64,000 nt of DNA from Oscillospiraceae bacterium. Its GTDB lineage: Bacteria > Bacillota > Clostridia > Oscillospirales > JAAYXM01. Position 1 is the stretch's first letter, and every line of letters begins with the position of its first letter. This document shows, piece by piece, positions 1-64,000 of this stretch. The DNA is taken from contig JAFQME010000024.1 of NCBI GenBank assembly GCA_017421025.1, positions 68,134-132,133 of the forward strand, written 5' to 3'. The notes under the pieces are model-generated. The model saw only the letters and a list, made by a program, of their open reading frames with translations, had not been told where the DNA came from and searched no databases. A program made the position numbers and the translations under genes.

Positions 1-183
1 CGTCGGTTGGAAATTGAGGAGTTTGCTCCGACTGAAACGATTGAAGATGACGGCAAACGCACACTGCGCACTGCAGGACAACATCGACCGAAATTCTTCG
101 TGGTTTCAGATGGAGGTCTTACAGAGGTCAATCACCACAATGTCATTCAAAACGGCAGGATTTTTATCTATACAAATGTTTAA
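1..183 (+). CDS. 3' end of an upstream gene (partial, hypothetical); probably an earlier cistron of the tubulin-like operon
   Basis: Frame 1 is open from nt 1 to TAA 181-183 (...KFFVVSDGGLTEVNHHNVIQNGRIFIYTNV*). The stop lies 20 nt before the next ATG. It is absent from the ORF track because it has no in-window start. Confidence 0.45.
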   Translation, partial: RRLEIEEFAPTETIEDDGKRTLRTAGQHRPKFFVVSDGGLTEVNHHNVIQNGRIFIYTNV

Positions 184-202
184 AATAATGGAGGAATGAG
201 TT

Positions 203-3200
203 ATGGCACAGACACTTTTACTCGGCCTTGGCGGCACCGGTAGCCGTGTGGTCAACAACGTAGTCAAGGAACTGCATAAAAACGGAAAGAGCATCAACAA
301 TGGTGAAATCTATTGTGCAGCGCTTGACACCAATGTCAACGATAACGATCTGCTTGAAAAGACCGGGACCGGAGTTCCAATTTATGCGACCAGTAAAGCG
401 CAGAAGATCCAGGACTACTTTCTGGACTACAAACACGCCGGTATTGAGGATTGGTGTCCGCAGTCTCCCGCTTTTTTGCAGGAGAGCATGATTGACGGCG
501 CAAGTGAGTTGCGTGTGAAATCCCGTATTGCGTGGATGGATTGTGTTGAGAGTGGCTTGGTACGAAACCTCGAACTTATGATTAATGAGGTGCTCAACAA
601 CAATGCGAACTCTAAACTTCGTATTATGATTGTGTCTTCCATTTCCGGTGGCACCGGTGCAGGCATGTTCATTCAGGTAGCACTTTGGTTGAGAAAGTTC
701 TTGAGTGAGAGCCAGATTACCATCCGTGGTATTTTCCTGCTTCCGGATGTGTTTGTTGAAACCATCAAGGATATTCGTGACAGTAAGACTACCACGGTGC
801 GCCATTATTGTAACGCATATGCTGCAATTCGAGAACTCAATACCATTTCCCGTTTGATGAAAGATAAGTCGATGAATTTTGAACACCATCTCAAACTGGA
901 CAAAGTTTTTGATAGTGATATCGATGCAGATTTTGGAAAGCCGGTCTTTGACTATGCATTCTTTATTGATGCAAAGGATGAAAAGGGGCGTCGTTTGGAA
1001 AGTATTTCCGAATATGAAAAAATGGTGGCACAGCTAGTTTACATGCAGCTTTATGCACCGATGAAGGATTCCATGTATTCGGAAGAAGATAACGCCTTCC
1101 TTGCTTTCTCGGAAAATGATAATCCGCTTTATGGTTCTTGCGGTACCGCAAAAGCTGTTTATCCGGTGGACAGCGTGAAAACTTATTGCGCAATTCGTGC
1201 GGCGCAGGATTCACTCACCAAGGGGTGGAAAAAGATTGACGGTGAGATTGAAACCCTCAAAATCGAGCGTGAGATGGCAGAAAAAGACGGCTTGTTCTTT
1301 GACAGTGAAATCGATGAACAGGCAGAGTTTGTTAAGATTTTTGAAGAGAAAACCAGCGTTAAGCCAGAAGAAGCGGGACGTGATCGTTTCTTCGTTCAAC
1401 TTGCACGCGATATTAAGAATGAGACTAAGCGTAAGAGTAAGGAAGACGGGAAAATTGCCATTACTTATACAGATAAGGTAGATGATTTCCTGAAAGAGCT
1501 GAGATCTACTAAGATTGATGCAGAGGTGTTGCGTAATGGCGGCACACAGGATCTCACCATGGATGTGGATACGTTTGTAGCGGCGGACCATACCGTAGAA
1601 GAACTTAAGGACATCATCAGAAACGATCAAAGCACCATGGAAGATATTGTGCTTGATTTTGACGGCAAGGTGGAAAAACTTGCAGATGCAGTGGTAAACT
1701 CTGTGTTCCCGCTCAGCATGGGCGATGTCAACCCGAAAAACCGTGCAACCCTTTACGGTTTCCTCACCAAGGAGTCGAAAGAATACGGACAGTACCATTT
1801 TGTCCATCCGGTGGCAGCAAGATACCTGCTCTATAAGCTGAGCAAGCGGATGGAGGAAGAACTGGGGAAAATCGTTCTTGCAGACAGCCGTGCTGTCGCA
1901 ATCGACCCGGAAGATACCCGCAGAGAGTCTTTTGACAACAAGGCAACCCGTGAGGTTGAAGAAACTCCGGAAGCATATCTTGACAGCAAAAAGTGGCATC
2001 AGGCAGAAGGCAAGTTCCTTGATATGTTTGAAAAGAAATATGCAGAGTACATCAATGTCAAGGTGGGCCTCATTGAGACCTATGAAAAAGAATGCTTGCA
2101 GGTGGCAGTGTATCGGAAATTGATTGAACGCATCAAAGAATATACCAGACGCATGGAACAGTTCTTTAAGAAACTTGGTGAGGTGGAAGAAAAGTTTAAT
2201 CAAACACTTGCGGGTAACATTGAGGAGACTTCTCGCTCTGTTGGAAAACAAATTTTTGTTTTGGGTAAACAAGAAGAGAAAGAAGCTATGTACAAGTCTT
2301 TGAACTTTGAGATGGATACAAGTGAGATTTCCAAGAGTGTTATTTCTTCCATCTACGGATGCCTTTGTGCGGAAAAACGCCCGAATAACGAGGAAAACAA
2401 AGCATACATCAATCTTTCGGTTATTACTTCCTTTATCAAAGAGACGGTTATGTCTTTCCGTCGCAAAATTGAACGCGATCCGGAAAACCGTGACACGATT
2501 GATCTGGATATTTACAGAGCATTGTGCTTGGAATCGGATATGAAGCATGAACGTGCACAGAAAGAACATGATGAGCGTTGGGGAGCTGAAAAGACTTCGG
2601 ATCTCAGCGATCTGGATCTTACCACCGGTCAAGTCAAGGCAGATACCTCTGCAGAACAGCGCCACAAAGCAGCATTCCATGATTGTTATACTGCAATTCA
2701 CGATATGGCAGCACCGTTTATGATCCATACCAAAGAAACCTCAGAGGATGATTTTGGAACAAAAACTGCACGAATTAAGACGTTTTGGGGATTTGCTCCT
2801 ACAGTTGCTTCTTCGTGCAGTGACCTTGCAACCATACTTGGAATTAATGCGGATTTGCAGGCGGATGACGGTTATCCGAAAAATGAATTGCAGTGTTACC
2901 GTGCGGTTTACGGTATGGAAGCAAAATATATCCCGAAGTTTAACGAAACTACAGGCGGGATGTACTACAAGTGTTACAAGCATGTCATTGATGAGATGGT
3001 GACAGCGGCAGCCGGGAACAAGGGAGATCGTGCATTGGTCTCCACCCCGCATTTGGACAAGTCTTGGCACACCATGCTCCCGTTTGTTACCGAGGAAATG
3101 CAGGAAAAGACTGATTTGGAATTCTATCACGATTTCTGGTTGGCACTTGCTTATGGCATGGTGGACTCCGATAAGGACAAGAACCTCTTCATTGAGCGTA

Positions 3201-3724
3201 CTGTGGAGAGCGGCTACGGTTCCTACACGAAGAAACAGGTCCCGATCGTGATGGGGAGAAGACATCTTACTACCACTGATGCGGCAAAGGTAATCGAACT
3301 GCTGAGAGAGGATAAGGTCTTTGCATCAAACGAACTGCCTGCCGCAAAGAAACTCTTTGCTGAGGAAATTGAGGATCTGGATAATTATGTCGGCACCAAG
3401 GTCATAAAAGGTCTTGTTAAAAAGAGCCATGATATGAATCCGGTTGACTTTATTCTCCGCTATGCAGAGAGCGTTGGAAATGACGAGAGAGTTACCGGTA
3501 GACTCATTGGGGCACTGGAACTTATCGCCAGAGAAATGGTGGATGCATACGGAGTCAATCGCAGTGAAGAGAGTGCCGAAAAAGCGGTCTTTGAAATCTG
3601 CAGAAAGATTTACGATTCCAGCAGCCGAACCAAGGGTAAAGAAGGCGTGTTCAAGAGCTGGAATGACAAATTCACCGAGTTGAAGATTGCAGGAACTGCA
3701 AAAAAAGAATCTGCTGAGAAATAA
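203..3724 (+). CDS. Large (1173 aa) tubulin/FtsZ-like GTPase domain protein with ~800-aa unrecognised C-terminal extension
   Basis: GGAGG lies ~8 nt upstream of the ATG. N-terminus has GLGGTGS (nt 224-244, T1-like) and SGGTGAG (nt 644-664), an exact match to the tubulin signature [SAG]-G-G-T-G-[SA]-G. Then come RHYCNAYAAIRELN and FDYAFFIDAKDE, resembling FtsZ H5/S6. Confidence 0.8.
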   Translation: MAQTLLLGLGGTGSRVVNNVVKELHKNGKSINNGEIYCAALDTNVNDNDLLEKTGTGVPIYATSKAQKIQDYFLDYKHAGIEDWCPQSPAFLQESMIDGASELRVKSRIAWMDCVESGLVRNLELMINEVLNNNANSKLRIMIVSSISGGTGAGMFIQVALWLRKFLSESQITIRGIFLLPDVFVETIKDIRDSKTTTVRHYCNAYAAIRELNTISRLMKDKSMNFEHHLKLDKVFDSDIDADFGKPVFDYAFFIDAKDEKGRRLESISEYEKMVAQLVYMQLYAPMKDSMYSEEDNAFLAFSENDNPLYGSCGTAKAVYPVDSVKTYCAIRAAQDSLTKGWKKIDGEIETLKIEREMAEKDGLFFDSEIDEQAEFVKIFEEKTSVKPEEAGRDRFFVQLARDIKNETKRKSKEDGKIAITYTDKVDDFLKELRSTKIDAEVLRNGGTQDLTMDVDTFVAADHTVEELKDIIRNDQSTMEDIVLDFDGKVEKLADAVVNSVFPLSMGDVNPKNRATLYGFLTKESKEYGQYHFVHPVAARYLLYKLSKRMEEELGKIVLADSRAVAIDPEDTRRESFDNKATREVEETPEAYLDSKKWHQAEGKFLDMFEKKYAEYINVKVGLIETYEKECLQVAVYRKLIERIKEYTRRMEQFFKKLGEVEEKFNQTLAGNIEETSRSVGKQIFVLGKQEEKEAMYKSLNFEMDTSEISKSVISSIYGCLCAEKRPNNEENKAYINLSVITSFIKETVMSFRRKIERDPENRDTIDLDIYRALCLESDMKHERAQKEHDERWGAEKTSDLSDLDLTTGQVKADTSAEQRHKAAFHDCYTAIHDMAAPFMIHTKETSEDDFGTKTARIKTFWGFAPTVASSCSDLATILGINADLQADDGYPKNELQCYRAVYGMEAKYIPKFNETTGGMYYKCYKHVIDEMVTAAAGNKGDRALVSTPHLDKSWHTMLPFVTEEMQEKTDLEFYHDFWLALAYGMVDSDKDKNLFIERTVESGYGSYTKKQVPIVMGRRHLTTTDAAKVIELLREDKVFASNELPAAKKLFAEEIEDLDNYVGTKVIKGLVKKSHDMNPVDFILRYAESVGNDERVTGRLIGALELIAREMVDAYGVNRSEESAEKAVFEICRKIYDSSSRTKGKEGVFKSWNDKFTELKIAGTAKKESAEK

Positions 3725-3736
3725 TTAATACGCATC

Positions 3737-3768
3737 GTCAGAAGGTGCTCAAAGGAGCACCTTCTGAC
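3737..3768 (+). promoter_or_regulatory. Intercistronic hairpin (perfect 14-bp stem, 4-nt loop) without U-tract
   Basis: GTCAGAAGGTGCTC-AAAG-GAGCACCTTCTGAC lies in the 69-nt gap between the first two full genes. No T-run follows. Confidence 0.55.
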
Positions 3769-3793
3769 TCACACTTTGATGGGGAGTGGCAGA

Positions 3794-5983
3794 ATGCATA
3801 CATTTTTTATCAACACATCAAAAAAGAGTCTGGATGGATACCGGGTACTGTTTGACGTTTACTATGAAAACCGTGATCTGGTGACTTTGGAATGCCCAAT
3901 TTCGGCGTGGTATGATCCGGAACAGGGTTATACCGCCTGCGTACGGGAAATGAGCGAGAAGATTGACGGCTATGTGGAACTCAACAATGCCTTTAACTTG
4001 ATTCTGTATATTGACTTGGTAGAAAATGAGGCGTATTCTGCGATTAAACGTGATGCATTTCACGATAAAGAGCGTGAGGCGTGTCAGCGCGCTATGCGCA
4101 TTCTTTTTACTCATGTGATCAGCGGGACCATGGTAGAGGAACTTGTAAATTCGGGCAGACGTCCGGAAAATGTGCTTCTGATGTTTGGCGAAGAGAAAAA
4201 ATTTGCCACATTTGGATTGAACGAAGCGGAAGCAAAAAAAGAAGATGTGATGAAGAATCTGTTCCAATTCATCGGACTTCCTGATGCTGAGCAGATGAAA
4301 GCCATTGGACAAGCAGTGGATAAAAGCGATGTGGAGGACAAAGCTGCGGCATTTGGTGCGCAGATTAAGACCTGCAAAGGAAAAGAACTGATTCCGGGAC
4401 TGTTTGATGGATACCAAGAGGCTTTGGAACTTTGGTTTGACGAACTGACACACAATAAAAAAGTGGAAGACGCAAATGGATTGCTGTTTGAACGAATCAA
4501 TAACATCAATCGAATGGAAACCGATCGTATCGGGGTGGAGACGGTTTCCTGCCCGTATGACTCATTTGCGTCAACTGTAAATAAGTGCGTAATGGCGCTG
4601 AGTGAGCTCAATCTTGCGCTTTACTTGCTTCGTTGTTTGGAAGCAAATAGCATTTATGAATATGATGGAGCAAGAGACAAGTCCCGAGTGATGGAGTTCC
4701 ATTCATATACAGTCGATGAAGTCGCCCCCTTACTAAAATTGAAAAAAACGTTGTTTTTGCAAACAGCTTCTGAAATAGAGGATATGGCAAAGTCGTATGC
4801 AGACTTGAAGTTGGCAGAGGCGGTCTCTCTGTTTGATCATACAAAATTTGGACTGGATGAGCATGGTGATCAGGATTTTGAATTTACTATGCGAGATGTT
4901 GAAGGGATTGAAGAGGATTCCTTGAATCAAAAAGGGAACACCAAGGAACTCACAATTGAGCAGAAAACGATGCAACTGCTTTTCAAAAAAGATGAGTTTT
5001 TGCCATTCCGAGAAGAAATTGACCCACAAATTGACGATTTTGCCTCGCTTGCTACAACACCCGAGCAATATATCAAGCGTGCTATGCAAGTGCGCAAAAA
5101 CCATATTAACTATTTGAAAAAACTCAAAACCCATGTTGCAACAGTGCTCTCAAATTACGCAGGGAAATCAAAAGAGAATAAGACTGCGTTGCTTCGCATG
5201 GGGGGGAAACGATATGCGGTTCCGGGAAAAAACGATCAGCGTGTGCTTGAGACTTTGGTCAGTATTTCCGATAAGGCATATGACTCTATGCTTCATCAGT
5301 ATCTGGAGTTTTGTGCATCTCGATCGGTTGCAGTGACCGATATCGAGGAACAATGCAATTGGTTTGTCTCAAGAATTGACCAAATTCGCAAAAGTTTGAA
5401 AAAAATCCGCATTGTGAGCATTGGGATAACTGCTGCGACTTGTCTGTTGTATCTCCCGTATCTCTTGATCCAGTATCGTTTGATTTTCCAAAATCCGCTT
5501 TCCCTGTGCATCGGCATTGGGTCGGTGGCGTTGCCGTTGGTTGTTTTGAACTCTGTATGCCTTGCAATGGCTCGTTCACAGCGCAGGAAATTTGCAAAGG
5601 CATGGGCAGAGTTTAAGAAACGTTCGGATGAAGTGCTGCAGGAGAATTCGCTTGCAGCTGATAAATACGACCAGTTGCTTGCTGCGGTTATTCCGGCGTT
5701 GCGTTGGGTTTACGAATACCGTTTGGATGTCCGTTATTGTGTTGAGTGTTGCGATGTTGCGGATGCAAAATTGGAACACCACAGACGTAAACTTCGTGAC
5801 CGTGCACGTGATATTCAAAACGTTTTATCTGATTTGGAATACATTGATGACGGGAAAAGACCCAAAGTACAGGATGGAAATACGGACAAAATTGATTTTA
5901 ATGCGCCGTTCTGTACCGGAAAGAAGAACCGGGAATTCTACACAGTGATAGATGCAGCATTCTTTCAAAGCGAAAGGGAATAA
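3794..5983 (+). CDS. Hypothetical 729-aa protein with a C-terminal two-helix TM hairpin
   Basis: The ORF is open from 3776. ATG 3794 has GGGGAG ~8 nt upstream (alternatives TTG 3776, ATG 3779). Hydrophobic segments IRIVSIGITAATCLLYLPYLLIQY and LSLCIGIGSVALPLVVLNSVCLAMA are encoded at ~5408-5569. I recognise no domain. Confidence 0.75.
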   Translation: MHTFFINTSKKSLDGYRVLFDVYYENRDLVTLECPISAWYDPEQGYTACVREMSEKIDGYVELNNAFNLILYIDLVENEAYSAIKRDAFHDKEREACQRAMRILFTHVISGTMVEELVNSGRRPENVLLMFGEEKKFATFGLNEAEAKKEDVMKNLFQFIGLPDAEQMKAIGQAVDKSDVEDKAAAFGAQIKTCKGKELIPGLFDGYQEALELWFDELTHNKKVEDANGLLFERINNINRMETDRIGVETVSCPYDSFASTVNKCVMALSELNLALYLLRCLEANSIYEYDGARDKSRVMEFHSYTVDEVAPLLKLKKTLFLQTASEIEDMAKSYADLKLAEAVSLFDHTKFGLDEHGDQDFEFTMRDVEGIEEDSLNQKGNTKELTIEQKTMQLLFKKDEFLPFREEIDPQIDDFASLATTPEQYIKRAMQVRKNHINYLKKLKTHVATVLSNYAGKSKENKTALLRMGGKRYAVPGKNDQRVLETLVSISDKAYDSMLHQYLEFCASRSVAVTDIEEQCNWFVSRIDQIRKSLKKIRIVSIGITAATCLLYLPYLLIQYRLIFQNPLSLCIGIGSVALPLVVLNSVCLAMARSQRRKFAKAWAEFKKRSDEVLQENSLAADKYDQLLAAVIPALRWVYEYRLDVRYCVECCDVADAKLEHHRRKLRDRARDIQNVLSDLEYIDDGKRPKVQDGNTDKIDFNAPFCTGKKNREFYTVIDAAFFQSERE

Positions 5984-5998
5984 AAGGAGGGAGCACAT

Positions 5999-8900
5999 AT
6001 GGGATTATTGATTTTTATCTTAAAACTGATATTGGTCCTTGTGATCACAGCGCTTCCTGCTGTTCCGTTTGTTCTGGAATACATTACTTTAAAACGAGAT
6101 CAAGAACAAAAAATCAGTTTTAAACGCCTGCGTGTTTTGCTTTACACGCTGGGGTATCTGATTGTTGCGACCATCCTTCTGTGTTTTATTGATGGGCTTA
6201 TTACCTGGTTACGTGACCTCCCCGTTTTGAAACAAGTTTTTGATTTGTTGGAAGCTTGTATTGAAGGGATTGCAAAAAAACTCTCACTGGTTACCCGCTA
6301 TGGTTACTACACCAAGGTGGTCGGTGTCATTGTGCTGAACTTCTTTATCGGCATGATTTACCGTTGGGTGAGCAAGGTCGTTCGAATTGGACTTAAGAAA
6401 AAGGATTTGACCAAGCCGAAAAAAGGAAAACACTTCACCCGTATACAGAGATTTGAACGGCGTGTGATCTGTTTTTTCCATAATGAGACATGGTTTTTTG
6501 TCGCTGAGATCCTAAAGTTTTTCAATTTGGCGCTTTCTGCGTTGTATTTGGGAGTGTTCTTGCTTTATCAGCTCCCGGGTGTGTTCGGTTTTAATTGGTT
6601 GCCGTTTGATTTTATCTATATGCTCTTTGAGTCCGGCTATCTGTTCCCGGCCGTGACTATGCTTGTGCTTTGGCAATCATATTTCTTCTTGGAAGGCATT
6701 CGCCGTGTCAGGGATGAATGCCCGGAACTTTTAGAAGAAGAGAAAGAAGAGCTTGCAACAAAAGAAGTGGATCTTGCTGCAATCGATGAAGCGGTTAAGA
6801 AGCAGTTTGCAGACTACTATGTTTGCGATTTGGATCTTTCGGATCAGGTGGCCGCAGAGATATTCTCGGCTGATCATCATCCGCTGACTCAATTTATCGG
6901 TCAGGCCGTTGAACGTGATGAGCGTAGTCCTCATCTTCCGAATGATACATACTTGACCGCAATGGATGGCCTTTTTTCGAGTGAGAAAAGTGCACTTATT
7001 AGCGGAAGCTTCTTTACTGAGTTTGCGAGATATTTCTTAAGATATCTCTCTATCATTCTCTCCCGTGGCGATAATGTGATTTTTGTTTGCAATACAGAAT
7101 CACAAATTGAATCTGTGTATGAATTCTTAAACGAGGCGCTTGCATCGATTACCAGCTTGTATTGCAAGGAATTTTCCAAAGATGCTGTGGATTTTGATGA
7201 TCCGATTTGGCGAATTGTGAAAGTCAGCGGAGAACATGATTCCATCAGTGAGGCAATGGTGGATGACAGCAATGTTCTTGTTACTTCGTTGGGATATCTT
7301 TGTTCGAATCGTTTTGAAACAGAACACAGTCGTTTTGTTCCGATGGTAGATTCTGTAGTGTTTGTAGATACGTTAACTACGATCAACTGCTATCATCGCC
7401 AAGTTGCAATTCTAAACAATCGTCTTAAGCATATCGCCCGTGAAAACTCCAATGTGGTGCGCAATGCAGAGAATAAAAGCAACTTCCAACGCTATTTGTC
7501 TCGCAAAATCCGTTATTTTTGCTTTGATGACAGCCGTACTCCGGGGTTGGATAAAGTACTCAAAAATATGCTTTCGGTGAATCTGGAGTCGTTGGACATC
7601 ATGTGTTACAGTCGCTCGACTTTGGTACGTTGTTACAACTACGAAGGAAGATTGGATGGCTCCGGCAGACAAGTCCTTCCGCAGTTCTTCCATTCTGAGG
7701 AAGAAGTCGGGGCACTGATCAATGTGGCAATTCTTTGTCTTGCAAAGGGTGCAAACAGCGTCAATATCTTTGCGGATGGTGCCATTCCGTTTGAAAACTA
7801 TGCGGAAACGATTGCGGCAAACCGTGGTCAGGTTTTGGTAAAGGCAGACGGGAATAATATCTGCATCAACCGTCATCGTTATGATGCAGATGGGTATTCG
7901 GTTGTCATTGCGATGGATTCAGGAGATAATCTGCCGGCAACGCTGCGTCGGTATATTTCCATGATGCCGGAAAAACCGACACTTGTGATAGTGTTCTCTC
8001 GTCCATACCTGTTACGTGATTTTTATCAAAGTAATTTAAAAGCGCTTTGGAGTGCAAGTCAGCTTGAGCGAATCCCTGTTGAAGAGGGAACCCGCAAAGA
8101 TCTTGCGCAACGTATTTTGGTCAAGGCAAATGCGGGAGGTATTACGACCGCAGAAGTTATGCAGCTTGCAAGCAACATCCCGCAACTGAATGGATTTGTT
8201 CAAGCCGGGGATTTGAATGCAATTTTGCGTATTGTATTGGAATGCTATGGTGTTCCGAAAGAAGAGAGAATCGATCTTTTCACCTATTTTGAATATGCTG
8301 CTTCTCATACGTTTGATGCAAATGGGAAATATGTATCCGAGGAGCGCATTTTCTTGCGTCGCAAGGGAAAACTCTTTGATTTAATCAATGGGCGTAATAT
8401 GGTGGTTCTCTCGATTGGAGATCAGGAACAGATGCTTCCTGTTCCGAAAAGCCGCTTGACACAAAATTTCATTGCAGGTCAAAACGTACTTTTCGACGGT
8501 AAGATTTACCACATTCTCAAAGTGGATACCGCATCGGGGAAACTTTACGGACGGCTTGCTGTAGGCGGTAAGAACGATGAGGTGTATGAATATCTCCAAA
8601 AGCGCGAATACCATGTAGAACTTTCCCATGGAGAAGGCGAGACAAACATTGAGAAAGTCTTCCAAACAAAGCATTTGGTACTCAACGAAAACGAAGGTTC
8701 TGTCGGACTTACCGATGCGTTTGTTTCGGTGTTCCGTGCGCCTGCCGAAGTTCTTACCTACGGCTATTTTGATGTCGACCCGCATACCATGACCCGAAGC
8801 TTCAAGGATGGACGCTATCACAGCATCTGTGATGCTAATAATGATTTGCTCTTTAAGCAGACCTACCGCCGTTACGGAACAATTTCCAACCCGAAGATTT

Positions 8901-11248
8901 CGTCTGAGGAGATTTTGTGCGACACCAATCTGATTTCTTCGACAGAAGGCCTGATGATGATGTCAGTCCGACTCGTTGGTAATTTTGGAGCAGGAAAAGA
9001 CAAAGCACTTCAGCTTTTGACTGTTATGCTCAATGAACTCCTGCGCTCCATGTTCCCTTCGGTAATTGACTCAATTGCTGTTTGTCCGGTTCTTAAGGAA
9101 GAATTCACCGATGAAGAGAGTGCCCAAGTGTTGGCGAAGTATCCGAAAGTAACCTTTGATGGTGTTGATGAAGCGGTCAGCAAAGATGAGTTTAATTTTA
9201 TCATTGTTGAGGACAGTGAAACGGATCTCGGTGTGGTTTCGGTTCTTTTACGAGCCGGCGATGATTTGCTGCGCACTTTGTTTGCTCCGATTAACGGTTA
9301 TTTAGAGTGGTATTTTTCCGCAGAACAAAAAAGTGAATATCTCTATTTTGGTATGGATCATGAGCCTGCATGTTTTGATTTCTCAATGTTGCGTGATGTT
9401 TCCCGTATTTTAGGCGATCGTAAACACGACATTCGTTTTGTTGAGTTATCGGAAATTGTGGAATATGAGGAATGCAGTTTCTGCGGAAAGCGGTATCGCA
9501 AGGGCGATTCAATCAATCGCCTGGGAGATGGTCGCTTGATGTGTAAAGAATGTGCTGAGCATTTGGTTGGTAACAACAAAAAGGTTCTCAAAGCACATTT
9601 GGAACGCGCAAAACTGTATTTGGAAAACACCTATGGAATTCGCTTGGATGAGGATTATGAATTCTGCTTTGAGTCCACTGTGAAACTGGCAAATACATTA
9701 AAGCAGAATCGTGAACTGCATCGTCAAGGTGCCGATGTTTCGCTGAAGAGTTACATTGACGAAAGCAAACGTGTGCATGTGGAATGTGATCTTCCGTCGG
9801 CAAATCTGTCTGAGCTTTTGGTGCGTGAACTCACTCATGTGTGGCAACTTTCGCATCTTAAGGGTGTGGAGAATCTTCTTTCGGGACACCTTGCATTGGT
9901 TGGCGTACAGTATCTGCGTTCCTTAAAAGAAAATGGACTTGCAGATTCACGTACTGCATACTTTGAAAGCACCGAAGCGGTTTCCGGTGTTGAATATCGT
10001 ACCTTGGTGCAGGAACTGCTGCTTCACCCTGAGTTTGGGAATAATCCGTTCCTCTATTTGCTGAAAACTGCCGGCATTTCGTCCGGAGACGAGGCAATGC
10101 CAATTCCACCGGAACTTGTTGAAAACGGATCTTACGGTGAACCGTATGTTCCGTCAGAGCCGGACCGTGCAACCGATGGAACCTTAAAGTATTTCTATCG
10201 AGAGCGGTTGACTGAGAGTCAGCGTGGAATGTATGATACAGTGCTTGAGGCACTTTGTAATCATGAGGAGAGTGTTGATCTCGCAGGAATCGAATTTGAG
10301 GATGCCAAAATCATCATTGAATCGATTGCGTATGACCATCCTGAGTTGTTCTGGATGAAGGAACATTATTCCTTAAGTGCAGACCGCTTGACCTTAAATT
10401 ATGGTTGCACTGCAGAAGAAGCACGTGTAATGGAAGCACGCATGGAACCTGTTATTTCCAAATTCCTCGATGGAATCACTCCTGAGATGAGTGCGTATGA
10501 TGTTGCTGTTATGCTCTATCGTCGTATCTTGAAGATGGTGGATTATGATACCATTGCGCTGAACAAAGAGCGGGAGCACGGCGGACCGGATCACAACAAG
10601 ATTGACATGCTTCGTGCAATTTGTGGTGTGTTTACCGACGGTAAGGCGGTTTGCGAGGGCTATGCACGTGCATTGCAGTATCTCCTGCAAAAGTGCGGAG
10701 TGGAATGCGCTGAGGCAGCGGGTATGGTGCATAAAGGAAACGGAGAAGAAGGCAGTCCGCATGCATGGAATATTGTCAAAATTGATGGAGATTATTATTA
10801 TCTCGATGTAACTTGGGACGATGATTCCAATACAGTTCAGTCTGTGAAGCAACCGAGAAATCAGGGGTATGCCTATTTCTGTATCACAACCGAGGAACTC
10901 AGTCGCTCTCGTGATACTTCGCTCTGTCCGGTTGCAATGCCGGTTTGTGATGCGGTTCGTGCAAACTATTTCGTTCATAACGGACTTGTGCTCGAGGCCT
11001 ATGATTTGAAAAAACTGAAAGAGATTGCAAAAGCTACTGCAGAAAGCGGCAATAACTTCATTACCTTTAAATGCACATCCAAAGCAGTTTACGATACAGC
11101 GATGGAAAATTTGTTCACCAAAGGTGATGATGTCTTTGCACTTGCAAAAGTTGCGGCAAAAGCAAACAAGAGTTTAAAGAGTGGACGTGTTTCCTATACG
11201 TGGGATGATCAAATGCTCGTTGTTTGCATCATTATGGAGATGAAGTGA
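5999..11248 (+). CDS. 1749-aa polytopic membrane protein: ~5 N-terminal TM helices + degenerate SF2-helicase/DUF1998-like body + Cys4 zinc ribbon + C-terminal transglutaminase-like cysteine-peptidase core
   Basis: AAGGAGG RBS. TM helices at nt ~6005-6688. CxxC-x19-CxxC at nt 9473-9553. RELTHVWQLSH at nt 9824-9856. Transglutaminase core CEGYARAL...HAWNIV...YYYLDVTWDD with Cys1552 (nt 10652), His1588 (10760) and Asp1603 (10805). Confidence 0.85.
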   Translation: MGLLIFILKLILVLVITALPAVPFVLEYITLKRDQEQKISFKRLRVLLYTLGYLIVATILLCFIDGLITWLRDLPVLKQVFDLLEACIEGIAKKLSLVTRYGYYTKVVGVIVLNFFIGMIYRWVSKVVRIGLKKKDLTKPKKGKHFTRIQRFERRVICFFHNETWFFVAEILKFFNLALSALYLGVFLLYQLPGVFGFNWLPFDFIYMLFESGYLFPAVTMLVLWQSYFFLEGIRRVRDECPELLEEEKEELATKEVDLAAIDEAVKKQFADYYVCDLDLSDQVAAEIFSADHHPLTQFIGQAVERDERSPHLPNDTYLTAMDGLFSSEKSALISGSFFTEFARYFLRYLSIILSRGDNVIFVCNTESQIESVYEFLNEALASITSLYCKEFSKDAVDFDDPIWRIVKVSGEHDSISEAMVDDSNVLVTSLGYLCSNRFETEHSRFVPMVDSVVFVDTLTTINCYHRQVAILNNRLKHIARENSNVVRNAENKSNFQRYLSRKIRYFCFDDSRTPGLDKVLKNMLSVNLESLDIMCYSRSTLVRCYNYEGRLDGSGRQVLPQFFHSEEEVGALINVAILCLAKGANSVNIFADGAIPFENYAETIAANRGQVLVKADGNNICINRHRYDADGYSVVIAMDSGDNLPATLRRYISMMPEKPTLVIVFSRPYLLRDFYQSNLKALWSASQLERIPVEEGTRKDLAQRILVKANAGGITTAEVMQLASNIPQLNGFVQAGDLNAILRIVLECYGVPKEERIDLFTYFEYAASHTFDANGKYVSEERIFLRRKGKLFDLINGRNMVVLSIGDQEQMLPVPKSRLTQNFIAGQNVLFDGKIYHILKVDTASGKLYGRLAVGGKNDEVYEYLQKREYHVELSHGEGETNIEKVFQTKHLVLNENEGSVGLTDAFVSVFRAPAEVLTYGYFDVDPHTMTRSFKDGRYHSICDANNDLLFKQTYRRYGTISNPKISSEEILCDTNLISSTEGLMMMSVRLVGNFGAGKDKALQLLTVMLNELLRSMFPSVIDSIAVCPVLKEEFTDEESAQVLAKYPKVTFDGVDEAVSKDEFNFIIVEDSETDLGVVSVLLRAGDDLLRTLFAPINGYLEWYFSAEQKSEYLYFGMDHEPACFDFSMLRDVSRILGDRKHDIRFVELSEIVEYEECSFCGKRYRKGDSINRLGDGRLMCKECAEHLVGNNKKVLKAHLERAKLYLENTYGIRLDEDYEFCFESTVKLANTLKQNRELHRQGADVSLKSYIDESKRVHVECDLPSANLSELLVRELTHVWQLSHLKGVENLLSGHLALVGVQYLRSLKENGLADSRTAYFESTEAVSGVEYRTLVQELLLHPEFGNNPFLYLLKTAGISSGDEAMPIPPELVENGSYGEPYVPSEPDRATDGTLKYFYRERLTESQRGMYDTVLEALCNHEESVDLAGIEFEDAKIIIESIAYDHPELFWMKEHYSLSADRLTLNYGCTAEEARVMEARMEPVISKFLDGITPEMSAYDVAVMLYRRILKMVDYDTIALNKEREHGGPDHNKIDMLRAICGVFTDGKAVCEGYARALQYLLQKCGVECAEAAGMVHKGNGEEGSPHAWNIVKIDGDYYYLDVTWDDDSNTVQSVKQPRNQGYAYFCITTEELSRSRDTSLCPVAMPVCDAVRANYFVHNGLVLEAYDLKKLKEIAKATAESGNNFITFKCTSKAVYDTAMENLFTKGDDVFALAKVAAKANKSLKSGRVSYTWDDQMLVVCIIMEMK

Positions 11249-11313
11249 TGCCGAAAACAAAACGTTCATCTTGTGAACACTACGTGAAAAAACCATAATC
11301 TGAAAAGATTCAA

Positions 11314-11364
11314 CAGTCCTCCGGCGCAGGGATCACCCCTGCATCGGGGGACTGGTTGTTTTTT
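11314..11364 (+). terminator. Rho-independent terminator closing the tubulin-like operon
   Basis: Nested GC-rich hairpin CAGTCCTCC..GCAGGG-ATCAC-CCCTGC..GGGGGACTG followed by TTGTTTTTT. Confidence 0.7.
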
Positions 11365-11489
11365 GCAAAAAGTGCTTAAAATCAACAGAATTCGACGAAT
11401 AAAGCGTTCATATTTCCTTATTCGTGCTCTCTTTTTGTCCGTTTTTTTGGACATGGGGGATGGTAGAATAGAGTTACAAAAGAGGACAC

Positions 11490-11518
11490 TTGCTGAACTA
11501 CCCTTTTTATGTTATAAT
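11490..11518 (+). promoter_or_regulatory. Sigma-70-type promoter (TTGCTG-17-TATAAT, TG-extended) upstream of the phage-like element
   Basis: TTGCTG 11490-11495, 17-nt spacer ending in TGT, TATAAT 11513-11518. It lies ~125 nt upstream of the ATG at 11643. Confidence 0.5.
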
Positions 11519-11642
11519 ACGAACATAAGTTTGATATTTATAATTTATCATAATTAAAAAATAAATACAAACAAGTTTCTGTAGAAGAAAAGAGTAGAGA
11601 AAAAGAAAAAGTAATAAAAAGAAAAAGAGAGGAGAAAAGAAG

Positions 11643-12389
11643 ATGAGTATTTGGGATGGAAGACTCAAAGATCCGAAAGATTATCTGGAGCTCAAGTGCA
11701 AGACGTATAATTCCGCACCCGGGAAGCTCACGGGATATGACTGCCCGATTTGCAAAAACCGTGGCGTGATTGCTCAGCCGGGAGAACGGGATGTGGTGTT
11801 TCGTTGGTGCAGCTGTCGGGAAAAGCGATTGATGCTGAAGAATCTTGAAAAGAGCGGAATCACACGGCTGAATACGTTTGAGGAATTTCTTTGCCCGGAG
11901 AAATGGCAATCAAAAGTCAAGGGGCGGGCAAAAGCGTTTGCCGAGCGGGATTGGGGTTGGTTTTACATGAGTGGTCAGCCCGGCTGCGGCAAGACCCTGC
12001 TTTGCACCGGGATTGTCAACCGTTTCCTGGAGCGAGGAAAGAGCGTGCGGTACTTCTTATGGCGTGAGGATGGAACACGACTCAAAGCCTTGGCGGGGGA
12101 TATCGCTTACCGTGAGGCGATTGAGCCGTATAAGACCTGCGAGGTGCTGTATATTGACGATTTGTTTAAGGGGGCGGTGACGCAGGGGGACTTAAACCTT
12201 GCCTTTGAACTCTTAAACCACCGTTACCTGGCGGGGAGTATCACCTTGATTTCAAGCGAAAAGAGTGTGTCGGAGTTGGTGGCACTCGATGAAGCGATTG
12301 GGAGTCGGGTGTATGAAAAAACACGGGAAAACCGATTCCATATCCCAAATTCAAAACACAAGAACTGGAGGTTGAACGAATGGAACTGA
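11643..12389 (+). CDS. DnaC/IstB-like AAA+ ATPase (PBSX XkdC-like replication protein)
   Basis: Walker A GQPGCGKT and Walker B VLYIDDL. N-terminal CPIC...CSC zinc motif. GAGGAG RBS. Confidence 0.75.
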   Translation: MSIWDGRLKDPKDYLELKCKTYNSAPGKLTGYDCPICKNRGVIAQPGERDVVFRWCSCREKRLMLKNLEKSGITRLNTFEEFLCPEKWQSKVKGRAKAFAERDWGWFYMSGQPGCGKTLLCTGIVNRFLERGKSVRYFLWREDGTRLKALAGDIAYREAIEPYKTCEVLYIDDLFKGAVTQGDLNLAFELLNHRYLAGSITLISSEKSVSELVALDEAIGSRVYEKTRENRFHIPNSKHKNWRLNEWN

Positions 12390-12673
12390 ACGCAAAGAAA
12401 TACGATCTCATGCGCTATCGGATGCTGAAAGCACGTGCAAGAGGTGCACTGGATGCAGGAAACACAACCCTTGCCCACGAACTCGCTTCGTGCGCCGAGG
12501 TGTTTCGCTTAGAACTCATTGACCGTATCTCCCACATCGAGGACGAGCGGGTACGCACCGTGCTCAGCCTGCGCTATTTGCATGGCTTGGACTGGGAAAC
12601 CATAGCCGAACAAATGTTCTTTAGTGTGCGTTGGGTGATGAAGCTCCACAGAAAGGGGATCGAGGTGCTATGA
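12380..12673 (+). CDS. Sigma-70 region-4-type HTH protein (Xpf/DUF1492-like late-gene regulator)
   Basis: 97 aa. C-terminal LSLRYLHGLDWETIAEQMFFSVRWVMKLHRKGIEVL resembles a sigma region 4 HTH. Its position between the XkdC-like gene and terS matches xpf in PBSX. Confidence 0.5.
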   Translation: MELNAKKYDLMRYRMLKARARGALDAGNTTLAHELASCAEVFRLELIDRISHIEDERVRTVLSLRYLHGLDWETIAEQMFFSVRWVMKLHRKGIEVL

Positions 12674-12981
12674 CCCCAAGGCAAAAGAAATTCTGTCATG
12701 AGTATCTGCTGTGTGAGGATGCGAGCGAGGCGGCGCACCGTGCCGGCTATCAGAATCCCGAACAGGCGGGAGAACGGTTGATGGGTGAGCGTGAGGTGCA
12801 GGAGTATCTGGAGGAGATTGCGGTGGCAGATCTCTTTGAGGTGCGTGCATTTCTCACACGGGCACTCCGAGGCGGCGGCAGCATGGCGGAGCGCATCAAG
12901 GCGGCGGATATGCTCTTAAAATGCGGCATTTCCCAAAAGACCGAGCCCGTGGTGATTTTCGGGGAGGGGGATTTGCAGTAG
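12670..12981 (+). CDS. terS: Terminase small subunit
   Basis: MTPRQKKFCHEYLLCEDASEAAHRAGYQNPEQAG is typical of a Terminase_2 N-terminus. ATGA start/stop overlap with the upstream gene (start 12670 preferred over 12631). Confidence 0.8.
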   Translation: MTPRQKKFCHEYLLCEDASEAAHRAGYQNPEQAGERLMGEREVQEYLEEIAVADLFEVRAFLTRALRGGGSMAERIKAADMLLKCGISQKTEPVVIFGEGDLQ

Positions 12982-13041
12982 CAAACCGGAGTATGATGCA
13001 ATCCGGTGGGAAACGCTCGATGCACAAAGGAGGAAAAACCC

Positions 13042-13382
13042 ATGAACGAGAAACAATACACGAAATACACGGTGGATTTTCGGAATGTCAAGCACTTTTT
13101 GGAGGTGCATTTCGTGATTCGGGAGGGGCTGGATTTTCCCGATTATTACGGATGGAACCGGGATGCGTTTTGGGACTGCATCACCGAGCCGTTTGGGGAG
13201 TCGGTCCTTTGGGGATTGAAGTGCTGGAACAATTCGATGATGATGCGTATATGCTGTTATCAACTCTCAAAGAATGGAAAAAATATGAGTTGCAATTGGG
13301 AAGAGAAAACCGAATCGAGGTCGTCCGAGGAGATCGGTGCATTGAAATCGATGATTATCCGATCGAGACGTTATGTCCGTAG
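13042..13382 (+). pseudogene. Barstar-family (barnase inhibitor) gene disrupted by a frameshift
   Basis: The N-terminal half (MNEKQYTKYTVDFRNVKHFLEVHFVIREGLDFPDYYGWNRDAFWDCITEPFGES) is in the frame of ORF 13006. The C-terminal half (PLGIEVLEQFDDDAYMLLSTLKEWKKY...IEIDDYPIE) is in the frame of ORF 12921. The switch is near 13195-13215. Both halves align to the intact copies at 35884 and 36501. Confidence 0.7.
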
Positions 13383-13455
13383 GATGAACGAACTGGAGAA
13401 TTCATAAGCGAACAAACGTTTTTCGAGGGCGGATCATGAGGCGTGCGTCAAGGGG

Positions 13456-14529
13456 ATGTTTGAGAAGATTGCAAAGACCATCCGTGAGGATCTCAAAAAC
13501 GGGGAATGGCACAACGATTTCCTCAAAGATGCCGAGGCAGATCGCTTGCGTGAAGCGGTGCAGCACCTTGAAAAATGCGGGGTTTCGTGCTATGATTTAA
13601 GAGATCTGATCGGAAAACTTGATTGGTATATCGATGCGAATGAAAACCGTGTTCGTAAGCTGCAGAAATCGCTCAATGCATTGCGGATTTCCCCATCGCT
13701 TTTGGAAGATGGAATTTTGGGTGCAAAAACCATTTCGGCGTGGGGGGATTTTTACAAAGAATTCCAAAATGCAAACTGCCCGAAACTACAGTGGAAAACG
13801 GCTCCGTTGCGTGCGGGAACCACTGATGTTTCGGAGCTTGAGAAACTCAGTCAATCAATGTCCGGGTATGGGGTGTTGGAGAAAGGGCTAAAGAATATGG
13901 AGTCTGTAGCGACAAAAATAAAAGCTGGAGAATGGCAAAAGAATTTTCGAGAATTGCACGAATTGTTTCCGAGTCTTCGCTCTGCGAGTTACCTGTCAGA
14001 TAATTTTTTTATTTCTCAAAGAGCAAAGCGCTTTTTAGATGATATGGGATCTTCTGTTCGTGTCGTTGAAAAAGCAGGGAACGTGTTTGCCGTTGCAGGA
14101 GTTGTGGCAGATGCGCTGATTGCAGGGGCTGAAGTTTATGATGATGTAAAATATGATGGAAAACTAGGACGAAAAGGATATGGTGCAGTTTTAGGAACGG
14201 CGACAAGTTATGCAATCGGATCGATGATTAGCAATTGGGGTGGTGGTCTGACGATCGGTGCAAAGTTAGGCGCAGTTTTTGGACCGGCGACAAGTTATGC
14301 AATCGGATCGATGATTAGCAATTGGGGTGGTGGTCTGACGATCGGTGCAAAGTTAGGCGCAGTTTTTGGACCGACAGGTGCTGTGATCGGTGCGGTTGTT
14401 GTTCCAATCATATTGACAATTGTTGGGGAAGAAACGGCCGGATCACTTGTGCGATGGGTTGTGGAGGTTACCGATCTCAAAAAGGAACTGTACGGACCTA
14501 CTATGGCAAAACATTTTAGTTTGGAGTGA
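13456..14529 (+). CDS. 357-aa protein with PG_binding_1-like motif and C-terminal glycine-zipper membrane region (candidate membrane-active toxin/lysis factor)
   Basis: RVRKLQKSLNALRISPSLLEDGILGAKTISAW (nt ~13648-13755) fits the peptidoglycan-binding-domain pattern. The C-terminus has a GxxxG/A-rich hydrophobic region with a duplicated 29-aa unit. There is no signal peptide. Confidence 0.6.
   Translation: MFEKIAKTIREDLKNGEWHNDFLKDAEADRLREAVQHLEKCGVSCYDLRDLIGKLDWYIDANENRVRKLQKSLNALRISPSLLEDGILGAKTISAWGDFYKEFQNANCPKLQWKTAPLRAGTTDVSELEKLSQSMSGYGVLEKGLKNMESVATKIKAGEWQKNFRELHELFPSLRSASYLSDNFFISQRAKRFLDDMGSSVRVVEKAGNVFAVAGVVADALIAGAEVYDDVKYDGKLGRKGYGAVLGTATSYAIGSMISNWGGGLTIGAKLGAVFGPATSYAIGSMISNWGGGLTIGAKLGAVFGPTGAVIGAVVVPIILTIVGEETAGSLVRWVVEVTDLKKELYGPTMAKHFSLE
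14200..14373 (+). repeat. Perfect 87-bp tandem duplication (2 copies) inside the glycine-zipper region
   Basis: 14200-14286 equals 14287-14373 by eye. Each copy encodes ATSYAIGSMISNWGGGLTIGAKLGAVFGP. Confidence 0.85.
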
Positions 14530-14535
14530 GGAATT

Positions 14536-15261
14536 GTGTATCCGAAGTGGCTTGCGAAGTTGATCGTTGCGACAAATGGGTTTGCCGAAGCGACCGGAAT
14601 GAAACACGCATATGTGGTGCGTGAGAAGAATGTATACCGTGTGTTCGGGATTGCGGACCTACACCGGGAGAAATTACTCTCGCTTGCGATGCGGATGCTT
14701 TGCGAGTTTTCTGCGCCGTTTGGTGTCATTACCTCGTTTTCGCGTGACCCTGAGCCGGTGTTGACCCCGGAAGAAAAACTGCGTTTCCGCCTTGAGCGGG
14801 AAGGTGCGGTTTTGGTGGAAGAAGATCGTTTTTCCGTGGCGAGTTTTGGGGCTCGCCGTGACATTTTAGAGGAAATAGGACACGATGTAACAGCATGGGG
14901 CAAGAACCGTCGGATTTGGGACGGGATGTACATGGAACTCTTCCCTCGGGAATGTTTCCCGAACGATCCGCTTTCCCGGTGGAAAGCAGGCAATTGGGAG
15001 CCGGAACTGACGCTTGCAACCGAGTTGTATCATATGCCGCCCGGGCTCCCCGGACAAAGCCGCAGAGAGCCGTTGTTTTGTGCGTTGTCGGTTTTTTGTG
15101 TGTCTGTCAAATTGCCGCACGGAAGCTCACCGCGCGTGGCACAAGGCTTAGAACACTGGCTTGCGACCGCACTTTCGGAATTGGATTTTTCTGCGGAGTG
15201 GTATGTGACCGGGAAATTGCCCGACTGCGAAGAGCGGATGTTTCAGCGGGAATTTCTGTAA
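14536..15261 (+). CDS. Paralog 1 of a three-member hypothetical family (candidate immunity-like protein)
   Basis: GTG start inside the conserved junction AGTTTGGAGTGAGGAATTGTGTAT (14518-14541). Shares the FGIADLH, WDGMYMELF and AEWYVTG blocks with the 15975 and 16753 genes. Confidence 0.7.
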   Translation: MYPKWLAKLIVATNGFAEATGMKHAYVVREKNVYRVFGIADLHREKLLSLAMRMLCEFSAPFGVITSFSRDPEPVLTPEEKLRFRLEREGAVLVEEDRFSVASFGARRDILEEIGHDVTAWGKNRRIWDGMYMELFPRECFPNDPLSRWKAGNWEPELTLATELYHMPPGLPGQSRREPLFCALSVFCVSVKLPHGSSPRVAQGLEHWLATALSELDFSAEWYVTGKLPDCEERMFQREFL

Positions 15262-15303
15262 CCGAACGGCGGAATGGGTTTTTGACAGTGAGGAGGAAAC
15301 AGG

Positions 15304-15957
15304 ATGAAAATCAAAGAGTTTTTTGAAAATTTGCTCATAAAATTTTTTGATCGGGTGTTTGATTGCCTTGGCATTCATGGGTGTGAGGAGTGGGAGGATA
15401 CCTACTTGATGAATGAGTGCATACGATATCCCTATTATGTGGATGGGGTTCCGCCCGAATATGCTCTGCTTACCTGTTATCCCGATCCGGTTTGGGGCGG
15501 CGATTGGGACTTCCCTTTGGTCGTGTGGGAGGTGCTGGAAACCCTCCTTGCAGGAAAGTGCGCGGTTGTGCGGCTTTCTTCCTGGGCGCCCAAGGGAGTA
15601 GAGTTTGTGAAAGACGAGCTTTCTCACATAGAATCCGTGTATCTCACAGGTGAGGAAATCTATGTGGTGTCAAACGGGATGAATCCTGCACTTGGGGACG
15701 TGATTGCTGCCAGAGCAGGTGAATTTGACCTGATTTGGGAAGTGTTTGGGGGATGCAGTTTCGTTGGAGGAAATTTTGAGGATGCGGAAGAGGCATATAC
15801 GATCGGTGCGAAAGTCTTTTTGGACTTGAGTTTTGGAGAGCATTGTGGTGCACAGTTTGTGTTTTCTGATCCTGCGGATCGGGAAACGGCAAGGAGCGTG
15901 TTGGCTGAAGTATGCCGCAAATACGGAAAGAAGCTGATCGAATCGAATGAGAGATGA
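15304..15957 (+). CDS. Hypothetical protein (217 aa), intercalated in the paralog array
   Basis: GAGGAGGA RBS. No motif recognised. Its stop abuts the second conserved junction. Confidence 0.65.
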   Translation: MKIKEFFENLLIKFFDRVFDCLGIHGCEEWEDTYLMNECIRYPYYVDGVPPEYALLTCYPDPVWGGDWDFPLVVWEVLETLLAGKCAVVRLSSWAPKGVEFVKDELSHIESVYLTGEEIYVVSNGMNPALGDVIAARAGEFDLIWEVFGGCSFVGGNFEDAEEAYTIGAKVFLDLSFGEHCGAQFVFSDPADRETARSVLAEVCRKYGKKLIESNER

Positions 15958-15974
15958 GTTTGGAGTGAGGAATT

Positions 15975-16727
15975 GTGTATACAGAGAGGGATGCAAAAAT
16001 TTCCCTTGCGCTTTGTATGAAGAGAAAAATGTTACGTCGGATTTATGTTTGGAGGACGGAACGGAAACTCTCAGAGCATACACGGGTGACCTATCAGATT
16101 TATGGTGTGGCAGAACTTCATGCCGAGAAACTCCACGCACTTGCCATGAAGTTTTTGCGGGAGTTTGCGGCACCGTTTGATACGGTGATGACCGTCCTGA
16201 AACAAACACGATTTGATTCAATGCCGAATGAGCAACTGCAGGCACGATTGAAACTTGAGAGCGCTGTCTTTGCGGAGAAAAATAAGTTTTCTGTTTTTTC
16301 CCACGGCGTGCGCAATGACATTCTTGATACCATCGGTCGCAATGTGAAAACATGGGGCGACTACGAACCTGTTTGGGACGGGATGCACTTGGAATTGTTT
16401 TCAAACGAGGTTCTGCCGGGCGATCCGACCGAGGCATTGGAGCGTTGGAACAAGAATCGTCCCAAACCTGTGTTTGAAATCATGACTGAGTTTCGCAGGT
16501 TTCCGAGAGACGGTTATCCTTATCAGTATTACACATCAAGCATTACAAAGTTTTGCATCAATGCGGGGTTCTGCGAGGGAAGTACGGATGCGGATGAGCA
16601 GGCATTTGAGAAGTGGCTTGCGAGTGTGTTTACCGAACTGGACATCAATGCGGAATGGTATGTGACCGGGAGCAAACCCGAAAGTGCCAGTGCGTTCTTC
16701 CCTTGGGATGATGCCGAAGCGTGGTGA
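15975..16727 (+). CDS. Paralog 2 of the three-member hypothetical family
   Basis: GTG start in junction 15957-15980. Has the conserved blocks YGVAELHAEKLHALAMKFLREFAAPFD, VWDGMHLELF and AEWYVTG. Confidence 0.7.
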   Translation: MYTERDAKISLALCMKRKMLRRIYVWRTERKLSEHTRVTYQIYGVAELHAEKLHALAMKFLREFAAPFDTVMTVLKQTRFDSMPNEQLQARLKLESAVFAEKNKFSVFSHGVRNDILDTIGRNVKTWGDYEPVWDGMHLELFSNEVLPGDPTEALERWNKNRPKPVFEIMTEFRRFPRDGYPYQYYTSSITKFCINAGFCEGSTDADEQAFEKWLASVFTELDINAEWYVTGSKPESASAFFPWDDAEAW

Positions 16728-16752
16728 AAGATGGAGTTTGGAGTGAGGAATT

Positions 16753-17490
16753 GTGTATCCGAAGTGGCTTACGAAGTTGGATCTTTTGTGGTATGGGCAG
16801 AACTATTTGATGCAACCGATTTTTGTTTGGAGAAGTAAAAAACGGCTTTCGCCGCATACAAAGGCGACTTATCGGGTTTTCGGAGTGGCAGAACTTCATG
16901 TGGAGGAGTTTCATGCGCTTTCCATGAAGTTTTTGCGGGAGTTTGCGACATCGTTTGATGTGGTGATGACAGTTCGTCACAAGTCGCTTCTTGATACTGT
17001 AAAGATGAATCCGTTTTTGAAACGACCGAAACCCGAATGTGCCATGATCGTGGATGAAAAAAACATTGCGGTATTGACTCGTTCTGCGCACCAAGAGGTT
17101 TTGAATCGGCTTGGACGAGATGTAAAAGCATGGAAGAAGAATCAATGGGTGTGGGACGGAATGAAGGTGGAATTTTTTTCGCCTGGAGACTTGCCGGATG
17201 ACCCGAATGAGGCGCTTGCATGGTGGAATGAGCATCGACCGCAACCTGCATTTGAACTGAAAATCGAGTTTCGGGAGTTTTCGTCGCATGGCAAACACTA
17301 TATCCGAAATGCTACCACTTTTTGTATCTCTGCCGCACTTCCGCAAGGAAGTACGGATGCGGATGAGCAGGCATTTGAGAAGTGGCTTGCGAGTGTGTTT
17401 GCCGAACTGGACTTGGATGCGGAATGGTATGTGACCGGAACAGAGCCTGATTGTACGGAGCTGTTCTTTGGTTGGGGGAAAATTGGCTGA
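16753..17490 (+). CDS. Paralog 3 of the three-member hypothetical family
   Basis: GTG start in junction 16735-16758. A 54-nt block (17347-17400) is identical to 16578-16631 of paralog 2. Confidence 0.7.
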   Translation: MYPKWLTKLDLLWYGQNYLMQPIFVWRSKKRLSPHTKATYRVFGVAELHVEEFHALSMKFLREFATSFDVVMTVRHKSLLDTVKMNPFLKRPKPECAMIVDEKNIAVLTRSAHQEVLNRLGRDVKAWKKNQWVWDGMKVEFFSPGDLPDDPNEALAWWNEHRPQPAFELKIEFREFSSHGKHYIRNATTFCISAALPQGSTDADEQAFEKWLASVFAELDLDAEWYVTGTEPDCTELFFGWGKIG

Positions 17491-17528
17491 TTGAGATGAG
17501 GTTGGAGTGAGGGAAGTGTGCAAGTGCG

Positions 17529-17557
17529 TTGACTTTTTTCGGCATTTTTGGTATACT
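17529..17557 (+). promoter_or_regulatory. Sigma-70-type promoter (TTGACT-17-TATACT) for the lipoprotein/YitT cassette
   Basis: TTGACT 17529-17534, 17-nt spacer, TATACT 17552-17557. Confidence 0.55.
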
Positions 17558-17592
17558 GGATGACGCAAAAAAAGAGAAGGAAGTGCTTTGGA

Positions 17593-17898
17593 ATGAAACG
17601 GTTACTGGCTTGTGTGTTGCTCCTGGTGTTTCTTGTTTCCGGCTGTGCTTCGGTGGAGTCGAAGCTGGTTGGAAAATGGGAGCGTGAGGGAGACAAGTTG
17701 ATTTTAAATGAGGACTATACCGGAGATCTTTCCGGGACTTCGATTACTTGGATGTACACCAACGAGGAATTGCAGATGATTTACGACGACGGCATGAACG
17801 TTGCGTTTGATGTGGAATTTGAGGGTCGGGATCGGCTGATTCTCACATCGGCGGGAGAGTATGGCATGACAGCGGAATTTTCCCGTGTGGAGGACTAA
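17593..17898 (+). CDS. Small lipoprotein (lipocalin-like/DUF-type)
   Basis: MKRLLACVLLLVFLVSGC is a lipobox signal. Start 17593 is preferred over 17548. Confidence 0.7.
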   Translation: MKRLLACVLLLVFLVSGCASVESKLVGKWEREGDKLILNEDYTGDLSGTSITWMYTNEELQMIYDDGMNVAFDVEFEGRDRLILTSAGEYGMTAEFSRVED

Positions 17899-18735
17899 AT
17901 GAAACAGACGAAAACCATTTTGATGACCTTGTTTGGCACCATGATGACAGGGTTTGCCATCGGTGCGTTTCTCACTCCGAATAAAGTGGTTGGTGGCGGT
18001 GCTTCCGGTATTTCCACCATTTTGTTCCACACCTTTGGCATTTCTCCGGGTATCAGTTTCTTTGTGATCAACCTGGTCTTTTTGCTTTTGGGGCTGCGTG
18101 TTTTGGGCAAGGAATTCATTGTCAAAACCCTGATCGGAATCACGCTGCTGTCGGCCTTTACCGAGGTGTTCAACTTAATCCCGATCTACACCGAGAATTT
18201 ATTTCTTGCGGTGATTTTCGGGGGCGGGCTTTACGGGCTTGGCATCGGCATGAGTTTTGCAGCCGGCGCATCCACCGGCGGCACCGACATCATTGGCCGC
18301 ATCATTCAGACCAAGTTCTCGCATGTCCCGATCGGGAAGATGCTGCTGTTTGTGGATGGGGTGATTATTTTGGTGTCCCTCATCGTGTTCCGTAATCTGG
18401 AACTCACGTTGTATGGCATCATCACTCTGCTGATCTCGAGCTTCTCGATTGATTTCATCATCGGGAAATTCAACGTGTCCCGCCTGGTGTTTGTCATCAC
18501 CGATTACGGGACCGAGATTGCGCATCGTTTGGTGTCCACCTCGCCTCGTGGGGTCACGTTGATTCCGGTTCACGGGGTGTATTCGGACAGCGAAAAACAG
18601 ATGCTGTTTTGTGCACTCAAGGAGAGTGAAGTTGCCGCATTCCAAAAGAAGATTTTGGAGCTGGACCCGGGCGCATTCATCGTGTTTGCCGAAAGCCAGC
18701 GCATCAAAGGCAACGGGTTTTATCTGTATCAATAG
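17899..18735 (+). CDS. YitT-family membrane protein (DUF161 + DUF2179)
   Basis: N-terminus FGTMMTGFAIGAFLTPNKVVGGGASGISTIL and multi-TM topology are typical of the YitT family. The C-terminal soluble domain ends ...RIKGNGFY. Confidence 0.8.
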   Translation: MKQTKTILMTLFGTMMTGFAIGAFLTPNKVVGGGASGISTILFHTFGISPGISFFVINLVFLLLGLRVLGKEFIVKTLIGITLLSAFTEVFNLIPIYTENLFLAVIFGGGLYGLGIGMSFAAGASTGGTDIIGRIIQTKFSHVPIGKMLLFVDGVIILVSLIVFRNLELTLYGIITLLISSFSIDFIIGKFNVSRLVFVITDYGTEIAHRLVSTSPRGVTLIPVHGVYSDSEKQMLFCALKESEVAAFQKKILELDPGAFIVFAESQRIKGNGFYLYQ

Positions 18736-18736
18736 C

Positions 18737-18761
18737 AAACCGCCCGTACAGGGCGGTTTTT
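18737..18761 (+). terminator. Rho-independent terminator after the yitT-like gene
   Basis: AAACCGCCC-GTACA-GGGCGGTTT followed by a T-run. Confidence 0.75.
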
Positions 18762-18802
18762 CCAAAACAGACATACGAACAAATGTTTTAAGGAGAGAGG
18801 AA

Positions 18803-19999
18803 ATGAAGTGTTATTTACCGGACATTGTCGGTGGCGGGTACCGTGAGTTTTGGAATTTTCGTGGGAGGTATCGGGTGGTCAAAGGGAGCCGTGCGTCCAA
18901 AAAATCCAAGACCGCTGCGTTGTGGTATATCGTACATCTGATGAAATACAGCGATGCGAATCTGCTTGTGGTACGAAAGACCGAACGAAGTCTTCGGGAT
19001 TCTTGTTTTGCGGATTTGATCTGGGCGATGGAGCGACTCGGGGTACGGGATCAATTCCATTGCACCACCGCACCGCTTTCCATTGTCTACAAGCCAACCG
19101 GGCAGCAGGTGCTGTTTCGTGGGGTGATGGAGAGTCTCAGACTCACCTCGATTGCGGTGAGTCGGGGGAGTTTGTGTTGGCTGTGGGTAGAGGAGGCATA
19201 TGAAATCGGAGACGAAGCCGAGTTTCAGACGCTGGATGAGTCTATCCGTGGCGATGGCGTGTTCAAACAAATCACGCTGACCTTCAACCCATGGAGCGAG
19301 ACCCATTGGCTGAAATCCCGCTTTTTCGATACATCGGACCCCGAAGTGCTTGCCATGACCGTGAATTACACCCAAAACGAGTGGCTGGATGAGAGTGACC
19401 GTGCCATGTTCGAACGGATGCGGGAACGGGATCCTCGCCGTTACCGTGTGGCGGGGCTTGGTGAGTGGGGGATTTGCGACGGGCTGGTGTATACCGATTG
19501 GGAGGAGTGCGACTTTGACGTGGATGCACTTCGCAGCAGCACCCGTGCGATTTTTGGGCTGGATTTTGGATACACCACCGACCCTGCCGCTTTGGTTTGT
19601 GCCCTGGCTGATGAGGGAGCTCGCACACTGTATATTTTCGATGAGCTTTATGCCAAGGGGCTGACCAACCGTGTGTTGGCGGAGCGAATCACATCACTTG
19701 GCTATGCAAAGGAACGTATCGTTGCGGATTCCGCTGAGCCGAAAAGCATTGCAGAGTTGAGAGAGTGGGGGATTACTCGGGTCACCCCGGCACGCAAAGG
19801 TGCGGATTCGGTGCGGAATGGGGTGCGTTATCTGCAGGATTGGCACATCTGCATCCACCCCCGTTGTACCGCATTTTTGGGCGAGATCTCACGCTTTGCA
19901 GAGACCCCGGACGGGACAAGCGGCGACGATCATCTCATGGACGCCCTGCGATATGCGGCAGAGGATCTCCGCCGAGGGGAGCTGTTTAGTTTTGAATGA
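18803..19999 (+). CDS. terL: Terminase large subunit (PBSX XtmB-like)
   Basis: AAGGAGAGAGG RBS before ATG 18803. Has the ATPase-like WVEEAYE (Walker B) and the C-terminal nuclease region GLDFGY...DHLMDALRY. The 18611 extension overlaps yitT and the terminator, so it is rejected. Confidence 0.85.
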   Translation: MKCYLPDIVGGGYREFWNFRGRYRVVKGSRASKKSKTAALWYIVHLMKYSDANLLVVRKTERSLRDSCFADLIWAMERLGVRDQFHCTTAPLSIVYKPTGQQVLFRGVMESLRLTSIAVSRGSLCWLWVEEAYEIGDEAEFQTLDESIRGDGVFKQITLTFNPWSETHWLKSRFFDTSDPEVLAMTVNYTQNEWLDESDRAMFERMRERDPRRYRVAGLGEWGICDGLVYTDWEECDFDVDALRSSTRAIFGLDFGYTTDPAALVCALADEGARTLYIFDELYAKGLTNRVLAERITSLGYAKERIVADSAEPKSIAELREWGITRVTPARKGADSVRNGVRYLQDWHICIHPRCTAFLGEISRFAETPDGTSGDDHLMDALRYAAEDLRRGELFSFE

Positions 20000-20010
20000 G
20001 GGCGAAATTC

Positions 20011-20039
20011 TTGACATTTGTCGAGGTTTGTAGTAAAAT
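20011..20039 (+). promoter_or_regulatory. Sigma-70-type promoter (TTGACA-17-TAAAAT) of a moron cassette
   Basis: TTGACA 20011-20016, 17-nt spacer, TAAAAT 20034-20039. It lies directly after the terL stop. Confidence 0.6.
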
Positions 20040-20079
20040 GTAGCAGATACATACACAAAAGATGGAAAGGGGAATTCTT

Positions 20080-20370
20080 ATGAAAAAAATCATCTTGATT
20101 GCTGTTGCAGCAGTGTTGTTAATTGCATTGCTGGTACCGTATGTGCCGTACTATTTCCATGGTTGCGACAGCTGCGACAAGTTCTTTGTCGGACCGGGCT
20201 ATGAAGCAAATGTGGTTGTAGACTTGTTCTCTAAGGGCGAACAGTTGGTTTGTCGTGAGTGTGCAGAGTCGCAGCATGTGGTTGGGACTACTTTCGGCAA
20301 GGATATTGCTGAATACCGCCGTTCCGCAATCGTTGATCCGATCACCGCATATGGTTTGCTCTTCAAGTAA
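20080..20370 (+). CDS. Small membrane-anchored zinc-ribbon protein (hypothetical)
   Basis: N-terminal TM MKKIILIAVAAVLLIALLV, then CDSC...CREC. Start 20080 is preferred over 20062. Confidence 0.6.
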   Translation: MKKIILIAVAAVLLIALLVPYVPYYFHGCDSCDKFFVGPGYEANVVVDLFSKGEQLVCRECAESQHVVGTTFGKDIAEYRRSAIVDPITAYGLLFK

Positions 20371-20390
20371 GTTTTTAGGAGGGTTTTAAA

Positions 20391-20840
20391 ATGAAAAGAA
20401 CAGTTGCATTTCTTTGCGCAGTTGTAATGCTGGTGACGATGTTTGCCGGCTGCACCACAAAAAAAGGTGAGATTGAAACGTTGTTTACAAACTATCAGGC
20501 AGCGTGCAATGCATTGGATTTGAATGCTATGATGGCTTGTGTTACCCCGACTGTCACCAATCCGCTCAAGACAGCGGCAGGTATTGTCGGTAAGTTGACT
20601 GCCAATGATACAGATGCAATGTTTGACAAAATTGGCGCTTTGATTATGAACGAAACAAAAGTCAGCCGCAAAGAATATTTCCAAACCCTTAGTTTCAAGG
20701 TTGGAACAATTACCATCGAAGAGGATGTAGCTACCGTTGAGGTGATTCGTACTTACACCGGAAATGGCGCAGAGTATACCGAGGAAGATACTTACGAATG
20801 CGTGTTTTATGCAGATCAATGGTATTTGAAACACTTTTAA
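20391..20840 (+). CDS. Lipoprotein (149 aa), function unknown
   Basis: Lipobox signal MKRTVAFLCAVVMLVTMFAGC. AGGAGGG RBS. Confidence 0.7.
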   Translation: MKRTVAFLCAVVMLVTMFAGCTTKKGEIETLFTNYQAACNALDLNAMMACVTPTVTNPLKTAAGIVGKLTANDTDAMFDKIGALIMNETKVSRKEYFQTLSFKVGTITIEEDVATVEVIRTYTGNGAEYTEEDTYECVFYADQWYLKHF

Positions 20841-20853
20841 ACACAAAGCAAAA

Positions 20854-20887
20854 CACCGGAATCCATCAGAGATTCCGGTGTTTTTTT
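20854..20887. terminator. Bidirectional terminator between convergent cargo genes
   Basis: CACCGGAATC-7 nt-GATTCCGGTG, flanked by an A-rich stretch and T7. Confidence 0.75.
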
Positions 20888-22736
20888 AGTATGTAATCAG
20901 GATTAGTTCATCTTTGGGATGGAGAGTCACAGGTGCTGCAGTGTCCGTTTCAGAAGATAAGAAAGAAATCTCTTGACAGTCTGAGCCTTCCGGCTTAATG
21001 CCAACACACATTTTTTTCTTTCCGGAAGCCAGAAAGAAAGATTGGATCAATTCGGACTTAGAAGAGAATGTCATTTCTTGAGCATTGAATTCCAACAAAT
21101 CTTCGGCACGGATAATATCAAAATCGATACTACCGGCATCACCTATTCCGTTTGTGAGTATGATATCACGGTAGAAACGGCGGGAACCCGGGTGGGTGAG
21201 CAGTTGCGCCATAAAGAGAGAGATGATTTTACTTGACACAATAACCGAGGCAACCCCTAGGTTTTGCATGGAAATTAAGTTTTTCGGGTTTACAATTTCA
21301 GCATAGATTGGAATGTGTGGATCCAGTTTTCCGCTGATTTTCAATGAGATCAGTGCAATGAAAACATCAGCGTCCTGGTCTGCTTGGTTTCCTCTCTCCG
21401 ATGACAGAAGCAGAATCTTTTTATTACCGGGAATCGCACGGATATGCTCTGCGAAAATGTCGATATTTTCAGAGTAGGAATGTACTTCAACCGTGATGCT
21501 TTTACCGAATAAACGGTTATAGGCATCGAGCTCCTCGGAAACAAAGCGGACTCGGTCGGAGTCAGAAAGAATGATGAGTGTGAAATTTTCTCGGATGATC
21601 CTTTCTCTATAGGGAATGGGTTTTGCAAATGAATGGGGTGTTTTTCGCTCTTCAATGGATTCGAAATCGTCTGCAAGGAAATACAGTTGATCTGCTGCGG
21701 TTTCGCCGTTTTCGTCGATTTCGCAGTCGTCATCATAATTGATAATCGGAATACAGTTATGGTAACGATAGAGCGCTTGCTCCAAATCCATGGTGGGAAG
21801 GCTATAGAATTCGCATCCTTTATAGGAAAGGATATGGTGGAACAATTGGGAATAAAGAGGGTTGATGACTGCTCTGCCAAGAATATGACCGATGACTGAG
21901 TTGTGCGCAAAGACCGAAACACGATTTAACAAGGACGGATCTGTTTTGTGGAGAAAATGTTCGATTCGTTTTTCTGTGCTTTCATTTTCTACTTCAACTG
22001 CAATATTAGCACGGGATCCCATATTGCGAATTGCCATCAATACCTTAAAAGAGGATAAATCGGCATCTGAGATGAGAATTCCGTCATCTTCTGTGACGCT
22101 CTCATCGGAAAGAAGAACACCGATATACTTTGCATTATCGATGGAAACATCTTTCAAATGTTTGGATGAATTTGGAGTGCCATATTTGATAAACAATTCC
22201 ATATTCCGGATACTACGTTGGTTCTCGGTGAAGATGTTTTCAATGGAAGTCATAACTTCGTGGCGGTTCTTCTCGCAGAGAATGACAATTGTCTTTTTCT
22301 CCTCCTGAAATGACAGGTCATAAATAATGTTTGGACCAATGGCAGACCAGTTTAAAAAAACATAATGATCTCGTAATTTCAGTTTTCCAACATTTTCAAC
22401 ACGTTTGTTGATCGTAGATTGCAGAATGTCTGTGGTGAAACCGATGAGCGCACCCGAGAAGATTACCATTTGCACCACAGTGAGCACAATTTTGATGACA
22501 AAACAGGTGACATCTTCTTGTTGATTCACAAAGTCATAGATGCCGTCTGAACACATGGTATAGGTGAATAGATAGGAAAGCTCCTCGAAAAACGGATTTT
22601 TAGAGATGATTGAGAGTAATGCAGTGAAAAACAGGATGACAACGAGATTGATTGCAACCAATAGAAGGGCGATTGCTGCACGAGGATGGGTATACCAAAA
22701 TAGATAAAGCCCACCTGATTTTCTTTCTTTTTTCAT
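20886..22736 (-). CDS. Membrane protein with 2-TM pore-like N-terminus and tandem RCK/TrkA-like domains (CASTOR/POLLUX-type putative ion channel)
   Basis: 616 aa. TM segments AAIALLLVAINLVVILFFTALL and CFVIKIVLTVVQMVIFSGALIGF flank LFTYTMCSDGIYDF. RCK-like starts at HYVFLNWSAIGPNIIYDL and FTLIILSDSDRV. It lies antisense to the phage late genes. Confidence 0.6.
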   Translation of the reverse strand: MKKERKSGGLYLFWYTHPRAAIALLLVAINLVVILFFTALLSIISKNPFFEELSYLFTYTMCSDGIYDFVNQQEDVTCFVIKIVLTVVQMVIFSGALIGFTTDILQSTINKRVENVGKLKLRDHYVFLNWSAIGPNIIYDLSFQEEKKTIVILCEKNRHEVMTSIENIFTENQRSIRNMELFIKYGTPNSSKHLKDVSIDNAKYIGVLLSDESVTEDDGILISDADLSSFKVLMAIRNMGSRANIAVEVENESTEKRIEHFLHKTDPSLLNRVSVFAHNSVIGHILGRAVINPLYSQLFHHILSYKGCEFYSLPTMDLEQALYRYHNCIPIINYDDDCEIDENGETAADQLYFLADDFESIEERKTPHSFAKPIPYRERIIRENFTLIILSDSDRVRFVSEELDAYNRLFGKSITVEVHSYSENIDIFAEHIRAIPGNKKILLLSSERGNQADQDADVFIALISLKISGKLDPHIPIYAEIVNPKNLISMQNLGVASVIVSSKIISLFMAQLLTHPGSRRFYRDIILTNGIGDAGSIDFDIIRAEDLLEFNAQEMTFSSKSELIQSFFLASGKKKMCVGIKPEGSDCQEISFLSSETDTAAPVTLHPKDELILITY

Positions 22737-22857
22737 TATATTCTCCCCAAAACATAAAGATATATAAAGTATATCATAAATCCGACAAGTTTAGCAAGGA
22801 AAAGAATTTTGGCGAAATTTGTTTTGAGAGAACGGGATGTGAACACGTTCAAACAGA

Positions 22858-22894
22858 GAAACCCTTTGATTTACAAGGGGTTTCTTGTTTTTTT
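22858..22894 (+). terminator. Plus-strand intrinsic terminator-like hairpin just upstream of the portal gene
   Basis: GAAACCCTTTG-ATTTA-CAAGGGGTTTC (one G-U pair) followed by TTGTTTTTTT. Confidence 0.45.
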
Positions 22895-23052
22895 GTTTGA
22901 GGGAAGAGGACATTTACTGTCCTCTATGGGGTGTGGTATCATGGATATGCAAACGAAAGTTCGGGATATGGAGAAAGAGAAGCTGTGGGGATCCACGCAG
23001 TTTTTTTTACTTTGGTATTCGAACGGATGTTTGCGAGAAAGGAGGTGAAAGC

Positions 23053-24381
23053 ATGGCTTCGGATCGAAAGTTTTTGGAGTCGGAGCTCATGCGGTTTCGA
23101 GGGTCGAAGAAACGTGGAGAGATGCTGCTGGGCGTGCGTTATCACCGTGGCGACCATGACATTCTTTACCGCCGCCGCACGAGCATGGGGAAATCCGGTG
23201 AGGTGATGGAGTTAAAACATCTCCCGAATTCCCGGTTGGTTGACAACCAGTATGCCCGTGCAGTGGAGCAGAAAGCAGACTATCTGCTTTCCAAGCCCAT
23301 CGCATTTGAATGTGACGCCGAGGAGTATCGCACACACTTACGCCGCTTTTTCAACCGAGGATTTTTGCGACTGCTCAAGAGCGTTGCAAAAGACGCACTC
23401 AACTGTGGCATTGCATGGCTCCATCCGCACTACACCGAGAGCGGGGAGTTTACCGTGCGAAAATTTTCGGGTCATGAGATCCTGCCGTTTTGGAAAGACC
23501 GTGCCCATACCGAGTTGGACTGTGCGCTGCGTTTGTATGAGCGTGAGGAGTTCGACGGGAAAGAGACCTTACGTGTGGAATACGCCGAGCTGTATGACCG
23601 CTTCGGCATCACGTTTTTCAAAGTGGAGCGTGAGGGACTGGAATTTTTGCGGTTTGCACCGTACATGGTGCGTGACGGAGAGAGCCTTGCATGGGAGCGG
23701 GTGCCGTTGGTGCCGTTTCGTGCAAATGAGGAGGAGATTCCGCTGATTCGTCGGGTCAAGAGTTTGCAGGATGCGCTGAACATCGCATGGTCGGACTGGG
23801 CAAACGGAATGCAATCCTCTCCGTACAACGAGATTTTGGTGCTGAAGAATTATGACGGCACCGACCTCTCCGAATTCCGCAAGAACCTTGCTGCATACGG
23901 CGCTGTGAAAGTGCGCACGGTGGACGGCACAGACGGCGGACTTGAGCGCATGGAGGTCAAAGTGGATGCGGAAGGGTATCAGACCGTGATTCGGGAACTC
24001 AAGCGTGCAATCTTGGAGAATGCGATGGGATACGATGCCAAGGATGTCCGCACCGGCAGCAACCCGAATCAGATGAATCTGCGCTCGATGTACACCGACA
24101 TGGACTTGGATGCCAACAGCATGGAATGTGAATTCCAGGAATCCCTTGCCATACTTCTTGGCTTTTTCGCCGCACATCTTGCCATCTCGGGTGTGGGAGA
24201 TTTCACACACGAGCGAGTCAAGCTGGTCTTTAATCGAGATATGCTGGTAAACGAAGGTGAGATTTTGTCCGGGCTGGTGAATGCAGGGGTGACACTTTCC
24301 AACCGCACATTGGTCGGACAGGTCCCGTTTGTGGACGATGTGGCGGAAGAACTCATGCGAATCAAGGAGGAAACAACATGA
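23053..24381 (+). CDS. Portal protein (SPP1 gp6 / XkdE-like)
   Basis: GGAGGTGA RBS before ATG 23053. 442 aa, in the position after terL. The N-terminus pattern LGVRYHRGDHDIL and overall size are typical of this portal family. Confidence 0.8.
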   Translation: MASDRKFLESELMRFRGSKKRGEMLLGVRYHRGDHDILYRRRTSMGKSGEVMELKHLPNSRLVDNQYARAVEQKADYLLSKPIAFECDAEEYRTHLRRFFNRGFLRLLKSVAKDALNCGIAWLHPHYTESGEFTVRKFSGHEILPFWKDRAHTELDCALRLYEREEFDGKETLRVEYAELYDRFGITFFKVEREGLEFLRFAPYMVRDGESLAWERVPLVPFRANEEEIPLIRRVKSLQDALNIAWSDWANGMQSSPYNEILVLKNYDGTDLSEFRKNLAAYGAVKVRTVDGTDGGLERMEVKVDAEGYQTVIRELKRAILENAMGYDAKDVRTGSNPNQMNLRSMYTDMDLDANSMECEFQESLAILLGFFAAHLAISGVGDFTHERVKLVFNRDMLVNEGEILSGLVNAGVTLSNRTLVGQVPFVDDVAEELMRIKEETT

Positions 24382-24740
24382 CACGAGAAGAACTCATGAC
24401 CCTCGGAGTCCCCGAGGAGGCGGCGGACAAGATCATCTCACGCCGCAACGTTGAGGAGGCACTCAAGGCGGCCGGCGTCCGCAGTTTGAAACTCGCACTT
24501 CCGCTGATTGATGAGGCGGGGGATTTGGATGCACAAATCAAGGCACTTTCCGAGGATGCGGAGACCGCAATTCTGTTTGAAAGCGCACCGGTGCGAGGTG
24601 TGAGTCCGGGCGAGAGCGCAGATGAAGCGCTAGGGCTGGACCGTGAGACCTTCGAGGCGAGAAAACACGATCCCAACTGGATCAACCGAAACTGGGCACA
24701 GGTAGCAGACGCTCTGGAACATGGGCGTATCACAAATTAA
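24378..24740 (+). CDS. Scaffolding protein (XkdF/GP20-like)
   Basis: 120 aa, acidic and helical. ATGA overlap with portal, directly upstream of the capsid gene. Confidence 0.6.
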   Translation: MTREELMTLGVPEEAADKIISRRNVEEALKAAGVRSLKLALPLIDEAGDLDAQIKALSEDAETAILFESAPVRGVSPGESADEALGLDRETFEARKHDPNWINRNWAQVADALEHGRITN

Positions 24741-24752
24741 GGAGGAATTTTT

Positions 24753-25607
24753 ATGGCACTCAACAACTTTATTCCGCAGGTGTGGAGCGCACGCCTGCTC
24801 GAGAACCTGGAGAAGAATCATGTGTTTGCAGGTGTGGCAAACCGCACCTATGAAGGCGATATCCGTGCTTGCGGCGATCAGGTCAAGATCAATTCCATCG
24901 GCCCGATCAGCATTGGCACTTACACCAAGAACACCAACATCGAAGATCCGGAAACCCTGACCGATGCACAGATGGTATTGAACATCGATCAGGCGAAGTA
25001 CTTCAACTTCCAGATCGATGATGTTGACGCAGCACAGCAGTCGCCCAAGGTAATGGATGCGGCAATGCGTGCCGCAGCATATGCTCTGGCAGATGAAGCA
25101 GACCGCTTTATTGCAAATCTTTATTCGCAGGCAGCGGAGAAAAACTGCATCGGCACCAGCGAAACTCCGATGGAGCTCGAAGATGCCACCGAAGCATATC
25201 AGTATCTCGTACAGCTTGCGGTCAAGCTGGATGAGGCAAACGTTCCGCAGGCGGGTCGCTGGGTCATTGTTCCGGCATGGTTCCATGCAGCACTGCTCAT
25301 GGATCCCCGCTTTGTGCAGGCAGGCACCTCTGCTTCCGACCGCATTCTGCGTGTCGGTGAAGTGGGTGAGGCGGCAGGCTTTACCATCCTGACCTCCAAC
25401 AACGTCGCTTTGGATCAGGGTGCATACAAGATCATGTGCGGTGCAGAGCGTACCATTGCATATGCAGAGCAGATCACCGAAGTCAGTGCATACCGTCCGG
25501 AAAAACGCTTCGCAGATGCACTTAAGGGTCTGCATCTCTACGGTGCGAAGGTGGTCGACAGTGACGCACTTGCAGTCCTCTCGGTCAAACGCCCGGAGAC
25601 CCTGTAA
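24753..25607 (+). CDS. Major capsid protein (XkdG-like)
   Basis: 284 aa. AAGGAGGA RBS. MALNNFIPQVWSARLLENLEKNHVFAG is typical of this capsid family. Position is after the scaffold. Confidence 0.8.
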   Translation: MALNNFIPQVWSARLLENLEKNHVFAGVANRTYEGDIRACGDQVKINSIGPISIGTYTKNTNIEDPETLTDAQMVLNIDQAKYFNFQIDDVDAAQQSPKVMDAAMRAAAYALADEADRFIANLYSQAAEKNCIGTSETPMELEDATEAYQYLVQLAVKLDEANVPQAGRWVIVPAWFHAALLMDPRFVQAGTSASDRILRVGEVGEAAGFTILTSNNVALDQGAYKIMCGAERTIAYAEQITEVSAYRPEKRFADALKGLHLYGAKVVDSDALAVLSVKRPETL

Positions 25608-25610
25608 GCC

Positions 25611-25889
25611 ATGGAGCAGGTGATACAGCGCCTGCGTGTGCTGGGCTATGAGATCGGAGAGGCTGAGCGTGACGGAGTGGAGCAGGCAATCGAGTTTGCC
25701 CGAGAAGAACTCTTGCGGCTCGCAAACCTGGAAGAACTTCCAACCGAATTGGAGGGGCTTTTGTGTGAGCGTGCTGCCGAGCGGTATCTCCTGATGCGTG
25801 GGGTACACCGTGTGAAATTGGGGGATCTCACGCTGGAACTTCGTGACACCCCGCCCGATGTTGCACGGTATCGCAAGGTGGTGTGGTGA
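25611..25889 (+). CDS. Head-tail connector/DNA-packaging-like small protein (XkdH position)
   Basis: 92 aa. Called on synteny only. Confidence 0.5.
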   Translation: MEQVIQRLRVLGYEIGEAERDGVEQAIEFAREELLRLANLEELPTELEGLLCERAAERYLLMRGVHRVKLGDLTLELRDTPPDVARYRKVVW

Positions 25890-26212
25890 TGAGAGTTTTG
25901 TTTCCGCACACTTGCCGTGTGATTGCATACCGTGACACGATTGACCCCGTAAGCGGAGTGACAAAACAGACGCCGCACACACTGATTGAGTCCTTGCCCT
26001 GCATGGTTTCCTTTCGCCGCTCCCCGGAAGGGGAGCGGGAGGATGGGGCTGTGGTGTTTCGACAGGGCATCCGCTTGTATGCCCCGCCGCAGACCGAGCT
26101 TCCGCCCGGATGTGCGGTGGAGTTTGGCGGGCGTGTGTACCGACACAGCGGAATGGACGCAAGCTACCCCAGCCACACAGAATTTGACTTGATATTGGAG
26201 GGGAAAGCATGA
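25889..26212 (+). CDS. Head-tail adaptor-like protein (XkdI position)
   Basis: ATG 25889 overlaps the upstream TGA (GTG 25883 is an alternative). Called on synteny only. Confidence 0.5.
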   Translation: MRVLFPHTCRVIAYRDTIDPVSGVTKQTPHTLIESLPCMVSFRRSPEGEREDGAVVFRQGIRLYAPPQTELPPGCAVEFGGRVYRHSGMDASYPSHTEFDLILEGKA

Positions 26213-26589
26213 TCGAACTGATTACCAAAAAATTGCATGACACCTTGGGGGTAACCGTGTATGCCGAAACCGTACCGCAGGGGCTGAATACGCCGAGTAT
26301 TTCGGTATTTGCAAAGGAACTCAAAGTCCTGGGAGAATGCGAGGGCTGGATTCTTTGCAAAGCCGAGTTTCGTGCGGTGGTACGAGAACTGCCTGCCGAG
26401 TTGGTGGCGGATGCACTCGGATTCGTCACTGACCGGGAGGGACAAGTGTACCGTGGTGAGGAGATTTACGCTACGGCAGACGAGGGACAAACCGAGGTGT
26501 ATGTGACGTTTCGGTACCGTGCCCGTGTGACGGAAACGATCGAGGCGGCACCCCTCATGGAAGTAATGACACAAAATACGGAGGTTTGA
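26209..26589 (+). CDS. Tail-completion/minor head-tail protein (XkdJ position)
   Basis: 126 aa. ATGA overlap. Called on synteny only. Confidence 0.5.
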   Translation: MIELITKKLHDTLGVTVYAETVPQGLNTPSISVFAKELKVLGECEGWILCKAEFRAVVRELPAELVADALGFVTDREGQVYRGEEIYATADEGQTEVYVTFRYRARVTETIEAAPLMEVMTQNTEV

Positions 26590-26590
26590 G

Positions 26591-26746
26591 ATGGAAGAAA
26601 TGAGATATACATTGGAGCAGCTGTTGGAAAGCAGTCGTTTCCGCCGCCGTGCGGATGCACTGAAAACCATCCTGCCCGACGGGGAATATACCCTTGAAGA
26701 AGCGGATGCGGCACTTACCGCATTCATGGAAAGGAGTGTGAAGTAA
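26591..26746 (+). CDS. Small hypothetical phage protein (51 aa)
   Basis: ATG lies 2 nt after the upstream stop. Product is MEEMRYTLEQLLESSRFRRRADALKTILPDGEYTLEEADAALTAFMERSVK. The stop abuts the sheath ATG. It is below the ORF-track size cutoff. Confidence 0.5.
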   Translation: MEEMRYTLEQLLESSRFRRRADALKTILPDGEYTLEEADAALTAFMERSVK

Positions 26747-28021
26747 ATGGCACTTGGAAACGGTACCTTCAGCGTACAGAACAAGGTTCTGCCGGGAAGT
26801 TATGTGAAGTTTATCAGCGCAGTTCGTGCAAACGCTTCTCTTTCTGAGCGTGGTGTGACAGCACTGATGCTCCCAACCCTTTGGAATCCGGGAGTTCTCG
26901 TCACATTGCATCCCGAGGATTTGGCGAAAAGCGAAAGCCTCTTTGGCTATGCACCGGAGAGTGCGGAACTGCGTCCGTTGCGTGAAGCATTTTGTTCGTG
27001 CGGGACGGTGTTGGTCTACACCGTGGGTGCAGGGACGATCGCATCCTGCGAAATCGGGAACGCGGCAAAAGCCGGGAGTTTCGGCAATCAGATTCGTGTC
27101 ATTGTCAGCCAAAACCCGGATTGGACTGCCGTAAATATGAAGATGGACGTTGTGACCACATTAAACGGGGTGGAAGTGGACCGCCAGACCGGGGTCAATG
27201 CGAGTGTAATCCAGGGCGAAATCAAGTCGAACGACTTTGTCACGTTTGATCAGCTGGCAGTGCTGGATCGCCCCACTACATATGCGATGAGCGGCGGCAG
27301 CAGTGAGACTGTGACCGTGGCACACTACCAGGCGGGCTTAGACCGTTTGGAGCGTGAGACCTTCAACACCCTTGCTTACGGCGGAAGTGATTCGGAGATC
27401 AAAAGCTTATTTGCCAACTACACCCGCAGAATGCGTGAGGAGTGCGGCGCACTGTTCCAGTGTGTTCTGCACGGACAGGATGCCAATTACCGTGGTGTGG
27501 TCAACGCTGCAAATGCGGATGCTGTGGATTGGATTGCAGGTGCGCTGGCAGGCTGCGCACTCAATGCGAGTTTGACCAATCTGGAATACAACGGGGAATG
27601 CAGCCTGGAACTCCCGGAAACACGGGAGGATCTGCTTTCCCTGATGGAAGCACGTCAGTTTGCGTTCCACAGTGTGGGTGGCTCGCCCCGTGTCCTCGCT
27701 GACATCAACTCGGAGGATGATCCGCTCTTCGGACAGAATCAGGCACTGCGTGTGCTGGATCAGGTGGCGGGAGACATTGCAACCCTGTTTTCCACCAGTT
27801 ATTTGGGCAAAATCCAGAACAACAGCGCAGGCCGCATGAGTTTTTGGAACGACACCGTGCATCTGTTCAACCAGCTTTCTCAACTGGGTGCGATTGAGGA
27901 CTTCTCTTCGCAGGATGTCACGGTAGAGGAAGGAAGCGAGAAAAATGCGGTGACTGTTACCGCACAGATTCGTCCGGTATGCAGCATGGAGAAGCTGTAT
28001 TTTACCGTGACGGTTATTTAA
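26747..28021 (+). CDS. Contractile tail sheath protein (XkdK-like)
   Basis: 424 aa. MALGNGTFSVQNKVLPGSYVKFISA is a typical sheath N-terminus. Followed by the tube gene. Confidence 0.85.
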   Translation: MALGNGTFSVQNKVLPGSYVKFISAVRANASLSERGVTALMLPTLWNPGVLVTLHPEDLAKSESLFGYAPESAELRPLREAFCSCGTVLVYTVGAGTIASCEIGNAAKAGSFGNQIRVIVSQNPDWTAVNMKMDVVTTLNGVEVDRQTGVNASVIQGEIKSNDFVTFDQLAVLDRPTTYAMSGGSSETVTVAHYQAGLDRLERETFNTLAYGGSDSEIKSLFANYTRRMREECGALFQCVLHGQDANYRGVVNAANADAVDWIAGALAGCALNASLTNLEYNGECSLELPETREDLLSLMEARQFAFHSVGGSPRVLADINSEDDPLFGQNQALRVLDQVAGDIATLFSTSYLGKIQNNSAGRMSFWNDTVHLFNQLSQLGAIEDFSSQDVTVEEGSEKNAVTVTAQIRPVCSMEKLYFTVTVI

Positions 28022-28032
28022 GGAGGTAGAGT

Positions 28033-28503
28033 ATGAGTATTACGATGAGTCCTGCGGATGTAGTCAATGCCGGTATGGCGAAATGCTATGTCAACGTGGG
28101 TGGTCGACGCTATCTCATGATGATGGCGCGTGATTTTGAAGCGAAGTTCAAGAAAAAGACGGCGGCAGTTCCGATTTTGGGACGTAGAATGACCGGACAC
28201 AAATCCACCGGTGCAGAAGGAATTTTTTCCATGACCATTTACAAAGTGACCGATCTCTTTGATGAGATGTGCCAAGCCTATCAGGAAAGCGGCGATGAGA
28301 TCACCTTTGACATTATGGTCACGGTAAGTGATCCGCAGAGTTCTGCCGGGACCTCCTCCAAGATCTTCCATGACTGCGTGCTTTCGGGCGAGGTCGGTCT
28401 TGCGGCACTCAGCGCAGAAAACAAGTGGCTGGAGCAGACTGTGGAAGGTTATTTCGACAACTTTGAAATCTACCAGAAGTTTGCCGACCCGAAGGAGATG
28501 TAA
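28033..28503 (+). CDS. Tail tube protein (XkdM-like)
   Basis: 156 aa. AAGGAGG RBS. Position and size fit. Confidence 0.75.
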   Translation: MSITMSPADVVNAGMAKCYVNVGGRRYLMMMARDFEAKFKKKTAAVPILGRRMTGHKSTGAEGIFSMTIYKVTDLFDEMCQAYQESGDEITFDIMVTVSDPQSSAGTSSKIFHDCVLSGEVGLAALSAENKWLEQTVEGYFDNFEIYQKFADPKEM

Positions 28504-28887
28504 ATGGGACTGAGCGAATTCTTGCGTGAAAACGTTGGTACGTATCCGGAAAAGACGGTAAAACTTTCCGAGCGTTTGGGTGAGTTTACCGTGCGTGCGC
28601 TTTCTGCCGATGAGGATGCCGCTCTGCGTGCTCGCTGTACCGTGCGCATCGCAGACGGTCGTGGCGGGAGTTTTCCGGAAGTTGATCCAAACCGATACCT
28701 CCTTGCGGTTGCGGCGGAGAGCGTGGTGTATCCGGATCTCTCAAGTGTCGAGCTTCAGGATTCCTACCACACCATCGGGCGTGAGGATACCCTGGTTGCC
28801 ATGCTGATGAAGCCTGAGTTTGACCGCTTATGTGAGTTTCTCACAGTGGAGGGGTTTGCGGAATTGGTGGACCGCGCAAAAAAATGA
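28504..28887 (+). CDS. Tail assembly chaperone (XkdN-like)
   Basis: 127 aa, between the tube gene and the TMP slot. Ends on the slippery run GCA AAA AAA TGA. Confidence 0.7.
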   Translation: MGLSEFLRENVGTYPEKTVKLSERLGEFTVRALSADEDAALRARCTVRIADGRGGSFPEVDPNRYLLAVAAESVVYPDLSSVELQDSYHTIGREDTLVAMLMKPEFDRLCEFLTVEGFAELVDRAKK

Positions 28888-29027
28888 TCCGCGGCGGCGG
28901 CAGTGACGCACGGCTTGCATGTGACTGTCTCATGCGCTTTGGCTGGCCGCCGTCGCAAACCATGCGTCTGAGTGCGAGAGAGCGGGCATTTGTCTGCGCC
29001 GCACTGGAGGAAGGAGGAACATTATGA
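28878..29027 (+). other. Putative -1 programmed frameshift site (A AAA AAA) and 47-codon extension of the tail chaperone
   Basis: A7 run at 28878-28884. The -1 frame reads MIRGGGSDARLACDCLMRFGWPPSQTMRLSARERAFVCAALEEGGTL* and stops at 29025-29027, overlapping ATG 29024 of the next gene. Confidence 0.55.
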
Positions 29028-29734
29028 CCATTTGGGCAAATCGACTCTATCCTCGGGAGGGGGCGGCATATTCCGCCCCCTTTGGGGGGACCTCGGAGCC
29101 GCCGATCCCCGTGTTGGAACGGGTGAGAACGCCCCGTGCTGCAACGGCGGAACAACCCGTGGCTGTAAATCCGGGGCAGCCTTCGGTTGAGAGTCGCCCG
29201 ACGGTGTATCGCAGTACATACAACACCGAGAACAATGCAGCAGTGTATCAAAACGCAAACAACACCGAAAACAACTCGGCGGTGTATCAAAACGACTACA
29301 ATACCGAAAACAACTCGGCGGTGTATCAAAACGCACATAACACCGAAAACAACTCGGCGGTGTACCGAAGCGATTACAACACCGAGAACAACTCGGCGGT
29401 GTACCGAAACGATTACAACACCGAGAACAACTCGGCGGTGTACCGAAACGATTACAACACCGAAAACAGTTCGGCGGTGTACCGAAACGACTACAACACC
29501 GAAAACAGTTCGGCAGTGTACCAAAACGACTACAACACGCAAACTCATTCTGCGGCGTATCGCAAGGAATACAATACCGAGAAGAATCAAACCGTGTACC
29601 ACACCGAGGTGCGTGTGGATGTGGTCAACCACAACCAAATCAAAAGCGGAGAGGATATGGAAGCGTTGGCAGAACGCTTTGCCGAGGCGCTGCGTGAGCG
29701 TATCTTCTCGGCTGCCGAGGGGGTGTATGCATGA
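29024..29734 (+). CDS. 236-aa Tyr/Asn-rich repeat protein occupying the tape-measure position
   Basis: The gene is translationally coupled on both sides. About ten 13-aa repeats of the form AVY(Q/R)NDYNTENNS are followed by the C-terminal helical segment EDMEALAERFAEALRERIF. Confidence 0.7.
   Translation: MTIWANRLYPREGAAYSAPFGGTSEPPIPVLERVRTPRAATAEQPVAVNPGQPSVESRPTVYRSTYNTENNAAVYQNANNTENNSAVYQNDYNTENNSAVYQNAHNTENNSAVYRSDYNTENNSAVYRNDYNTENNSAVYRNDYNTENSSAVYRNDYNTENSSAVYQNDYNTQTHSAAYRKEYNTEKNQTVYHTEVRVDVVNHNQIKSGEDMEALAERFAEALRERIFSAAEGVYA
29204..29593 (+). repeat. Tandem array of ten in-frame 39-nt repeats
   Basis: Unit starts fall at 29204, 29243, 29282, 29321, 29360, 29399, 29438, 29477, 29516 and 29555. 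Central units are near-identical and outer units are diverged. Confidence 0.9.
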
Positions 29735-30372
29735 GTTTTCGAGTCAAACTCGGGGAAATCACCTTCCCGGTTGCACCAACGAAAATCACAGTGGTACAAA
29801 AAAGCCGAAACCGCACGGTGGATCTCATTGACGGGAGTCAGACCGTGATTGCAAAGAAACCGTCACTCCGTGAGTACCGTATGGAACTCATTTTGCCACG
29901 CAGATTGTATCCGTTTGCCTTTTATGAAAGCGAATTTCTTCCGCCCGAGCATTTTTTGGATGCGGTAAATTCCTATGCGTATAGCGGAAAGGCGGTTAGC
30001 CTTGTCGTAGAACGGGGAGTTTCTTATGAGTCCTGCCCGGTCTTTGTCGGGGATGCCACTTGTGTGGAAAATGCGGCAGACGGTGAGGATGTTACGCTTA
30101 GCTTGACCTTGTTGGCGAGCGATGAGGAGAATGTGTATCCGAAGGTGCCGAAAACCTATTTTGCACGGACAGATGATACCTTGCGTCTGATTGCACGCAA
30201 GGTTTGGGGTGATGAAACACGTTGGACTGAGTTGTACCGTGCCAATCGGGATCAAATCGAGCATGCGGCACGCAAGGCGGGATTTGCAGACTCCCGCTTG
30301 GGCGAACGTCTGATTCCGAATCTCGAACTTGTGATTCCGCAGGAGGTGGACAGTTATGGCAAGCGGAGCTGA
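29731..30372 (+). CDS. LysM-domain tail protein (XkdP-like)
   Basis: C-terminal YFARTDDTLRLIARKVWGDETRWTELYRANRDQI is LysM-like. Synteny supports the call. Confidence 0.7.
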   Translation: MSFRVKLGEITFPVAPTKITVVQKSRNRTVDLIDGSQTVIAKKPSLREYRMELILPRRLYPFAFYESEFLPPEHFLDAVNSYAYSGKAVSLVVERGVSYESCPVFVGDATCVENAADGEDVTLSLTLLASDEENVYPKVPKTYFARTDDTLRLIARKVWGDETRWTELYRANRDQIEHAARKAGFADSRLGERLIPNLELVIPQEVDSYGKRS

Positions 30373-31870
30373 TGTGGTACGCACCGCAAAAAGCCAGCTG
30401 GGACTTTCTGGTGCCAGCCGCTACGGAGGCAAAGCCGGTGAGGCGTGGTGTTCTTATTTCGTGACTTGGTGTGCAAGAAAAGCCGGGGTAAAGGCAACCA
30501 TTGTGCCGAAAAAACCGAGATGTGACGATCTGCGTGCGTACTATATCGCAGACGGCTTCTACCACCCTCGCAGTGGCTACACACCCCGTGTGGGCGATAT
30601 CATTTGCTTCCATTGGGGCGATGCACAAGATGCGTATGCACATGTCCAACACGTTGGCTTGGTAAGCGGAGTGGATCAGACCTATGTCTACACGGTCGAG
30701 GGAAATGCGGGGCTGGAGGGCAAGGTGTGTGCCTTCCGCTACCGCAGAAACGCATATTCCATCCTGGGGTATTGCAGCCCGGCTTACGAGGAGAAGAGCG
30801 GGAAATCCAAGAAAACGGGCGGCTCTGCATCGAGTAGGAAGCTTCCCATCACCGAAACGAACGTTGCGGTGGTGGAGGAGCATCCGGTCATCACTCGTGT
30901 CACCGCCGACGGCAGGGTGGTGCCGACAACGCCGAAAAGCGGGGTCCTCACCATCGCAATCACAGCGGAGGGGAACACGTTTACCCCGAAAGTGTTGGCA
31001 GGCGCAAGCCTTTCCCATACACAGTGGGGTGCCGGAGTGCTGAACTTTGAGGTGCTGCCTGGCGGGAATTCGTTCTTTGAAGGCAGCCGTGTGTATGCCG
31101 CCTCAGGGGAAACACCGCTCTTTTACGGATATGTCTTTTCCAAAACCCGGGATGAGGATGGGGTCATTCGTGTGACCGCATACGACAGCCTGCGTTACTT
31201 CAAAAACAAAGACACCTATATCTATGAAAACAAGACCGCATCCGCACTCTTTTCCGCCATCTGCCGTGACCACGGGATTGCCAAATACCATGCGGAGGAG
31301 AGTGGCGTGACACTTCCGTATCGGGTGGAGGACAACAACACCCTGTTGGACATCATGGAATACGCCTTGTGTGAGACCGAAAAGAAAAGCGGAGTGCGGT
31401 ATGTCCTGCGGGATGAGGCGGGGACGCTCACACTGCGTCGTGCAAAAGCGAGCGGTGTGGTGTTGGATGAACACAACATCACAGGCTTTTCCTACACCTC
31501 CTCGATTGACGGAAGTCTCAACCGGGTCAAAACCGTCACCGAAGGGGACGGGGTGCGGAACATCCGCTTGGTGCAGGACTCGGAATCCATTTCACGCTTC
31601 GGTCTGCTGCAAACCGTGTTAAAACAGCGTGAGTATGATTTGAACGCCGCCCGTGAATTGCTCAACTCCAAAGCCGGAGTACGCCGCAAACTCAAACTTC
31701 AGGTGCGTGGCGACACCCGACTGTTGGCGGGCGACACCGTGGTGGTACGGGGTGTGTGGGGAGATGTCACGCTCAACAACGAGTTTTACATCGCATCCTC
31801 CCACCATGTATGGGACGGGACACACCACAGCACCACTGTGACTCTGGAAGGGGGCGATTTTGATGCATGA
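30356..31870 (+). CDS. CHAP/NlpC-P60-type peptidoglycan hydrolase fused to XkdQ-like (gpD-like) baseplate hub protein
   Basis: The N-terminus GEAWCSYFVTWCARKAG...HVQHVGLV...VEGN gives a Cys/His CHAP pattern. The C-terminal ~330 aa sit at the XkdQ position. Confidence 0.7.
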   Translation: MASGADVVRTAKSQLGLSGASRYGGKAGEAWCSYFVTWCARKAGVKATIVPKKPRCDDLRAYYIADGFYHPRSGYTPRVGDIICFHWGDAQDAYAHVQHVGLVSGVDQTYVYTVEGNAGLEGKVCAFRYRRNAYSILGYCSPAYEEKSGKSKKTGGSASSRKLPITETNVAVVEEHPVITRVTADGRVVPTTPKSGVLTIAITAEGNTFTPKVLAGASLSHTQWGAGVLNFEVLPGGNSFFEGSRVYAASGETPLFYGYVFSKTRDEDGVIRVTAYDSLRYFKNKDTYIYENKTASALFSAICRDHGIAKYHAEESGVTLPYRVEDNNTLLDIMEYALCETEKKSGVRYVLRDEAGTLTLRRAKASGVVLDEHNITGFSYTSSIDGSLNRVKTVTEGDGVRNIRLVQDSESISRFGLLQTVLKQREYDLNAARELLNSKAGVRRKLKLQVRGDTRLLAGDTVVVRGVWGDVTLNNEFYIASSHHVWDGTHHSTTVTLEGGDFDA

Positions 31871-32108
31871 GTTGGTGGATCTCATCCGACTCGCCGCTTT
31901 GCAGGCGGTTGAAAACACCCAACCCGTTGACGTGGTGTGCGGACGGGTGGAAGAGGCAGCGCCGCTGAACATTACGATTGAGGGCGCACCGGTTCGGTTG
32001 CTGCTGCGTGCAAATCAGCCCGAACTTGCAAAAGATGATACGGTCTTGCTCCTGCGCTTGCAGGGCGGACAGGCATTTTTGATTTTGGATAAGGCGGTGG
32101 AAGTATGA
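31863..32108 (+). CDS. XkdR-like small baseplate protein (DUF2577-like)
   Basis: 81 aa. Synteny. ATG 31863 overlaps the upstream gene end. Confidence 0.55.
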   Translation: MHELVDLIRLAALQAVENTQPVDVVCGRVEEAAPLNITIEGAPVRLLLRANQPELAKDDTVLLLRLQGGQAFLILDKAVEV

Positions 32109-32467
32109 TACCGAATGTGAGTGTTTCCGCATATGCCGCATATGACGGAGAGCGTGATTACACCTTAAAAGACGGGCGCATGGGACCCATCTCGCAGGGG
32201 CGGGAGACCCTTCCGGGCTGGATTACGGTTGCCCTGACCACAGAGCGGGGAGCGTACCCCATTTTTTCCAAGGAATTCGGGATTCCGCTTTCCGGTGCGG
32301 ATGACCGAAGTTTGGAACGTGCTGTGCGCAGCGCACTCATGCGGGATGAACGCATCCGCTCGGTCGATGAGGTGAAGATTTTAAGAGAAAGGGGAGAAGT
32401 CTCGGTGCGTCTGAACGTGCAGACGGTCTATGGCGTTTGCGAGACCGAAACAAAACTCAATGTTTGA
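32105..32467 (+). CDS. XkdS-like baseplate protein (gp25/W-like)
   Basis: 120 aa. ATGA overlap. Synteny. Confidence 0.55.
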   Translation: MIPNVSVSAYAAYDGERDYTLKDGRMGPISQGRETLPGWITVALTTERGAYPIFSKEFGIPLSGADDRSLERAVRSALMRDERIRSVDEVKILRERGEVSVRLNVQTVYGVCETETKLNV

Positions 32468-33494
32468 AGGATATACCTATGAAACTGTGTTGGGGCGCAT
32501 GCTGGACCGCCTGCCCCCGACACTGGATCGGCGTGAGGGCTCGTTTTTATACGCCGCCCTCGCCCCGACTGCGTGGGAACTGAGTGAGGCGTATGCCAAC
32601 TTGGAACGTGCATTGCAGGACGGTTTTGCCGCCACCGCAACACGGGAATCCCTGATTCTGCTTGGGCGGGAGCGAGGACTTGCACCCGAGCCTGCAACCT
32701 TTGCGTTGGTGGAGGTGAAATTCCCCACCGATTCTTTGGAAATCGGGAGTACGTGTACCACAGACGGACAGGCATTTTCGGTGGAAAGCCGAAAGGAAGA
32801 GAGCGTGTACCGCTTGCGTGCGAAAGCATCGGGCGAGATTGGAAACCTCGCCTTGGGAAAGACTTTGTTTTATTCCGCACAAGCGGGGAGTCTGCTGTGT
32901 GACGTGCTGAGTATCGTGTCGCCCGGGCTTCCCGAGGAGGACACCGAGAGTTTCCGTGCCCGATATTTTGACAGCCTTTCGGCACAGAGCTTTGGCGGAA
33001 ACCGTGCCGATTATGTGGAGCGTACCCGTGCGATTCCCGAGGTGGGCAGTGTGAAAATCCTGCCTGCCTGGAACGGCGAGGGGACGGTGAAGGTCATCTT
33101 CACCGATGAAAACGGTGCTGCCCCGAGTGAGGACCTGGTAAAAACCGTGCAGGAGCAGGTGGAGGGATTTGCCCCCATCGGACACACGGTCACCGTGGCC
33201 CCGGCAAGTCCGGTCTTCTTGGACGTCAGCGCAAAGCTGGAGTACGAAGAGGATGTGGATGTGGATGCGGTGCAAACCGCAGTCATGGATGCGTTGGTGG
33301 ATCGGTTTGATCTGCTGGTGCAGGAATGGCACGATCGGGAACAGAGCATTGTACGTTACGGGAAGATCCATGCGTGTATCTTGGATTGCGCCGGGGTGGC
33401 AGGTGTGACCGACCTTGTCATCGCAGGAGGAAGCGAAAGCCTGACCCTGCGACCCGAGGAGATCCCGGAACTCGGCGATCTGGTGATCGAATGA
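32460..33494 (+). CDS. Baseplate J-like protein (XkdT-like)
   Basis: MFEGYTYETVLGRMLDRLPPTLDRREGSFLYAALAPTAWEL is a typical baseplate J N-terminus. Confidence 0.8.
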   Translation: MFEGYTYETVLGRMLDRLPPTLDRREGSFLYAALAPTAWELSEAYANLERALQDGFAATATRESLILLGRERGLAPEPATFALVEVKFPTDSLEIGSTCTTDGQAFSVESRKEESVYRLRAKASGEIGNLALGKTLFYSAQAGSLLCDVLSIVSPGLPEEDTESFRARYFDSLSAQSFGGNRADYVERTRAIPEVGSVKILPAWNGEGTVKVIFTDENGAAPSEDLVKTVQEQVEGFAPIGHTVTVAPASPVFLDVSAKLEYEEDVDVDAVQTAVMDALVDRFDLLVQEWHDREQSIVRYGKIHACILDCAGVAGVTDLVIAGGSESLTLRPEEIPELGDLVIE

Positions 33495-34036
33495 AACTGA
33501 TTCGTCATCTTCCTCCGGTTTTGGCATCGGTTGCGGAATACCGTGCCCTTTGCGATACCGTGGAGGAGGAACTTGGTGAAATGCGGGCGATGATTGAGGC
33601 TGTGCGGAGGGAACTGGTCATTTCCACCGCACGGGAGGTGGGACTCACTGCCTGGGAGGAGATGCTGCTGCTTTCGGGGGACGGGAGTGTTGAAGAGCGC
33701 CGTGCCGCAATCCTCTCTTGGGTCACGCTTTCACGCCCGTACAGCATTTCCGCTTTGAATATGCGGCTGACCTTGCTGGTGGGAAAGCACGGCTATACCC
33801 TCCGGGTCTCGGACCGCACCGTCAAAGTCACGTTGAGTTTGGAAGCGAAAGGGGCATATGGCACAGTGTGCAAGATGCTGCGTGAGTTCCTGCCGTCAAA
33901 CATCAGCCTGACTGTGGAAATCAAACTGGCACGTTATGGGGAGTTGGAAGAACTCTCGCATGATACTCTGAGCCAATACACACATGAAATGATACGAAAT
34001 GAGGTGGCAACCAATGGAGCAAACAACATATTATAA
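33491..34036 (+). CDS. XkdU-like tail protein (DUF2313-like)
   Basis: ATGA overlap. MKLIRHLPPVLASVAEYRALCDTVEEEL is typical of the family. Confidence 0.65.
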   Translation: MKLIRHLPPVLASVAEYRALCDTVEEELGEMRAMIEAVRRELVISTAREVGLTAWEEMLLLSGDGSVEERRAAILSWVTLSRPYSISALNMRLTLLVGKHGYTLRVSDRTVKVTLSLEAKGAYGTVCKMLREFLPSNISLTVEIKLARYGELEELSHDTLSQYTHEMIRNEVATNGANNIL

Positions 34037-34415
34037 ATTAAATTTACCATCGGGTGAGGACTACTACAACATCGAGCACCAAAACGAGAACCTGCGCACA
34101 CTTGATGCTGCTCTGTTCGGACGCATCGGTGCAGGCAGTTACGTGGGCGACGGCGAGAGTGAGCGATTCATTCCGCTTCCTCGCACACCGAGCTTTGTGT
34201 TGGTCATGAGAAGCGGCAGTCAATTCGCTTCGGAGAACAGACGCTACGGCGGCATGGCACTTGAGGAAAGCCCTGCGATTGCAAACGGGGTGGCATATCT
34301 CACGGTTGAGGAGGGCGGATTTCGCCTGAAACACGTGGAAGATGTGTTTGACGGCTCGCTTGCTACCATGCATGTGAACTCCACGGGCGAGACCTATCAC
34401 TATCTGTGGGGGTGA
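34014..34415 (+). CDS. Very short tail-fibre-position protein (133 aa)
   Basis: GAGGTGG RBS. The N-terminus MEQTTYYKLNLPSGEDYYNIEHQNENLRTLD resembles the conserved N-termini of fibre/XkdV-type proteins. Confidence 0.55.
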   Translation: MEQTTYYKLNLPSGEDYYNIEHQNENLRTLDAALFGRIGAGSYVGDGESERFIPLPRTPSFVLVMRSGSQFASENRRYGGMALEESPAIANGVAYLTVEEGGFRLKHVEDVFDGSLATMHVNSTGETYHYLWG

Positions 34416-34419
34416 GTGA

Positions 34420-34671
34420 ATGGAACACTGGATCACAAGTCTGCTTGCCTTGATTGGCACCTGTGTTGGCTCACTCTCGGGCGTTTTGGCATCCAACCGA
34501 CTGGTAAATTGGCGAATTGAGTCGCTGGAAGAGAAGGTTGACCGTCACAATCATCTCATCGAGCGGATGTATCGGGTGGAAGAACGCAGTAAGTCCAACA
34601 CCCACCGCATCGACGAATTGGAAGGGAGGGTGCACGAATGCGAGAAACCATCGTCCGTACCGCTCTGCTGA
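34420..34671 (+). CDS. XhlA-like membrane protein (lysis accessory)
   Basis: One N-terminal TM (WITSLLALIGTCVGSLSGVLA) plus a coiled coil. Position is before the holin. Confidence 0.65.
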   Translation: MEHWITSLLALIGTCVGSLSGVLASNRLVNWRIESLEEKVDRHNHLIERMYRVEERSKSNTHRIDELEGRVHECEKPSSVPLC

Positions 34672-34871
34672 TTCTGGCGCTCACCAATCAAATTCTTTCT
34701 GCCTGCGGCGTGGACACGCTCCCCATCGCCGAGGGGGAGTTGGAGGAAGTTCTCAACACCGTGCTGACCGGATTGGCGGCACTGTGGGCATGGTGGAAGA
34801 ACAACTCATTTACCAAAGAAGCACGTACCGCAGACGCACTCATGCACAAACTCAAGGAGGAGAAGCAATGA
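34638..34871 (+). CDS. Holin (XhlB/SPP1-type)
   Basis: 77 aa with two TM segments and the motif LWAWWKNNSFTKEA. Confidence 0.75.
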   Translation: MRETIVRTALLILALTNQILSACGVDTLPIAEGELEEVLNTVLTGLAALWAWWKNNSFTKEARTADALMHKLKEEKQ

Positions 34872-35485
34872 TCGTTGATCTCATCCCTAAGGGAGCGAAA
34901 AACCGTCCGGGCGGGAAAAACACCATGCAGTATATCACGTTGCATGATACGGGAAATCCCGCCCGAGGTGCCAATGCACTCAACCATGCGAAGTATCTCA
35001 AAAACGGACCGTCGGTGAGTTGGCACTACACGGTGGATGATATCCGTGTAGTACAGCATCTGCCTGACAGCGAGAGTGCCTGGCACACCGGCACAAACAA
35101 AGGCAATACCACCTCGATCGGCATCGAGGTTTGTATCAATTCTGACGGCAATCTGAAAGCCGCCTACGACCGTGCTGCCGTGCTGTGTGCAACCCTGTGC
35201 CGTGCCCACGGCATCCCGGCTGCAAATATCGTGCAGCACAATTTCTGGAACGGCAAGGACTGTCCCAAAACCATGCGTGCAGGAAGCCCCTATTCCTTTG
35301 GGACGTTTTTAAGCCGTGTCAAGGAGCATTTGGAGGGAGAAACAATGGATCAAAACACCTCGTCTGATTGGGTGAAAGAGCTTTGGGAACAAGCGAAAGC
35401 ACTTGGAATCACGGACGGCACACGTCCCCGAGACCCTGCCACCCGAGAAGAAGTGGTCGCCATGCTGATGAGAGCTGTCCGATAA
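34868..35485 (+). CDS. N-acetylmuramoyl-L-alanine amidase endolysin (Amidase_2, XlyA-like catalytic domain)
   Basis: ITLHDTGNP...SWHYTVDD...AWHTG...GIEVC...HNFWNGKDCP. ATGA overlap with the holin gene. Confidence 0.85.
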   Translation: MIVDLIPKGAKNRPGGKNTMQYITLHDTGNPARGANALNHAKYLKNGPSVSWHYTVDDIRVVQHLPDSESAWHTGTNKGNTTSIGIEVCINSDGNLKAAYDRAAVLCATLCRAHGIPAANIVQHNFWNGKDCPKTMRAGSPYSFGTFLSRVKEHLEGETMDQNTSSDWVKELWEQAKALGITDGTRPRDPATREEVVAMLMRAVR

Positions 35486-35611
35486 GGACAGCTCTTGCAC
35501 TTGGTTGGCAAAATATAGTACAATGAGAGGAGAAGGCATGACAAAAGAGATCATCAAGAAGTTGCTGCACAACATCTTGCAGGAGTTGGATCTTCGGGGA
35601 AACAGTGTGAA

Positions 35612-35872
35612 ATGGGCAAACTGGATGTCGCAGCTGGTTGGAATCAAAAACGCAATCGTTTGAGTGATGTGCTGCCGGGGAAAGTGATTGGTGGGGATGT
35701 GTATAAAAACAAAGATTCTAAGCTTCCCAATGCGCCCGGCAGAGTGTGGTATGAAGCGGATATCAACTATACCGGTGGGGCACGCAACCGTGAACGAGTG
35801 GTGTATTCCAACGACGGTTTGGTGTTTGTCACATACGATCACTATCATACGTTTTATGAAGTAACGAGATAA
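35612..35872 (+). CDS. Barnase-family guanyl-specific ribonuclease, N-terminally truncated or frameshifted
   Basis: LSDVLPGKVIGGDVYKNKDSKLPNAPGRVWYEADINYTGGARNRERVVYSNDGLVFVTYDHYHTFYEVTR aligns by eye with barnase LADVAPGKSIGGDIFSNREGKLPGKSGRTWREADINYTSGFRNSDRILYSSDWLIYKTTDHYQTFTKIR. The first ~25 residues appear to be in another frame (35538-35663). Confidence 0.75.
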   Translation: MGKLDVAAGWNQKRNRLSDVLPGKVIGGDVYKNKDSKLPNAPGRVWYEADINYTGGARNRERVVYSNDGLVFVTYDHYHTFYEVTR

Positions 35873-35883
35873 GGAGGGTTTCT

Positions 35884-36219
35884 ATGAATCAAAGAACATA
35901 CACAGTTGACTTTCGAGACGTCACGAACTTTTTGGAAATGCATGCAGCCATCTTTGAAGGGTTGGAATTCCCCGACTATTACGGATGCAATTGGTCTGCA
36001 TTTTGGGACTGTATCACCGATATGTTTGGGGAACCGATGTTAATTGAAATTCTCGGGATTGATGTGATTGAGCGATTGTTCGACGATGATGCATCCAAGA
36101 TGCTGAACATTCTCAAACGACGGAAACATCGTTACCCGATGTTTGATGAGGACATTCGAATTGAAATCGTCCAAGGAGATGAACGCATCGAAATCGACGA
36201 TTATCCGATCAAAGAGTGA
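35884..36219 (+). CDS. Barstar-family ribonuclease inhibitor (copy 1, intact)
   Basis: LEFPDYYGCNWSAFWDCITDMFGEPMLIEIL compares with barstar [30 protein letters not shown]. The gene starts 11 nt after the barnase stop with an AGGAGGG RBS. Confidence 0.8.
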   Translation: MNQRTYTVDFRDVTNFLEMHAAIFEGLEFPDYYGCNWSAFWDCITDMFGEPMLIEILGIDVIERLFDDDASKMLNILKRRKHRYPMFDEDIRIEIVQGDERIEIDDYPIKE

Positions 36220-36411
36220 ACCGAATCATAACCAAAGGGACGGAGAGATTCTCCGCCCATTTTTGCGTTCCGGCACAAACATTCTGTTTACATAAAACAA
36301 TTATGGTAAACTTGTGAGATGAGGAGTGGTGTGGTAAAATGAGAAAAAAGGGGATAGCATACGTCACAGCCACAAGACAACAGAGCCCCCCTTTTTCCGT
36401 TTGAGTATTTA

Positions 36412-36489
36412 GATGACGTGCTGCCGGGGAAAATGATTGGCGGAGATGTGTATGATAACAAAGATTCTAATTATGAAGTAACGAGATAA
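36412..36489 (+). pseudogene. Barnase remnant with in-frame 132-nt internal deletion
   Basis: It reads DDVLPGKMIGGDVYDNKDSNYEVTR*. The segment equivalent to 35722-35853, which includes the WYEADINY, RNRER and DHYH catalytic region, is missing. Confidence 0.75.
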
Positions 36490-36500
36490 GGAGGGTTTCT

Positions 36501-36833
36501 ATGAATCAAAGAACATATACGGTCGATTTTCGAAACGTCACGCACTTTTTGGAAATGCATGCAGCCATCTTTGAAGGGTTGGAATTCCCTGACTATTACG
36601 GATGCAATTGGGACGCCTTTTGGGATTGCTTGAAAGATATGTTCGGGAAGTCAATACAGATCGAGATTCTTGGGATTGATGTGATTGAGCGGCTGTTCGA
36701 TGATGATGCACGAATCATGCTGTCGACGCTCAAGGAATGGAAGGAATATGAAGCAGATTTTAGGGATGTTCAAGTTGAGATCGTCCGAGGAGACGAGCGC
36801 ATCGAAATCGACGATTATCCGATCAAAGAGTGA
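36501..36833 (+). CDS. Barstar-family ribonuclease inhibitor (copy 2, intact, orphan)
   Basis: 110 aa, highly similar to copy 1 (MNQRTYTVDFRNVTHFLEMHAAIFEGLEFPDYYGCNWDAFWDC). Confidence 0.8.
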   Translation: MNQRTYTVDFRNVTHFLEMHAAIFEGLEFPDYYGCNWDAFWDCLKDMFGKSIQIEILGIDVIERLFDDDARIMLSTLKEWKEYEADFRDVQVEIVRGDERIEIDDYPIKE

Positions 36834-36850
36834 ACCGAATCATAACCAAA

Positions 36851-36874
36851 GGGACGGAGATTTTTCTCCGTCCC
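36851..36874 (+). terminator. Hairpin terminator after barstar copy 2
   Basis: GGGACGGAGA-TTTT-TCTCCGTCCC followed by TTTCTC (weak U-tract). Confidence 0.5.
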
Positions 36875-36926
36875 TTTCTCCGTTCCGGCGCAAACGTTCT
36901 GTTTACATAAAAATATTATGGTAAAC

Positions 36927-36955
36927 TTGCGGAACGCAAAAATGTGTGATAGAAT
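36927..36955 (+). promoter_or_regulatory. Sigma-70-type promoter (TTGCGG-17-TAGAAT, TG-extended)
   Basis: TTGCGG 36927-36932, TAGAAT 36950-36955 preceded by TGA. Confidence 0.45.
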
Positions 36956-36986
36956 AGACCATCATAAAAAAGGTGGCGTGATCGAA

Positions 36987-38321
36987 ATGATGAAACGAGG
37001 AGTCTGTGTTTTTCTGCTGATTTGCATGGTGGTAACAAGTGTTGCGGCGGCGTGGTTTCCCGATGTGCCGACTTCGCACGAGCATTACGATGCAATTACT
37101 GCGTTGAGTGAGAAAGGAATCATCAACGGATATTCCGACGGAACGTTCAAGCCGAATGGGAACATCACCCGTGCGGAAGCGGCGACCATTATTGCCCGTG
37201 CGGCGGAATTGGGGAAATCGTCCAAAGCAAGTCTTTATTATGATGTCGCAACCGGGAGTTGGGCGTGCGGATATATCATGGCGGCAACCGATGCGGGCAT
37301 CATCAACGGGTTTGGAGCCGGTAAATTTTCTCCGAACGGAACCGTGACTTACAACCAGATGATTAAAATGATTGTGTGCATGATAGGCTTAGAGGATCAA
37401 GCACTCAAAAACGGTGGCTGGCCGTTGGGATATGTAACGACTGCATCTCGACATGGTATCATTGATTCTTCCACATCCACGTCCATCCGATACAAAGGGT
37501 TGGGGAATACCCCGATCGCACGTCAGAAAGTAGCGGCATTTCTCTACAATGCATTAGCGTATCGGGAAAAGAACACCTTGTATGTCGGTGGCAAGGCGCT
37601 TTGGCTGGGAATGTCTGCCAGCCGTCTTGGCACTCCGGATGCACGGCTTGACTCTGTCGGGAATTTTGTGTGGTATATCTATGGAACCGATACCTATCAG
37701 AATTTTTATGCGGTCGGCGTGGATCAAAACAAAATCGTTGCGCTGACAGCTGCGGGACGTGGATTCCGATACATGGGCTATCAAAGCGGCGATGTTGTTC
37801 CGCCGAATATCTACCTCAATAGCAATGCCTGCTTATACGCCGATTCCAACGACGGATACATCGCCCACGGTGCGCTGATTTTGGCGGACGGATACCAATA
37901 TGACCGCCATGTTCCGGCTGCATGGGAATTGGCAGGGGAATGCAAACTGAATTTCCACTGTGTCAATGCTTTCCGTGTTTACCATAATTTGAGACCGCTC
38001 AAATGGAGTGAGCAAGCGGCAGTTTCGGCTCGCCTGCACAGCGAAGATATGGCACAAAACAACTATTTCTCGCATACAAGCCTGAGCGGGACATCGGTTG
38101 GGGAGAGAATCTATGAGCAAGGCATCGACTGGATGTCTTGCGGCGAGAATATTGCTGCCGGCACCGGGCACTTCCTGGGATTCTATGCCTATAACGGATG
38201 GGTCAATTCCGCAGGGCATCGTAAGAACATGTTGAACGACTACAACTACCTCGGCATTGGCATGGCGTATAACCAAAACAGCACCTACCGATTCTATACC
38301 ACCCAAAACTTTTTCGGTTAA
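36987..38321 (+). CDS. Secreted cell-wall protein: SLH domains + C-terminal CAP/SCP (YkwD-like) domain
   Basis: Signal MMKRGVCVFLLICMVVTSVAAA. SLH-like FPDVPTSHEHYDAITALSEKGIINGYSDGTFKPNGNITRAEAA (repeated). C-terminal NNYFSHTS...GENIAAG...GWVNSAGHRKNML. Confidence 0.8.
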   Translation: MMKRGVCVFLLICMVVTSVAAAWFPDVPTSHEHYDAITALSEKGIINGYSDGTFKPNGNITRAEAATIIARAAELGKSSKASLYYDVATGSWACGYIMAATDAGIINGFGAGKFSPNGTVTYNQMIKMIVCMIGLEDQALKNGGWPLGYVTTASRHGIIDSSTSTSIRYKGLGNTPIARQKVAAFLYNALAYREKNTLYVGGKALWLGMSASRLGTPDARLDSVGNFVWYIYGTDTYQNFYAVGVDQNKIVALTAAGRGFRYMGYQSGDVVPPNIYLNSNACLYADSNDGYIAHGALILADGYQYDRHVPAAWELAGECKLNFHCVNAFRVYHNLRPLKWSEQAAVSARLHSEDMAQNNYFSHTSLSGTSVGERIYEQGIDWMSCGENIAAGTGHFLGFYAYNGWVNSAGHRKNMLNDYNYLGIGMAYNQNSTYRFYTTQNFFG

Positions 38322-38326
38322 TCGCA

Positions 38327-38357
38327 AACGGGACGGAAGAATTCCGCCCCGTTTTTT
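38327..38357 (+). terminator. Rho-independent terminator
   Basis: AACGGGACGGAA-GAA-TTCCGCCCCGTT (one mismatch) followed by T6. Confidence 0.7.
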
Positions 38358-38376
38358 CTTGGTGGATTTTGGTGAT

Positions 38377-38406
38377 TTGACAAGGCGGGAGTGAGAGTAG
38401 TATAAT
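38377..38406 (+). promoter_or_regulatory. Sigma-70-type promoter (TTGACA-18-TATAAT)
   Basis: TTGACA 38377-38382, TATAAT 38401-38406. Confidence 0.6.
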
Positions 38407-38433
38407 AAATTGTAATATTTTCTTTGGAAACGT

Positions 38434-40344
38434 GTGGTGAATGATGAAGTGAAAAAGCTGAATGTGCGCTGGCTTTTGGTCGCATACGACCTTTTGATCC
38501 TGTGCGGAGTGGAACTTTTGCTCCTCTTTTTGTATCGCAGTAATGAAATACAGACGCTTTCCAGTAACATTTGGCAAGCACTCATCACCTTCCTCTGTGT
38601 CTTTGCCGCACGCTACTTTGGCGGTGTGTACCGTCAGGTGTGGCGATACGGCGGCATCCAGTGCTACATCCGTCTGCTCCTGGTGGACGTGGTGGCATTT
38701 GTATTCAATTTCGGCATTGAAAACCTCATGCCCATTCACCATTTGACCTTTGCACGTTTGATTTCGATTTCCAGTATGAACCTGCTCGGTGCGCTTGCCA
38801 TCCGCATGGTATACCGCTATGCGTATAAATGCAATAACACCGCAACCCCGATGGGCAAACTGCTTGAGTTGCTCCTCCGAGTGTTTGCGGGTCAGCGTGT
38901 TGCAAGCGGCAGACGGGACGAGCTGAGCAAGACCAAACTCGCCATCATCGGTGCAGGCCGTGTGGGGGTTACGTTGGCGGAGGACCTGCTTGGCAGATCC
39001 GATGCGGCATACCTGCCACGCTGTTTTGTGGACCGTGACCCGGACAAGGCAGGTCGAGAAATCCACGGCATCCCGGTCATCATGGAAAACGAAGCGGTCT
39101 ATGACCTCTTAAAAGAACTTGAGGTGGAAGAGATCGCACTTGCGGTCCTAGACTCGGAAAGCAGAAAAACGCTGTATGAGCGATATTCCGCCGCAGGCTA
39201 TAAAATCAAAGTTTATGACGACCCGCTCATGAGTGAGGACGGGCGCCGCCCTGCTCTGCGTGAGGTGGATTTGGAAGAGCTCCTCTTCCGTGCCCCCATC
39301 GTGATGCAGGACGAGATTGTTTCCGCATACTACCGTGACAAAGTCATTCTCATCACAGGCGGCGGCGGAAGCATCGGAAGTGAGCTTTGCCGTCAACTGG
39401 CAAAAACCGCTCCGAAACAGATCATTGTATTGGATATTTACGAAAACAGCGCTTATGACCTGCAACAGGAACTCAAAATGCAGTACGGTGCTGCGCTGGA
39501 TTTGCGTGTGGAGATCGCTTCCATCACCAACAAACGTGCGCTCTCCCGTGTTTTTTCCGAGTATGCGCCGCAAATCGTTATCAACGCCGCTGCGCATAAG
39601 CACGTCCCCCTCATGGAGACCAACTGCATCGAGGCGGTGGAAAACAATGTATTCGGTACCTTGAACCTGGTGGAGTTGTGTGAAGAATTCGGCACCGAAC
39701 GCTTCATGATGGTATCCACCGATAAGGCGGTCAACCCCACCAACGTTATGGGTGCTACCAAGCGGATGTGTGAGATGATCGTGCAAGCGATGAGCACCTG
39801 TGGCCGTGTGAAATACAGTACCACTCGGTTTGGAAACGTGCTGGGCAGTGCCGGCAGTGTGATTCCGCTGTTCCGCCGTCAGATTGCGCAAGGCGGCCCG
39901 GTCACTGTGACCGACAAGCGCATCATCCGCTATTTCATGACCATCCCGGAAGCCTCTCAGTTGGTGCTTCAGTCGGGTGCGATGGCGAAAAACGGGGAAC
40001 TCTTTGTGCTGGATATGGGCGAACCTGTAAAAATCTTGGACCTGGCGGAAAACCTGATCCGTCTTTCCGGCGCCAAGGGGATTGAGATTGTGGAAACCGG
40101 TCTGCGTCAAGGCGAAAAGCTCTATGAAGAGCTTTTGGTCAAGACCGACGATCTGGACAAAACCGAAAACGAACTCATCTTCATTGAGCGGGAGACCCCG
40201 CCGAGTTGGGCTGCGGTGGAAGAAAAACTTGCACTCCTGCGCAAAGCTTGTGACACCGACCGGGACGAGGATGTCCGACAAATGCTCAAACGCACGGTGG
40301 AGACCTACAAATCCCCGGAAGAAGTCAACGCCGCTTTGGTATAA
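38434..40344 (+). CDS. Membrane-anchored polysaccharide biosynthesis protein, CapD/PglF/WbpM-type NDP-sugar 4,6-dehydratase/epimerase
   Basis: N-terminal TMs. Rossmann motifs IIGAGRVG and ITGGGGSIGSEL. STDKAVNPTNVMGATKR motif. Confidence 0.85.
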   Translation: MVNDEVKKLNVRWLLVAYDLLILCGVELLLLFLYRSNEIQTLSSNIWQALITFLCVFAARYFGGVYRQVWRYGGIQCYIRLLLVDVVAFVFNFGIENLMPIHHLTFARLISISSMNLLGALAIRMVYRYAYKCNNTATPMGKLLELLLRVFAGQRVASGRRDELSKTKLAIIGAGRVGVTLAEDLLGRSDAAYLPRCFVDRDPDKAGREIHGIPVIMENEAVYDLLKELEVEEIALAVLDSESRKTLYERYSAAGYKIKVYDDPLMSEDGRRPALREVDLEELLFRAPIVMQDEIVSAYYRDKVILITGGGGSIGSELCRQLAKTAPKQIIVLDIYENSAYDLQQELKMQYGAALDLRVEIASITNKRALSRVFSEYAPQIVINAAAHKHVPLMETNCIEAVENNVFGTLNLVELCEEFGTERFMMVSTDKAVNPTNVMGATKRMCEMIVQAMSTCGRVKYSTTRFGNVLGSAGSVIPLFRRQIAQGGPVTVTDKRIIRYFMTIPEASQLVLQSGAMAKNGELFVLDMGEPVKILDLAENLIRLSGAKGIEIVETGLRQGEKLYEELLVKTDDLDKTENELIFIERETPPSWAAVEEKLALLRKACDTDRDEDVRQMLKRTVETYKSPEEVNAALV

Positions 40345-40349
40345 TACAA

Positions 40350-40389
40350 CACCACCGTAATACGGTCGTATTACGGTGGTGATTTTTTT
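40350..40389. terminator. Bidirectional terminator between convergent genes
   Basis: Perfect 14-bp stem CACCACCGTAATAC-GGTC-GTATTACGGTGGTG followed by T7. Confidence 0.8.
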
Positions 40390-41299
40390 ATGCTTCGGAA
40401 GCTACTTCATATGCATTGATCGGCTGTGTCTCTGCCACAACCTCATCCAACCGCTCAGGTGCGGTGATGTGATACGTGGATACCGGAGGGAAGACCTCTC
40501 CGTCCACCTGCATGGGGCAAGCACGGTCAAACGAAACCGTGATGTCGTTTCCGGTGAGCACGGTGACATATTTTGTGTGTTTTACATGTGTGCCTTTGAA
40601 AATGGTGGTGAAAATCGGAAGTACCGCAAGACGGGAGCGGCTGTGTACCACAACGACAGACACCTGCTTGGTATTGGCACGCATCTGATCGGGTGCAATC
40701 TTGATTCCGCCGCCATAGTATCGGCCAAACATGGTGGTTGCGATATAGACGTGCTTAAACCAGTGGGTGGTTCCGTCCACCGTCACGGTGGCATCCAGCG
40801 GCTTAAATTTGTACAGCAGCCCACGCAGCGCCACGCTCGCATAACTCGGCATTCTCTTTTTCGTACGGCGTGCCTCGTCCATCACCGAGCAACAGTAACC
40901 ATCCAGCCCGGCGCCCACACCGTTTACAAACAGCAAATACCGATCCGCAAACCGGACCACCGGAAGCTTCTGCAAATACGGGGTGAGCGGGAAGGAATCC
41001 GAGTTTTCAAACTCACGCACATCCCGATAAAAATCGTTGCCGGTACCGCCTGCACGGTACTGGATATTCCAACGGCACGGATACATGCCCGGGGAATTGG
41101 CAAAACGGTTGAGCGTCCCATCGCCGCCAAGTAAAATCACGGTATCGCCCGGCTCGGTCAACTCTAAAATCTCACGAGGGTCAAACTTGTTGAGTGCACG
41201 CAGCTGTGCATTCTCCTCGCCGATTTTATGCATCAATGCAAATGCCTGACGGAAGGCATCTCCGCTGTTTGCGAGGCTTGAGTAGAGAATGTATGTCAT
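40388..41299 (-). CDS. Diacylglycerol/lipid kinase family protein (YegS/DagK-like)
   Basis: DTVILLGGDGTLNRF motif. ATG 41299 has GAGGTG 7 nt upstream (the ORF is open to 41320). Confidence 0.75.
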   Translation of the reverse strand: MTYILYSSLANSGDAFRQAFALMHKIGEENAQLRALNKFDPREILELTEPGDTVILLGGDGTLNRFANSPGMYPCRWNIQYRAGGTGNDFYRDVREFENSDSFPLTPYLQKLPVVRFADRYLLFVNGVGAGLDGYCCSVMDEARRTKKRMPSYASVALRGLLYKFKPLDATVTVDGTTHWFKHVYIATTMFGRYYGGGIKIAPDQMRANTKQVSVVVVHSRSRLAVLPIFTTIFKGTHVKHTKYVTVLTGNDITVSFDRACPMQVDGEVFPPVSTYHITAPERLDEVVAETQPINAYEVASEA

Positions 41300-41336
41300 G
41301 GCAGACACCTCATTTCCCAAAAGTACTCATATTTTA

Positions 41337-42419
41337 TCATAATTCCTCGATTTTTGCAAGAAGTGCGCCCCGCTCGTTGGGGAGTCCTTCATACATCACC
41401 GCATGAAGCAGTGCGGAAAGCGTTTTTCCAATCTCGGCACCTTGCAGCCCGGCTTCCAGTAAATCCGAGCCACTGAGCGCAAGCTGCGATATCTGCCAAA
41501 TCCCGTCCGGCAGAGAAAAGGGAAGTGCATGATAGGCATATAAAAGCTCGGCTTTCTCTTGCCCGAATTCACGCAGTGCCGCCCTCACATCTGTGGGAGC
41601 TTTTGCGGAAAGTAAACAGCAAACCGCCTCACGCTCCTTGTTGGAAAAACGAAGCGCATCTGCCGCAGAAACAGTCCCCAAAAGCGCAGCCATACGCAGT
41701 GGAAGTTTTGGCGGCAGGGAACTTAAACGCTCAAGCGATGGGGTAAATCCGGGCAGCACCGCCGCCAATACCGAGGAAAACTCACGTACAATCCGTGCAG
41801 CAGCCACTCCACAGGCGAGTTTCCGAATCTCCTCGGTGATACGCTCTGATGAAACATAGCGCAGCTTCTCTCTGCAAGCCAGCATCGCCTGCGCCGTGTG
41901 TTCCTCAATTGCAAAATCCAAGGTGGCGGCAAAACGAAGCCCACGCAGAATCCGAAGTGCGTCCTCGGAAAACCGAGTGACCGGGTCCCCCACGCAACGA
42001 ATTACCCGTGCGTCTAAATCCGCTCTCCCGGAAAACGGGTCGATGATGTCACCGTCATGATACGCCATGGCATTCACGGTGAAATCCCGACGTGCAAGGT
42101 CCTCGGTGAGTGAGCGGGTGAATTCCACCGCATCCGGATGCCGACTGTCGGTATAGCCGCAGTCGATACGGAACGTGGTGATTTCAAGCGGGGTGTCGAA
42201 TACCACGGTCACGGTGCCGTGACGGATTCCGGTCTCAATCACAGGGAATTCCGAAAAGACCGCACGGGTCTCCTCAGGCAGTGCACTGGTGGTGATATCA
42301 AAGTCCGAACACGGTTTTCCCAGCAAAAAATCACGCACACAGCCGCCCACAGGGTATGCTTCATACCCTGCGGAATGCAGGCGGTTGATTGCAATTTGAA
42401 CCGATTCGGGAAAGAACAT
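41337..42419 (-). CDS. cca: CCA-adding tRNA nucleotidyltransferase (short, class II)
   Basis: AYPVGGCVRDFLLGKPCSDFDITT and RRDFTVNAMAY motifs. Confidence 0.85.
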   Translation of the reverse strand: MFFPESVQIAINRLHSAGYEAYPVGGCVRDFLLGKPCSDFDITTSALPEETRAVFSEFPVIETGIRHGTVTVVFDTPLEITTFRIDCGYTDSRHPDAVEFTRSLTEDLARRDFTVNAMAYHDGDIIDPFSGRADLDARVIRCVGDPVTRFSEDALRILRGLRFAATLDFAIEEHTAQAMLACREKLRYVSSERITEEIRKLACGVAAARIVREFSSVLAAVLPGFTPSLERLSSLPPKLPLRMAALLGTVSAADALRFSNKEREAVCCLLSAKAPTDVRAALREFGQEKAELLYAYHALPFSLPDGIWQISQLALSGSDLLEAGLQGAEIGKTLSALLHAVMYEGLPNERGALLAKIEEL

Positions 42420-42420
42420 C

Positions 42421-43770
42421 TCAAGCCCTCAACTTTTTGCTTTCTTTGTGATAGACAACCAGGAAGCACACAACCTCCATTGCGGCGGTGAGCCCCCAGG
42501 ATACCGGATAGAGTGCGTACAGCATCCCCAATGTGTGATGCAAGGGGAAGATGAAAAGGACCCAAACCACACGGAACAGACCCACACCCAAAAGCATAAT
42601 CGCAGTCGGGATCAAACTCCGCCCCAAACCACGCACCGCATAGGTGGTACAGTCCATGACCGCCGAGAGCATAAAGGCGAGTGCCATCACACGCAGTCGC
42701 TCCATGCCCGCCGCAATGACCGCAGGCTCGGTGTTGAAAATCGAGATGAATGCTTCGCCAAAGACAAAGAACCCCACCCCGAGAATCAGCCCGATGCCGA
42801 AGGAATAGCCTTGACAAATCAGATAGGATTGCAAAATGCGTTTGGGCTTCTTCGCCCCGAAATTCTGGCTGATGAAGCTGGACGCTGCGGTGTAAAACGC
42901 CATCATCACGTTGTAGGCGATGTTGTCCGCATTTCCGGCTGCGGTAGAGCCTGCAACAGTGACCGCATCAAAGGAATTCAGCCCGGACTGCAGGAAGAGA
43001 TTCGAGATGTTGAAAATCGTGTTTTGCAGCCCCATCGGGAGTCCGATGGCAAGAATCGACTTGGTTTTTCCCGCATCGAGTTTCATCTCGCTCATGCGCA
43101 GATTGAGCAATCCCGGGGTACGGATGAGCACCCGCAAAATCAAAACCGCCGAGAGGTATTGGGAAATCGTGGTCGCAAGCGCAACCCCCGCCACTCCCAA
43201 ATGAAAGACAATCACGAAAATCAGATTCAAGATGATATTGACCACACCTGAAATTGCCAGATAAAAGAGCGGGGTCTTGGTATCGCCGACAGCGGAGAGG
43301 GTGGCGTTACCGAAGTTGTATAACGCAAGCGCAGGAAGCCCTGCTGCACAAATCTTTAAGTAGAGCGCCGCATCCGAAAGAAGCTCGGGACGGGTGTTGA
43401 GCAAGCGCAGGAGCGGAGTTGTACCAAATAGCCCCACAAACAACGAAAGCAGCCCCACAATCAGGCAAAGCAAAAACGAGGTGTGTATGGACTTGACGGT
43501 GCCGGATGCATCCTTTGCACCCAAATCACGTGCAACGATGACGTTGACCCCATTGGAAACTCCGATGAGGAATCCGGTAAACAACCAAATCGAAGTGGTG
43601 GTTGACCCCACTGCACCCAAAGCACTTGCGCCTGCAAACCGACCTGCAACCGCAAGGTCCGCCATATTGAAAAACAGCTGGAGGAAATTGGTTGCAATGA
43701 GCGGGAGTGCAAACCGCACAATCTTACCGTGCAGCCGCCCCTCTGTCATATCCCCAACCGAAACACGCAT
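42421..43770 (-). CDS. MATE-family efflux transporter
   Basis: FALPLIATNFLQLFFNMADLAVAGRF start and ~12 TM segments. Start 43770 chosen (the ORF is open to 44007). Confidence 0.8.
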   Translation of the reverse strand: MRVSVGDMTEGRLHGKIVRFALPLIATNFLQLFFNMADLAVAGRFAGASALGAVGSTTTSIWLFTGFLIGVSNGVNVIVARDLGAKDASGTVKSIHTSFLLCLIVGLLSLFVGLFGTTPLLRLLNTRPELLSDAALYLKICAAGLPALALYNFGNATLSAVGDTKTPLFYLAISGVVNIILNLIFVIVFHLGVAGVALATTISQYLSAVLILRVLIRTPGLLNLRMSEMKLDAGKTKSILAIGLPMGLQNTIFNISNLFLQSGLNSFDAVTVAGSTAAGNADNIAYNVMMAFYTAASSFISQNFGAKKPKRILQSYLICQGYSFGIGLILGVGFFVFGEAFISIFNTEPAVIAAGMERLRVMALAFMLSAVMDCTTYAVRGLGRSLIPTAIMLLGVGLFRVVWVLFIFPLHHTLGMLYALYPVSWGLTAAMEVVCFLVVYHKESKKLRA

Positions 43771-43862
43771 GGGAAGCCATCTCCTTTCTCTCCGAATAAT
43801 AGCATAAACACGCTTGATTTTCAAGTGAAAATGTGGTATGTTTTTGAGGTGAGGTGAAATCA

Positions 43863-44411
43863 ATGAAACTGGAACTCGGACGTCCGGCGGACTGCTCCGC
43901 TCGCCTGCCCAAAGAGCAGCGTGTGTATGAGTTTTTGGACGGCTTGAACATTGAATACGGCAGAGTGGACCATGCTCCTGCCATGACCATGGAGGATTGC
44001 GCCGCAATTGATGAGGTGCTCGATGCGGTCACTTGCAAGAATCTGCTGCTTACCAACAAACAGCAGACCGCTTTTTATCTCCTGCTTATGCCGGGGGAGA
44101 AACCCTTTAAGACCAAGTACCTCTCCGCCCAAATCGGCTCGGCACGGCTTTCCTTTGCATCCGCTGAGAAGATGGAGGAGCTGTTGGATATCACACCCGG
44201 ATCACTCAGCGTTTTGGGTCTCATCAACGACTCGGAGAAAGCAGTCACCTTGCTTGCAGACGAGGACGTGCTAAACGGCGACTACATCGGCTTCCATCCG
44301 TGTATCAATACCTCAAGCCTGCGTCTTTCCATGAAAGACCTGCTTGAGATCATCATCCCCGCAATGGGGCATCCGCTGCAAACTGTGAATTTACCTTGGG
44401 AGGTGGAATAA
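43863..44411 (+). CDS. YbaK/ProX-type aminoacyl-tRNA editing (prolyl-tRNA synthetase-associated) domain protein
   Basis: CKNLLLTNKQQTAFYLLLMPGEKPFKTKYLSAQIGSARLSFA pattern. GAGGTGAGGTG RBS before ATG 43863. Confidence 0.6.
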   Translation: MKLELGRPADCSARLPKEQRVYEFLDGLNIEYGRVDHAPAMTMEDCAAIDEVLDAVTCKNLLLTNKQQTAFYLLLMPGEKPFKTKYLSAQIGSARLSFASAEKMEELLDITPGSLSVLGLINDSEKAVTLLADEDVLNGDYIGFHPCINTSSLRLSMKDLLEIIIPAMGHPLQTVNLPWEVE

Positions 44412-44615
44412 ATGGCGGTCAGACTCAATGAAGACAAGGAAATCGTCGCCCGAATCAAAGAGGGACTCCGTGCAAAGGACGGGTATTGCCCGTGCCGCCT
44501 CGCACGCACCCCTGAGAATAAATGTATGTGCAAAGAATTTCGGGACCAAATCGCAGACCCCGAATTCGAAGGCTATTGCCACTGTCTGCTCTATTACAAA
44601 TCTAAGGAGGATTAA
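44412..44615 (+). CDS. Ferredoxin-thioredoxin reductase catalytic-subunit-like small protein
   Basis: CPC...CMC...CHC cysteine pattern in 67 aa. Directly upstream of trxA. Confidence 0.65.
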   Translation: MAVRLNEDKEIVARIKEGLRAKDGYCPCRLARTPENKCMCKEFRDQIADPEFEGYCHCLLYYKSKED

Positions 44616-44618
44616 CCC

Positions 44619-44915
44619 ATGCTCGCTGTTACCAATGCAAATTTTGAGGAAGTAAAACAGAATGACACCGTCCTGCTCGACTTTTGGGCAACCTGGTGCG
44701 GCCCCTGCCGCATGATTGCCCCCACCCTCGAGGAGTTTGCGGAAAAACACCCCGAGATCACGGTCGGGAAAGTGGATGTAGACCAAGCCCCCGACCTTGC
44801 ACAGCAGTTCGGCATCATGGTCATCCCCACCCTCGTGGTCCTCAAAAACGGGGAAGTGGTAAACAAATCCACCGGCGTCATCTCGCTTTCTGCCATGGAA
44901 GATTTGGTAAAGTAA
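44619..44915 (+). CDS. trxA: Thioredoxin
   Basis: WATWCGPCRMIAP active site. 98 aa. Confidence 0.9.
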   Translation: MLAVTNANFEEVKQNDTVLLDFWATWCGPCRMIAPTLEEFAEKHPEITVGKVDVDQAPDLAQQFGIMVIPTLVVLKNGEVVNKSTGVISLSAMEDLVK

Positions 44916-44949
44916 AAACAAAGGACGGCAGATGCCGTCCTTTGTTTTT
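44914..44949. terminator. Bidirectional terminator
   Basis: AAAAACAAAGGACGGC-AGAT-GCCGTCCTTTGTTTTT. Confidence 0.8.
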
Positions 44950-45649
44950 ATTTCACGATCATATTGGCAATGCCAACTTTTGCGGAGAAACTATTTCCGT
45001 ATCCGATTAATCCGTTATCAACCAGTATTTTCATCTGAAGACCATAGTTTAACGGTACTGAAATGGTTTTTGGCATGCATTCCGGTTCGAGCTCCACTGT
45101 TTTAACTGTTTTTCCATCAATCACAAATGAAACTGTTTTGCTTTGAGTGTTATAAGCGGTATGTCCGATGACACAATTCAAAGTTGAATACTTGGCATCG
45201 AGATTGAATAATGCATATCCATTATGCTCAACGGAAATTCCGTTGCTGTATTTTTTTCCGGCCATTTCAAAACTTTTGCCTTCGGATGAAAGAATCAAGT
45301 CAAATCCGTTGGTTTCGTAGGGTTTTATGACATCCAGCAAATAAGTGTCGTTTGCGGTCATTTTATCCCAAAGATAAACGCTACTGGTAGCACCGTCCCA
45401 GGTAACATCCATGCCCGCCGCATTTGCGGTGCCTCGGACCGGAAGGTAGGTGGTACCGTTGTAGATAAACGGTTCCACGGTCGTTCCGTTGGCATCCTTT
45501 AACTCGCAGAGAACATTGTCTTTGTAAACCTTGATGTTACGGTAGGTCACATTGATGCTTTTTGTCTGGTTGATCGCATAAGCAGCGCTTGACAGCAGAA
45601 GCGCTGCGCTCAAAAATCCGAGAAGATATCCTTTGACTGTCTGTTTCAT
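44948..45649 (-). CDS. Secreted protein with copper-amine-oxidase-N-terminal-like (stalk) domain and C-terminal NPCBM-like module
   Basis: Signal LLGFLSAALLLSSAAYA. GTTVEPFIYNGTTYLPVRGTANAAGMDVTWD. Paralog of 53081-53851. Confidence 0.6.
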   Translation of the reverse strand: MKQTVKGYLLGFLSAALLLSSAAYAINQTKSINVTYRNIKVYKDNVLCELKDANGTTVEPFIYNGTTYLPVRGTANAAGMDVTWDGATSSVYLWDKMTANDTYLLDVIKPYETNGFDLILSSEGKSFEMAGKKYSNGISVEHNGYALFNLDAKYSTLNCVIGHTAYNTQSKTVSFVIDGKTVKTVELEPECMPKTISVPLNYGLQMKILVDNGLIGYGNSFSAKVGIANMIVK

Positions 45650-45738
45650 GTTTCATTCCTCCATGATAAAATTTGAGTGTTGCGCACGCTTTCCTTGCAA
45701 AAAAACACTCGGCGACCCTCCTCACAATGGATTGCAAA

Positions 45739-45772
45739 TAAAAAAGGTGCGACTCCAATTGGAGAACGCACC
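45739..45772 (-). terminator. Intrinsic terminator inside a ~300-nt 5' leader (candidate attenuator/riboswitch expression platform)
   Basis: The minus strand reads GGTGCG-TT-CTCC-AATT-GGAG-T-CGCACC followed by TTTTTTATTT, ~95 nt upstream of the ATG at 45649. Confidence 0.55.
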
Positions 45773-45957
45773 CGAAAAATGCGAACTCCTTTTGTTGCCA
45801 CACAATTCTCAACAAAGTCAGGATCCTCTCCTACATGCCAAGCGGAAGTTGCATTTTTGCCGATTCAAACTTGGCATAAAGACAAACGGGAACAAGACCC
45901 CCTATAAAAACAGAGAGTCATCCCGAAAACTTGTTGATTGAATTATGTGGCAATTTC

Positions 45958-45986
45958 ATTGTAGCATAGTTTTGGAGAAATGGCAA
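45958..45986 (-). promoter_or_regulatory. Sigma-70-type promoter (TTGCCA-17-TACAAT) for the long leader
   Basis: Minus-strand TTGCCA at 45986-45981 and TACAAT at 45963-45958. Confidence 0.5.
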
Positions 45987-45991
45987 GACGA

Positions 45992-46021
45992 GAAAAAGGA
46001 CCTCGTGAGAGGTCCTTTTTT
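45992..46021 (-). terminator. Terminator of pyk
   Basis: AGGACCTC-GTGA-GAGGTCCT flanked by an A-run and a T-run, immediately after the pyk stop. Confidence 0.75.
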
Positions 46022-47434
46022 CTATATCGTTTCCACTTTAATGGTATTGGTGTTGCCGGATTTGCCGTTGATGACACCGCCGGTGAGTACGATGGAGTCG
46101 CCCGCATTGAGTTGCAGGACATCCTTTGCGGCACGCACCGCATGGTAGAACATCACGTCTGTGGTGGGGAATTCCTCACTTAGTACCGGAATGACACCCC
46201 AGGAAAGGGAGAGACGGTACCAAACATCTTTGTTTGTTGCAAGCCCGATGATGTCCATCGGTGCACGGAAACGGGATACCATGCGCACGGTCATACCGGA
46301 GAGGGAAGAAACCACAATCGCTTTCGCACCGATGTCGATCGCCATGCCGCAGGTTGCGTGCGAAATGGCGTCCACCTGCGAGCGGATTTGGAACCCGCTG
46401 TTTTGGAAACGCTTGACGAAATTGATGTTGCGCTCGGTCTCCTCCACGATTTTGGACATGACCTCTACGGTCTCAACCGGGTATTTGCCTGCCGCACTCT
46501 CACCCGAGAGCATGACCGCACTGGTGCCGTCATACACAGCGTTTGCCACGTCCGAAATCTCGGCACGGGTGGGGCGGGGGTTGTAAATCATGGATTCCAG
46601 CATCTCGGTTGCGGTGATGACACGTTTTCCCAGCATACGGCACTTGGTGATCAGGTATTTCTGAATTCCGGGAAGCTCCGCAAACGGCACCTCCACGCCC
46701 AAATCGCCGCGTGCCACCATGACACCGTCGCACACCTCGCAGATTTCGACAATGTTGTCCACCCCTGCTCGGTTTTCGATCTTGGCGATGATTTCAATGT
46801 TATCGCCGCCGTTTTCGCTCAAGAATTTTCGGACCGCCCAAATATCCTGCTTGCAGGAAACAAACGACGCGGCAACAAAACTGATTCCGTTTTGGATGCC
46901 GAAGAGGAGGTCCTCTTTATCCTGCTCGCTCAGATATGTTTGTTTTAACACTTTATTGGGGAAACTCATGCTCTTGCGGTCCTTGAGTTCACCGCCCACA
47001 ATCACTTCGCAGAGAATCTCTGTCCCTGAAATCTCTTTGACCTCGAAGATGACCAGACCGTTGTTGACCAGAATCCGATCGCCAACCGAAAGGTCGTCGG
47101 GAAGTCCGCTGTAATTTACCGCAACACGGGATTCATTTCCCACAATATCCTCGGTGGTAAAGGTGAACGTGGCACCGTCCGAAACCGTGACCGAGCCGTT
47201 TTCAAAGGTTTTGATGCGGTACTCAGGTCCTTTGGTGTCCAGCATGATTGCGATGGGCAGCCCCAGTCTTTCACGCACTTCTTTGATCATATCAATTTTT
47301 TTCTTGTGCTGTTCATGGGTACCGTGGGAGAAATTCAAGCGTGCAGTATTCAGGCCCGCTTTGCACATCGCCTCAAACACTTCGGGCGATTCGCTTGCCG
47401 GACCAATGGTGGCAATAATCTTTGTCTTTCGCAT
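46022..47434 (-). CDS. pyk: Pyruvate kinase
   Basis: MRKTKIIATIGPAS...ARLNFSHG...MLDTKGPEYR...MVARGDLGVE motifs. GGAAGGAAG RBS before ATG 47434. Confidence 0.95.
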   Translation of the reverse strand: MRKTKIIATIGPASESPEVFEAMCKAGLNTARLNFSHGTHEQHKKKIDMIKEVRERLGLPIAIMLDTKGPEYRIKTFENGSVTVSDGATFTFTTEDIVGNESRVAVNYSGLPDDLSVGDRILVNNGLVIFEVKEISGTEILCEVIVGGELKDRKSMSFPNKVLKQTYLSEQDKEDLLFGIQNGISFVAASFVSCKQDIWAVRKFLSENGGDNIEIIAKIENRAGVDNIVEICEVCDGVMVARGDLGVEVPFAELPGIQKYLITKCRMLGKRVITATEMLESMIYNPRPTRAEISDVANAVYDGTSAVMLSGESAAGKYPVETVEVMSKIVEETERNINFVKRFQNSGFQIRSQVDAISHATCGMAIDIGAKAIVVSSLSGMTVRMVSRFRAPMDIIGLATNKDVWYRLSLSWGVIPVLSEEFPTTDVMFYHAVRAAKDVLQLNAGDSIVLTGGVINGKSGNTNTIKVETI

Positions 47435-47515
47435 AGGCTCTTCCTTCCGAATAAAATCTTTTCTTATCATACCACAAAACAGTTCGCTCAACAACAAAAA
47501 ATTCCCAAAAAGTGC

Positions 47516-47544
47516 TTGACAAACAAAAACAGATGGAGTATCAT
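47516..47544 (+). promoter_or_regulatory. Sigma-70-type promoter (TTGACA-17-TATCAT) of feoAB
   Basis: TTGACA 47516-47521, TATCAT 47539-47544. Confidence 0.55.
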
Positions 47545-47550
47545 AATTAC

Positions 47551-47603
47551 GGTTAGTGAAAACTAACTGATTTTTTGTGAATAACGGTTAGTGTAAACTA
47601 ACC
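47551..47603 (+). promoter_or_regulatory. Two tandem palindromic operator-like sites (GGTTAGT-N4-ACTAAC[C]) in the feoAB leader
   Basis: Site 1 is GTTAGT-GAAA-ACTAAC at 47552-47567. Site 2 is GGTTAGT-GTAA-ACTAACC at 47586-47603. Both are embedded in the direct repeat TAACGGTTAGTG[A/T]AAACTAAC. Confidence 0.55.
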
Positions 47604-47620
47604 AAAAAGGAGAAGGCTTC

Positions 47621-47842
47621 ATGAAAACTCTGAAAACCGCCCGTGTGGGTGAGACCGTGACCGTGGTCAAGGTGCACGGTGAGGGCGCCATCAAGCGCCG
47701 TATCATGGACATGGGCATCACCAAGGGTGTGGAAATCTATATCCGCAAAGTCGCACCGCTCGGCGACCCGTTTGAACTCAATCTTCGCGGCTATGAACTC
47801 TCGCTCCGCAAAGCGGATGCCGAGATGGTTGAGGTTTTGTAG
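47621..47842 (+). CDS. feoA: Ferrous iron transport protein A
   Basis: 73 aa SH3-like FeoA (VGETVTVVKVHGEGAIKRRIMDMGITKG). Upstream of feoB. Confidence 0.9.
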   Translation: MKTLKTARVGETVTVVKVHGEGAIKRRIMDMGITKGVEIYIRKVAPLGDPFELNLRGYELSLRKADAEMVEVL

Positions 47843-47853
47843 GAGGTGCGAGA

Positions 47854-49995
47854 ATGGAACTGAAAATTGCACTTGCGGGAAACCCGAACTCGGGAAAAAC
47901 CACACTGTTTAACGCACTCACCGGTTCGAATCAGTACGTGGGCAACTGGCCGGGTGTCACGGTTGAGAAAAAAGAAGGTAAGGTGAAAGGACACAGCAAC
48001 GTGGTTGTGACCGACCTGCCCGGTATCTACTCGCTCTCTCCGTATACTTTAGAAGAAGTGGTAGCGAGAAACTATCTGGTAAATGAGCGTCCGAATGCGA
48101 TTTTGAATATCGTGGACGGCACCAACCTTGAGCGCAACTTGTATCTTACCACACAGATGCTGGAGCTCGGCATCCCGGTTGTGGTGGCAATCAATATGAT
48201 GGACCTGGTCACCCGCCGAGGGGACAGAATCGACTTAAATGCGCTTTCCCGTGAACTGGGCTGCCCGGTTGTGGAAATCTCCGCACTCAAAGGCGACGGC
48301 ATCGACGAAGCGGCACACACCGCAATTATTGCGGCAACCGAAGGGGAAGCGGAGCCGGGCCACATTTTCTCGGGCCGTGTCGAGCATGCGCTTGCACACA
48401 TCGAGGAAGTGGTGGTACATAACCTGCCCGAAGAACAGCAGCGCTGGTACGCCATCAAGGTCTTTGAGCGGGACGAAAAAGTTCTGCAGAGTTTGAAACT
48501 TTCTCCTGAAACCCTTGCACATGTGGAGGAAGACATCCGCCACGTGGAAAAAGCGCTGGATGACGATGCGGAAAGCATCATCACCAATGAGCGTTACCTC
48601 TTCATTGAGAATATGATGAAGCGTGTGTATAAGAAGAAAAACCGCAACCGCCTCTCCACATCCGACAAAATCGACCGGATCGTGACCAACCGTGTTTTGG
48701 CACTCCCGATTTTCGTGTTTGCGATGTGGGCGGTGTATACCATCTCCATCGGCACGGTGGGGGATTGGACGGTTGGCTTTATGAACGACACCCTTTTCGG
48801 GGAATGGATTGTTCCGGGCGTCACCACCCTCCTGGAGGGCTGGGGCTGCTGGCCGTGGCTGACCAGCCTTGTCGCAGACGGGATTGTAGGCGGCGTGGGC
48901 GCAGTCCTTGGCTTTGTCCCGCAGATGCTGATTCTGTTCCTCATGCTCTCTCTCTTGGAAGATTGCGGCTATATGTCCCGTGTCGCATTCATTTTAGACC
49001 GCCTCTTCCGCAAATTCGGGCTTTCCGGGAAATCCTTCATCCCCATGCTGGTCGCATCGGGCTGTGGTGTTCCGGGAATCATGGCATCCCGTACCATCGA
49101 GCAAAACCGTGACCGTAAAATGACCATCATGACCACAGGCTTTATCCCGTGCGGCGCAAAAATGCCCATCGTCGGTTTGATTTCGGGCGCCCTGTTCGGC
49201 GGCTCGGCTTGGGTGGCAACCGCTGCATACTTCATCGGTGTGGGCGCTGTGATCCTGTCGGGAATTATGCTCAAGAAAACCAAGGCATTCGCCGGCGATC
49301 CCGCCCCGTTTGTCATGGAACTCCCGCAGTACCATGCACCGCTTGCATCCAATGTCCTGCGCACCACCTGGGAGCGTGGCTGGTCCTTCGTCAAGCGTGC
49401 AGGTACCGTCATTCTTGCAGCAAGCGTGATTATCTGGGTCTTAAACTCCCTCTCGTTTGAAGGCGGATTCCACTACATCGGTGACAGCGATGCAAAGAGC
49501 ATCTTAAACGTCATCGGTGAGTGGATCGCATACCTCTTCGCTCCGCTTGGCTTCGGCAACTGGCAGTCTGCGGTGGCAACCATATTGGGTTTGGTTGCGA
49601 AAGAAGAAGTGGTCGGTGTATTTGGAACGCTTTCCGCTATGGGAGACCCCTATTCCGCAGCCGCAGAGGTGTTCGCAGGCAGTGGTCTTGCCGCATTCTC
49701 CTTTATGATCTTCAACCTCCTCTGCGCACCGTGTTTTGCGGCAATGGGTGCCATCAAGCGTGAGATGAACAACTGGAAATGGACGGCATTTGCCATCGGC
49801 TATATGTGTGTCTTTGCCTATGCAATCTCGCTCATTGTCTATCAGTTGGGAATGCTTTTTGCAGGAAACACATTCACGGTCTGGACAGCGTTTGCAATTC
49901 TGACCTTGTTGGTGCTGTGCTACTTTACCTTCCGTAAAAACAAATACGAAGGCAAAGCACAACTTGCCATCGAGGAAGTTTCTATGGTGAAATAA
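47854..49995 (+). CDS. feoB: Ferrous iron transport protein B
   Basis: N-terminal G domain IALAGNPNSGKTTLFNALTG plus a polytopic membrane domain. Confidence 0.95.
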   Translation: MELKIALAGNPNSGKTTLFNALTGSNQYVGNWPGVTVEKKEGKVKGHSNVVVTDLPGIYSLSPYTLEEVVARNYLVNERPNAILNIVDGTNLERNLYLTTQMLELGIPVVVAINMMDLVTRRGDRIDLNALSRELGCPVVEISALKGDGIDEAAHTAIIAATEGEAEPGHIFSGRVEHALAHIEEVVVHNLPEEQQRWYAIKVFERDEKVLQSLKLSPETLAHVEEDIRHVEKALDDDAESIITNERYLFIENMMKRVYKKKNRNRLSTSDKIDRIVTNRVLALPIFVFAMWAVYTISIGTVGDWTVGFMNDTLFGEWIVPGVTTLLEGWGCWPWLTSLVADGIVGGVGAVLGFVPQMLILFLMLSLLEDCGYMSRVAFILDRLFRKFGLSGKSFIPMLVASGCGVPGIMASRTIEQNRDRKMTIMTTGFIPCGAKMPIVGLISGALFGGSAWVATAAYFIGVGAVILSGIMLKKTKAFAGDPAPFVMELPQYHAPLASNVLRTTWERGWSFVKRAGTVILAASVIIWVLNSLSFEGGFHYIGDSDAKSILNVIGEWIAYLFAPLGFGNWQSAVATILGLVAKEEVVGVFGTLSAMGDPYSAAAEVFAGSGLAAFSFMIFNLLCAPCFAAMGAIKREMNNWKWTAFAIGYMCVFAYAISLIVYQLGMLFAGNTFTVWTAFAILTLLVLCYFTFRKNKYEGKAQLAIEEVSMVK

Positions 49996-49996
49996 G

Positions 49997-50146
49997 ATGA
50001 AATGGATTGTACTTCTGGCGGTTATCGCCATCTTCGTTCTCATTGTGGTACACGAGCTGAAAAAACGCAAATCCGGCGGCGGCTGTTCTTGCGGCTGCTC
50101 GGATTGCGGCATGAAAGACATGTGCCACAAAGATTCGCACCGCTAA
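49997..50146 (+). CDS. FeoB-associated Cys-rich small membrane protein
   Basis: 49 aa, MKWIVLLAVIAIFVLIVVHELKKRKSGGGCSCGCSDCGMKDMCHKDSHR. Starts 1 nt after the feoB stop. Below the ORF-track cutoff. Confidence 0.7.
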   Translation: MKWIVLLAVIAIFVLIVVHELKKRKSGGGCSCGCSDCGMKDMCHKDSHR

Positions 50147-50183
50147 GAGCCTCCTGCGGTGAGACTCCTTAATTTGTTAGGCA

Positions 50184-50222
50184 AACCCGAGTGGAAACAC
50201 TCGGGTTTTGTCTTGCTTTTTT
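50184..50222 (+). terminator. Terminator of the feo operon
   Basis: AACCCGAGTG-GAAA-CACTCGGGTT followed by a T-rich run. Confidence 0.75.
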
Positions 50223-50265
50223 GATGCGTCTGTGATACCATACCTCTTGTTGGAAGGTGAGAGAA

Positions 50266-51504
50266 ATGTTTCGTAAAATGAGCCAAACCGAGCGAGCCAG
50301 TGCAATTGTATTCCTTGCACTTTGGGTTTCTTATACCCTCATCCGTATGGGAAAAAACGCATACTCTGCCGCCATGGCAGCCATGTTGCAGGAGGGGTTG
50401 CTCACAAAAGCAAACTCCGGGCTGGTAAATGCCGGCTTCTATCTGCTTTACGGGGTTGCTCAGATCGCAGGCATCAAACTGATTGAAAAAGTCTCACCCT
50501 TTCGGCTGATTACGTTGACCCTGATTGCCAATGCGGGATTCTCCGCCGCCATGGGCTTTGCGCAGGGGTTTGTCCCGCTTCTCATTTTGTGGAGCTTAAA
50601 CGGCCTTGCCCAGTTTGCCATGTGGCCGGCGCTTTTGCGTGTCACCACCGAGTATTTGCACCCCGAGCATCAAAAACGTGCCATGACCGCCATCGCATTC
50701 TGCTATTGCGGCGGCATGGTGGCAAACTACCTGCTTGCCGCAGTGGTGCTGAAATTTGCCCGTTGGCCGGTCCTCTTTTTTGTCAACGGTATCATCGGCG
50801 TGGTTGTGCTCGTATTTTGGCTTGCCGCAGCCAAGCTCAAGCCCGTGCTTGAAACCATCCCCCGTGCAGAACTCCAAACGGAGAACAGCCCGCAGGAAAA
50901 ACATCGCCTCATGCCACTCCTGGTTACAAGCGGTGCGCTGCTCATCTTCCTTCCGGGTCTCTTGCGCTCTGCACTTGACCTTGGCATCAAAACCTGGATG
51001 CCCACCATGCTCATCGAGATTTACGGTGTCTCCCTCTCAACCTCCAACCTGCTTGCCACCCTCTTGGTGTTCATCAACCTGGCAGGTGTTCCGCTCATCG
51101 CATGGCTGTATCCGAAGCGGGTGGGGAACACCATCTTGCTGCTGACCTTCTCATTTGTCATCGGCATCCCCGCCACCGCACTCATGCTGCTCAATCAAAG
51201 CATCTCGGTCGGGGTCATGATCGCACTTCTCATCATTGTCACCACCATGACCTATGCGGGAAACCAACTCATCCAAATCTATGTCCCGCCCGAGTTTTCG
51301 AAATTCCACCGCACCGGCAGTGTGGCAAGTATCTTAAATGCGGGCGCCTCGTTCGGTGTGCTTGCGGGCAACTACATCTTCGGTCTCTTTGCCGAACACT
51401 TGGGCTGGAATGGCACCATCTTTTCCTGGGTGGTCATGTTTGCTGTCTCCGCACTCCTTTGTGCAATCGCTACCCCAATTTGGAAAAAGTTTATTGCGAG
51501 GTAA
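50266..51504 (+). CDS. MFS transporter
   Basis: ~12 TM segments. ATG 50266 with an AGGTGA RBS (GTG 50257 is an alternative). Confidence 0.75.
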   Translation: MFRKMSQTERASAIVFLALWVSYTLIRMGKNAYSAAMAAMLQEGLLTKANSGLVNAGFYLLYGVAQIAGIKLIEKVSPFRLITLTLIANAGFSAAMGFAQGFVPLLILWSLNGLAQFAMWPALLRVTTEYLHPEHQKRAMTAIAFCYCGGMVANYLLAAVVLKFARWPVLFFVNGIIGVVVLVFWLAAAKLKPVLETIPRAELQTENSPQEKHRLMPLLVTSGALLIFLPGLLRSALDLGIKTWMPTMLIEIYGVSLSTSNLLATLLVFINLAGVPLIAWLYPKRVGNTILLLTFSFVIGIPATALMLLNQSISVGVMIALLIIVTTMTYAGNQLIQIYVPPEFSKFHRTGSVASILNAGASFGVLAGNYIFGLFAEHLGWNGTIFSWVVMFAVSALLCAIATPIWKKFIAR

Positions 51505-51507
51505 CTT

Positions 51508-51948
51508 ATGAAACTGCTCTTTATCTGTCACGGCAATATTTGCAGAAGCCCCATGGCGGAATATATCATGCGGGACTTGCTGGCAAAACACAAGGTTCAA
51601 GGCGTTGCCGTGGACTCCTGCGCCACCAGCACCGAGGAACTCGGAAACCCGGTCTATCCGCCTGCTAAGCGGAAACTGAAGGAACACGGCATCTCGTGCG
51701 ACGGTCATGCCGCACGCCAGGTAACAAAAGCGGACTACGCAAATCACGACAAACTCATCTGCATGGATGGGATGAACATTCGCAACCTCATGCGCATCAT
51801 CGGAAGTGACCCGGAGTGCAAGGTGTGTCTCCTCAAGGACTATACCACAGGCGGCAGTGTCGCCGACCCGTGGTACACCGGAGATTTTGAAACCACTTAC
51901 CGTGAAATCTTGGACGGCTGCACCGCCATTTTGGAGGAACTCAAATAA
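51508..51948 (+). CDS. Low-molecular-weight protein-tyrosine phosphatase
   Basis: CHGNICRSPMAE (CX5R-S) P-loop and a C-terminal DPWY motif. Confidence 0.85.
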   Translation: MKLLFICHGNICRSPMAEYIMRDLLAKHKVQGVAVDSCATSTEELGNPVYPPAKRKLKEHGISCDGHAARQVTKADYANHDKLICMDGMNIRNLMRIIGSDPECKVCLLKDYTTGGSVADPWYTGDFETTYREILDGCTAILEELK

Positions 51949-51950
51949 AA

Positions 51951-51971
51951 AAGACCGCAAATTGCGGTCTT
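51951..51971. terminator. Bidirectional hairpin terminator
   Basis: AAGACCGCA-AAT-TGCGGTCTT with an upstream A-run. Confidence 0.6.
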
Positions 51972-51973
51972 GG

Positions 51974-52180
51974 CTATTTGTGTTTTCGAGCGGGCTTGAC
52001 ATTGAGCGCCGAGTCGATTTCGCCGTCAATCACACCGTGTTCTGCTTCAAATGCCTTGATGTTGTCACGAATCAAAACCAAAATGTGGCTGTTGACCGAG
52101 CGCCCCTCGTAGTCTGCCACATACCCGATTTTCTCCAGCATTTCTTCTTCCAGCCGGATGGAAACACTTTTTACAGCCAT
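51974..52180 (-). CDS. Ribbon-helix-helix (CopG/Arc-type) DNA-binding protein
   Basis: MAVKSVSIRLEEEMLEKIGYVADYEGRSVNSHILVLIRDNI. GAGGTG RBS before ATG 52180. Confidence 0.65.
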   Translation of the reverse strand: MAVKSVSIRLEEEMLEKIGYVADYEGRSVNSHILVLIRDNIKAFEAEHGVIDGEIDSALNVKPARKHK

Positions 52181-52277
52181 ATTCGCACCTCTCATTTGTT
52201 TCTGTCTTTATTCTATTGCGAAAAACGGAGAAAATGTGTATAATAGATATACAGTATATCTAAAAGGAGATGATTTC

Positions 52278-52613
52278 ATGAAAGTAGCCGTCATCGGTTC
52301 ACGTGGTCTTGCCGTGGACGATTTGGGGAAATACCTACCCGAGGAAACCCGGGAAATCGTGTCCGGCGGTGCAAGGGGGATTGACACTTGCGCCCGTGAG
52401 TACGCACTCGCAAACGGACTGAAACTCACCGAATTCCTCCCCGAGTACGACAAATACGGCCGTGGCGCACCCTTAAAGCGCAACCTGCAAATCATCGAGT
52501 ATGCCGACCTGGTCCTTGCGTTTTGGGACGGGACCTCCCGTGGCACCAAATACGTCATTGACAACTGTAAAAAACAGGGGAAACCCGTAAGAATCTTCAT
52601 CACAAACGGCTAA
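52278..52613 (+). CDS. SLOG/DprA-like Rossmann-fold protein (DUF2493-like)
   Basis: MKVAVIGSRG...SGGARGIDTCAREYA...VLAFWDGTSRGTKYVI. AAAGGAG RBS. Confidence 0.65.
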   Translation: MKVAVIGSRGLAVDDLGKYLPEETREIVSGGARGIDTCAREYALANGLKLTEFLPEYDKYGRGAPLKRNLQIIEYADLVLAFWDGTSRGTKYVIDNCKKQGKPVRIFITNG

Positions 52614-52666
52614 CCGATTCGGCGGAGATATTTGCTGCCTTGCAGTTTTGAAACAGACAAAGAAAA

Positions 52667-52702
52667 AACACCGATCATCCTGATGGATATCGGTGTTTTT
52701 TT
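52667..52702 (+). terminator. Rho-independent terminator
   Basis: CACCGAT(C)ATCC-TGAT-GGATATCGGTG followed by T8. Confidence 0.7.
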
Positions 52703-52767
52703 GATGCAGTATTTGCGAAAAAGTGCGACTCAAAACCGATTTTTCCCTAAGCAAAGACGCCTTGCGT

Positions 52768-52956
52768 TCAGCCGTTTGTCATTTCTTCCTCTTCTTTGAT
52801 ATTTTCCAATGCAACACGCACCGCTTCAATTACAAAAGCGGTAAAAGTACAGTTTTTTCCAACGATAGCTGCTTCCACCTCATCAATGATATCGTTCGGA
52901 AAACGAACACATTTGTTGGTTGTGGGTGGAACGGATGGGATTTTGAATTTTTTCAT
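52768..52956 (-). CDS. Small RHH/Arc-like DNA-binding protein (hypothetical)
   Basis: MKKFKIPSVPPTTNKCVRFPNDIIDEVEAAI... has a beta-strand/helix pattern like RHH proteins. Start 52956 is preferred. Confidence 0.5.
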   Translation of the reverse strand: MKKFKIPSVPPTTNKCVRFPNDIIDEVEAAIVGKNCTFTAFVIEAVRVALENIKEEEEMTNG

Positions 52957-53080
52957 AGAATCACCCCTGCAATACAATTATATATAATTTCATATAAAAG
53001 ATTGCATAACAAATGTATTGCAATTTTGAAACGGCGGTGTTATAATGATGTCACAATCATTTTTATTGGAGGTATGTCCC

Positions 53081-53851
53081 ATGAACAAACGATTTCAAGG
53101 CTTACTTGCAGGGATTCTGGTCGGCATTTTGCTGACAAGCGGAGTCGCATTTGCAAAGGAAGCAACCGAGACCCTCAAGGTGGTTTACAACAACATCAAG
53201 ATCATCATTGACGGCAAAGAATACCATCCCACCGATGTCAACGGCAAGACCGTGGAACCCTTTATCTACCAAGGCACCACCTATCTGCCTGTCCGTGCAG
53301 TTGCCAATGCGTTTGACAAAGACGTAGCGTGGGATGCGCAAACCTGCACCGTTCTTCTCGGCAAGAAGAATTACGATTGGTTGGACCAAATGGGCTATGC
53401 TGATTACGAAACCACCGGAGCAAAAAACACCTTTTCCGCACTGCCGGCAGGAAGCGAAATGACAGACGGAATCAAATACGACCGTGGCATTTATTTTTAT
53501 CTCGAGAATTATTATGGGAGAGAAGGAACACGTGAAAACAACGATGGAAGCTTGGAAAACTTCCAGTCGGTTTCCTATCTCTTAAACGGGAAGTATGAAA
53601 GCTTTGTCGGCACTCTTGCAACATTGTATGATTATTATTCTCAAAGTGGCCGTGCTCAAATCAAATTCTACGGGGACGGAAAGCTTCTCTATTCCTCGCC
53701 AATCATTTCAGAGGGCACAAAATCCACCCCGTTTGATGTTTCGGTTTCCGGAATTAAACTGCTCGAAATCTCGGTCGAGTATGTAAATCCGGACAAAGGT
53801 TCTTCGGGGGTGATTCGCCCCGTCATTGCAGACGCAAGATTCTCGAAGTAA
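53081..53851 (+). CDS. Secreted stalk-domain (copper amine oxidase N-terminal-like) + NPCBM-like protein, paralog of 44948-45649
   Basis: Signal LLAGILVGILLTSGVAFA. GKTVEPFIYQGTTYLPVRAVANAFDKDVAWD. GGAGG RBS 8 nt before ATG 53081. Confidence 0.6.
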   Translation: MNKRFQGLLAGILVGILLTSGVAFAKEATETLKVVYNNIKIIIDGKEYHPTDVNGKTVEPFIYQGTTYLPVRAVANAFDKDVAWDAQTCTVLLGKKNYDWLDQMGYADYETTGAKNTFSALPAGSEMTDGIKYDRGIYFYLENYYGREGTRENNDGSLENFQSVSYLLNGKYESFVGTLATLYDYYSQSGRAQIKFYGDGKLLYSSPIISEGTKSTPFDVSVSGIKLLEISVEYVNPDKGSSGVIRPVIADARFSK

Positions 53852-53866
53852 TCAATATTTGACAAG

Positions 53867-53895
53867 AAAAGACCCGGCATATGCCGGGTCTTTTT
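53867..53895. terminator. Bidirectional terminator
   Basis: AAAA-GACCCGGCATATGCCGGGTC-TTTTT. Confidence 0.8.
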
Positions 53896-53899
53896 CGTC

Positions 53900-56341
53900 T
53901 TACTTCGTTCTTGCTTCAGCGCCGAGGTTTTTGGTAAGCTTCTTGGTCACGATATTGACCACAGCCTCGATTTCCTCGGTGGTGAGTGTCTTGTCGTCAG
54001 CGCCGATCTGAATGCGCAGGGTGACGGACTTTTTGTCCTCCGGCACGTGCTTGCCCTTGTATTCTTCCACAAAGAGCACATCACGGAGAGCCTTGGTCTG
54101 ACCCTTGCAGCCGAGTGCAGTCGCACGAATCTTTTCCCACGGTGTGTTGCGGTCAAAGAGCAGGGAGATGTCGTAATCGGTGATCGGGAATTCGGCGAGA
54201 TGCTCAAAGGAATTGGTGCGGGAGGTAAACGGCACAAGCTCATCGAGGTCCAACTCAAAGAGCATGACATAGCCTGTCTTGATTCCGCAGCTCAGTGCCG
54301 CCTTTTTGGCGAGGAGTGCGAGGTTTCCGACCTGCACATCCCCAACAAAGACGTTCAGCCAAACCACATCGTCTGCCCAAACCGGCTTGGTTTCCTGCTT
54401 CAGGGTGAAGCCTTCCATGTGGGTGTATCTCGGCATGAGTTCCACCGCACCCTTTGCACGGCGGAAGAGGGAGGTGACATCGTCGCCACCGCATACCCAA
54501 GCCGCAGCAAGCCCACGCTTCTGACTCGGGAGGAGTTCGTTTTCATAATACGGAGCGGAATAGCCCTCGTCACGAATGACCATTGCGGTCTCAAAAATCG
54601 CAAATTCATCGAAATAACGCTGGTTGTGCGCCACTGCCTTTGCCAGATTCGGCAATAAGGAGGAGCGGATGTAACGCTCGGTGGGCGAGGGCGGAGTGGA
54701 GAGCTGGAAGATGCCGGTGGTATCCTGCAGGATTGCATCCACACACTCATCACTCATCCACGGATAGGTGAAAATCTCCTGCATTCCGCAGCGGATAGCG
54801 AGATATTCCTTCGCCTTGCGCTCGATATCCACATCGAGCTGATTGATTGCACCCTCAAACGAGGTGGTAATCGGAGTTGCTTCGAAGTTCTCATAGCCAT
54901 ACATTCTCGCAACTTCTTCCATGATGTCCGCCTTGATGGAGACATCGCCGGTGGAGCGCCAGGAGGGGACGGTGATGTGCATCATATCTCCCTCAAATGC
55001 AACGGTATAACCCATCGCACCCATCTTCTTTGCAATGGTCTCATTCGGGATGCGCTTGCCAAGACGGCTTTCCAACCAGGAGAGGGAAACCTCAATGTTT
55101 GCACACTCAAGTTTTTTGGGATAAGTATCCGAGAATGCGGTCACTTCCACTTCCGGATAAAGCTCCCCGAAGAGCTCCATGGAAAGGGAAAGCGCCAAGT
55201 CGCAACGCTCAGGGTCAATGCCCTTTTCGTAGCGGGAGACCGCCTCGGTGCGGTTGTCGTAACGCAGAGCGGTACGGCGTACACCCGGTGCCGCAAAGTT
55301 TGCAATCTCCAAAATTACGGTCTTGGTGGTGGGGAGGACCGAGTCCTTCGCACCGCCCATGACACCTGCAAGACCCACGGGACTCTGTGTATCCGCAATG
55401 ACCAAATCGTCCTCACAGAGAGCAAGCTCCTTGCCGTTTAAGAGCAAGAGTTCTTCCTCGTTCTTTGCACGGCGTACCACGATATGGTCTTTGATGTTAT
55501 CTTTATCAAATGCATGGGTGGGCTGACCCACTGCCATCATGACATAGTTTGTAATGTCAACCAGCGCATTGATGGGGCGCTGACCCACACGCCAAAGCAT
55601 GGTCTGCATCGCAAACGGGGATGCCTTGACACTCAGATTCGAGAGCTCCACACCGATGTAGCGGGGGCAACGCTCAAGATCCGCCACCTCGATGGTGAGC
55701 GGTGCGACAGCCGGCACTTCATACGGCTTGATCTCTTTTAAGGGCAAGTCATAGAGCGCTGCAAGCTCTCGTGCAATGCCGTAGTGACCCCACAGGTCCG
55801 GACGGTTGGTGAGGGACTTGTTGTCGATCTCCAAAATCATATCCGAAAGACCGAGTGCTTCCGCAATCGGGGTGCCGGCAGGTGCATCAAACGCCGAGAG
55901 GTCCACAATGGTGGCTTCTTCCTCAAACGGGAACAGGTCAAACAGCCCGATCTCGGAGGAGGCACAAATCATGCCGTAACTCTCCACACCACGCAATTTT
56001 GCAAGCCCGATTTTGACCGGCTCGCCTTCGCCGTGCCAACGCACCATTGCGCCCGGGCAAGCGACTGCGACTTTCATGCCGGCTTCCAGATTCGAGCCGC
56101 CGCATACGATGTCTTTGATTTCGGTGCCGATATCCACCTTACAGATGCGGAGCTTTTCCGCATTCGGATGCGGGAGCACTTCGGTGATTTGACCCACAAT
56201 GATGTTCTGGAATTCGTCTGCCAGGTTGGTAACACCCTCCACCTCGACGGTTGCCATGGTCAGGTCATACGCAAGGCGGGAGAGGTCCATATCCTCGGGC
56301 AAAGCAACATATTCTTTGATCCAATTCAGTGAAACTTTCAT
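53900..56341 (-). CDS. pheT: Phenylalanine--tRNA ligase beta subunit
   Basis: MKVSLNWIKEYV start. tRNA-binding, B3/4, B5 and FDX-ACB layout. 813 aa. Downstream of pheS. Confidence 0.95.
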   Translation of the reverse strand: MKVSLNWIKEYVALPEDMDLSRLAYDLTMATVEVEGVTNLADEFQNIIVGQITEVLPHPNAEKLRICKVDIGTEIKDIVCGGSNLEAGMKVAVACPGAMVRWHGEGEPVKIGLAKLRGVESYGMICASSEIGLFDLFPFEEEATIVDLSAFDAPAGTPIAEALGLSDMILEIDNKSLTNRPDLWGHYGIARELAALYDLPLKEIKPYEVPAVAPLTIEVADLERCPRYIGVELSNLSVKASPFAMQTMLWRVGQRPINALVDITNYVMMAVGQPTHAFDKDNIKDHIVVRRAKNEEELLLLNGKELALCEDDLVIADTQSPVGLAGVMGGAKDSVLPTTKTVILEIANFAAPGVRRTALRYDNRTEAVSRYEKGIDPERCDLALSLSMELFGELYPEVEVTAFSDTYPKKLECANIEVSLSWLESRLGKRIPNETIAKKMGAMGYTVAFEGDMMHITVPSWRSTGDVSIKADIMEEVARMYGYENFEATPITTSFEGAINQLDVDIERKAKEYLAIRCGMQEIFTYPWMSDECVDAILQDTTGIFQLSTPPSPTERYIRSSLLPNLAKAVAHNQRYFDEFAIFETAMVIRDEGYSAPYYENELLPSQKRGLAAAWVCGGDDVTSLFRRAKGAVELMPRYTHMEGFTLKQETKPVWADDVVWLNVFVGDVQVGNLALLAKKAALSCGIKTGYVMLFELDLDELVPFTSRTNSFEHLAEFPITDYDISLLFDRNTPWEKIRATALGCKGQTKALRDVLFVEEYKGKHVPEDKKSVTLRIQIGADDKTLTTEEIEAVVNIVTKKLTKNLGAEARTK

Positions 56342-56356
56342 ATCAGAAACCCTCCA

Positions 56357-57394
56357 TTAACGGAACTGGGACAGGAAACGCAAATCGGTGCTGTGGAACA
56401 GACGAACGTCATCCACACCGTAGCGCATCATGACCAAACGGTCGAGACCGATGTTGACATAGAAGCCGGTGTATTCATCCGGGTCCAGCCCTGCCGCACG
56501 CAGAACATTCGGGTGCGGAGTGCCGCCCGGCATGATCTCGATCCAACCCACGTGCTTACATACGCTGCAGCCCTTTCCGCCGCAGACCAAGCAGCCCATG
56601 TCGATTTCAAAGCCCGGCTCAACAAACGGGAAGAAGCCCGCACGCATACGGACCGGGACATCCTGCCCGAATACTTTGGAGAGAATGCTCTTGATCATGA
56701 CCTTACCTGCGGTGAAGGTGAGGTTCTTATCCACGATGAGTGCTTCATACTGGAAGAATGCACGCTCATGGCGAGCATCGGTGGTTTCGTTGCGGTACAC
56801 ACGACCCGGGTACACAAAACGGTACGGGGGCTTGTGAGTACGCATATAGCGCACGCTCTCACCGGTCAGGTGCGGACGCAGGCAGAGCTTTTTGTCTGCA
56901 TCGCCGGTATCATGCCCCTCCAGCCAATAGGTATCCATGCTTTCACGAGCGGGATGGGCAGGGGGGAAGTTTAAGGTGTCAAACGCAGAATACTCACTGG
57001 TGATATCCGAGCCTGCGAAAATCTCAAATCCCATGGAACGGAATGCATCGTTTAAGTCGTAGCACATCTGGGTGATAGGATGAAGCGCACCGCCGGAGGG
57101 CAGTGTGCCCGGAACCGTGACGTCAAAATCCGCCGGGATTGCCGCACTCTTAAGCTTTAATTCCTCACGCTGGGATTCCACCAGGTCGGAAAGCTCGTTC
57201 TTTGCGGCGTTGACCGCCTGACCGAATTCACGACGCTCCTCGGGTGCAAGACCCGGAAGTCCCTTCATCAGCTCGGTAATTGAGCCCTTTTTCCCAAGGT
57301 ATGCCGCCTTGATTTCCTGAAGTTCAACTTCATTCTTTGCAGCGAGGATTTTTTCCTTGCCTTCTGCTGCGAGAAGTTGCAATTTCTCTTTCAT
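56357..57394 (-). CDS. pheS: Phenylalanine--tRNA ligase alpha subunit
   Basis: Class II motifs (FPPAHPARESMDTYW, RPHLTG, GFFPFVEPG, GLDRLVMM). ATG 57394 has GGAGG at an 8-nt spacing (ATG 57400 is an alternative). Confidence 0.95.
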   Translation of the reverse strand: MKEKLQLLAAEGKEKILAAKNEVELQEIKAAYLGKKGSITELMKGLPGLAPEERREFGQAVNAAKNELSDLVESQREELKLKSAAIPADFDVTVPGTLPSGGALHPITQMCYDLNDAFRSMGFEIFAGSDITSEYSAFDTLNFPPAHPARESMDTYWLEGHDTGDADKKLCLRPHLTGESVRYMRTHKPPYRFVYPGRVYRNETTDARHERAFFQYEALIVDKNLTFTAGKVMIKSILSKVFGQDVPVRMRAGFFPFVEPGFEIDMGCLVCGGKGCSVCKHVGWIEIMPGGTPHPNVLRAAGLDPDEYTGFYVNIGLDRLVMMRYGVDDVRLFHSTDLRFLSQFR

Positions 57395-57440
57395 ATCCAT
57401 TGCCTCCGTTTTCTACGGTAGTAAGTGTCTTAACCAAATA

Positions 57441-57469
57441 ATTATAGTATAATCGCCATAAATTGTCAA
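57441..57469 (-). promoter_or_regulatory. Consensus sigma-70 promoter (TTGACA-17-TATAAT) upstream of pheST
   Basis: Minus-strand TTGACA 57469-57464 and TATAAT 57446-57441. It overlaps the stop of the upstream gene. Confidence 0.65.
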
Positions 57470-58728
57470 TTCCTCGTGCACAGGTTCTCTTTCTGCATCA
57501 AGTAGAGTTCTTCGGTTGCAAAAGCGAGCTTGGTCACCACGTTTTGCTTTGTGGGATAGCAGTAAAACGAGTCGTTTTCGGTGGAGATATCAAAGCAGTC
57601 CTCGGGCCGCAGATAGCAGTAGTCGTATTCAATGTGGAGGGAATTGATTTCCCGAGGGGTACGGGTGATTTCATACTCCTCACCACGGTACACCCCACGC
57701 AGGGTAAACCCGTTTGCATCATGGGTCACTGTCGCATTCCCCAACTTCTCAAACTTCCAGCAGCGTGGCATGGAGTAGACCTCCACCTCATCGGAGAACG
57801 AATACCTGCCCTCACGCACCTCACGTCTGACATTCTCACGCTCCCAGAAAAACCAGTCGGGGACATGGGAAAACTCGGTGTTTCCGTCGTTTGCGGAAAG
57901 ACTTCCGTCCTCACCCAAGGTCCAACGCTTTCCGCAAGCGCCGCAAATCAGCTCACAGCCGTTGGAGTCCATCCGGTGCTCGGTCATACAGTGCGGACAC
58001 TGATAGAGGATTTTGTGCATCCCCTCAGCTCGGAACGGCTCGGTGACACGAATGTTCTGCTCGCTCTGATAGCGGTAGTCGTTGTAAGAAAACGCAGCAC
58101 GGATGCGGGCGTTGATTTCCTCCACCGAAAGGGTGGCTGCCTCTTCGGCGGTGAGTACCTGTGTGTAAACGCTGTGCAAAGGTGCCTTGCGTTTCTTGCG
58201 GAAGTTCCAAAACGGGGAGTGCAGGTAGTTTCCGTGATGGATGCACACCACCACCGGTACCTGATTCATCCGAATCAGTTTCCCCAGACTCTCGGGCAAA
58301 AACGAAGTCACACCGCACGGGGAATAGCGTGCTTCCGGATACATCCCAAGAATGTCGCCACGGGAAAGCACCTTGCGGATGGATTTCACCAAGTGCAAAT
58401 CGGCGGTGAACTTTCGGGTGCAAATCGCACCGATGAGCTCCATCAGCCATGGCCTGCGATAATACCCGTCAATACTCACCACGTTGTTCACACGATGCGG
58501 AAACGTGGCAAGTGCCGTGAGTTCAAAATCAATGAAATACATATGATTGGAGAGAAGCATGTACGGAGGCTTGAGTCCCTCCATGTTTACTTTGGTAATT
58601 TTGTATTTTTTTCCCATTAACACAAACTTGGAAAGCAACCAAATCAGCCACACAATGATGAGCGGCTGACGAATCGGATATTTTGCGGTTTGATAGCGTT
58701 TTTTGTTTTTATAATTCACTTCTTTCAT
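57466..58728 (-). CDS. Lysophospholipid (1-acyl-glycerol-3-phosphate-type) acyltransferase family protein
   Basis: NHMYFID (HX4D) motif and an N-terminal TM. Start 58728 chosen (the ORF is open to 58791). Confidence 0.7.
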   Translation of the reverse strand: MKEVNYKNKKRYQTAKYPIRQPLIIVWLIWLLSKFVLMGKKYKITKVNMEGLKPPYMLLSNHMYFIDFELTALATFPHRVNNVVSIDGYYRRPWLMELIGAICTRKFTADLHLVKSIRKVLSRGDILGMYPEARYSPCGVTSFLPESLGKLIRMNQVPVVVCIHHGNYLHSPFWNFRKKRKAPLHSVYTQVLTAEEAATLSVEEINARIRAAFSYNDYRYQSEQNIRVTEPFRAEGMHKILYQCPHCMTEHRMDSNGCELICGACGKRWTLGEDGSLSANDGNTEFSHVPDWFFWERENVRREVREGRYSFSDEVEVYSMPRCWKFEKLGNATVTHDANGFTLRGVYRGEEYEITRTPREINSLHIEYDYCYLRPEDCFDISTENDSFYCYPTKQNVVTKLAFATEELYLMQKENLCTRN

Positions 58729-58823
58729 CTCATTCACCCCATATGAGTGTAACCGATTTCCATGTAAAAAGCAAGGTTGAATCTTTGCCAAAACAGTGGT
58801 ACAATTTCCATGGAGGAGATTGT

Positions 58824-59696
58824 ATGATTACCATAACACTCATCATCAGTTTTGTGTGTTTTTATCTTGCGTTTTACGCACCCAAAAACAAGAAAAAAGG
58901 GCTCCACCTCTTTGATTACGGAATGCTTGAGCCGTACCGAGATACCCTCTCTGCATGGAGCGCCGAGGCGGAATCACTTCCGCACACCGATGTGAAAATC
59001 AAGTCGTTTGACGGACTCACCCTTTGTGGAAAGTTCTACGAATACGCTCCGGACGCCACCGTAGAGCTTTTGATGCACGGCTACCGTGGTACCGCTGAGC
59101 GGGACCTGTGCGGTGCGGTCCAGCGCTGCTTCGCCTTGGGGCACAGCGCCTTGATTGTGGACCAACGTGCCTGCGGAAACAGTGAAGGGCGTGTCATCAC
59201 CTTTGGGGTGAAAGAATATCGGGACTGTCTCTCGTGGGTGGAATTTCTGAGCCCCCGCCGCATCCTCTTGGGCGGCATCTCCATGGGTGCCTCCACCGTG
59301 CTGATTGCAGCGGGAAAACCCCTCCCGGAAAACGTGGTCGGCGTGCTTGCCGATTGCGGATACTCCTCGGCACGTGAAATCATCTGTACCGTCATCCGTG
59401 GGATGCATCTTCCGCCACGTCTTGCCTATCCGTTTGTCCGCCTTGGCGCAAGACTCTTTGGCGGATTTGACCCGGATTCCGAGAGCCCGCTCAAATCCCT
59501 GGAAACCTGCACCCTCCCTGTGGTATTCCTCCACGGCGAGGCAGACGACTTCGTCCCGTGTGACATGAGCCGCAGGATGTATGAAGCCTGCCCCTCCAAG
59601 AAGAAATTCATTTCCTTCCCCAAAGCGGGCCACGGCATGAGTTATCTGGTGGACGGAGACCGCTATCTCCAAGAACTCAAAGACTTTTGGGCATAA
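58824..59696 (+). CDS. Alpha/beta hydrolase (membrane-anchored)
   Basis: GISMGA nucleophile elbow and an N-terminal TM. GGAGGAG RBS before ATG 58824. Confidence 0.75.
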   Translation: MITITLIISFVCFYLAFYAPKNKKKGLHLFDYGMLEPYRDTLSAWSAEAESLPHTDVKIKSFDGLTLCGKFYEYAPDATVELLMHGYRGTAERDLCGAVQRCFALGHSALIVDQRACGNSEGRVITFGVKEYRDCLSWVEFLSPRRILLGGISMGASTVLIAAGKPLPENVVGVLADCGYSSAREIICTVIRGMHLPPRLAYPFVRLGARLFGGFDPDSESPLKSLETCTLPVVFLHGEADDFVPCDMSRRMYEACPSKKKFISFPKAGHGMSYLVDGDRYLQELKDFWA

Positions 59697-59733
59697 AAAA
59701 ACTCCCTTGACTCGGTCAAGGGAGTTTTTCTTG

Positions 59734-61050
59734 TTACAGAGAATTGATGAGGGCGAGGGTCTCACGCACGATTTGTTCTGCAGTGCCCTCGGCAAAGTCG
59801 GTACTGACCACCTCGTAGCCACCCTCGTCAAAGGCGGATTGGGTGGGGAAGTATGCCTCATCTCCGTTACTGCAGCATGTGGTGATGGTAAAGTCAAACT
59901 TTGAGCCTGCCTTAATCTGCACACCCACATCGGTAAACGGCTCGCCCGGGACGGTGGAGAATACCGCACCGCCTGCCGAAATCGCAACGAGCGGGAGGGA
60001 AACTTCGTCCGGGAAATCTTTGACACGCACAATGCGCTCGGCTTCGGAGACCACCTCGATTTTGCGCATTCCCTCATACTCGGGAGTTGCGGCATCTAAC
60101 CCCTGCTCCTGATAAATCTTGGAGCGGCGGATGGCATCTTCCAACTGGTCGGGCGTCCCCTTGTTGTAACGTGCCATCAGGGGAACTTCTTTGAAATTCA
60201 CCTTACCGTCACGCACCGGCTTTGCAAGCTCGTAGTTGGAAATGACCGAGCAGGCAATTTTCTTGCCCATGTACTTGGCACGCTCATAGCCGTAAACCAA
60301 ATCGGTTTCTGCATCGAGCGACACGTCGATGTGGTTGGTGTCGCCCTGCGCACCGTTTAAGTACACACAGTAGGAATTCGGAATGAGGGTTTCGTAAGTA
60401 TCACGCACAAACTTGATATAGTCCGCACTCACCTTGCAGCCGCCGATGACATCCGGATGCACCTGGAAGGTGACAATGCCGATTTCCGGCTTGTTTTCAC
60501 GCTTTAAGATGAGAAGCTGACTCTCTTCGTCGGTATTGCCGAGGACATGGTCAATGTTTGGGTTGCGAAGTCCCGGGTTGGTCTGGACCGAGCCGTCCTT
60601 CATGCGGAAGCGGCGGACAAATGCGACGTCCTCGACTCTGCCGCGGCACACCAGCATCTCGGTGGGGACCACGTCTTCGAGTGCCATCACAGCCGCATCG
60701 CACAGACGCTTTTGGAACCAAAGGTTGTATTCCTCGTTTTCCAAAGAGCCGTCCGAATTACGGGAGGATTCGGGACCTAAATGTGTGTGCGAACAGGTGA
60801 GGGAAATCGCCTCATACGGCAGCCCGGTCGCATCTGCAATCGCTTTGCGTACCTCGGTCGCAAAACTGAGACGGATTCCCAAATGATCGAGTGCAAACAG
60901 CACCGCTTTTTTCTCCCCATCGTCAAATGCGATTGCGGAAGCATACAGCGGATCGAGCACCCCGTCCATCGGGCGCACTTCAAAATATCCCGCCACCTTT
61001 GTCCCAAAGGTAGGGGTAATGTCAACTCTTGCAAAACCCGTTTTTAACAT
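59734..61050 (-). CDS. Neutral/alkaline-ceramidase-N-terminal-like hydrolase (paralog A, uncharacterised)
   Basis: GFARVDITPTFGTKVAGYF...LDPLYASAIAF...CSHTHLGP pattern. 438 aa. Confidence 0.55.
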   Translation of the reverse strand: MLKTGFARVDITPTFGTKVAGYFEVRPMDGVLDPLYASAIAFDDGEKKAVLFALDHLGIRLSFATEVRKAIADATGLPYEAISLTCSHTHLGPESSRNSDGSLENEEYNLWFQKRLCDAAVMALEDVVPTEMLVCRGRVEDVAFVRRFRMKDGSVQTNPGLRNPNIDHVLGNTDEESQLLILKRENKPEIGIVTFQVHPDVIGGCKVSADYIKFVRDTYETLIPNSYCVYLNGAQGDTNHIDVSLDAETDLVYGYERAKYMGKKIACSVISNYELAKPVRDGKVNFKEVPLMARYNKGTPDQLEDAIRRSKIYQEQGLDAATPEYEGMRKIEVVSEAERIVRVKDFPDEVSLPLVAISAGGAVFSTVPGEPFTDVGVQIKAGSKFDFTITTCCSNGDEAYFPTQSAFDEGGYEVVSTDFAEGTAEQIVRETLALINSL

Positions 61051-61063
61051 AATGCATTCTCCT

Positions 61064-62380
61064 TTACTTGAGAGATTGAATGAGGGAAAGGGACGCTTCT
61101 ATGAGTTGTTCTGCAGTCCCCGGAACATAACGTGCGGTCAGTGCCTCGTAGCCGCCTTCGTCGAATGCGTTTTGGGTCGGGTAATACCCCTCGTATCCGT
61201 TGGTGCAGCAGGTGGGCAGGGTAAGGGCAAAGTCGGAGTTGCGCTTCACGCTCTGTCCCACCGCACAAAACGGCTCGCCCGGGAATCCTGCAAAAACCAT
61301 GTCTCCAACCGCAATTGCGGAAAGGAGGAGCTCTTTTTCGTCGGGCAGAGAGGAAAGGCGCACAATGCGCTCTGCCTTTGCGGTGACTTCGATTTTCTGC
61401 ATCCCCTCATACTCGGGCGTTGCGGCATCCAGCCCCTCTTCGTGATAAATCTGACTGATTCTTTTTGCCCATTCCAATTCCTCGGGTGTGCCCTTATTGT
61501 GACGCACGAAAATCGACTTCTGACCAAAACGGATCGCTTCACCTTGGATGGGGCGAGCAAGCTCGTAATTGGAAACCACCGAGAGTGCAATCTTCTTGCC
61601 CATGTACTTGGCACGCTCATAGCCGTGTGTCAAATCACAGCCGAGTTTGAGGCTTGTATCAATATGGTTTAAGTCCCCCTGCGCTCCGTTTAAGAACATA
61701 CAGAGAGAATTCGGAACAATCGTTTCATAAGTATCACGGACAAACTTCGGGAAGTCCGCAGTTAAGGTGCATCCGCCGATGACATCGGGGTGTACCCCAA
61801 AATTCACAATGCCGATTTCACGCTTGCCCTCACGCTTTACAATGAGAAGCGAGCTCTCCTCGTCGGGCGTGCCGAGAGGATGGTCAATGTTTGGATTCTG
61901 AAAGCCCGGATTGGTTTGCACCGAGCCGTCTTTCATGCGAAAACGGCGGATGAAGGCGACATCCTCGGCCCTTCCACGGGTGCAAAGCAAGGTGGCGGGC
62001 GCCAAGTCTGCAACCGCCAAAACCGCAAGGTCGGAAAGGCGGGACGGAAGAAGCGCTACATAGTCGGGGTTTTCCACGTCCCCTTTCGCATTCACGGTGC
62101 AGGGGCCGACGTGTGTATGCGTGCAAGCGAGATAGACCGCTTCCGGGACAGTCTTTGCCGCCCCGGCGATTTTCAGCCGTAACTGCGCCATGAAACTCTG
62201 CGGAATGCCGATGAGGTCCAAACTCATCACAAGAGCACGGTGTGTCCCGTCGTCAAATACCACTGCGGTGGCAAGGATCGGGTCTAATACCCCATCCGCC
62301 AAACGCTCTTCGAAATATCCGGAAATTTTTGACCCCAGCGGTGGGGTAATGTCCATCCGTGCAAAACCGACTTGCAACAT
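61064..62380 (-). CDS. Neutral/alkaline-ceramidase-N-terminal-like hydrolase (paralog B)
   Basis: MLQVGFARMDITPPLGSKISGYF...CTHTHVGP. ATG 62380 follows AAGGAG and gives 438 aa, the same length as paralog A. Confidence 0.55.
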   Translation of the reverse strand: MLQVGFARMDITPPLGSKISGYFEERLADGVLDPILATAVVFDDGTHRALVMSLDLIGIPQSFMAQLRLKIAGAAKTVPEAVYLACTHTHVGPCTVNAKGDVENPDYVALLPSRLSDLAVLAVADLAPATLLCTRGRAEDVAFIRRFRMKDGSVQTNPGFQNPNIDHPLGTPDEESSLLIVKREGKREIGIVNFGVHPDVIGGCTLTADFPKFVRDTYETIVPNSLCMFLNGAQGDLNHIDTSLKLGCDLTHGYERAKYMGKKIALSVVSNYELARPIQGEAIRFGQKSIFVRHNKGTPEELEWAKRISQIYHEEGLDAATPEYEGMQKIEVTAKAERIVRLSSLPDEKELLLSAIAVGDMVFAGFPGEPFCAVGQSVKRNSDFALTLPTCCTNGYEGYYPTQNAFDEGGYEALTARYVPGTAEQLIEASLSLIQSLK

Positions 62381-62392
62381 GAACTTCACTCC

Positions 62393-63379
62393 TTAGAGCA
62401 ATTCTTTCCTGAGCGCTGCGCCGTCTTTCATCGAGAGGAGAGCGGGCGGAAGATCGAAAATCGTCCGTGCACCCACTTCGCCTCGTTTTCCCAAACGGTA
62501 TACCGCACGTGCGCAAGCCACCAAAACCGATGCGGTAAACTCAGGATTCGACCCGAGTTTTAACGAGTATTCGATCATCTGACGGGTGCCGTCTCCGGTC
62601 ACACCGGATCTCAGGACAAACCCACCGTGCGGGATGCCTGCATGGTCACGCAAAAGCTCCTCTTTGGTGATGAAATTCACTGTGGTATCATAGTCCGCAA
62701 AATATGCGGGCATGGTCTTGATTTCCTGCTCGATGCGGGCAAGATCCGCCCCTTCTTTTGCAACCACGAAGCATTCTCTGGTGTGCTTCTCACGGGTGGA
62801 GAGCACCGGGTCCTCGCCGGCACGGACACGGGCAAGCGCATCCTCTACCGGGACCGTGTACTGCTTTGCATCCAGGACTCCTTCAATGCGGCGAATCGCA
62901 TCCGAATGTCCTTGACTGACCCCTTTTCCCCAGAACGTATAGTCCTTACCCTGCGGCAAAATGCAGTTGCCGAGTAAGCGCTGGAGGGAGAACATCCCCG
63001 GGTCCCAGCCGCCCGAGATGAATGCGATTTTGCCGCCGCTCTTTGCCGCTGCATCGCACGCATCAAAATGCTCGGGAATCTTGCTGTGGTTATCAAAACT
63101 GTCTACAATATGGAAATTCTTCGCATATTCCGGACTCTGCTTGGGCAGGTCGGTTGCACTGCCGCCACACAGGATGAGAACATCAATCTCATCTTTCATC
63201 GCAAGCAGCGCATCCACCCCATAAACCGGGATGCTCGGAGACAGGGTGTTCACCGAACTCGGATCACGTCGGGTGAAAAAAGCTACCTGCTCCATATCCG
63301 GATTCTGACGCAAGGCAAGCTCCACCCCACGTCCCAGATTTCCATAGCCTAAAATGCCGATTCTGATTTTCTCGTTCAT
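62393..63379 (-). CDS. ddh: meso-Diaminopimelate D-dehydrogenase
   Basis: IRIGILGYGNLGRGVE N-terminal Rossmann motif. 328 aa. The overall pattern is typical of Ddh. Confidence 0.8.
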   Translation of the reverse strand: MNEKIRIGILGYGNLGRGVELALRQNPDMEQVAFFTRRDPSSVNTLSPSIPVYGVDALLAMKDEIDVLILCGGSATDLPKQSPEYAKNFHIVDSFDNHSKIPEHFDACDAAAKSGGKIAFISGGWDPGMFSLQRLLGNCILPQGKDYTFWGKGVSQGHSDAIRRIEGVLDAKQYTVPVEDALARVRAGEDPVLSTREKHTRECFVVAKEGADLARIEQEIKTMPAYFADYDTTVNFITKEELLRDHAGIPHGGFVLRSGVTGDGTRQMIEYSLKLGSNPEFTASVLVACARAVYRLGKRGEVGARTIFDLPPALLSMKDGAALRKELL

Positions 63380-63493
63380 GAGAATTCCTCCAAACTTTCA
63401 ACTACTGATAGTGTATCACAATCACCCGTGATTCACAACAAGATTCTTGCAATTTCTTGCAATTTTTGCTATCATGGTCGGGAGGTGAAAATT

Positions 63494-64000
63494 ATGTTTA
63501 AATTCGGTGTTTCCAAACGTGAGATTACTCCCGAGACATCCCTTGTGATTCCCGGGTATTTTGAAAAGCGCTTTGTGACAGGGGCGCTCGATCCGCTTTA
63601 TGTGAAGGCGGTGGTGTTCGAGGGGGAAACCACTGCGGTTTCGGTTGTGGCAGACACCATCAACCTGCGCCGGGACGATGTTCTCCGCATCCGCTGCGGC
63701 ATCTCGGAAAAACTTGGCATCCCGGAAGGGCATATTTCGGTTTCCGCCACCCATACCCACACGGGCGGCCCCTCTTGGGAGTGGTTTGAAGCAGGCGAGC
63801 ACGACCCGTATTATATGACGATTCTCATTGACTCCGCAATCGCGGCGGCAGAGGAAGCCTATGAGACCCGTGTCCCTGCAAAAATTGGCTTTGCCGCCGC
63901 ACAGGTGGAGGGGTACTCTTTCATTCGCCGTTTCCGCATGAAAAACGGGACTTTCCGTACCAACCCGGGTTTCAATAACCCCGAAATCGACCATCCTCTC
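63494..64000 (+). CDS. Ceramidase-N-terminal-like hydrolase (paralog C, 5' partial, runs off the window)
   Basis: GGAGGTG RBS. MFKFGVSKREITPETSLVIPGYF...LDPLYVKAVVF...SATHTHTGGP. The frame is open to nt 64000. Confidence 0.6.
   Translation, partial: MFKFGVSKREITPETSLVIPGYFEKRFVTGALDPLYVKAVVFEGETTAVSVVADTINLRRDDVLRIRCGISEKLGIPEGHISVSATHTHTGGPSWEWFEAGEHDPYYMTILIDSAIAAAEEAYETRVPAKIGFAAAQVEGYSFIRRFRMKNGTFRTNPGFNNPEIDHPL

Follow-up and report, generated by a model that had tools for sequence, protein, structure and literature searches.

Can a protein of 236 residues be the ruler of a contractile phage tail? Tape-measure proteins (TMPs) are the molecular ruler of the textbooks, and almost every one known is a long, helical coiled coil. 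The question is raised by an open reading frame of the window (the whole stretch of DNA that was analysed, 64 kb long). It runs on the plus strand from 29024 to 29734 and starts with ATG; a strong Shine-Dalgarno sequence, GGAGGAAGGAGG, precedes the start by 6-8 nt. Its product does not have the usual TMP body, i.e., a long, mainly alpha-helical chain in which hydrophobic/TM helices and a TMP_3-type region are common. Pfam gives no TMP match for this protein or its short relatives described below, tblastn with the 236-aa protein gave no hit in 50,697 phage records at a cutoff as loose as E = 10, and a profile search against the PDB sequences returned nothing meaningful for it.

Our preferred reading, to which we give a probability of about 0.6, is that the protein is the TMP of a miniaturised, chromosomal element of the PBSX/diffocin type, a stripped-down ruler for which a very short tail is predicted. 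That probability is a joint one: it includes the reading of the locus as a chromosomally resident, contractile-tail phage-like element that covers at least the portal to the amidase (~22.9-35.5 kb), with a large terminase upstream.

The mini-TMP, its gene neighbours and its family

The gene lies in a tail module, all on the plus strand. A candidate tail terminator (26209..26589) has a weak match, below the curated cutoff, to Pfam Phage_tail_terminator_8 (E = 2e-4) and is found in the same position as the tail-terminator genes of the outgroup loci; its product may be the collar-side partner of the TMP N-terminus. Then follow the tail sheath (26747..28021, 424 aa; Pfam Phage_sheath_1, Phage_sheath_1C and domII; PHROG 279, E = 3e-80), the tail tube (28033..28503, 156 aa; Pfam DUF2001, E = 2.5e-31) and an XkdN-type tail assembly chaperone (28504..28887, 127 aa; Pfam Phage_TAC_5, E = 1.3e-18; PHROG 389). 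Downstream of the mini-TMP are an XkdP-like baseplate protein (29731..30372, 213 aa; PHROG 380, E = 2e-21), which resembles the LysM proteins 3' of the TMP in C. difficile myophages, a CHAP-YQBQ hub-hydrolase (30356..31870, 504 aa; Pfam YQBQ, E = 5.6e-66, and CHAP, E = 4.5e-11) and a small DUF2577 (XkdR-like) protein (31860..32108; E = 8e-11). By analogy with the diffocin structure (PMC11329794), the latter is a candidate for the spike that takes up the TMP's C-terminal helix. The hub genes of the window and the related locus L007 seemed to differ by an indel of 24 nt, but this is a scaffold gap filled with N.

The chaperone gene ends in a slippery heptamer, A_AAA_AAA (28878..28884), identified from the sequence and a comparison of loci. 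A -1 frameshift at this site would lead into a 47-codon frame (28884..29027) for a gpGT-like chaperone extension, whose stop overlaps the mini-TMP start (TTATGA). The context GCA AAA AAA TGA is present in the window and in the related loci L001, L009 and L015. In L012, the heptamer is A_AAA_AAC and the extension frame contains no ATG, so that there the extension would be made by frameshifting only. The sequence of the extension peptide is conserved in five loci (...RFGWPPSQT.RLSARERAFVCA.LEEGG...). The first-pass annotation had taken the 236-aa frame as the only gene between the chaperone and the XkdP-like gene; the frame is indeed there, but it is not strictly the only coding sequence, as the conserved 47-codon frame at 28884-29027 is another. 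A 265-aa ORF on the minus strand over the repeat (28841-29638) was discounted: as a by-product, the repeat leaves this frame free of stops.

The order sheath, tube, XkdN chaperone, -1 frameshift extension, mini-TMP, XkdP-like protein, CHAP-YQBQ hub, DUF2577 protein, sheath initiator and baseplate J is identical in five related loci (L001, L009, L012, L015 and L016). The gene thus sits directly 3' of the chaperone and its frameshift product and 5' of the baseplate hub genes. Judged by this synteny, by the conserved frameshifting chaperone upstream and by the C-terminal homology to long TMPs given below, the product is a genuine TMP ortholog, which agrees with the earlier assignment to the tape-measure slot. 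It is also exceptionally short, as had been claimed: in four outgroup loci (sheath identity 38-44%) the TMPs have 691, 708, 586 and 663 aa, three of them with a TMP_3 match, so the comparison is 236 aa vs 586-708 aa.

An exhaustive profile search of 1.84 billion proteins reveals a family of such proteins. It consists of 12 clusters at 50% identity, with lengths of 106-197 aa and end-to-end matches at E <= 3e-16, and the 236-aa protein is its longest member. After a gap in E-values follow 35 matches (4e-7 to 1e-3), mostly of 514-1021 aa, in which only the extreme C-terminus is matched; all eight of the proteins of 514-1021 aa that were tested are PHROG 1068 TMPs. Every member whose contig was examined lies in the same gene slot. 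The family is rare. Scans with the mini-TMP alignment of GTDB genome contigs, IMG/VR and JGI metagenome contigs found no related loci, the XkdP-like alignment had no hits in the metagenome and viral collections, and the sheath protein found one locus (L009) in the genome contigs and none in IMG/VR. The contig scans being near-empty, the comparative material was drawn from protein databases.

Invariant ends, a variable spacer and a repeat array

All clusters have an N-terminal motif, M.[IL]W.N.[LM].P, and a C-terminal domain, separated by a variable polar spacer. In the 236-aa protein the motif is MTIWANRLYPRE (29024..29059, aa 1-12), and M1, W4, N6, L8, Y9 and P10 are invariant across nine aligned members. 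The looser pattern W.N.[LM].P is present in 14 of 14 mini-TMPs and absent from 35 of 35 C-terminus-only matches (P0014-P0048, mostly long TMPs). The motif is followed by a non-repetitive Pro/Ala/Glu-rich spacer (29060..29200, aa 13-59), poorly conserved and of varying length across the family, which AlphaFold2 (AF2) models as coil with pLDDT < 50.

The C-terminal domain, TVYHTEVRVDVVNHNQIKSGEDMEALAERFAEALRERIFSAAEGVYA (29591..29731, aa 190-236), is the part shared with ordinary TMPs. In four of four members tested, the C-terminus matches positions 663-705 of 706 in the PHROG 1068 TMP profile (best E = 1.8e-4), a pairwise alignment places it on residues 723-761 of 762 in the phiC2 TMP (E = 0.002), and the motif shared by mini and long TMPs is recognisable by eye. 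The only secondary-structure element predicted by AF2 is a C-terminal alpha-helix (pLDDT ~62-77), at residues 209-234 (29648..29725) of the 236-aa protein and 79-104 of P0005, a 106-aa member. By analogy with residues 795-817 of the diffocin TMP (PMC11329794), this helix is likely the one that docks onto the spike or hub. Both ends being invariant and the middle varying in length and sequence, the layout is ruler-like.

Between the spacer and the C-terminal domain lie ten in-frame units of 39 nt or 13 aa (29201..29590, aa 60-189) with the consensus AVY[QR]NDYNTENNS, as found by Tandem Repeats Finder, a unit table and a unit HMM (10 units). The first-pass annotation had reported ten tandem 13-aa units, and this number holds; it had placed them at 29204-29593, i.e., one codon (3 nt) out of register. 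The 13 residues after unit 10, TVYHTEVRVDVVN, retain only the opening xVY of the unit, and the C-terminal domain starts there. Tandem Repeats Finder gives an indel-free 39-nt period at 29219-29587 (89% matches, scores 423-458), as well as higher-order rows of 78 and 117 nt. This array is the sole sizeable one within 18-37 kb of the window. The earlier observation that the central units are nearly identical in DNA is borne out: units 2-8 are mutually 79-97% identical, the pairs 5/6 and 7/8 being only 1 nt of 39 apart, and divergence is higher in the edge units 1, 9 and 10.

The lag-13 self-identity of the protein is 0.54 (z = 20.6 vs shuffles), while the z of the same periodicity is 7.5 in P0001 and 4.8 in P0002. 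Unit numbers are 10, ~5-6 and ~3, respectively, so the copy number does differ among close relatives, as had been proposed. Going by the sequences, the in-frame expansion to ten copies is recent. A 13-aa quasi-repeat ancestral to the whole family was ruled out, as the lag analysis and the unit HMM confine the repeat to the three closest members. On/off phase variation was likewise rejected, since the unit is a multiple of 3 nt and the frame is kept at any copy number. Within the unit, Tyr3, Asn8 and Thr9 are the same in all ten copies, and nine of ten retain Val2 and Glu10. Two synonymous codons are used across the units at each of Tyr3, Asn8, Thr9 and Glu10, and residues kept in this way suggest constraint within the repeats.

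What kind of chain is this spacer? Its composition is dominated by N/T/E/V/S/Y and poor in Leu/Ile, and its mean helix propensity is 0.62 vs 0.46-0.52 for long TMPs. The spacer is probably extended and not a coiled coil. TMPs act as trimers or hexamers, and AF2 was run on the monomer and gave low-confidence models (mean pLDDT 44 and 53 for the 236-aa and 106-aa members), so the lack of predicted helix is merely suggestive. It had also been argued that periodic aromatic residues point to a TMP origin. This argument is weakened, as the unit is rich in Asn, Thr and Tyr and no helix is predicted for it, while the published TMP repeats, of 11-13 aa, carry W/F markers within alpha-helices (PMC3271669, PMC7296036).

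A probable ruler for a very short tail, and its alternatives

We suggest that the mini-TMP is a ruler in three parts: the 12-residue N-terminal motif, a polar Leu/Ile-poor spacer and the ~45-residue C-terminal domain common to ordinary TMPs. If assembly proceeds as with diffocin and other TMPs, the protein would be held by the XkdN chaperone pair made by frameshifting, a trimer would dock via its C-terminal helix onto the spike and hub (the DUF2577 and CHAP-YQBQ proteins), tube and sheath would polymerise around it, and growth would end when the terminator or collar reaches the N-terminal motif. In diffocin, a TMP of 817 aa spans ~1388 A and 32 layers; the C-terminal helix sits on the spike, and the N-terminus lies at the collar (PMC11329794). 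Calibrated on this, at 1.7 A per residue, the predicted tail is ~40 nm (~9 layers) for 236 aa and ~18 nm for the 106-aa relatives. With a fully extended spacer, these values could rise to ~75 nm and ~31 nm. Each 13-aa unit would contribute ~2.2 nm if helical or ~4.4 nm, roughly one tube layer, if extended. The 236-aa protein thus probably builds an unusually short tail whose length would change with repeat number. As this strain has ten units, its predicted tail would be the longest in the clade.

An alternative is that the protein derives from a TMP and no longer measures anything. It would be an initiator or plug, perhaps the first component to be ejected, that nucleates the tube on the hub and closes the channel; the length would be set by terminator kinetics or the like, and the repeats would be a tolerated disordered linker. 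The spacer is indeed predicted to be disordered and evolves fast, and the shortest members (106 aa) seem unable to span a useful tail: a helical ruler of this size would give ~4 layers with the baseplate counted in, perhaps not enough for a contractile tail that works, and in such elements the length may be set otherwise. There is also a precedent, as the short TMP of RcGTA doubles as a channel plug with needle-like features (PMC7296036). However, a plug hardly explains why a strictly conserved N-terminal motif is kept 50-180 residues away from the docking domain, nor why the repeat preserves Tyr3, Asn8, Thr9 and, in nine of ten units, Glu10 through two synonymous codons each. Selection has moreover retained the chaperone and its frameshift extension, which are known to handle the TMP in length-controlled assembly. 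We therefore consider a plug without measuring role unlikely, if worth keeping in mind.

The ten-unit count rests on short-read metagenome assemblies of one population, and a 390-nt array could have been collapsed or expanded during assembly, the gene itself being real. Units a single nucleotide apart (5/6 and 7/8) would favour such an error, and the supporting contigs are short-read metagenome scaffolds, one with an N gap elsewhere. However, the identical 236-aa protein and array are found in two further metagenome assemblies from different samples (99.98-99.99% identity to the window across 13-17 kb), which makes three in all. Most units carry distinguishing substitutions, so that their order can be resolved, and the array contains neither indels nor frame breaks. 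An artefactual unit number is thus improbable.

Could the short protein instead be a normal TMP in decay, shortened by an internal deletion, in an element without functional tails? The first-pass annotation had raised this, and it accords with a length 3-6 times below that of the outgroup TMPs, with the missing hydrophobic/TM and globular segments of long TMPs, and with an element in which no integrase was found in the window, the replication genes are uncertain and, in L012, the portal has no adjacent terminase. However, the evidence from selection is against it. Across the portal, capsid, tube, chaperone, TMP, XkdP, hub, baseplate J and fibre-like genes dN/dS is 0.06-0.37, where dS exceeds 1 in the pairwise comparisons that could be computed and is saturated for most pairs. 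The whole structural cluster is under long-term purifying selection. For the mini-TMP, dN/dS is 0.24-0.37 over the whole gene and 0.01-0.32 in the C-terminal domain (against L001, dN 0.009, dS 0.72, dN/dS 0.01); the head, tail and lysis genes around it are all intact, at 0.06-0.32. Twelve 50%-identity clusters share the same short architecture with intact reading frames, and the frameshift site is conserved. A TMP of 106-197 aa is therefore the conserved state of the clade, with both ends and the neighbouring tail and head genes under purifying selection, and a recent deletion that left the tail defective is very improbable.

That a normal-length TMP encoded elsewhere, e.g., in another prophage, is used in trans with the mini protein as an accessory is hardly credible: the view is limited to 64 kb of the genome, but no other TMP-like ORF is found in this window, the mini protein itself bears the hub-docking C-terminus behind the chaperone, and the arrangement recurs in every clade locus examined, including one on a 111-kb contig. 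A 735-aa ORF without matches (3776-5983) was considered as a hidden TMP and rejected, as neither PHROG nor Pfam gives a TMP signal for it and it lies in a separate low-GC block.

Relation to known tails and particles

The ruler reading is best compared with the XkdO/PHROG 1068-type TMPs of Firmicutes myophages and tailocins (phiC2 gp20, 762 aa; diffocin CD1366, 817 aa). The slot is the same, with the XkdN chaperone 5' and LysM/XkdP and hub-hydrolase genes 3', and the C-terminal ~45 residues are homologous, ending in ...AEGV[YH]. However, the mini-TMPs have 106-236 aa vs 500-1000 aa and contain no TMP_3 region, hydrophobic/TM helices or globular domain. Their spacer is polar, Asn/Thr/Tyr-rich and predicted to be non-helical, and their N-terminal motif is absent from the long TMPs.

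A known ruler of similar size is g11 of RcGTA, the domesticated, miniaturised phage-like particle of Rhodobacter capsulatus, which has only five tube hexamers. This ~216-aa TMP likewise has repeats, of 12-13 residues, and a C-terminal helix (PMC7296036). No sequence relationship to the mini-TMP was detected. In contrast to the present element, RcGTA has a non-contractile, siphovirus-type tail, repeats that lie in a 113-residue alpha-helix, and an alphaproteobacterial host (PMC7296036).

Siphophage TMPs (TP901-1, Staphylococcus phages) also gain and lose in-frame tandem units with a periodic aromatic marker, which alters TMP length (Belcaid et al. 2011; PMC3271669). The mini-TMP has the same features, i.e., in-frame units of fixed period, an aromatic marker (Tyr3) and a unit number that varies among relatives. 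Yet the siphophage units are of 11 aa (or 11-11-18) with W/F, in long helical TMPs of non-contractile tails (PMC3271669), while here they are of 13 aa with Tyr. A 2026 survey found that tandem repeats are typically lacking in myovirus-type TMPs (PMC13585406).

At the level of the element, the best reading is a miniaturised PBSX/diffocin-like element of gut Eubacteriales, possibly GTA-like. PBSX of Bacillus subtilis has a long TMP (XkdO) and an ordinary tail. As in PBSX and the gut GTA-like elements, head, contractile-tail and lysis genes are clustered on the chromosome and include those for XkdM/N/P/Q/R/S/T/U-type proteins. Within the 64-kb window, no integrase was found. Host genes directly flank the element in at least one lineage: on the 111-kb contig of L012, host-type genes lie on both sides of the portal-to-amidase cluster, and no terminase adjoins the portal. 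In the window, the large terminase lies upstream of the portal with cargo genes between, and a DnaC-like loader and a regulator are found ~6 kb further upstream. FpGTA is described as probably podovirus-like, with no mention of a sheath, whereas the present element has a sheath gene.

GTA-like packaging is reported to be widespread in gut Ruminococcaceae, Oscillospiraceae and Christensenellaceae, and most of the responsible gene clusters are still unidentified (PMC12946183), which makes a rare, conserved, miniaturised head-and-contractile-tail element of gut anaerobes timely as a putative GTA- or PBSX-like particle. As a long shot, it can be speculated that this clade makes the shortest contractile tails known, of a handful to ~17 sheath layers. 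The ruler would then be an extended, non-coiled-coil chain with one 13-residue Tyr/Asn/Thr unit (~44 A extended) per tube layer, the gain or loss of a unit would change the tail by exactly one layer, and the element would be a miniaturised, contractile-tailed, GTA-like particle of gut Eubacteriales. Such a particle could be among the unidentified sources of GTA-like DNA packaging in gut Clostridia.

The family presents a probable ruler cut down to two functional ends and a short, polar, apparently non-helical spacer. Its natural variants of 106-236 aa and the clean ladder of 13-aa repeats form a minimal natural system in which to ask which TMP parts cannot be dispensed with, what length per residue, in angstroms, is measured by a ruler that is not helical, and what the shortest contractile tail is that still fires. 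Besides the tail genes, the element lacks MuF and has a small scaffold, a 284-aa capsid protein and a fibre-like protein of 133-138 aa.

A short tape-measure protein in a head and contractile-tail cluster

The 236-aa protein is encoded by an ORF (29024-29734, +) whose ATG start codon is preceded by a strong Shine-Dalgarno site. It has no match in Pfam, and over its ~43 C-terminal residues it aligns with the extreme end of PHROG 1068, the phage family "tail length tape measure protein". The same end is matched by all four tested members of its family of short homologs, here called mini-TMPs (best E = 1.8e-4). The mini-TMP C-terminus also aligns with residues 723-761 of the 762-aa tape-measure protein (TMP) of Clostridioides phage phiC2, which occupies the equivalent slot ahead of a LysM protein. 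A profile from nine family members was used in an exhaustive search of 1.84 billion representative proteins. This gave 12 end-to-end matches of 106-197 aa (E <= 3e-16) and, separated from these by nine orders of magnitude in E, 35 further matches (E 4e-7 to 1e-3), mostly proteins of 514-1021 aa aligned at the extreme C-terminus only. Eight of eight tested proteins in this size range are strong PHROG 1068 TMPs. The C-terminal motif of the long TMPs, ...NRFTTAEIKVEMTNNNxINSExDLDGIV..L.E.LEE.M..AAEGVH, and that of the 236-aa protein, TVYHTEVRVDVVNHNQIKSGEDMEALAERFAEALRERIFSAAEGVYA, are obviously alike by eye. The matches to PHROG 1068, to phiC2 and to confirmed long TMPs identify the 236-aa protein, by sequence, as a TMP ortholog that retains the C-terminal domain of the family, so the TMP-derived origin proposed in the first-pass annotation is borne out. 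One protein from the profile search, P0031 (224 aa), carries the TMP C-terminal domain with an unrelated N-terminus, without the W.N.[LM].P motif described below, and may come from a split TMP gene or represent a second lineage of mini-TMPs.

The mini-TMP gene sits in a cluster encoding both a head and a contractile tail. The large terminase (18611-19999) is present, separated by three cargo genes from an SPP1-type portal (22885-24381). These are followed by a 120-aa scaffold-like protein (24378-24740, +), a 284-aa capsid protein (Phage_capsid_4; 24753-25607, +), small adaptor and terminator-like proteins (25611-26746), the sheath (26747-28021), the tube (28033-28503) and an XkdN-type chaperone (28504-28887). 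Downstream of the mini-TMP are an XkdP-like protein (29731-30372), a CHAP+YQBQ hub-hydrolase (30356-31870), a group comprising DUF2577, sheath initiator, baseplate J and Mu gp48-like proteins (31860-34036), and a 138-aa fibre-like protein without family match (33999-34415, +). Small ORFs and then an amidase complete the cluster (up to 35485); in the related locus L007 a holin is called at the position of the small ORFs.

The last codons of the chaperone gene read GCA AAA AAA TGA, and a conserved -1 frame of 47 codons (28884-29027) comes next. In the related contig L012 the extension frame has no start codon and is preceded by the heptamer A_AAA_AAC; therefore, -1 frameshifting is needed to reach it. 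Chaperone and extension together have the sequence layout of the classic G/GT arrangement ahead of tape-measure genes. The mini-TMP gene had been described as the only one between the chaperone and the XkdP-like gene, which is nearly right except for this frame. In L012 (111 kb), host-type genes flank the portal-to-amidase cluster (1-20399), with an AAA_14/DUF4143 ATPase upstream and the capsule genes CpsB and Wzz downstream. No terminase is found next to the portal in that cluster; it is either encoded elsewhere, as in split FpGTA loci, or lost.

The 64-kb window, the part of the genome covered here, contains no other TMP, and a TMP supplied in trans from elsewhere in the genome is unlikely.

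A recent repeat expansion in a conserved short family

The sole substantial tandem array within the 19-kb element lies at 29219-29587, where Tandem Repeats Finder detects a period of 39 nt (89% matches, free of indels). It corresponds to ten complete in-frame 13-aa units (aa 60-189, nt 29201-29590, +) with the consensus AVY[QR]NDYNTENNS, and the lag-13 self-identity of the protein is far above that of shuffled sequences (z = 20.6). Units 2-8 share 79-97% pairwise identity, with a single nucleotide difference within each of the pairs 5/6 and 7/8, and the units at the edges are older. Tyr3, Asn8 and Thr9 are invariant across the ten units and Glu10 is present in nine; two synonymous codons are in use for each of these four residues, a sign of constraint on the protein sequence. 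The residues directly after the last unit (TVYHTEVRVDVVN) open the C-terminal domain and have only the opening xVY in common with a unit. The ten-unit copy number is based on short-read assemblies, and an identical array is present in two other metagenome assemblies from different samples (99.98-99.99% identity to the window over 13-17 kb). A 265-aa minus-strand ORF over the array (28841-29638) was rejected as a gene: its lack of stop codons is a consequence of the repeat, and its translation is repetitive and Val/His/Arg-rich.

Significant 13-aa periodicity is seen in the window protein, in P0001 (170 aa; ~5-6 units that have diverged; z = 7.5) and in P0002 (133 aa; ~3 units; z = 4.8), which are the three closest members, and in no others. 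The spacers of more distant members are polar and non-repetitive. Because of this restriction, the ten-unit array is a recent, lineage-specific in-frame expansion. Unit number does vary among relatives. The first-pass annotation had the number of 39-nt units and the near-identity of the central ones right; its register (29204-29593) needs to be shifted one codon upstream.

The family itself is small. Only eight mini-TMP clusters occur among the 5.8 billion proteins of a word-indexed database, and the members from both searches measure 106, 106, 109, 117, 117, 126, 132, 132, 133, 154, 166, 170 and 197 aa; thus, the window protein is the longest. M1, W4, N6, L8, Y9 and P10 are common to nine aligned members, and the looser N-terminal pattern W.N.[LM].P is found in 14/14 members but in none of the 35 C-terminus-only matches (P0014-P0048, mostly long TMPs). 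All members have the C-terminal domain in common, and the intervening spacer is free to vary in length and sequence. Every mini-TMP with an available contig, including L012 and the NCBI Eubacteriales MAG contig L009, lies in the equivalent slot of an equivalent cluster. Between lineages dS is saturated, and dN/dS is 0.06-0.37 for every gene computable (0.24-0.37 for the mini-TMP gene); for the C-terminal domain against its closest relative, dN = 0.009 and dS = 0.72. That most of the TMP was deleted, leaving a remnant in a tail-defective element, had been offered as an alternative and is very unlikely given the clade-wide conservation of the short form, its two ends and its slot, and the low dN/dS. 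The mini-TMP is a real, rare feature.

Predicted particle size and a possible ruler mechanism

Sheath homologs separate into a close-knit set at 65-80% identity, which is the mini-TMP clade, and all others at <=44%. Six loci of the latter were looked up as outgroups. Four have TMP-slot genes of 691, 708, 586 and 663 aa. The 691-aa TMP (L017) belongs to a headless, tailocin-like cluster, and the other three to ordinary prophage-like clusters whose scaffolds measure 198-253 aa and capsids 317-467 aa, with a MuF protein visible and a terminase in two of three. One of the six loci is rearranged, with no TMP in the locus. The last, L019 (sheath 43% identical), is a portal-first, terminase-less head-and-tail cluster distinct from the mini-TMP clade. 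Its TMP-slot protein (348 aa, 12499-13545, +) is atypical, acidic and Phe/Ser-rich, with a TMP-like C-terminus ...EIRVDFSGMKNIINNETDADSLVADLTEAVREAVTAAAEGVYEL, and TMP reduction may have occurred more than once in domesticated clusters. In the outgroup prophages as a whole, the scaffold measures 175-253 aa, the capsid 317-467 aa and the protein in the tail-fibre slot at least 300 aa. The mini-TMP clade is unusually small in each of these (scaffold-like protein 120 aa, capsid protein 284 aa, fibre-like protein 133-138 aa) and has no MuF homolog in its clusters. The whole particle, as predicted from its genes, looks miniaturised, like gene transfer agents.

The closest sequence relatives are the XkdO/PHROG 1068 TMPs, which share the slot and the C-terminal domain but differ in size, composition and N-terminal motif. 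The closest functional analogue is the TMP (~216 aa) of the Rhodobacter capsulatus gene transfer agent (RcGTA), with a tail of five tube rings (PMC7296036); that tail is non-contractile and the TMPs are unrelated in sequence. Tandem-repeat units are known to change TMP length in siphophages (PMC3271669), and according to a 2026 survey tandem repeats are typically absent from TMPs of the myovirus type (PMC13585406). A limited literature search yielded no description of a TMP as small as 236 aa in any contractile-tail system.

The 12-13-residue repeats of the RcGTA TMP, g11, are helical (PMC7296036), and the TMP body of the contractile tailocin diffocin is a helical coiled coil (PMC11329794). 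In contrast, the prevailing residues in mini-TMP spacers are N, T, E, V, S and Y (A, I, L and G in long TMPs), with a mean Pace-Scholtz helix propensity of 0.62 versus 0.46-0.52. AlphaFold2, run with the nine-sequence alignment, predicts one helix only, at aa 209-234 of the 236-aa protein and 79-104 of the 106-aa P0005, and low-confidence coil elsewhere. As these are low-confidence models of a monomer, the evidence for a non-helical spacer is suggestive only.

In diffocin, an 817-aa TMP trimer spans ~1388 A and 32 layers, with its C-terminal helix bundled with the spike and its N-terminus at the collar (PMC11329794). By analogy, we suggest that the XkdN chaperone pair would handle the mini-TMP, whose terminal helix would dock onto the DUF2577/hub complex, and that the protein would template tube and sheath growth until its N-terminal motif is capped. 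The diffocin calibration (1.7 A per residue) would give a tail of ~40 nm for 236 aa, ~18 nm for 106 aa and ~2.2 nm per unit. A fully extended chain covers ~3.4 A per residue. With such a spacer, the predicted lengths are ~75 nm, ~31 nm and ~4.4 nm per 13-aa unit; the last is roughly one tube layer, which is a numerical coincidence and not a result.

Neighbouring genes

One of the cargo genes between terminase and portal encodes a membrane protein of 616 aa with a weakly matching RCK-like domain (20886-22736, -). A 67%-identical homolog lies just upstream of the portal in the related locus L015 (1991-3901, -), adjoining a 1091-aa TIR-domain protein, and the RCK-like gene may be conserved across the element family, as cargo or for defence. 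Directly downstream of the amidase are two tandem barstar (barnase-inhibitor) paralogs, 61% identical (35884-36219 and 36501-36833, +); no barnase-like toxin gene was noticed near the pair. About 6 kb upstream of the terminase (11643-12673, +) are a DnaC-like helicase loader (PHROG 50, E = 1e-33) and a small ORF resembling transcription regulators; the intervening genes are five ORFs without matches and one for a YitT membrane protein. Finally, a low-GC block (203-11248, +; 43-45% versus 52-56% in the surroundings) encodes three large proteins, of 1173 aa (N-terminal Tubulin_2 domain), 735 aa (no family match) and 1749 aa (transglutaminase-like core), and may have been acquired horizontally as a conflict or defence system.
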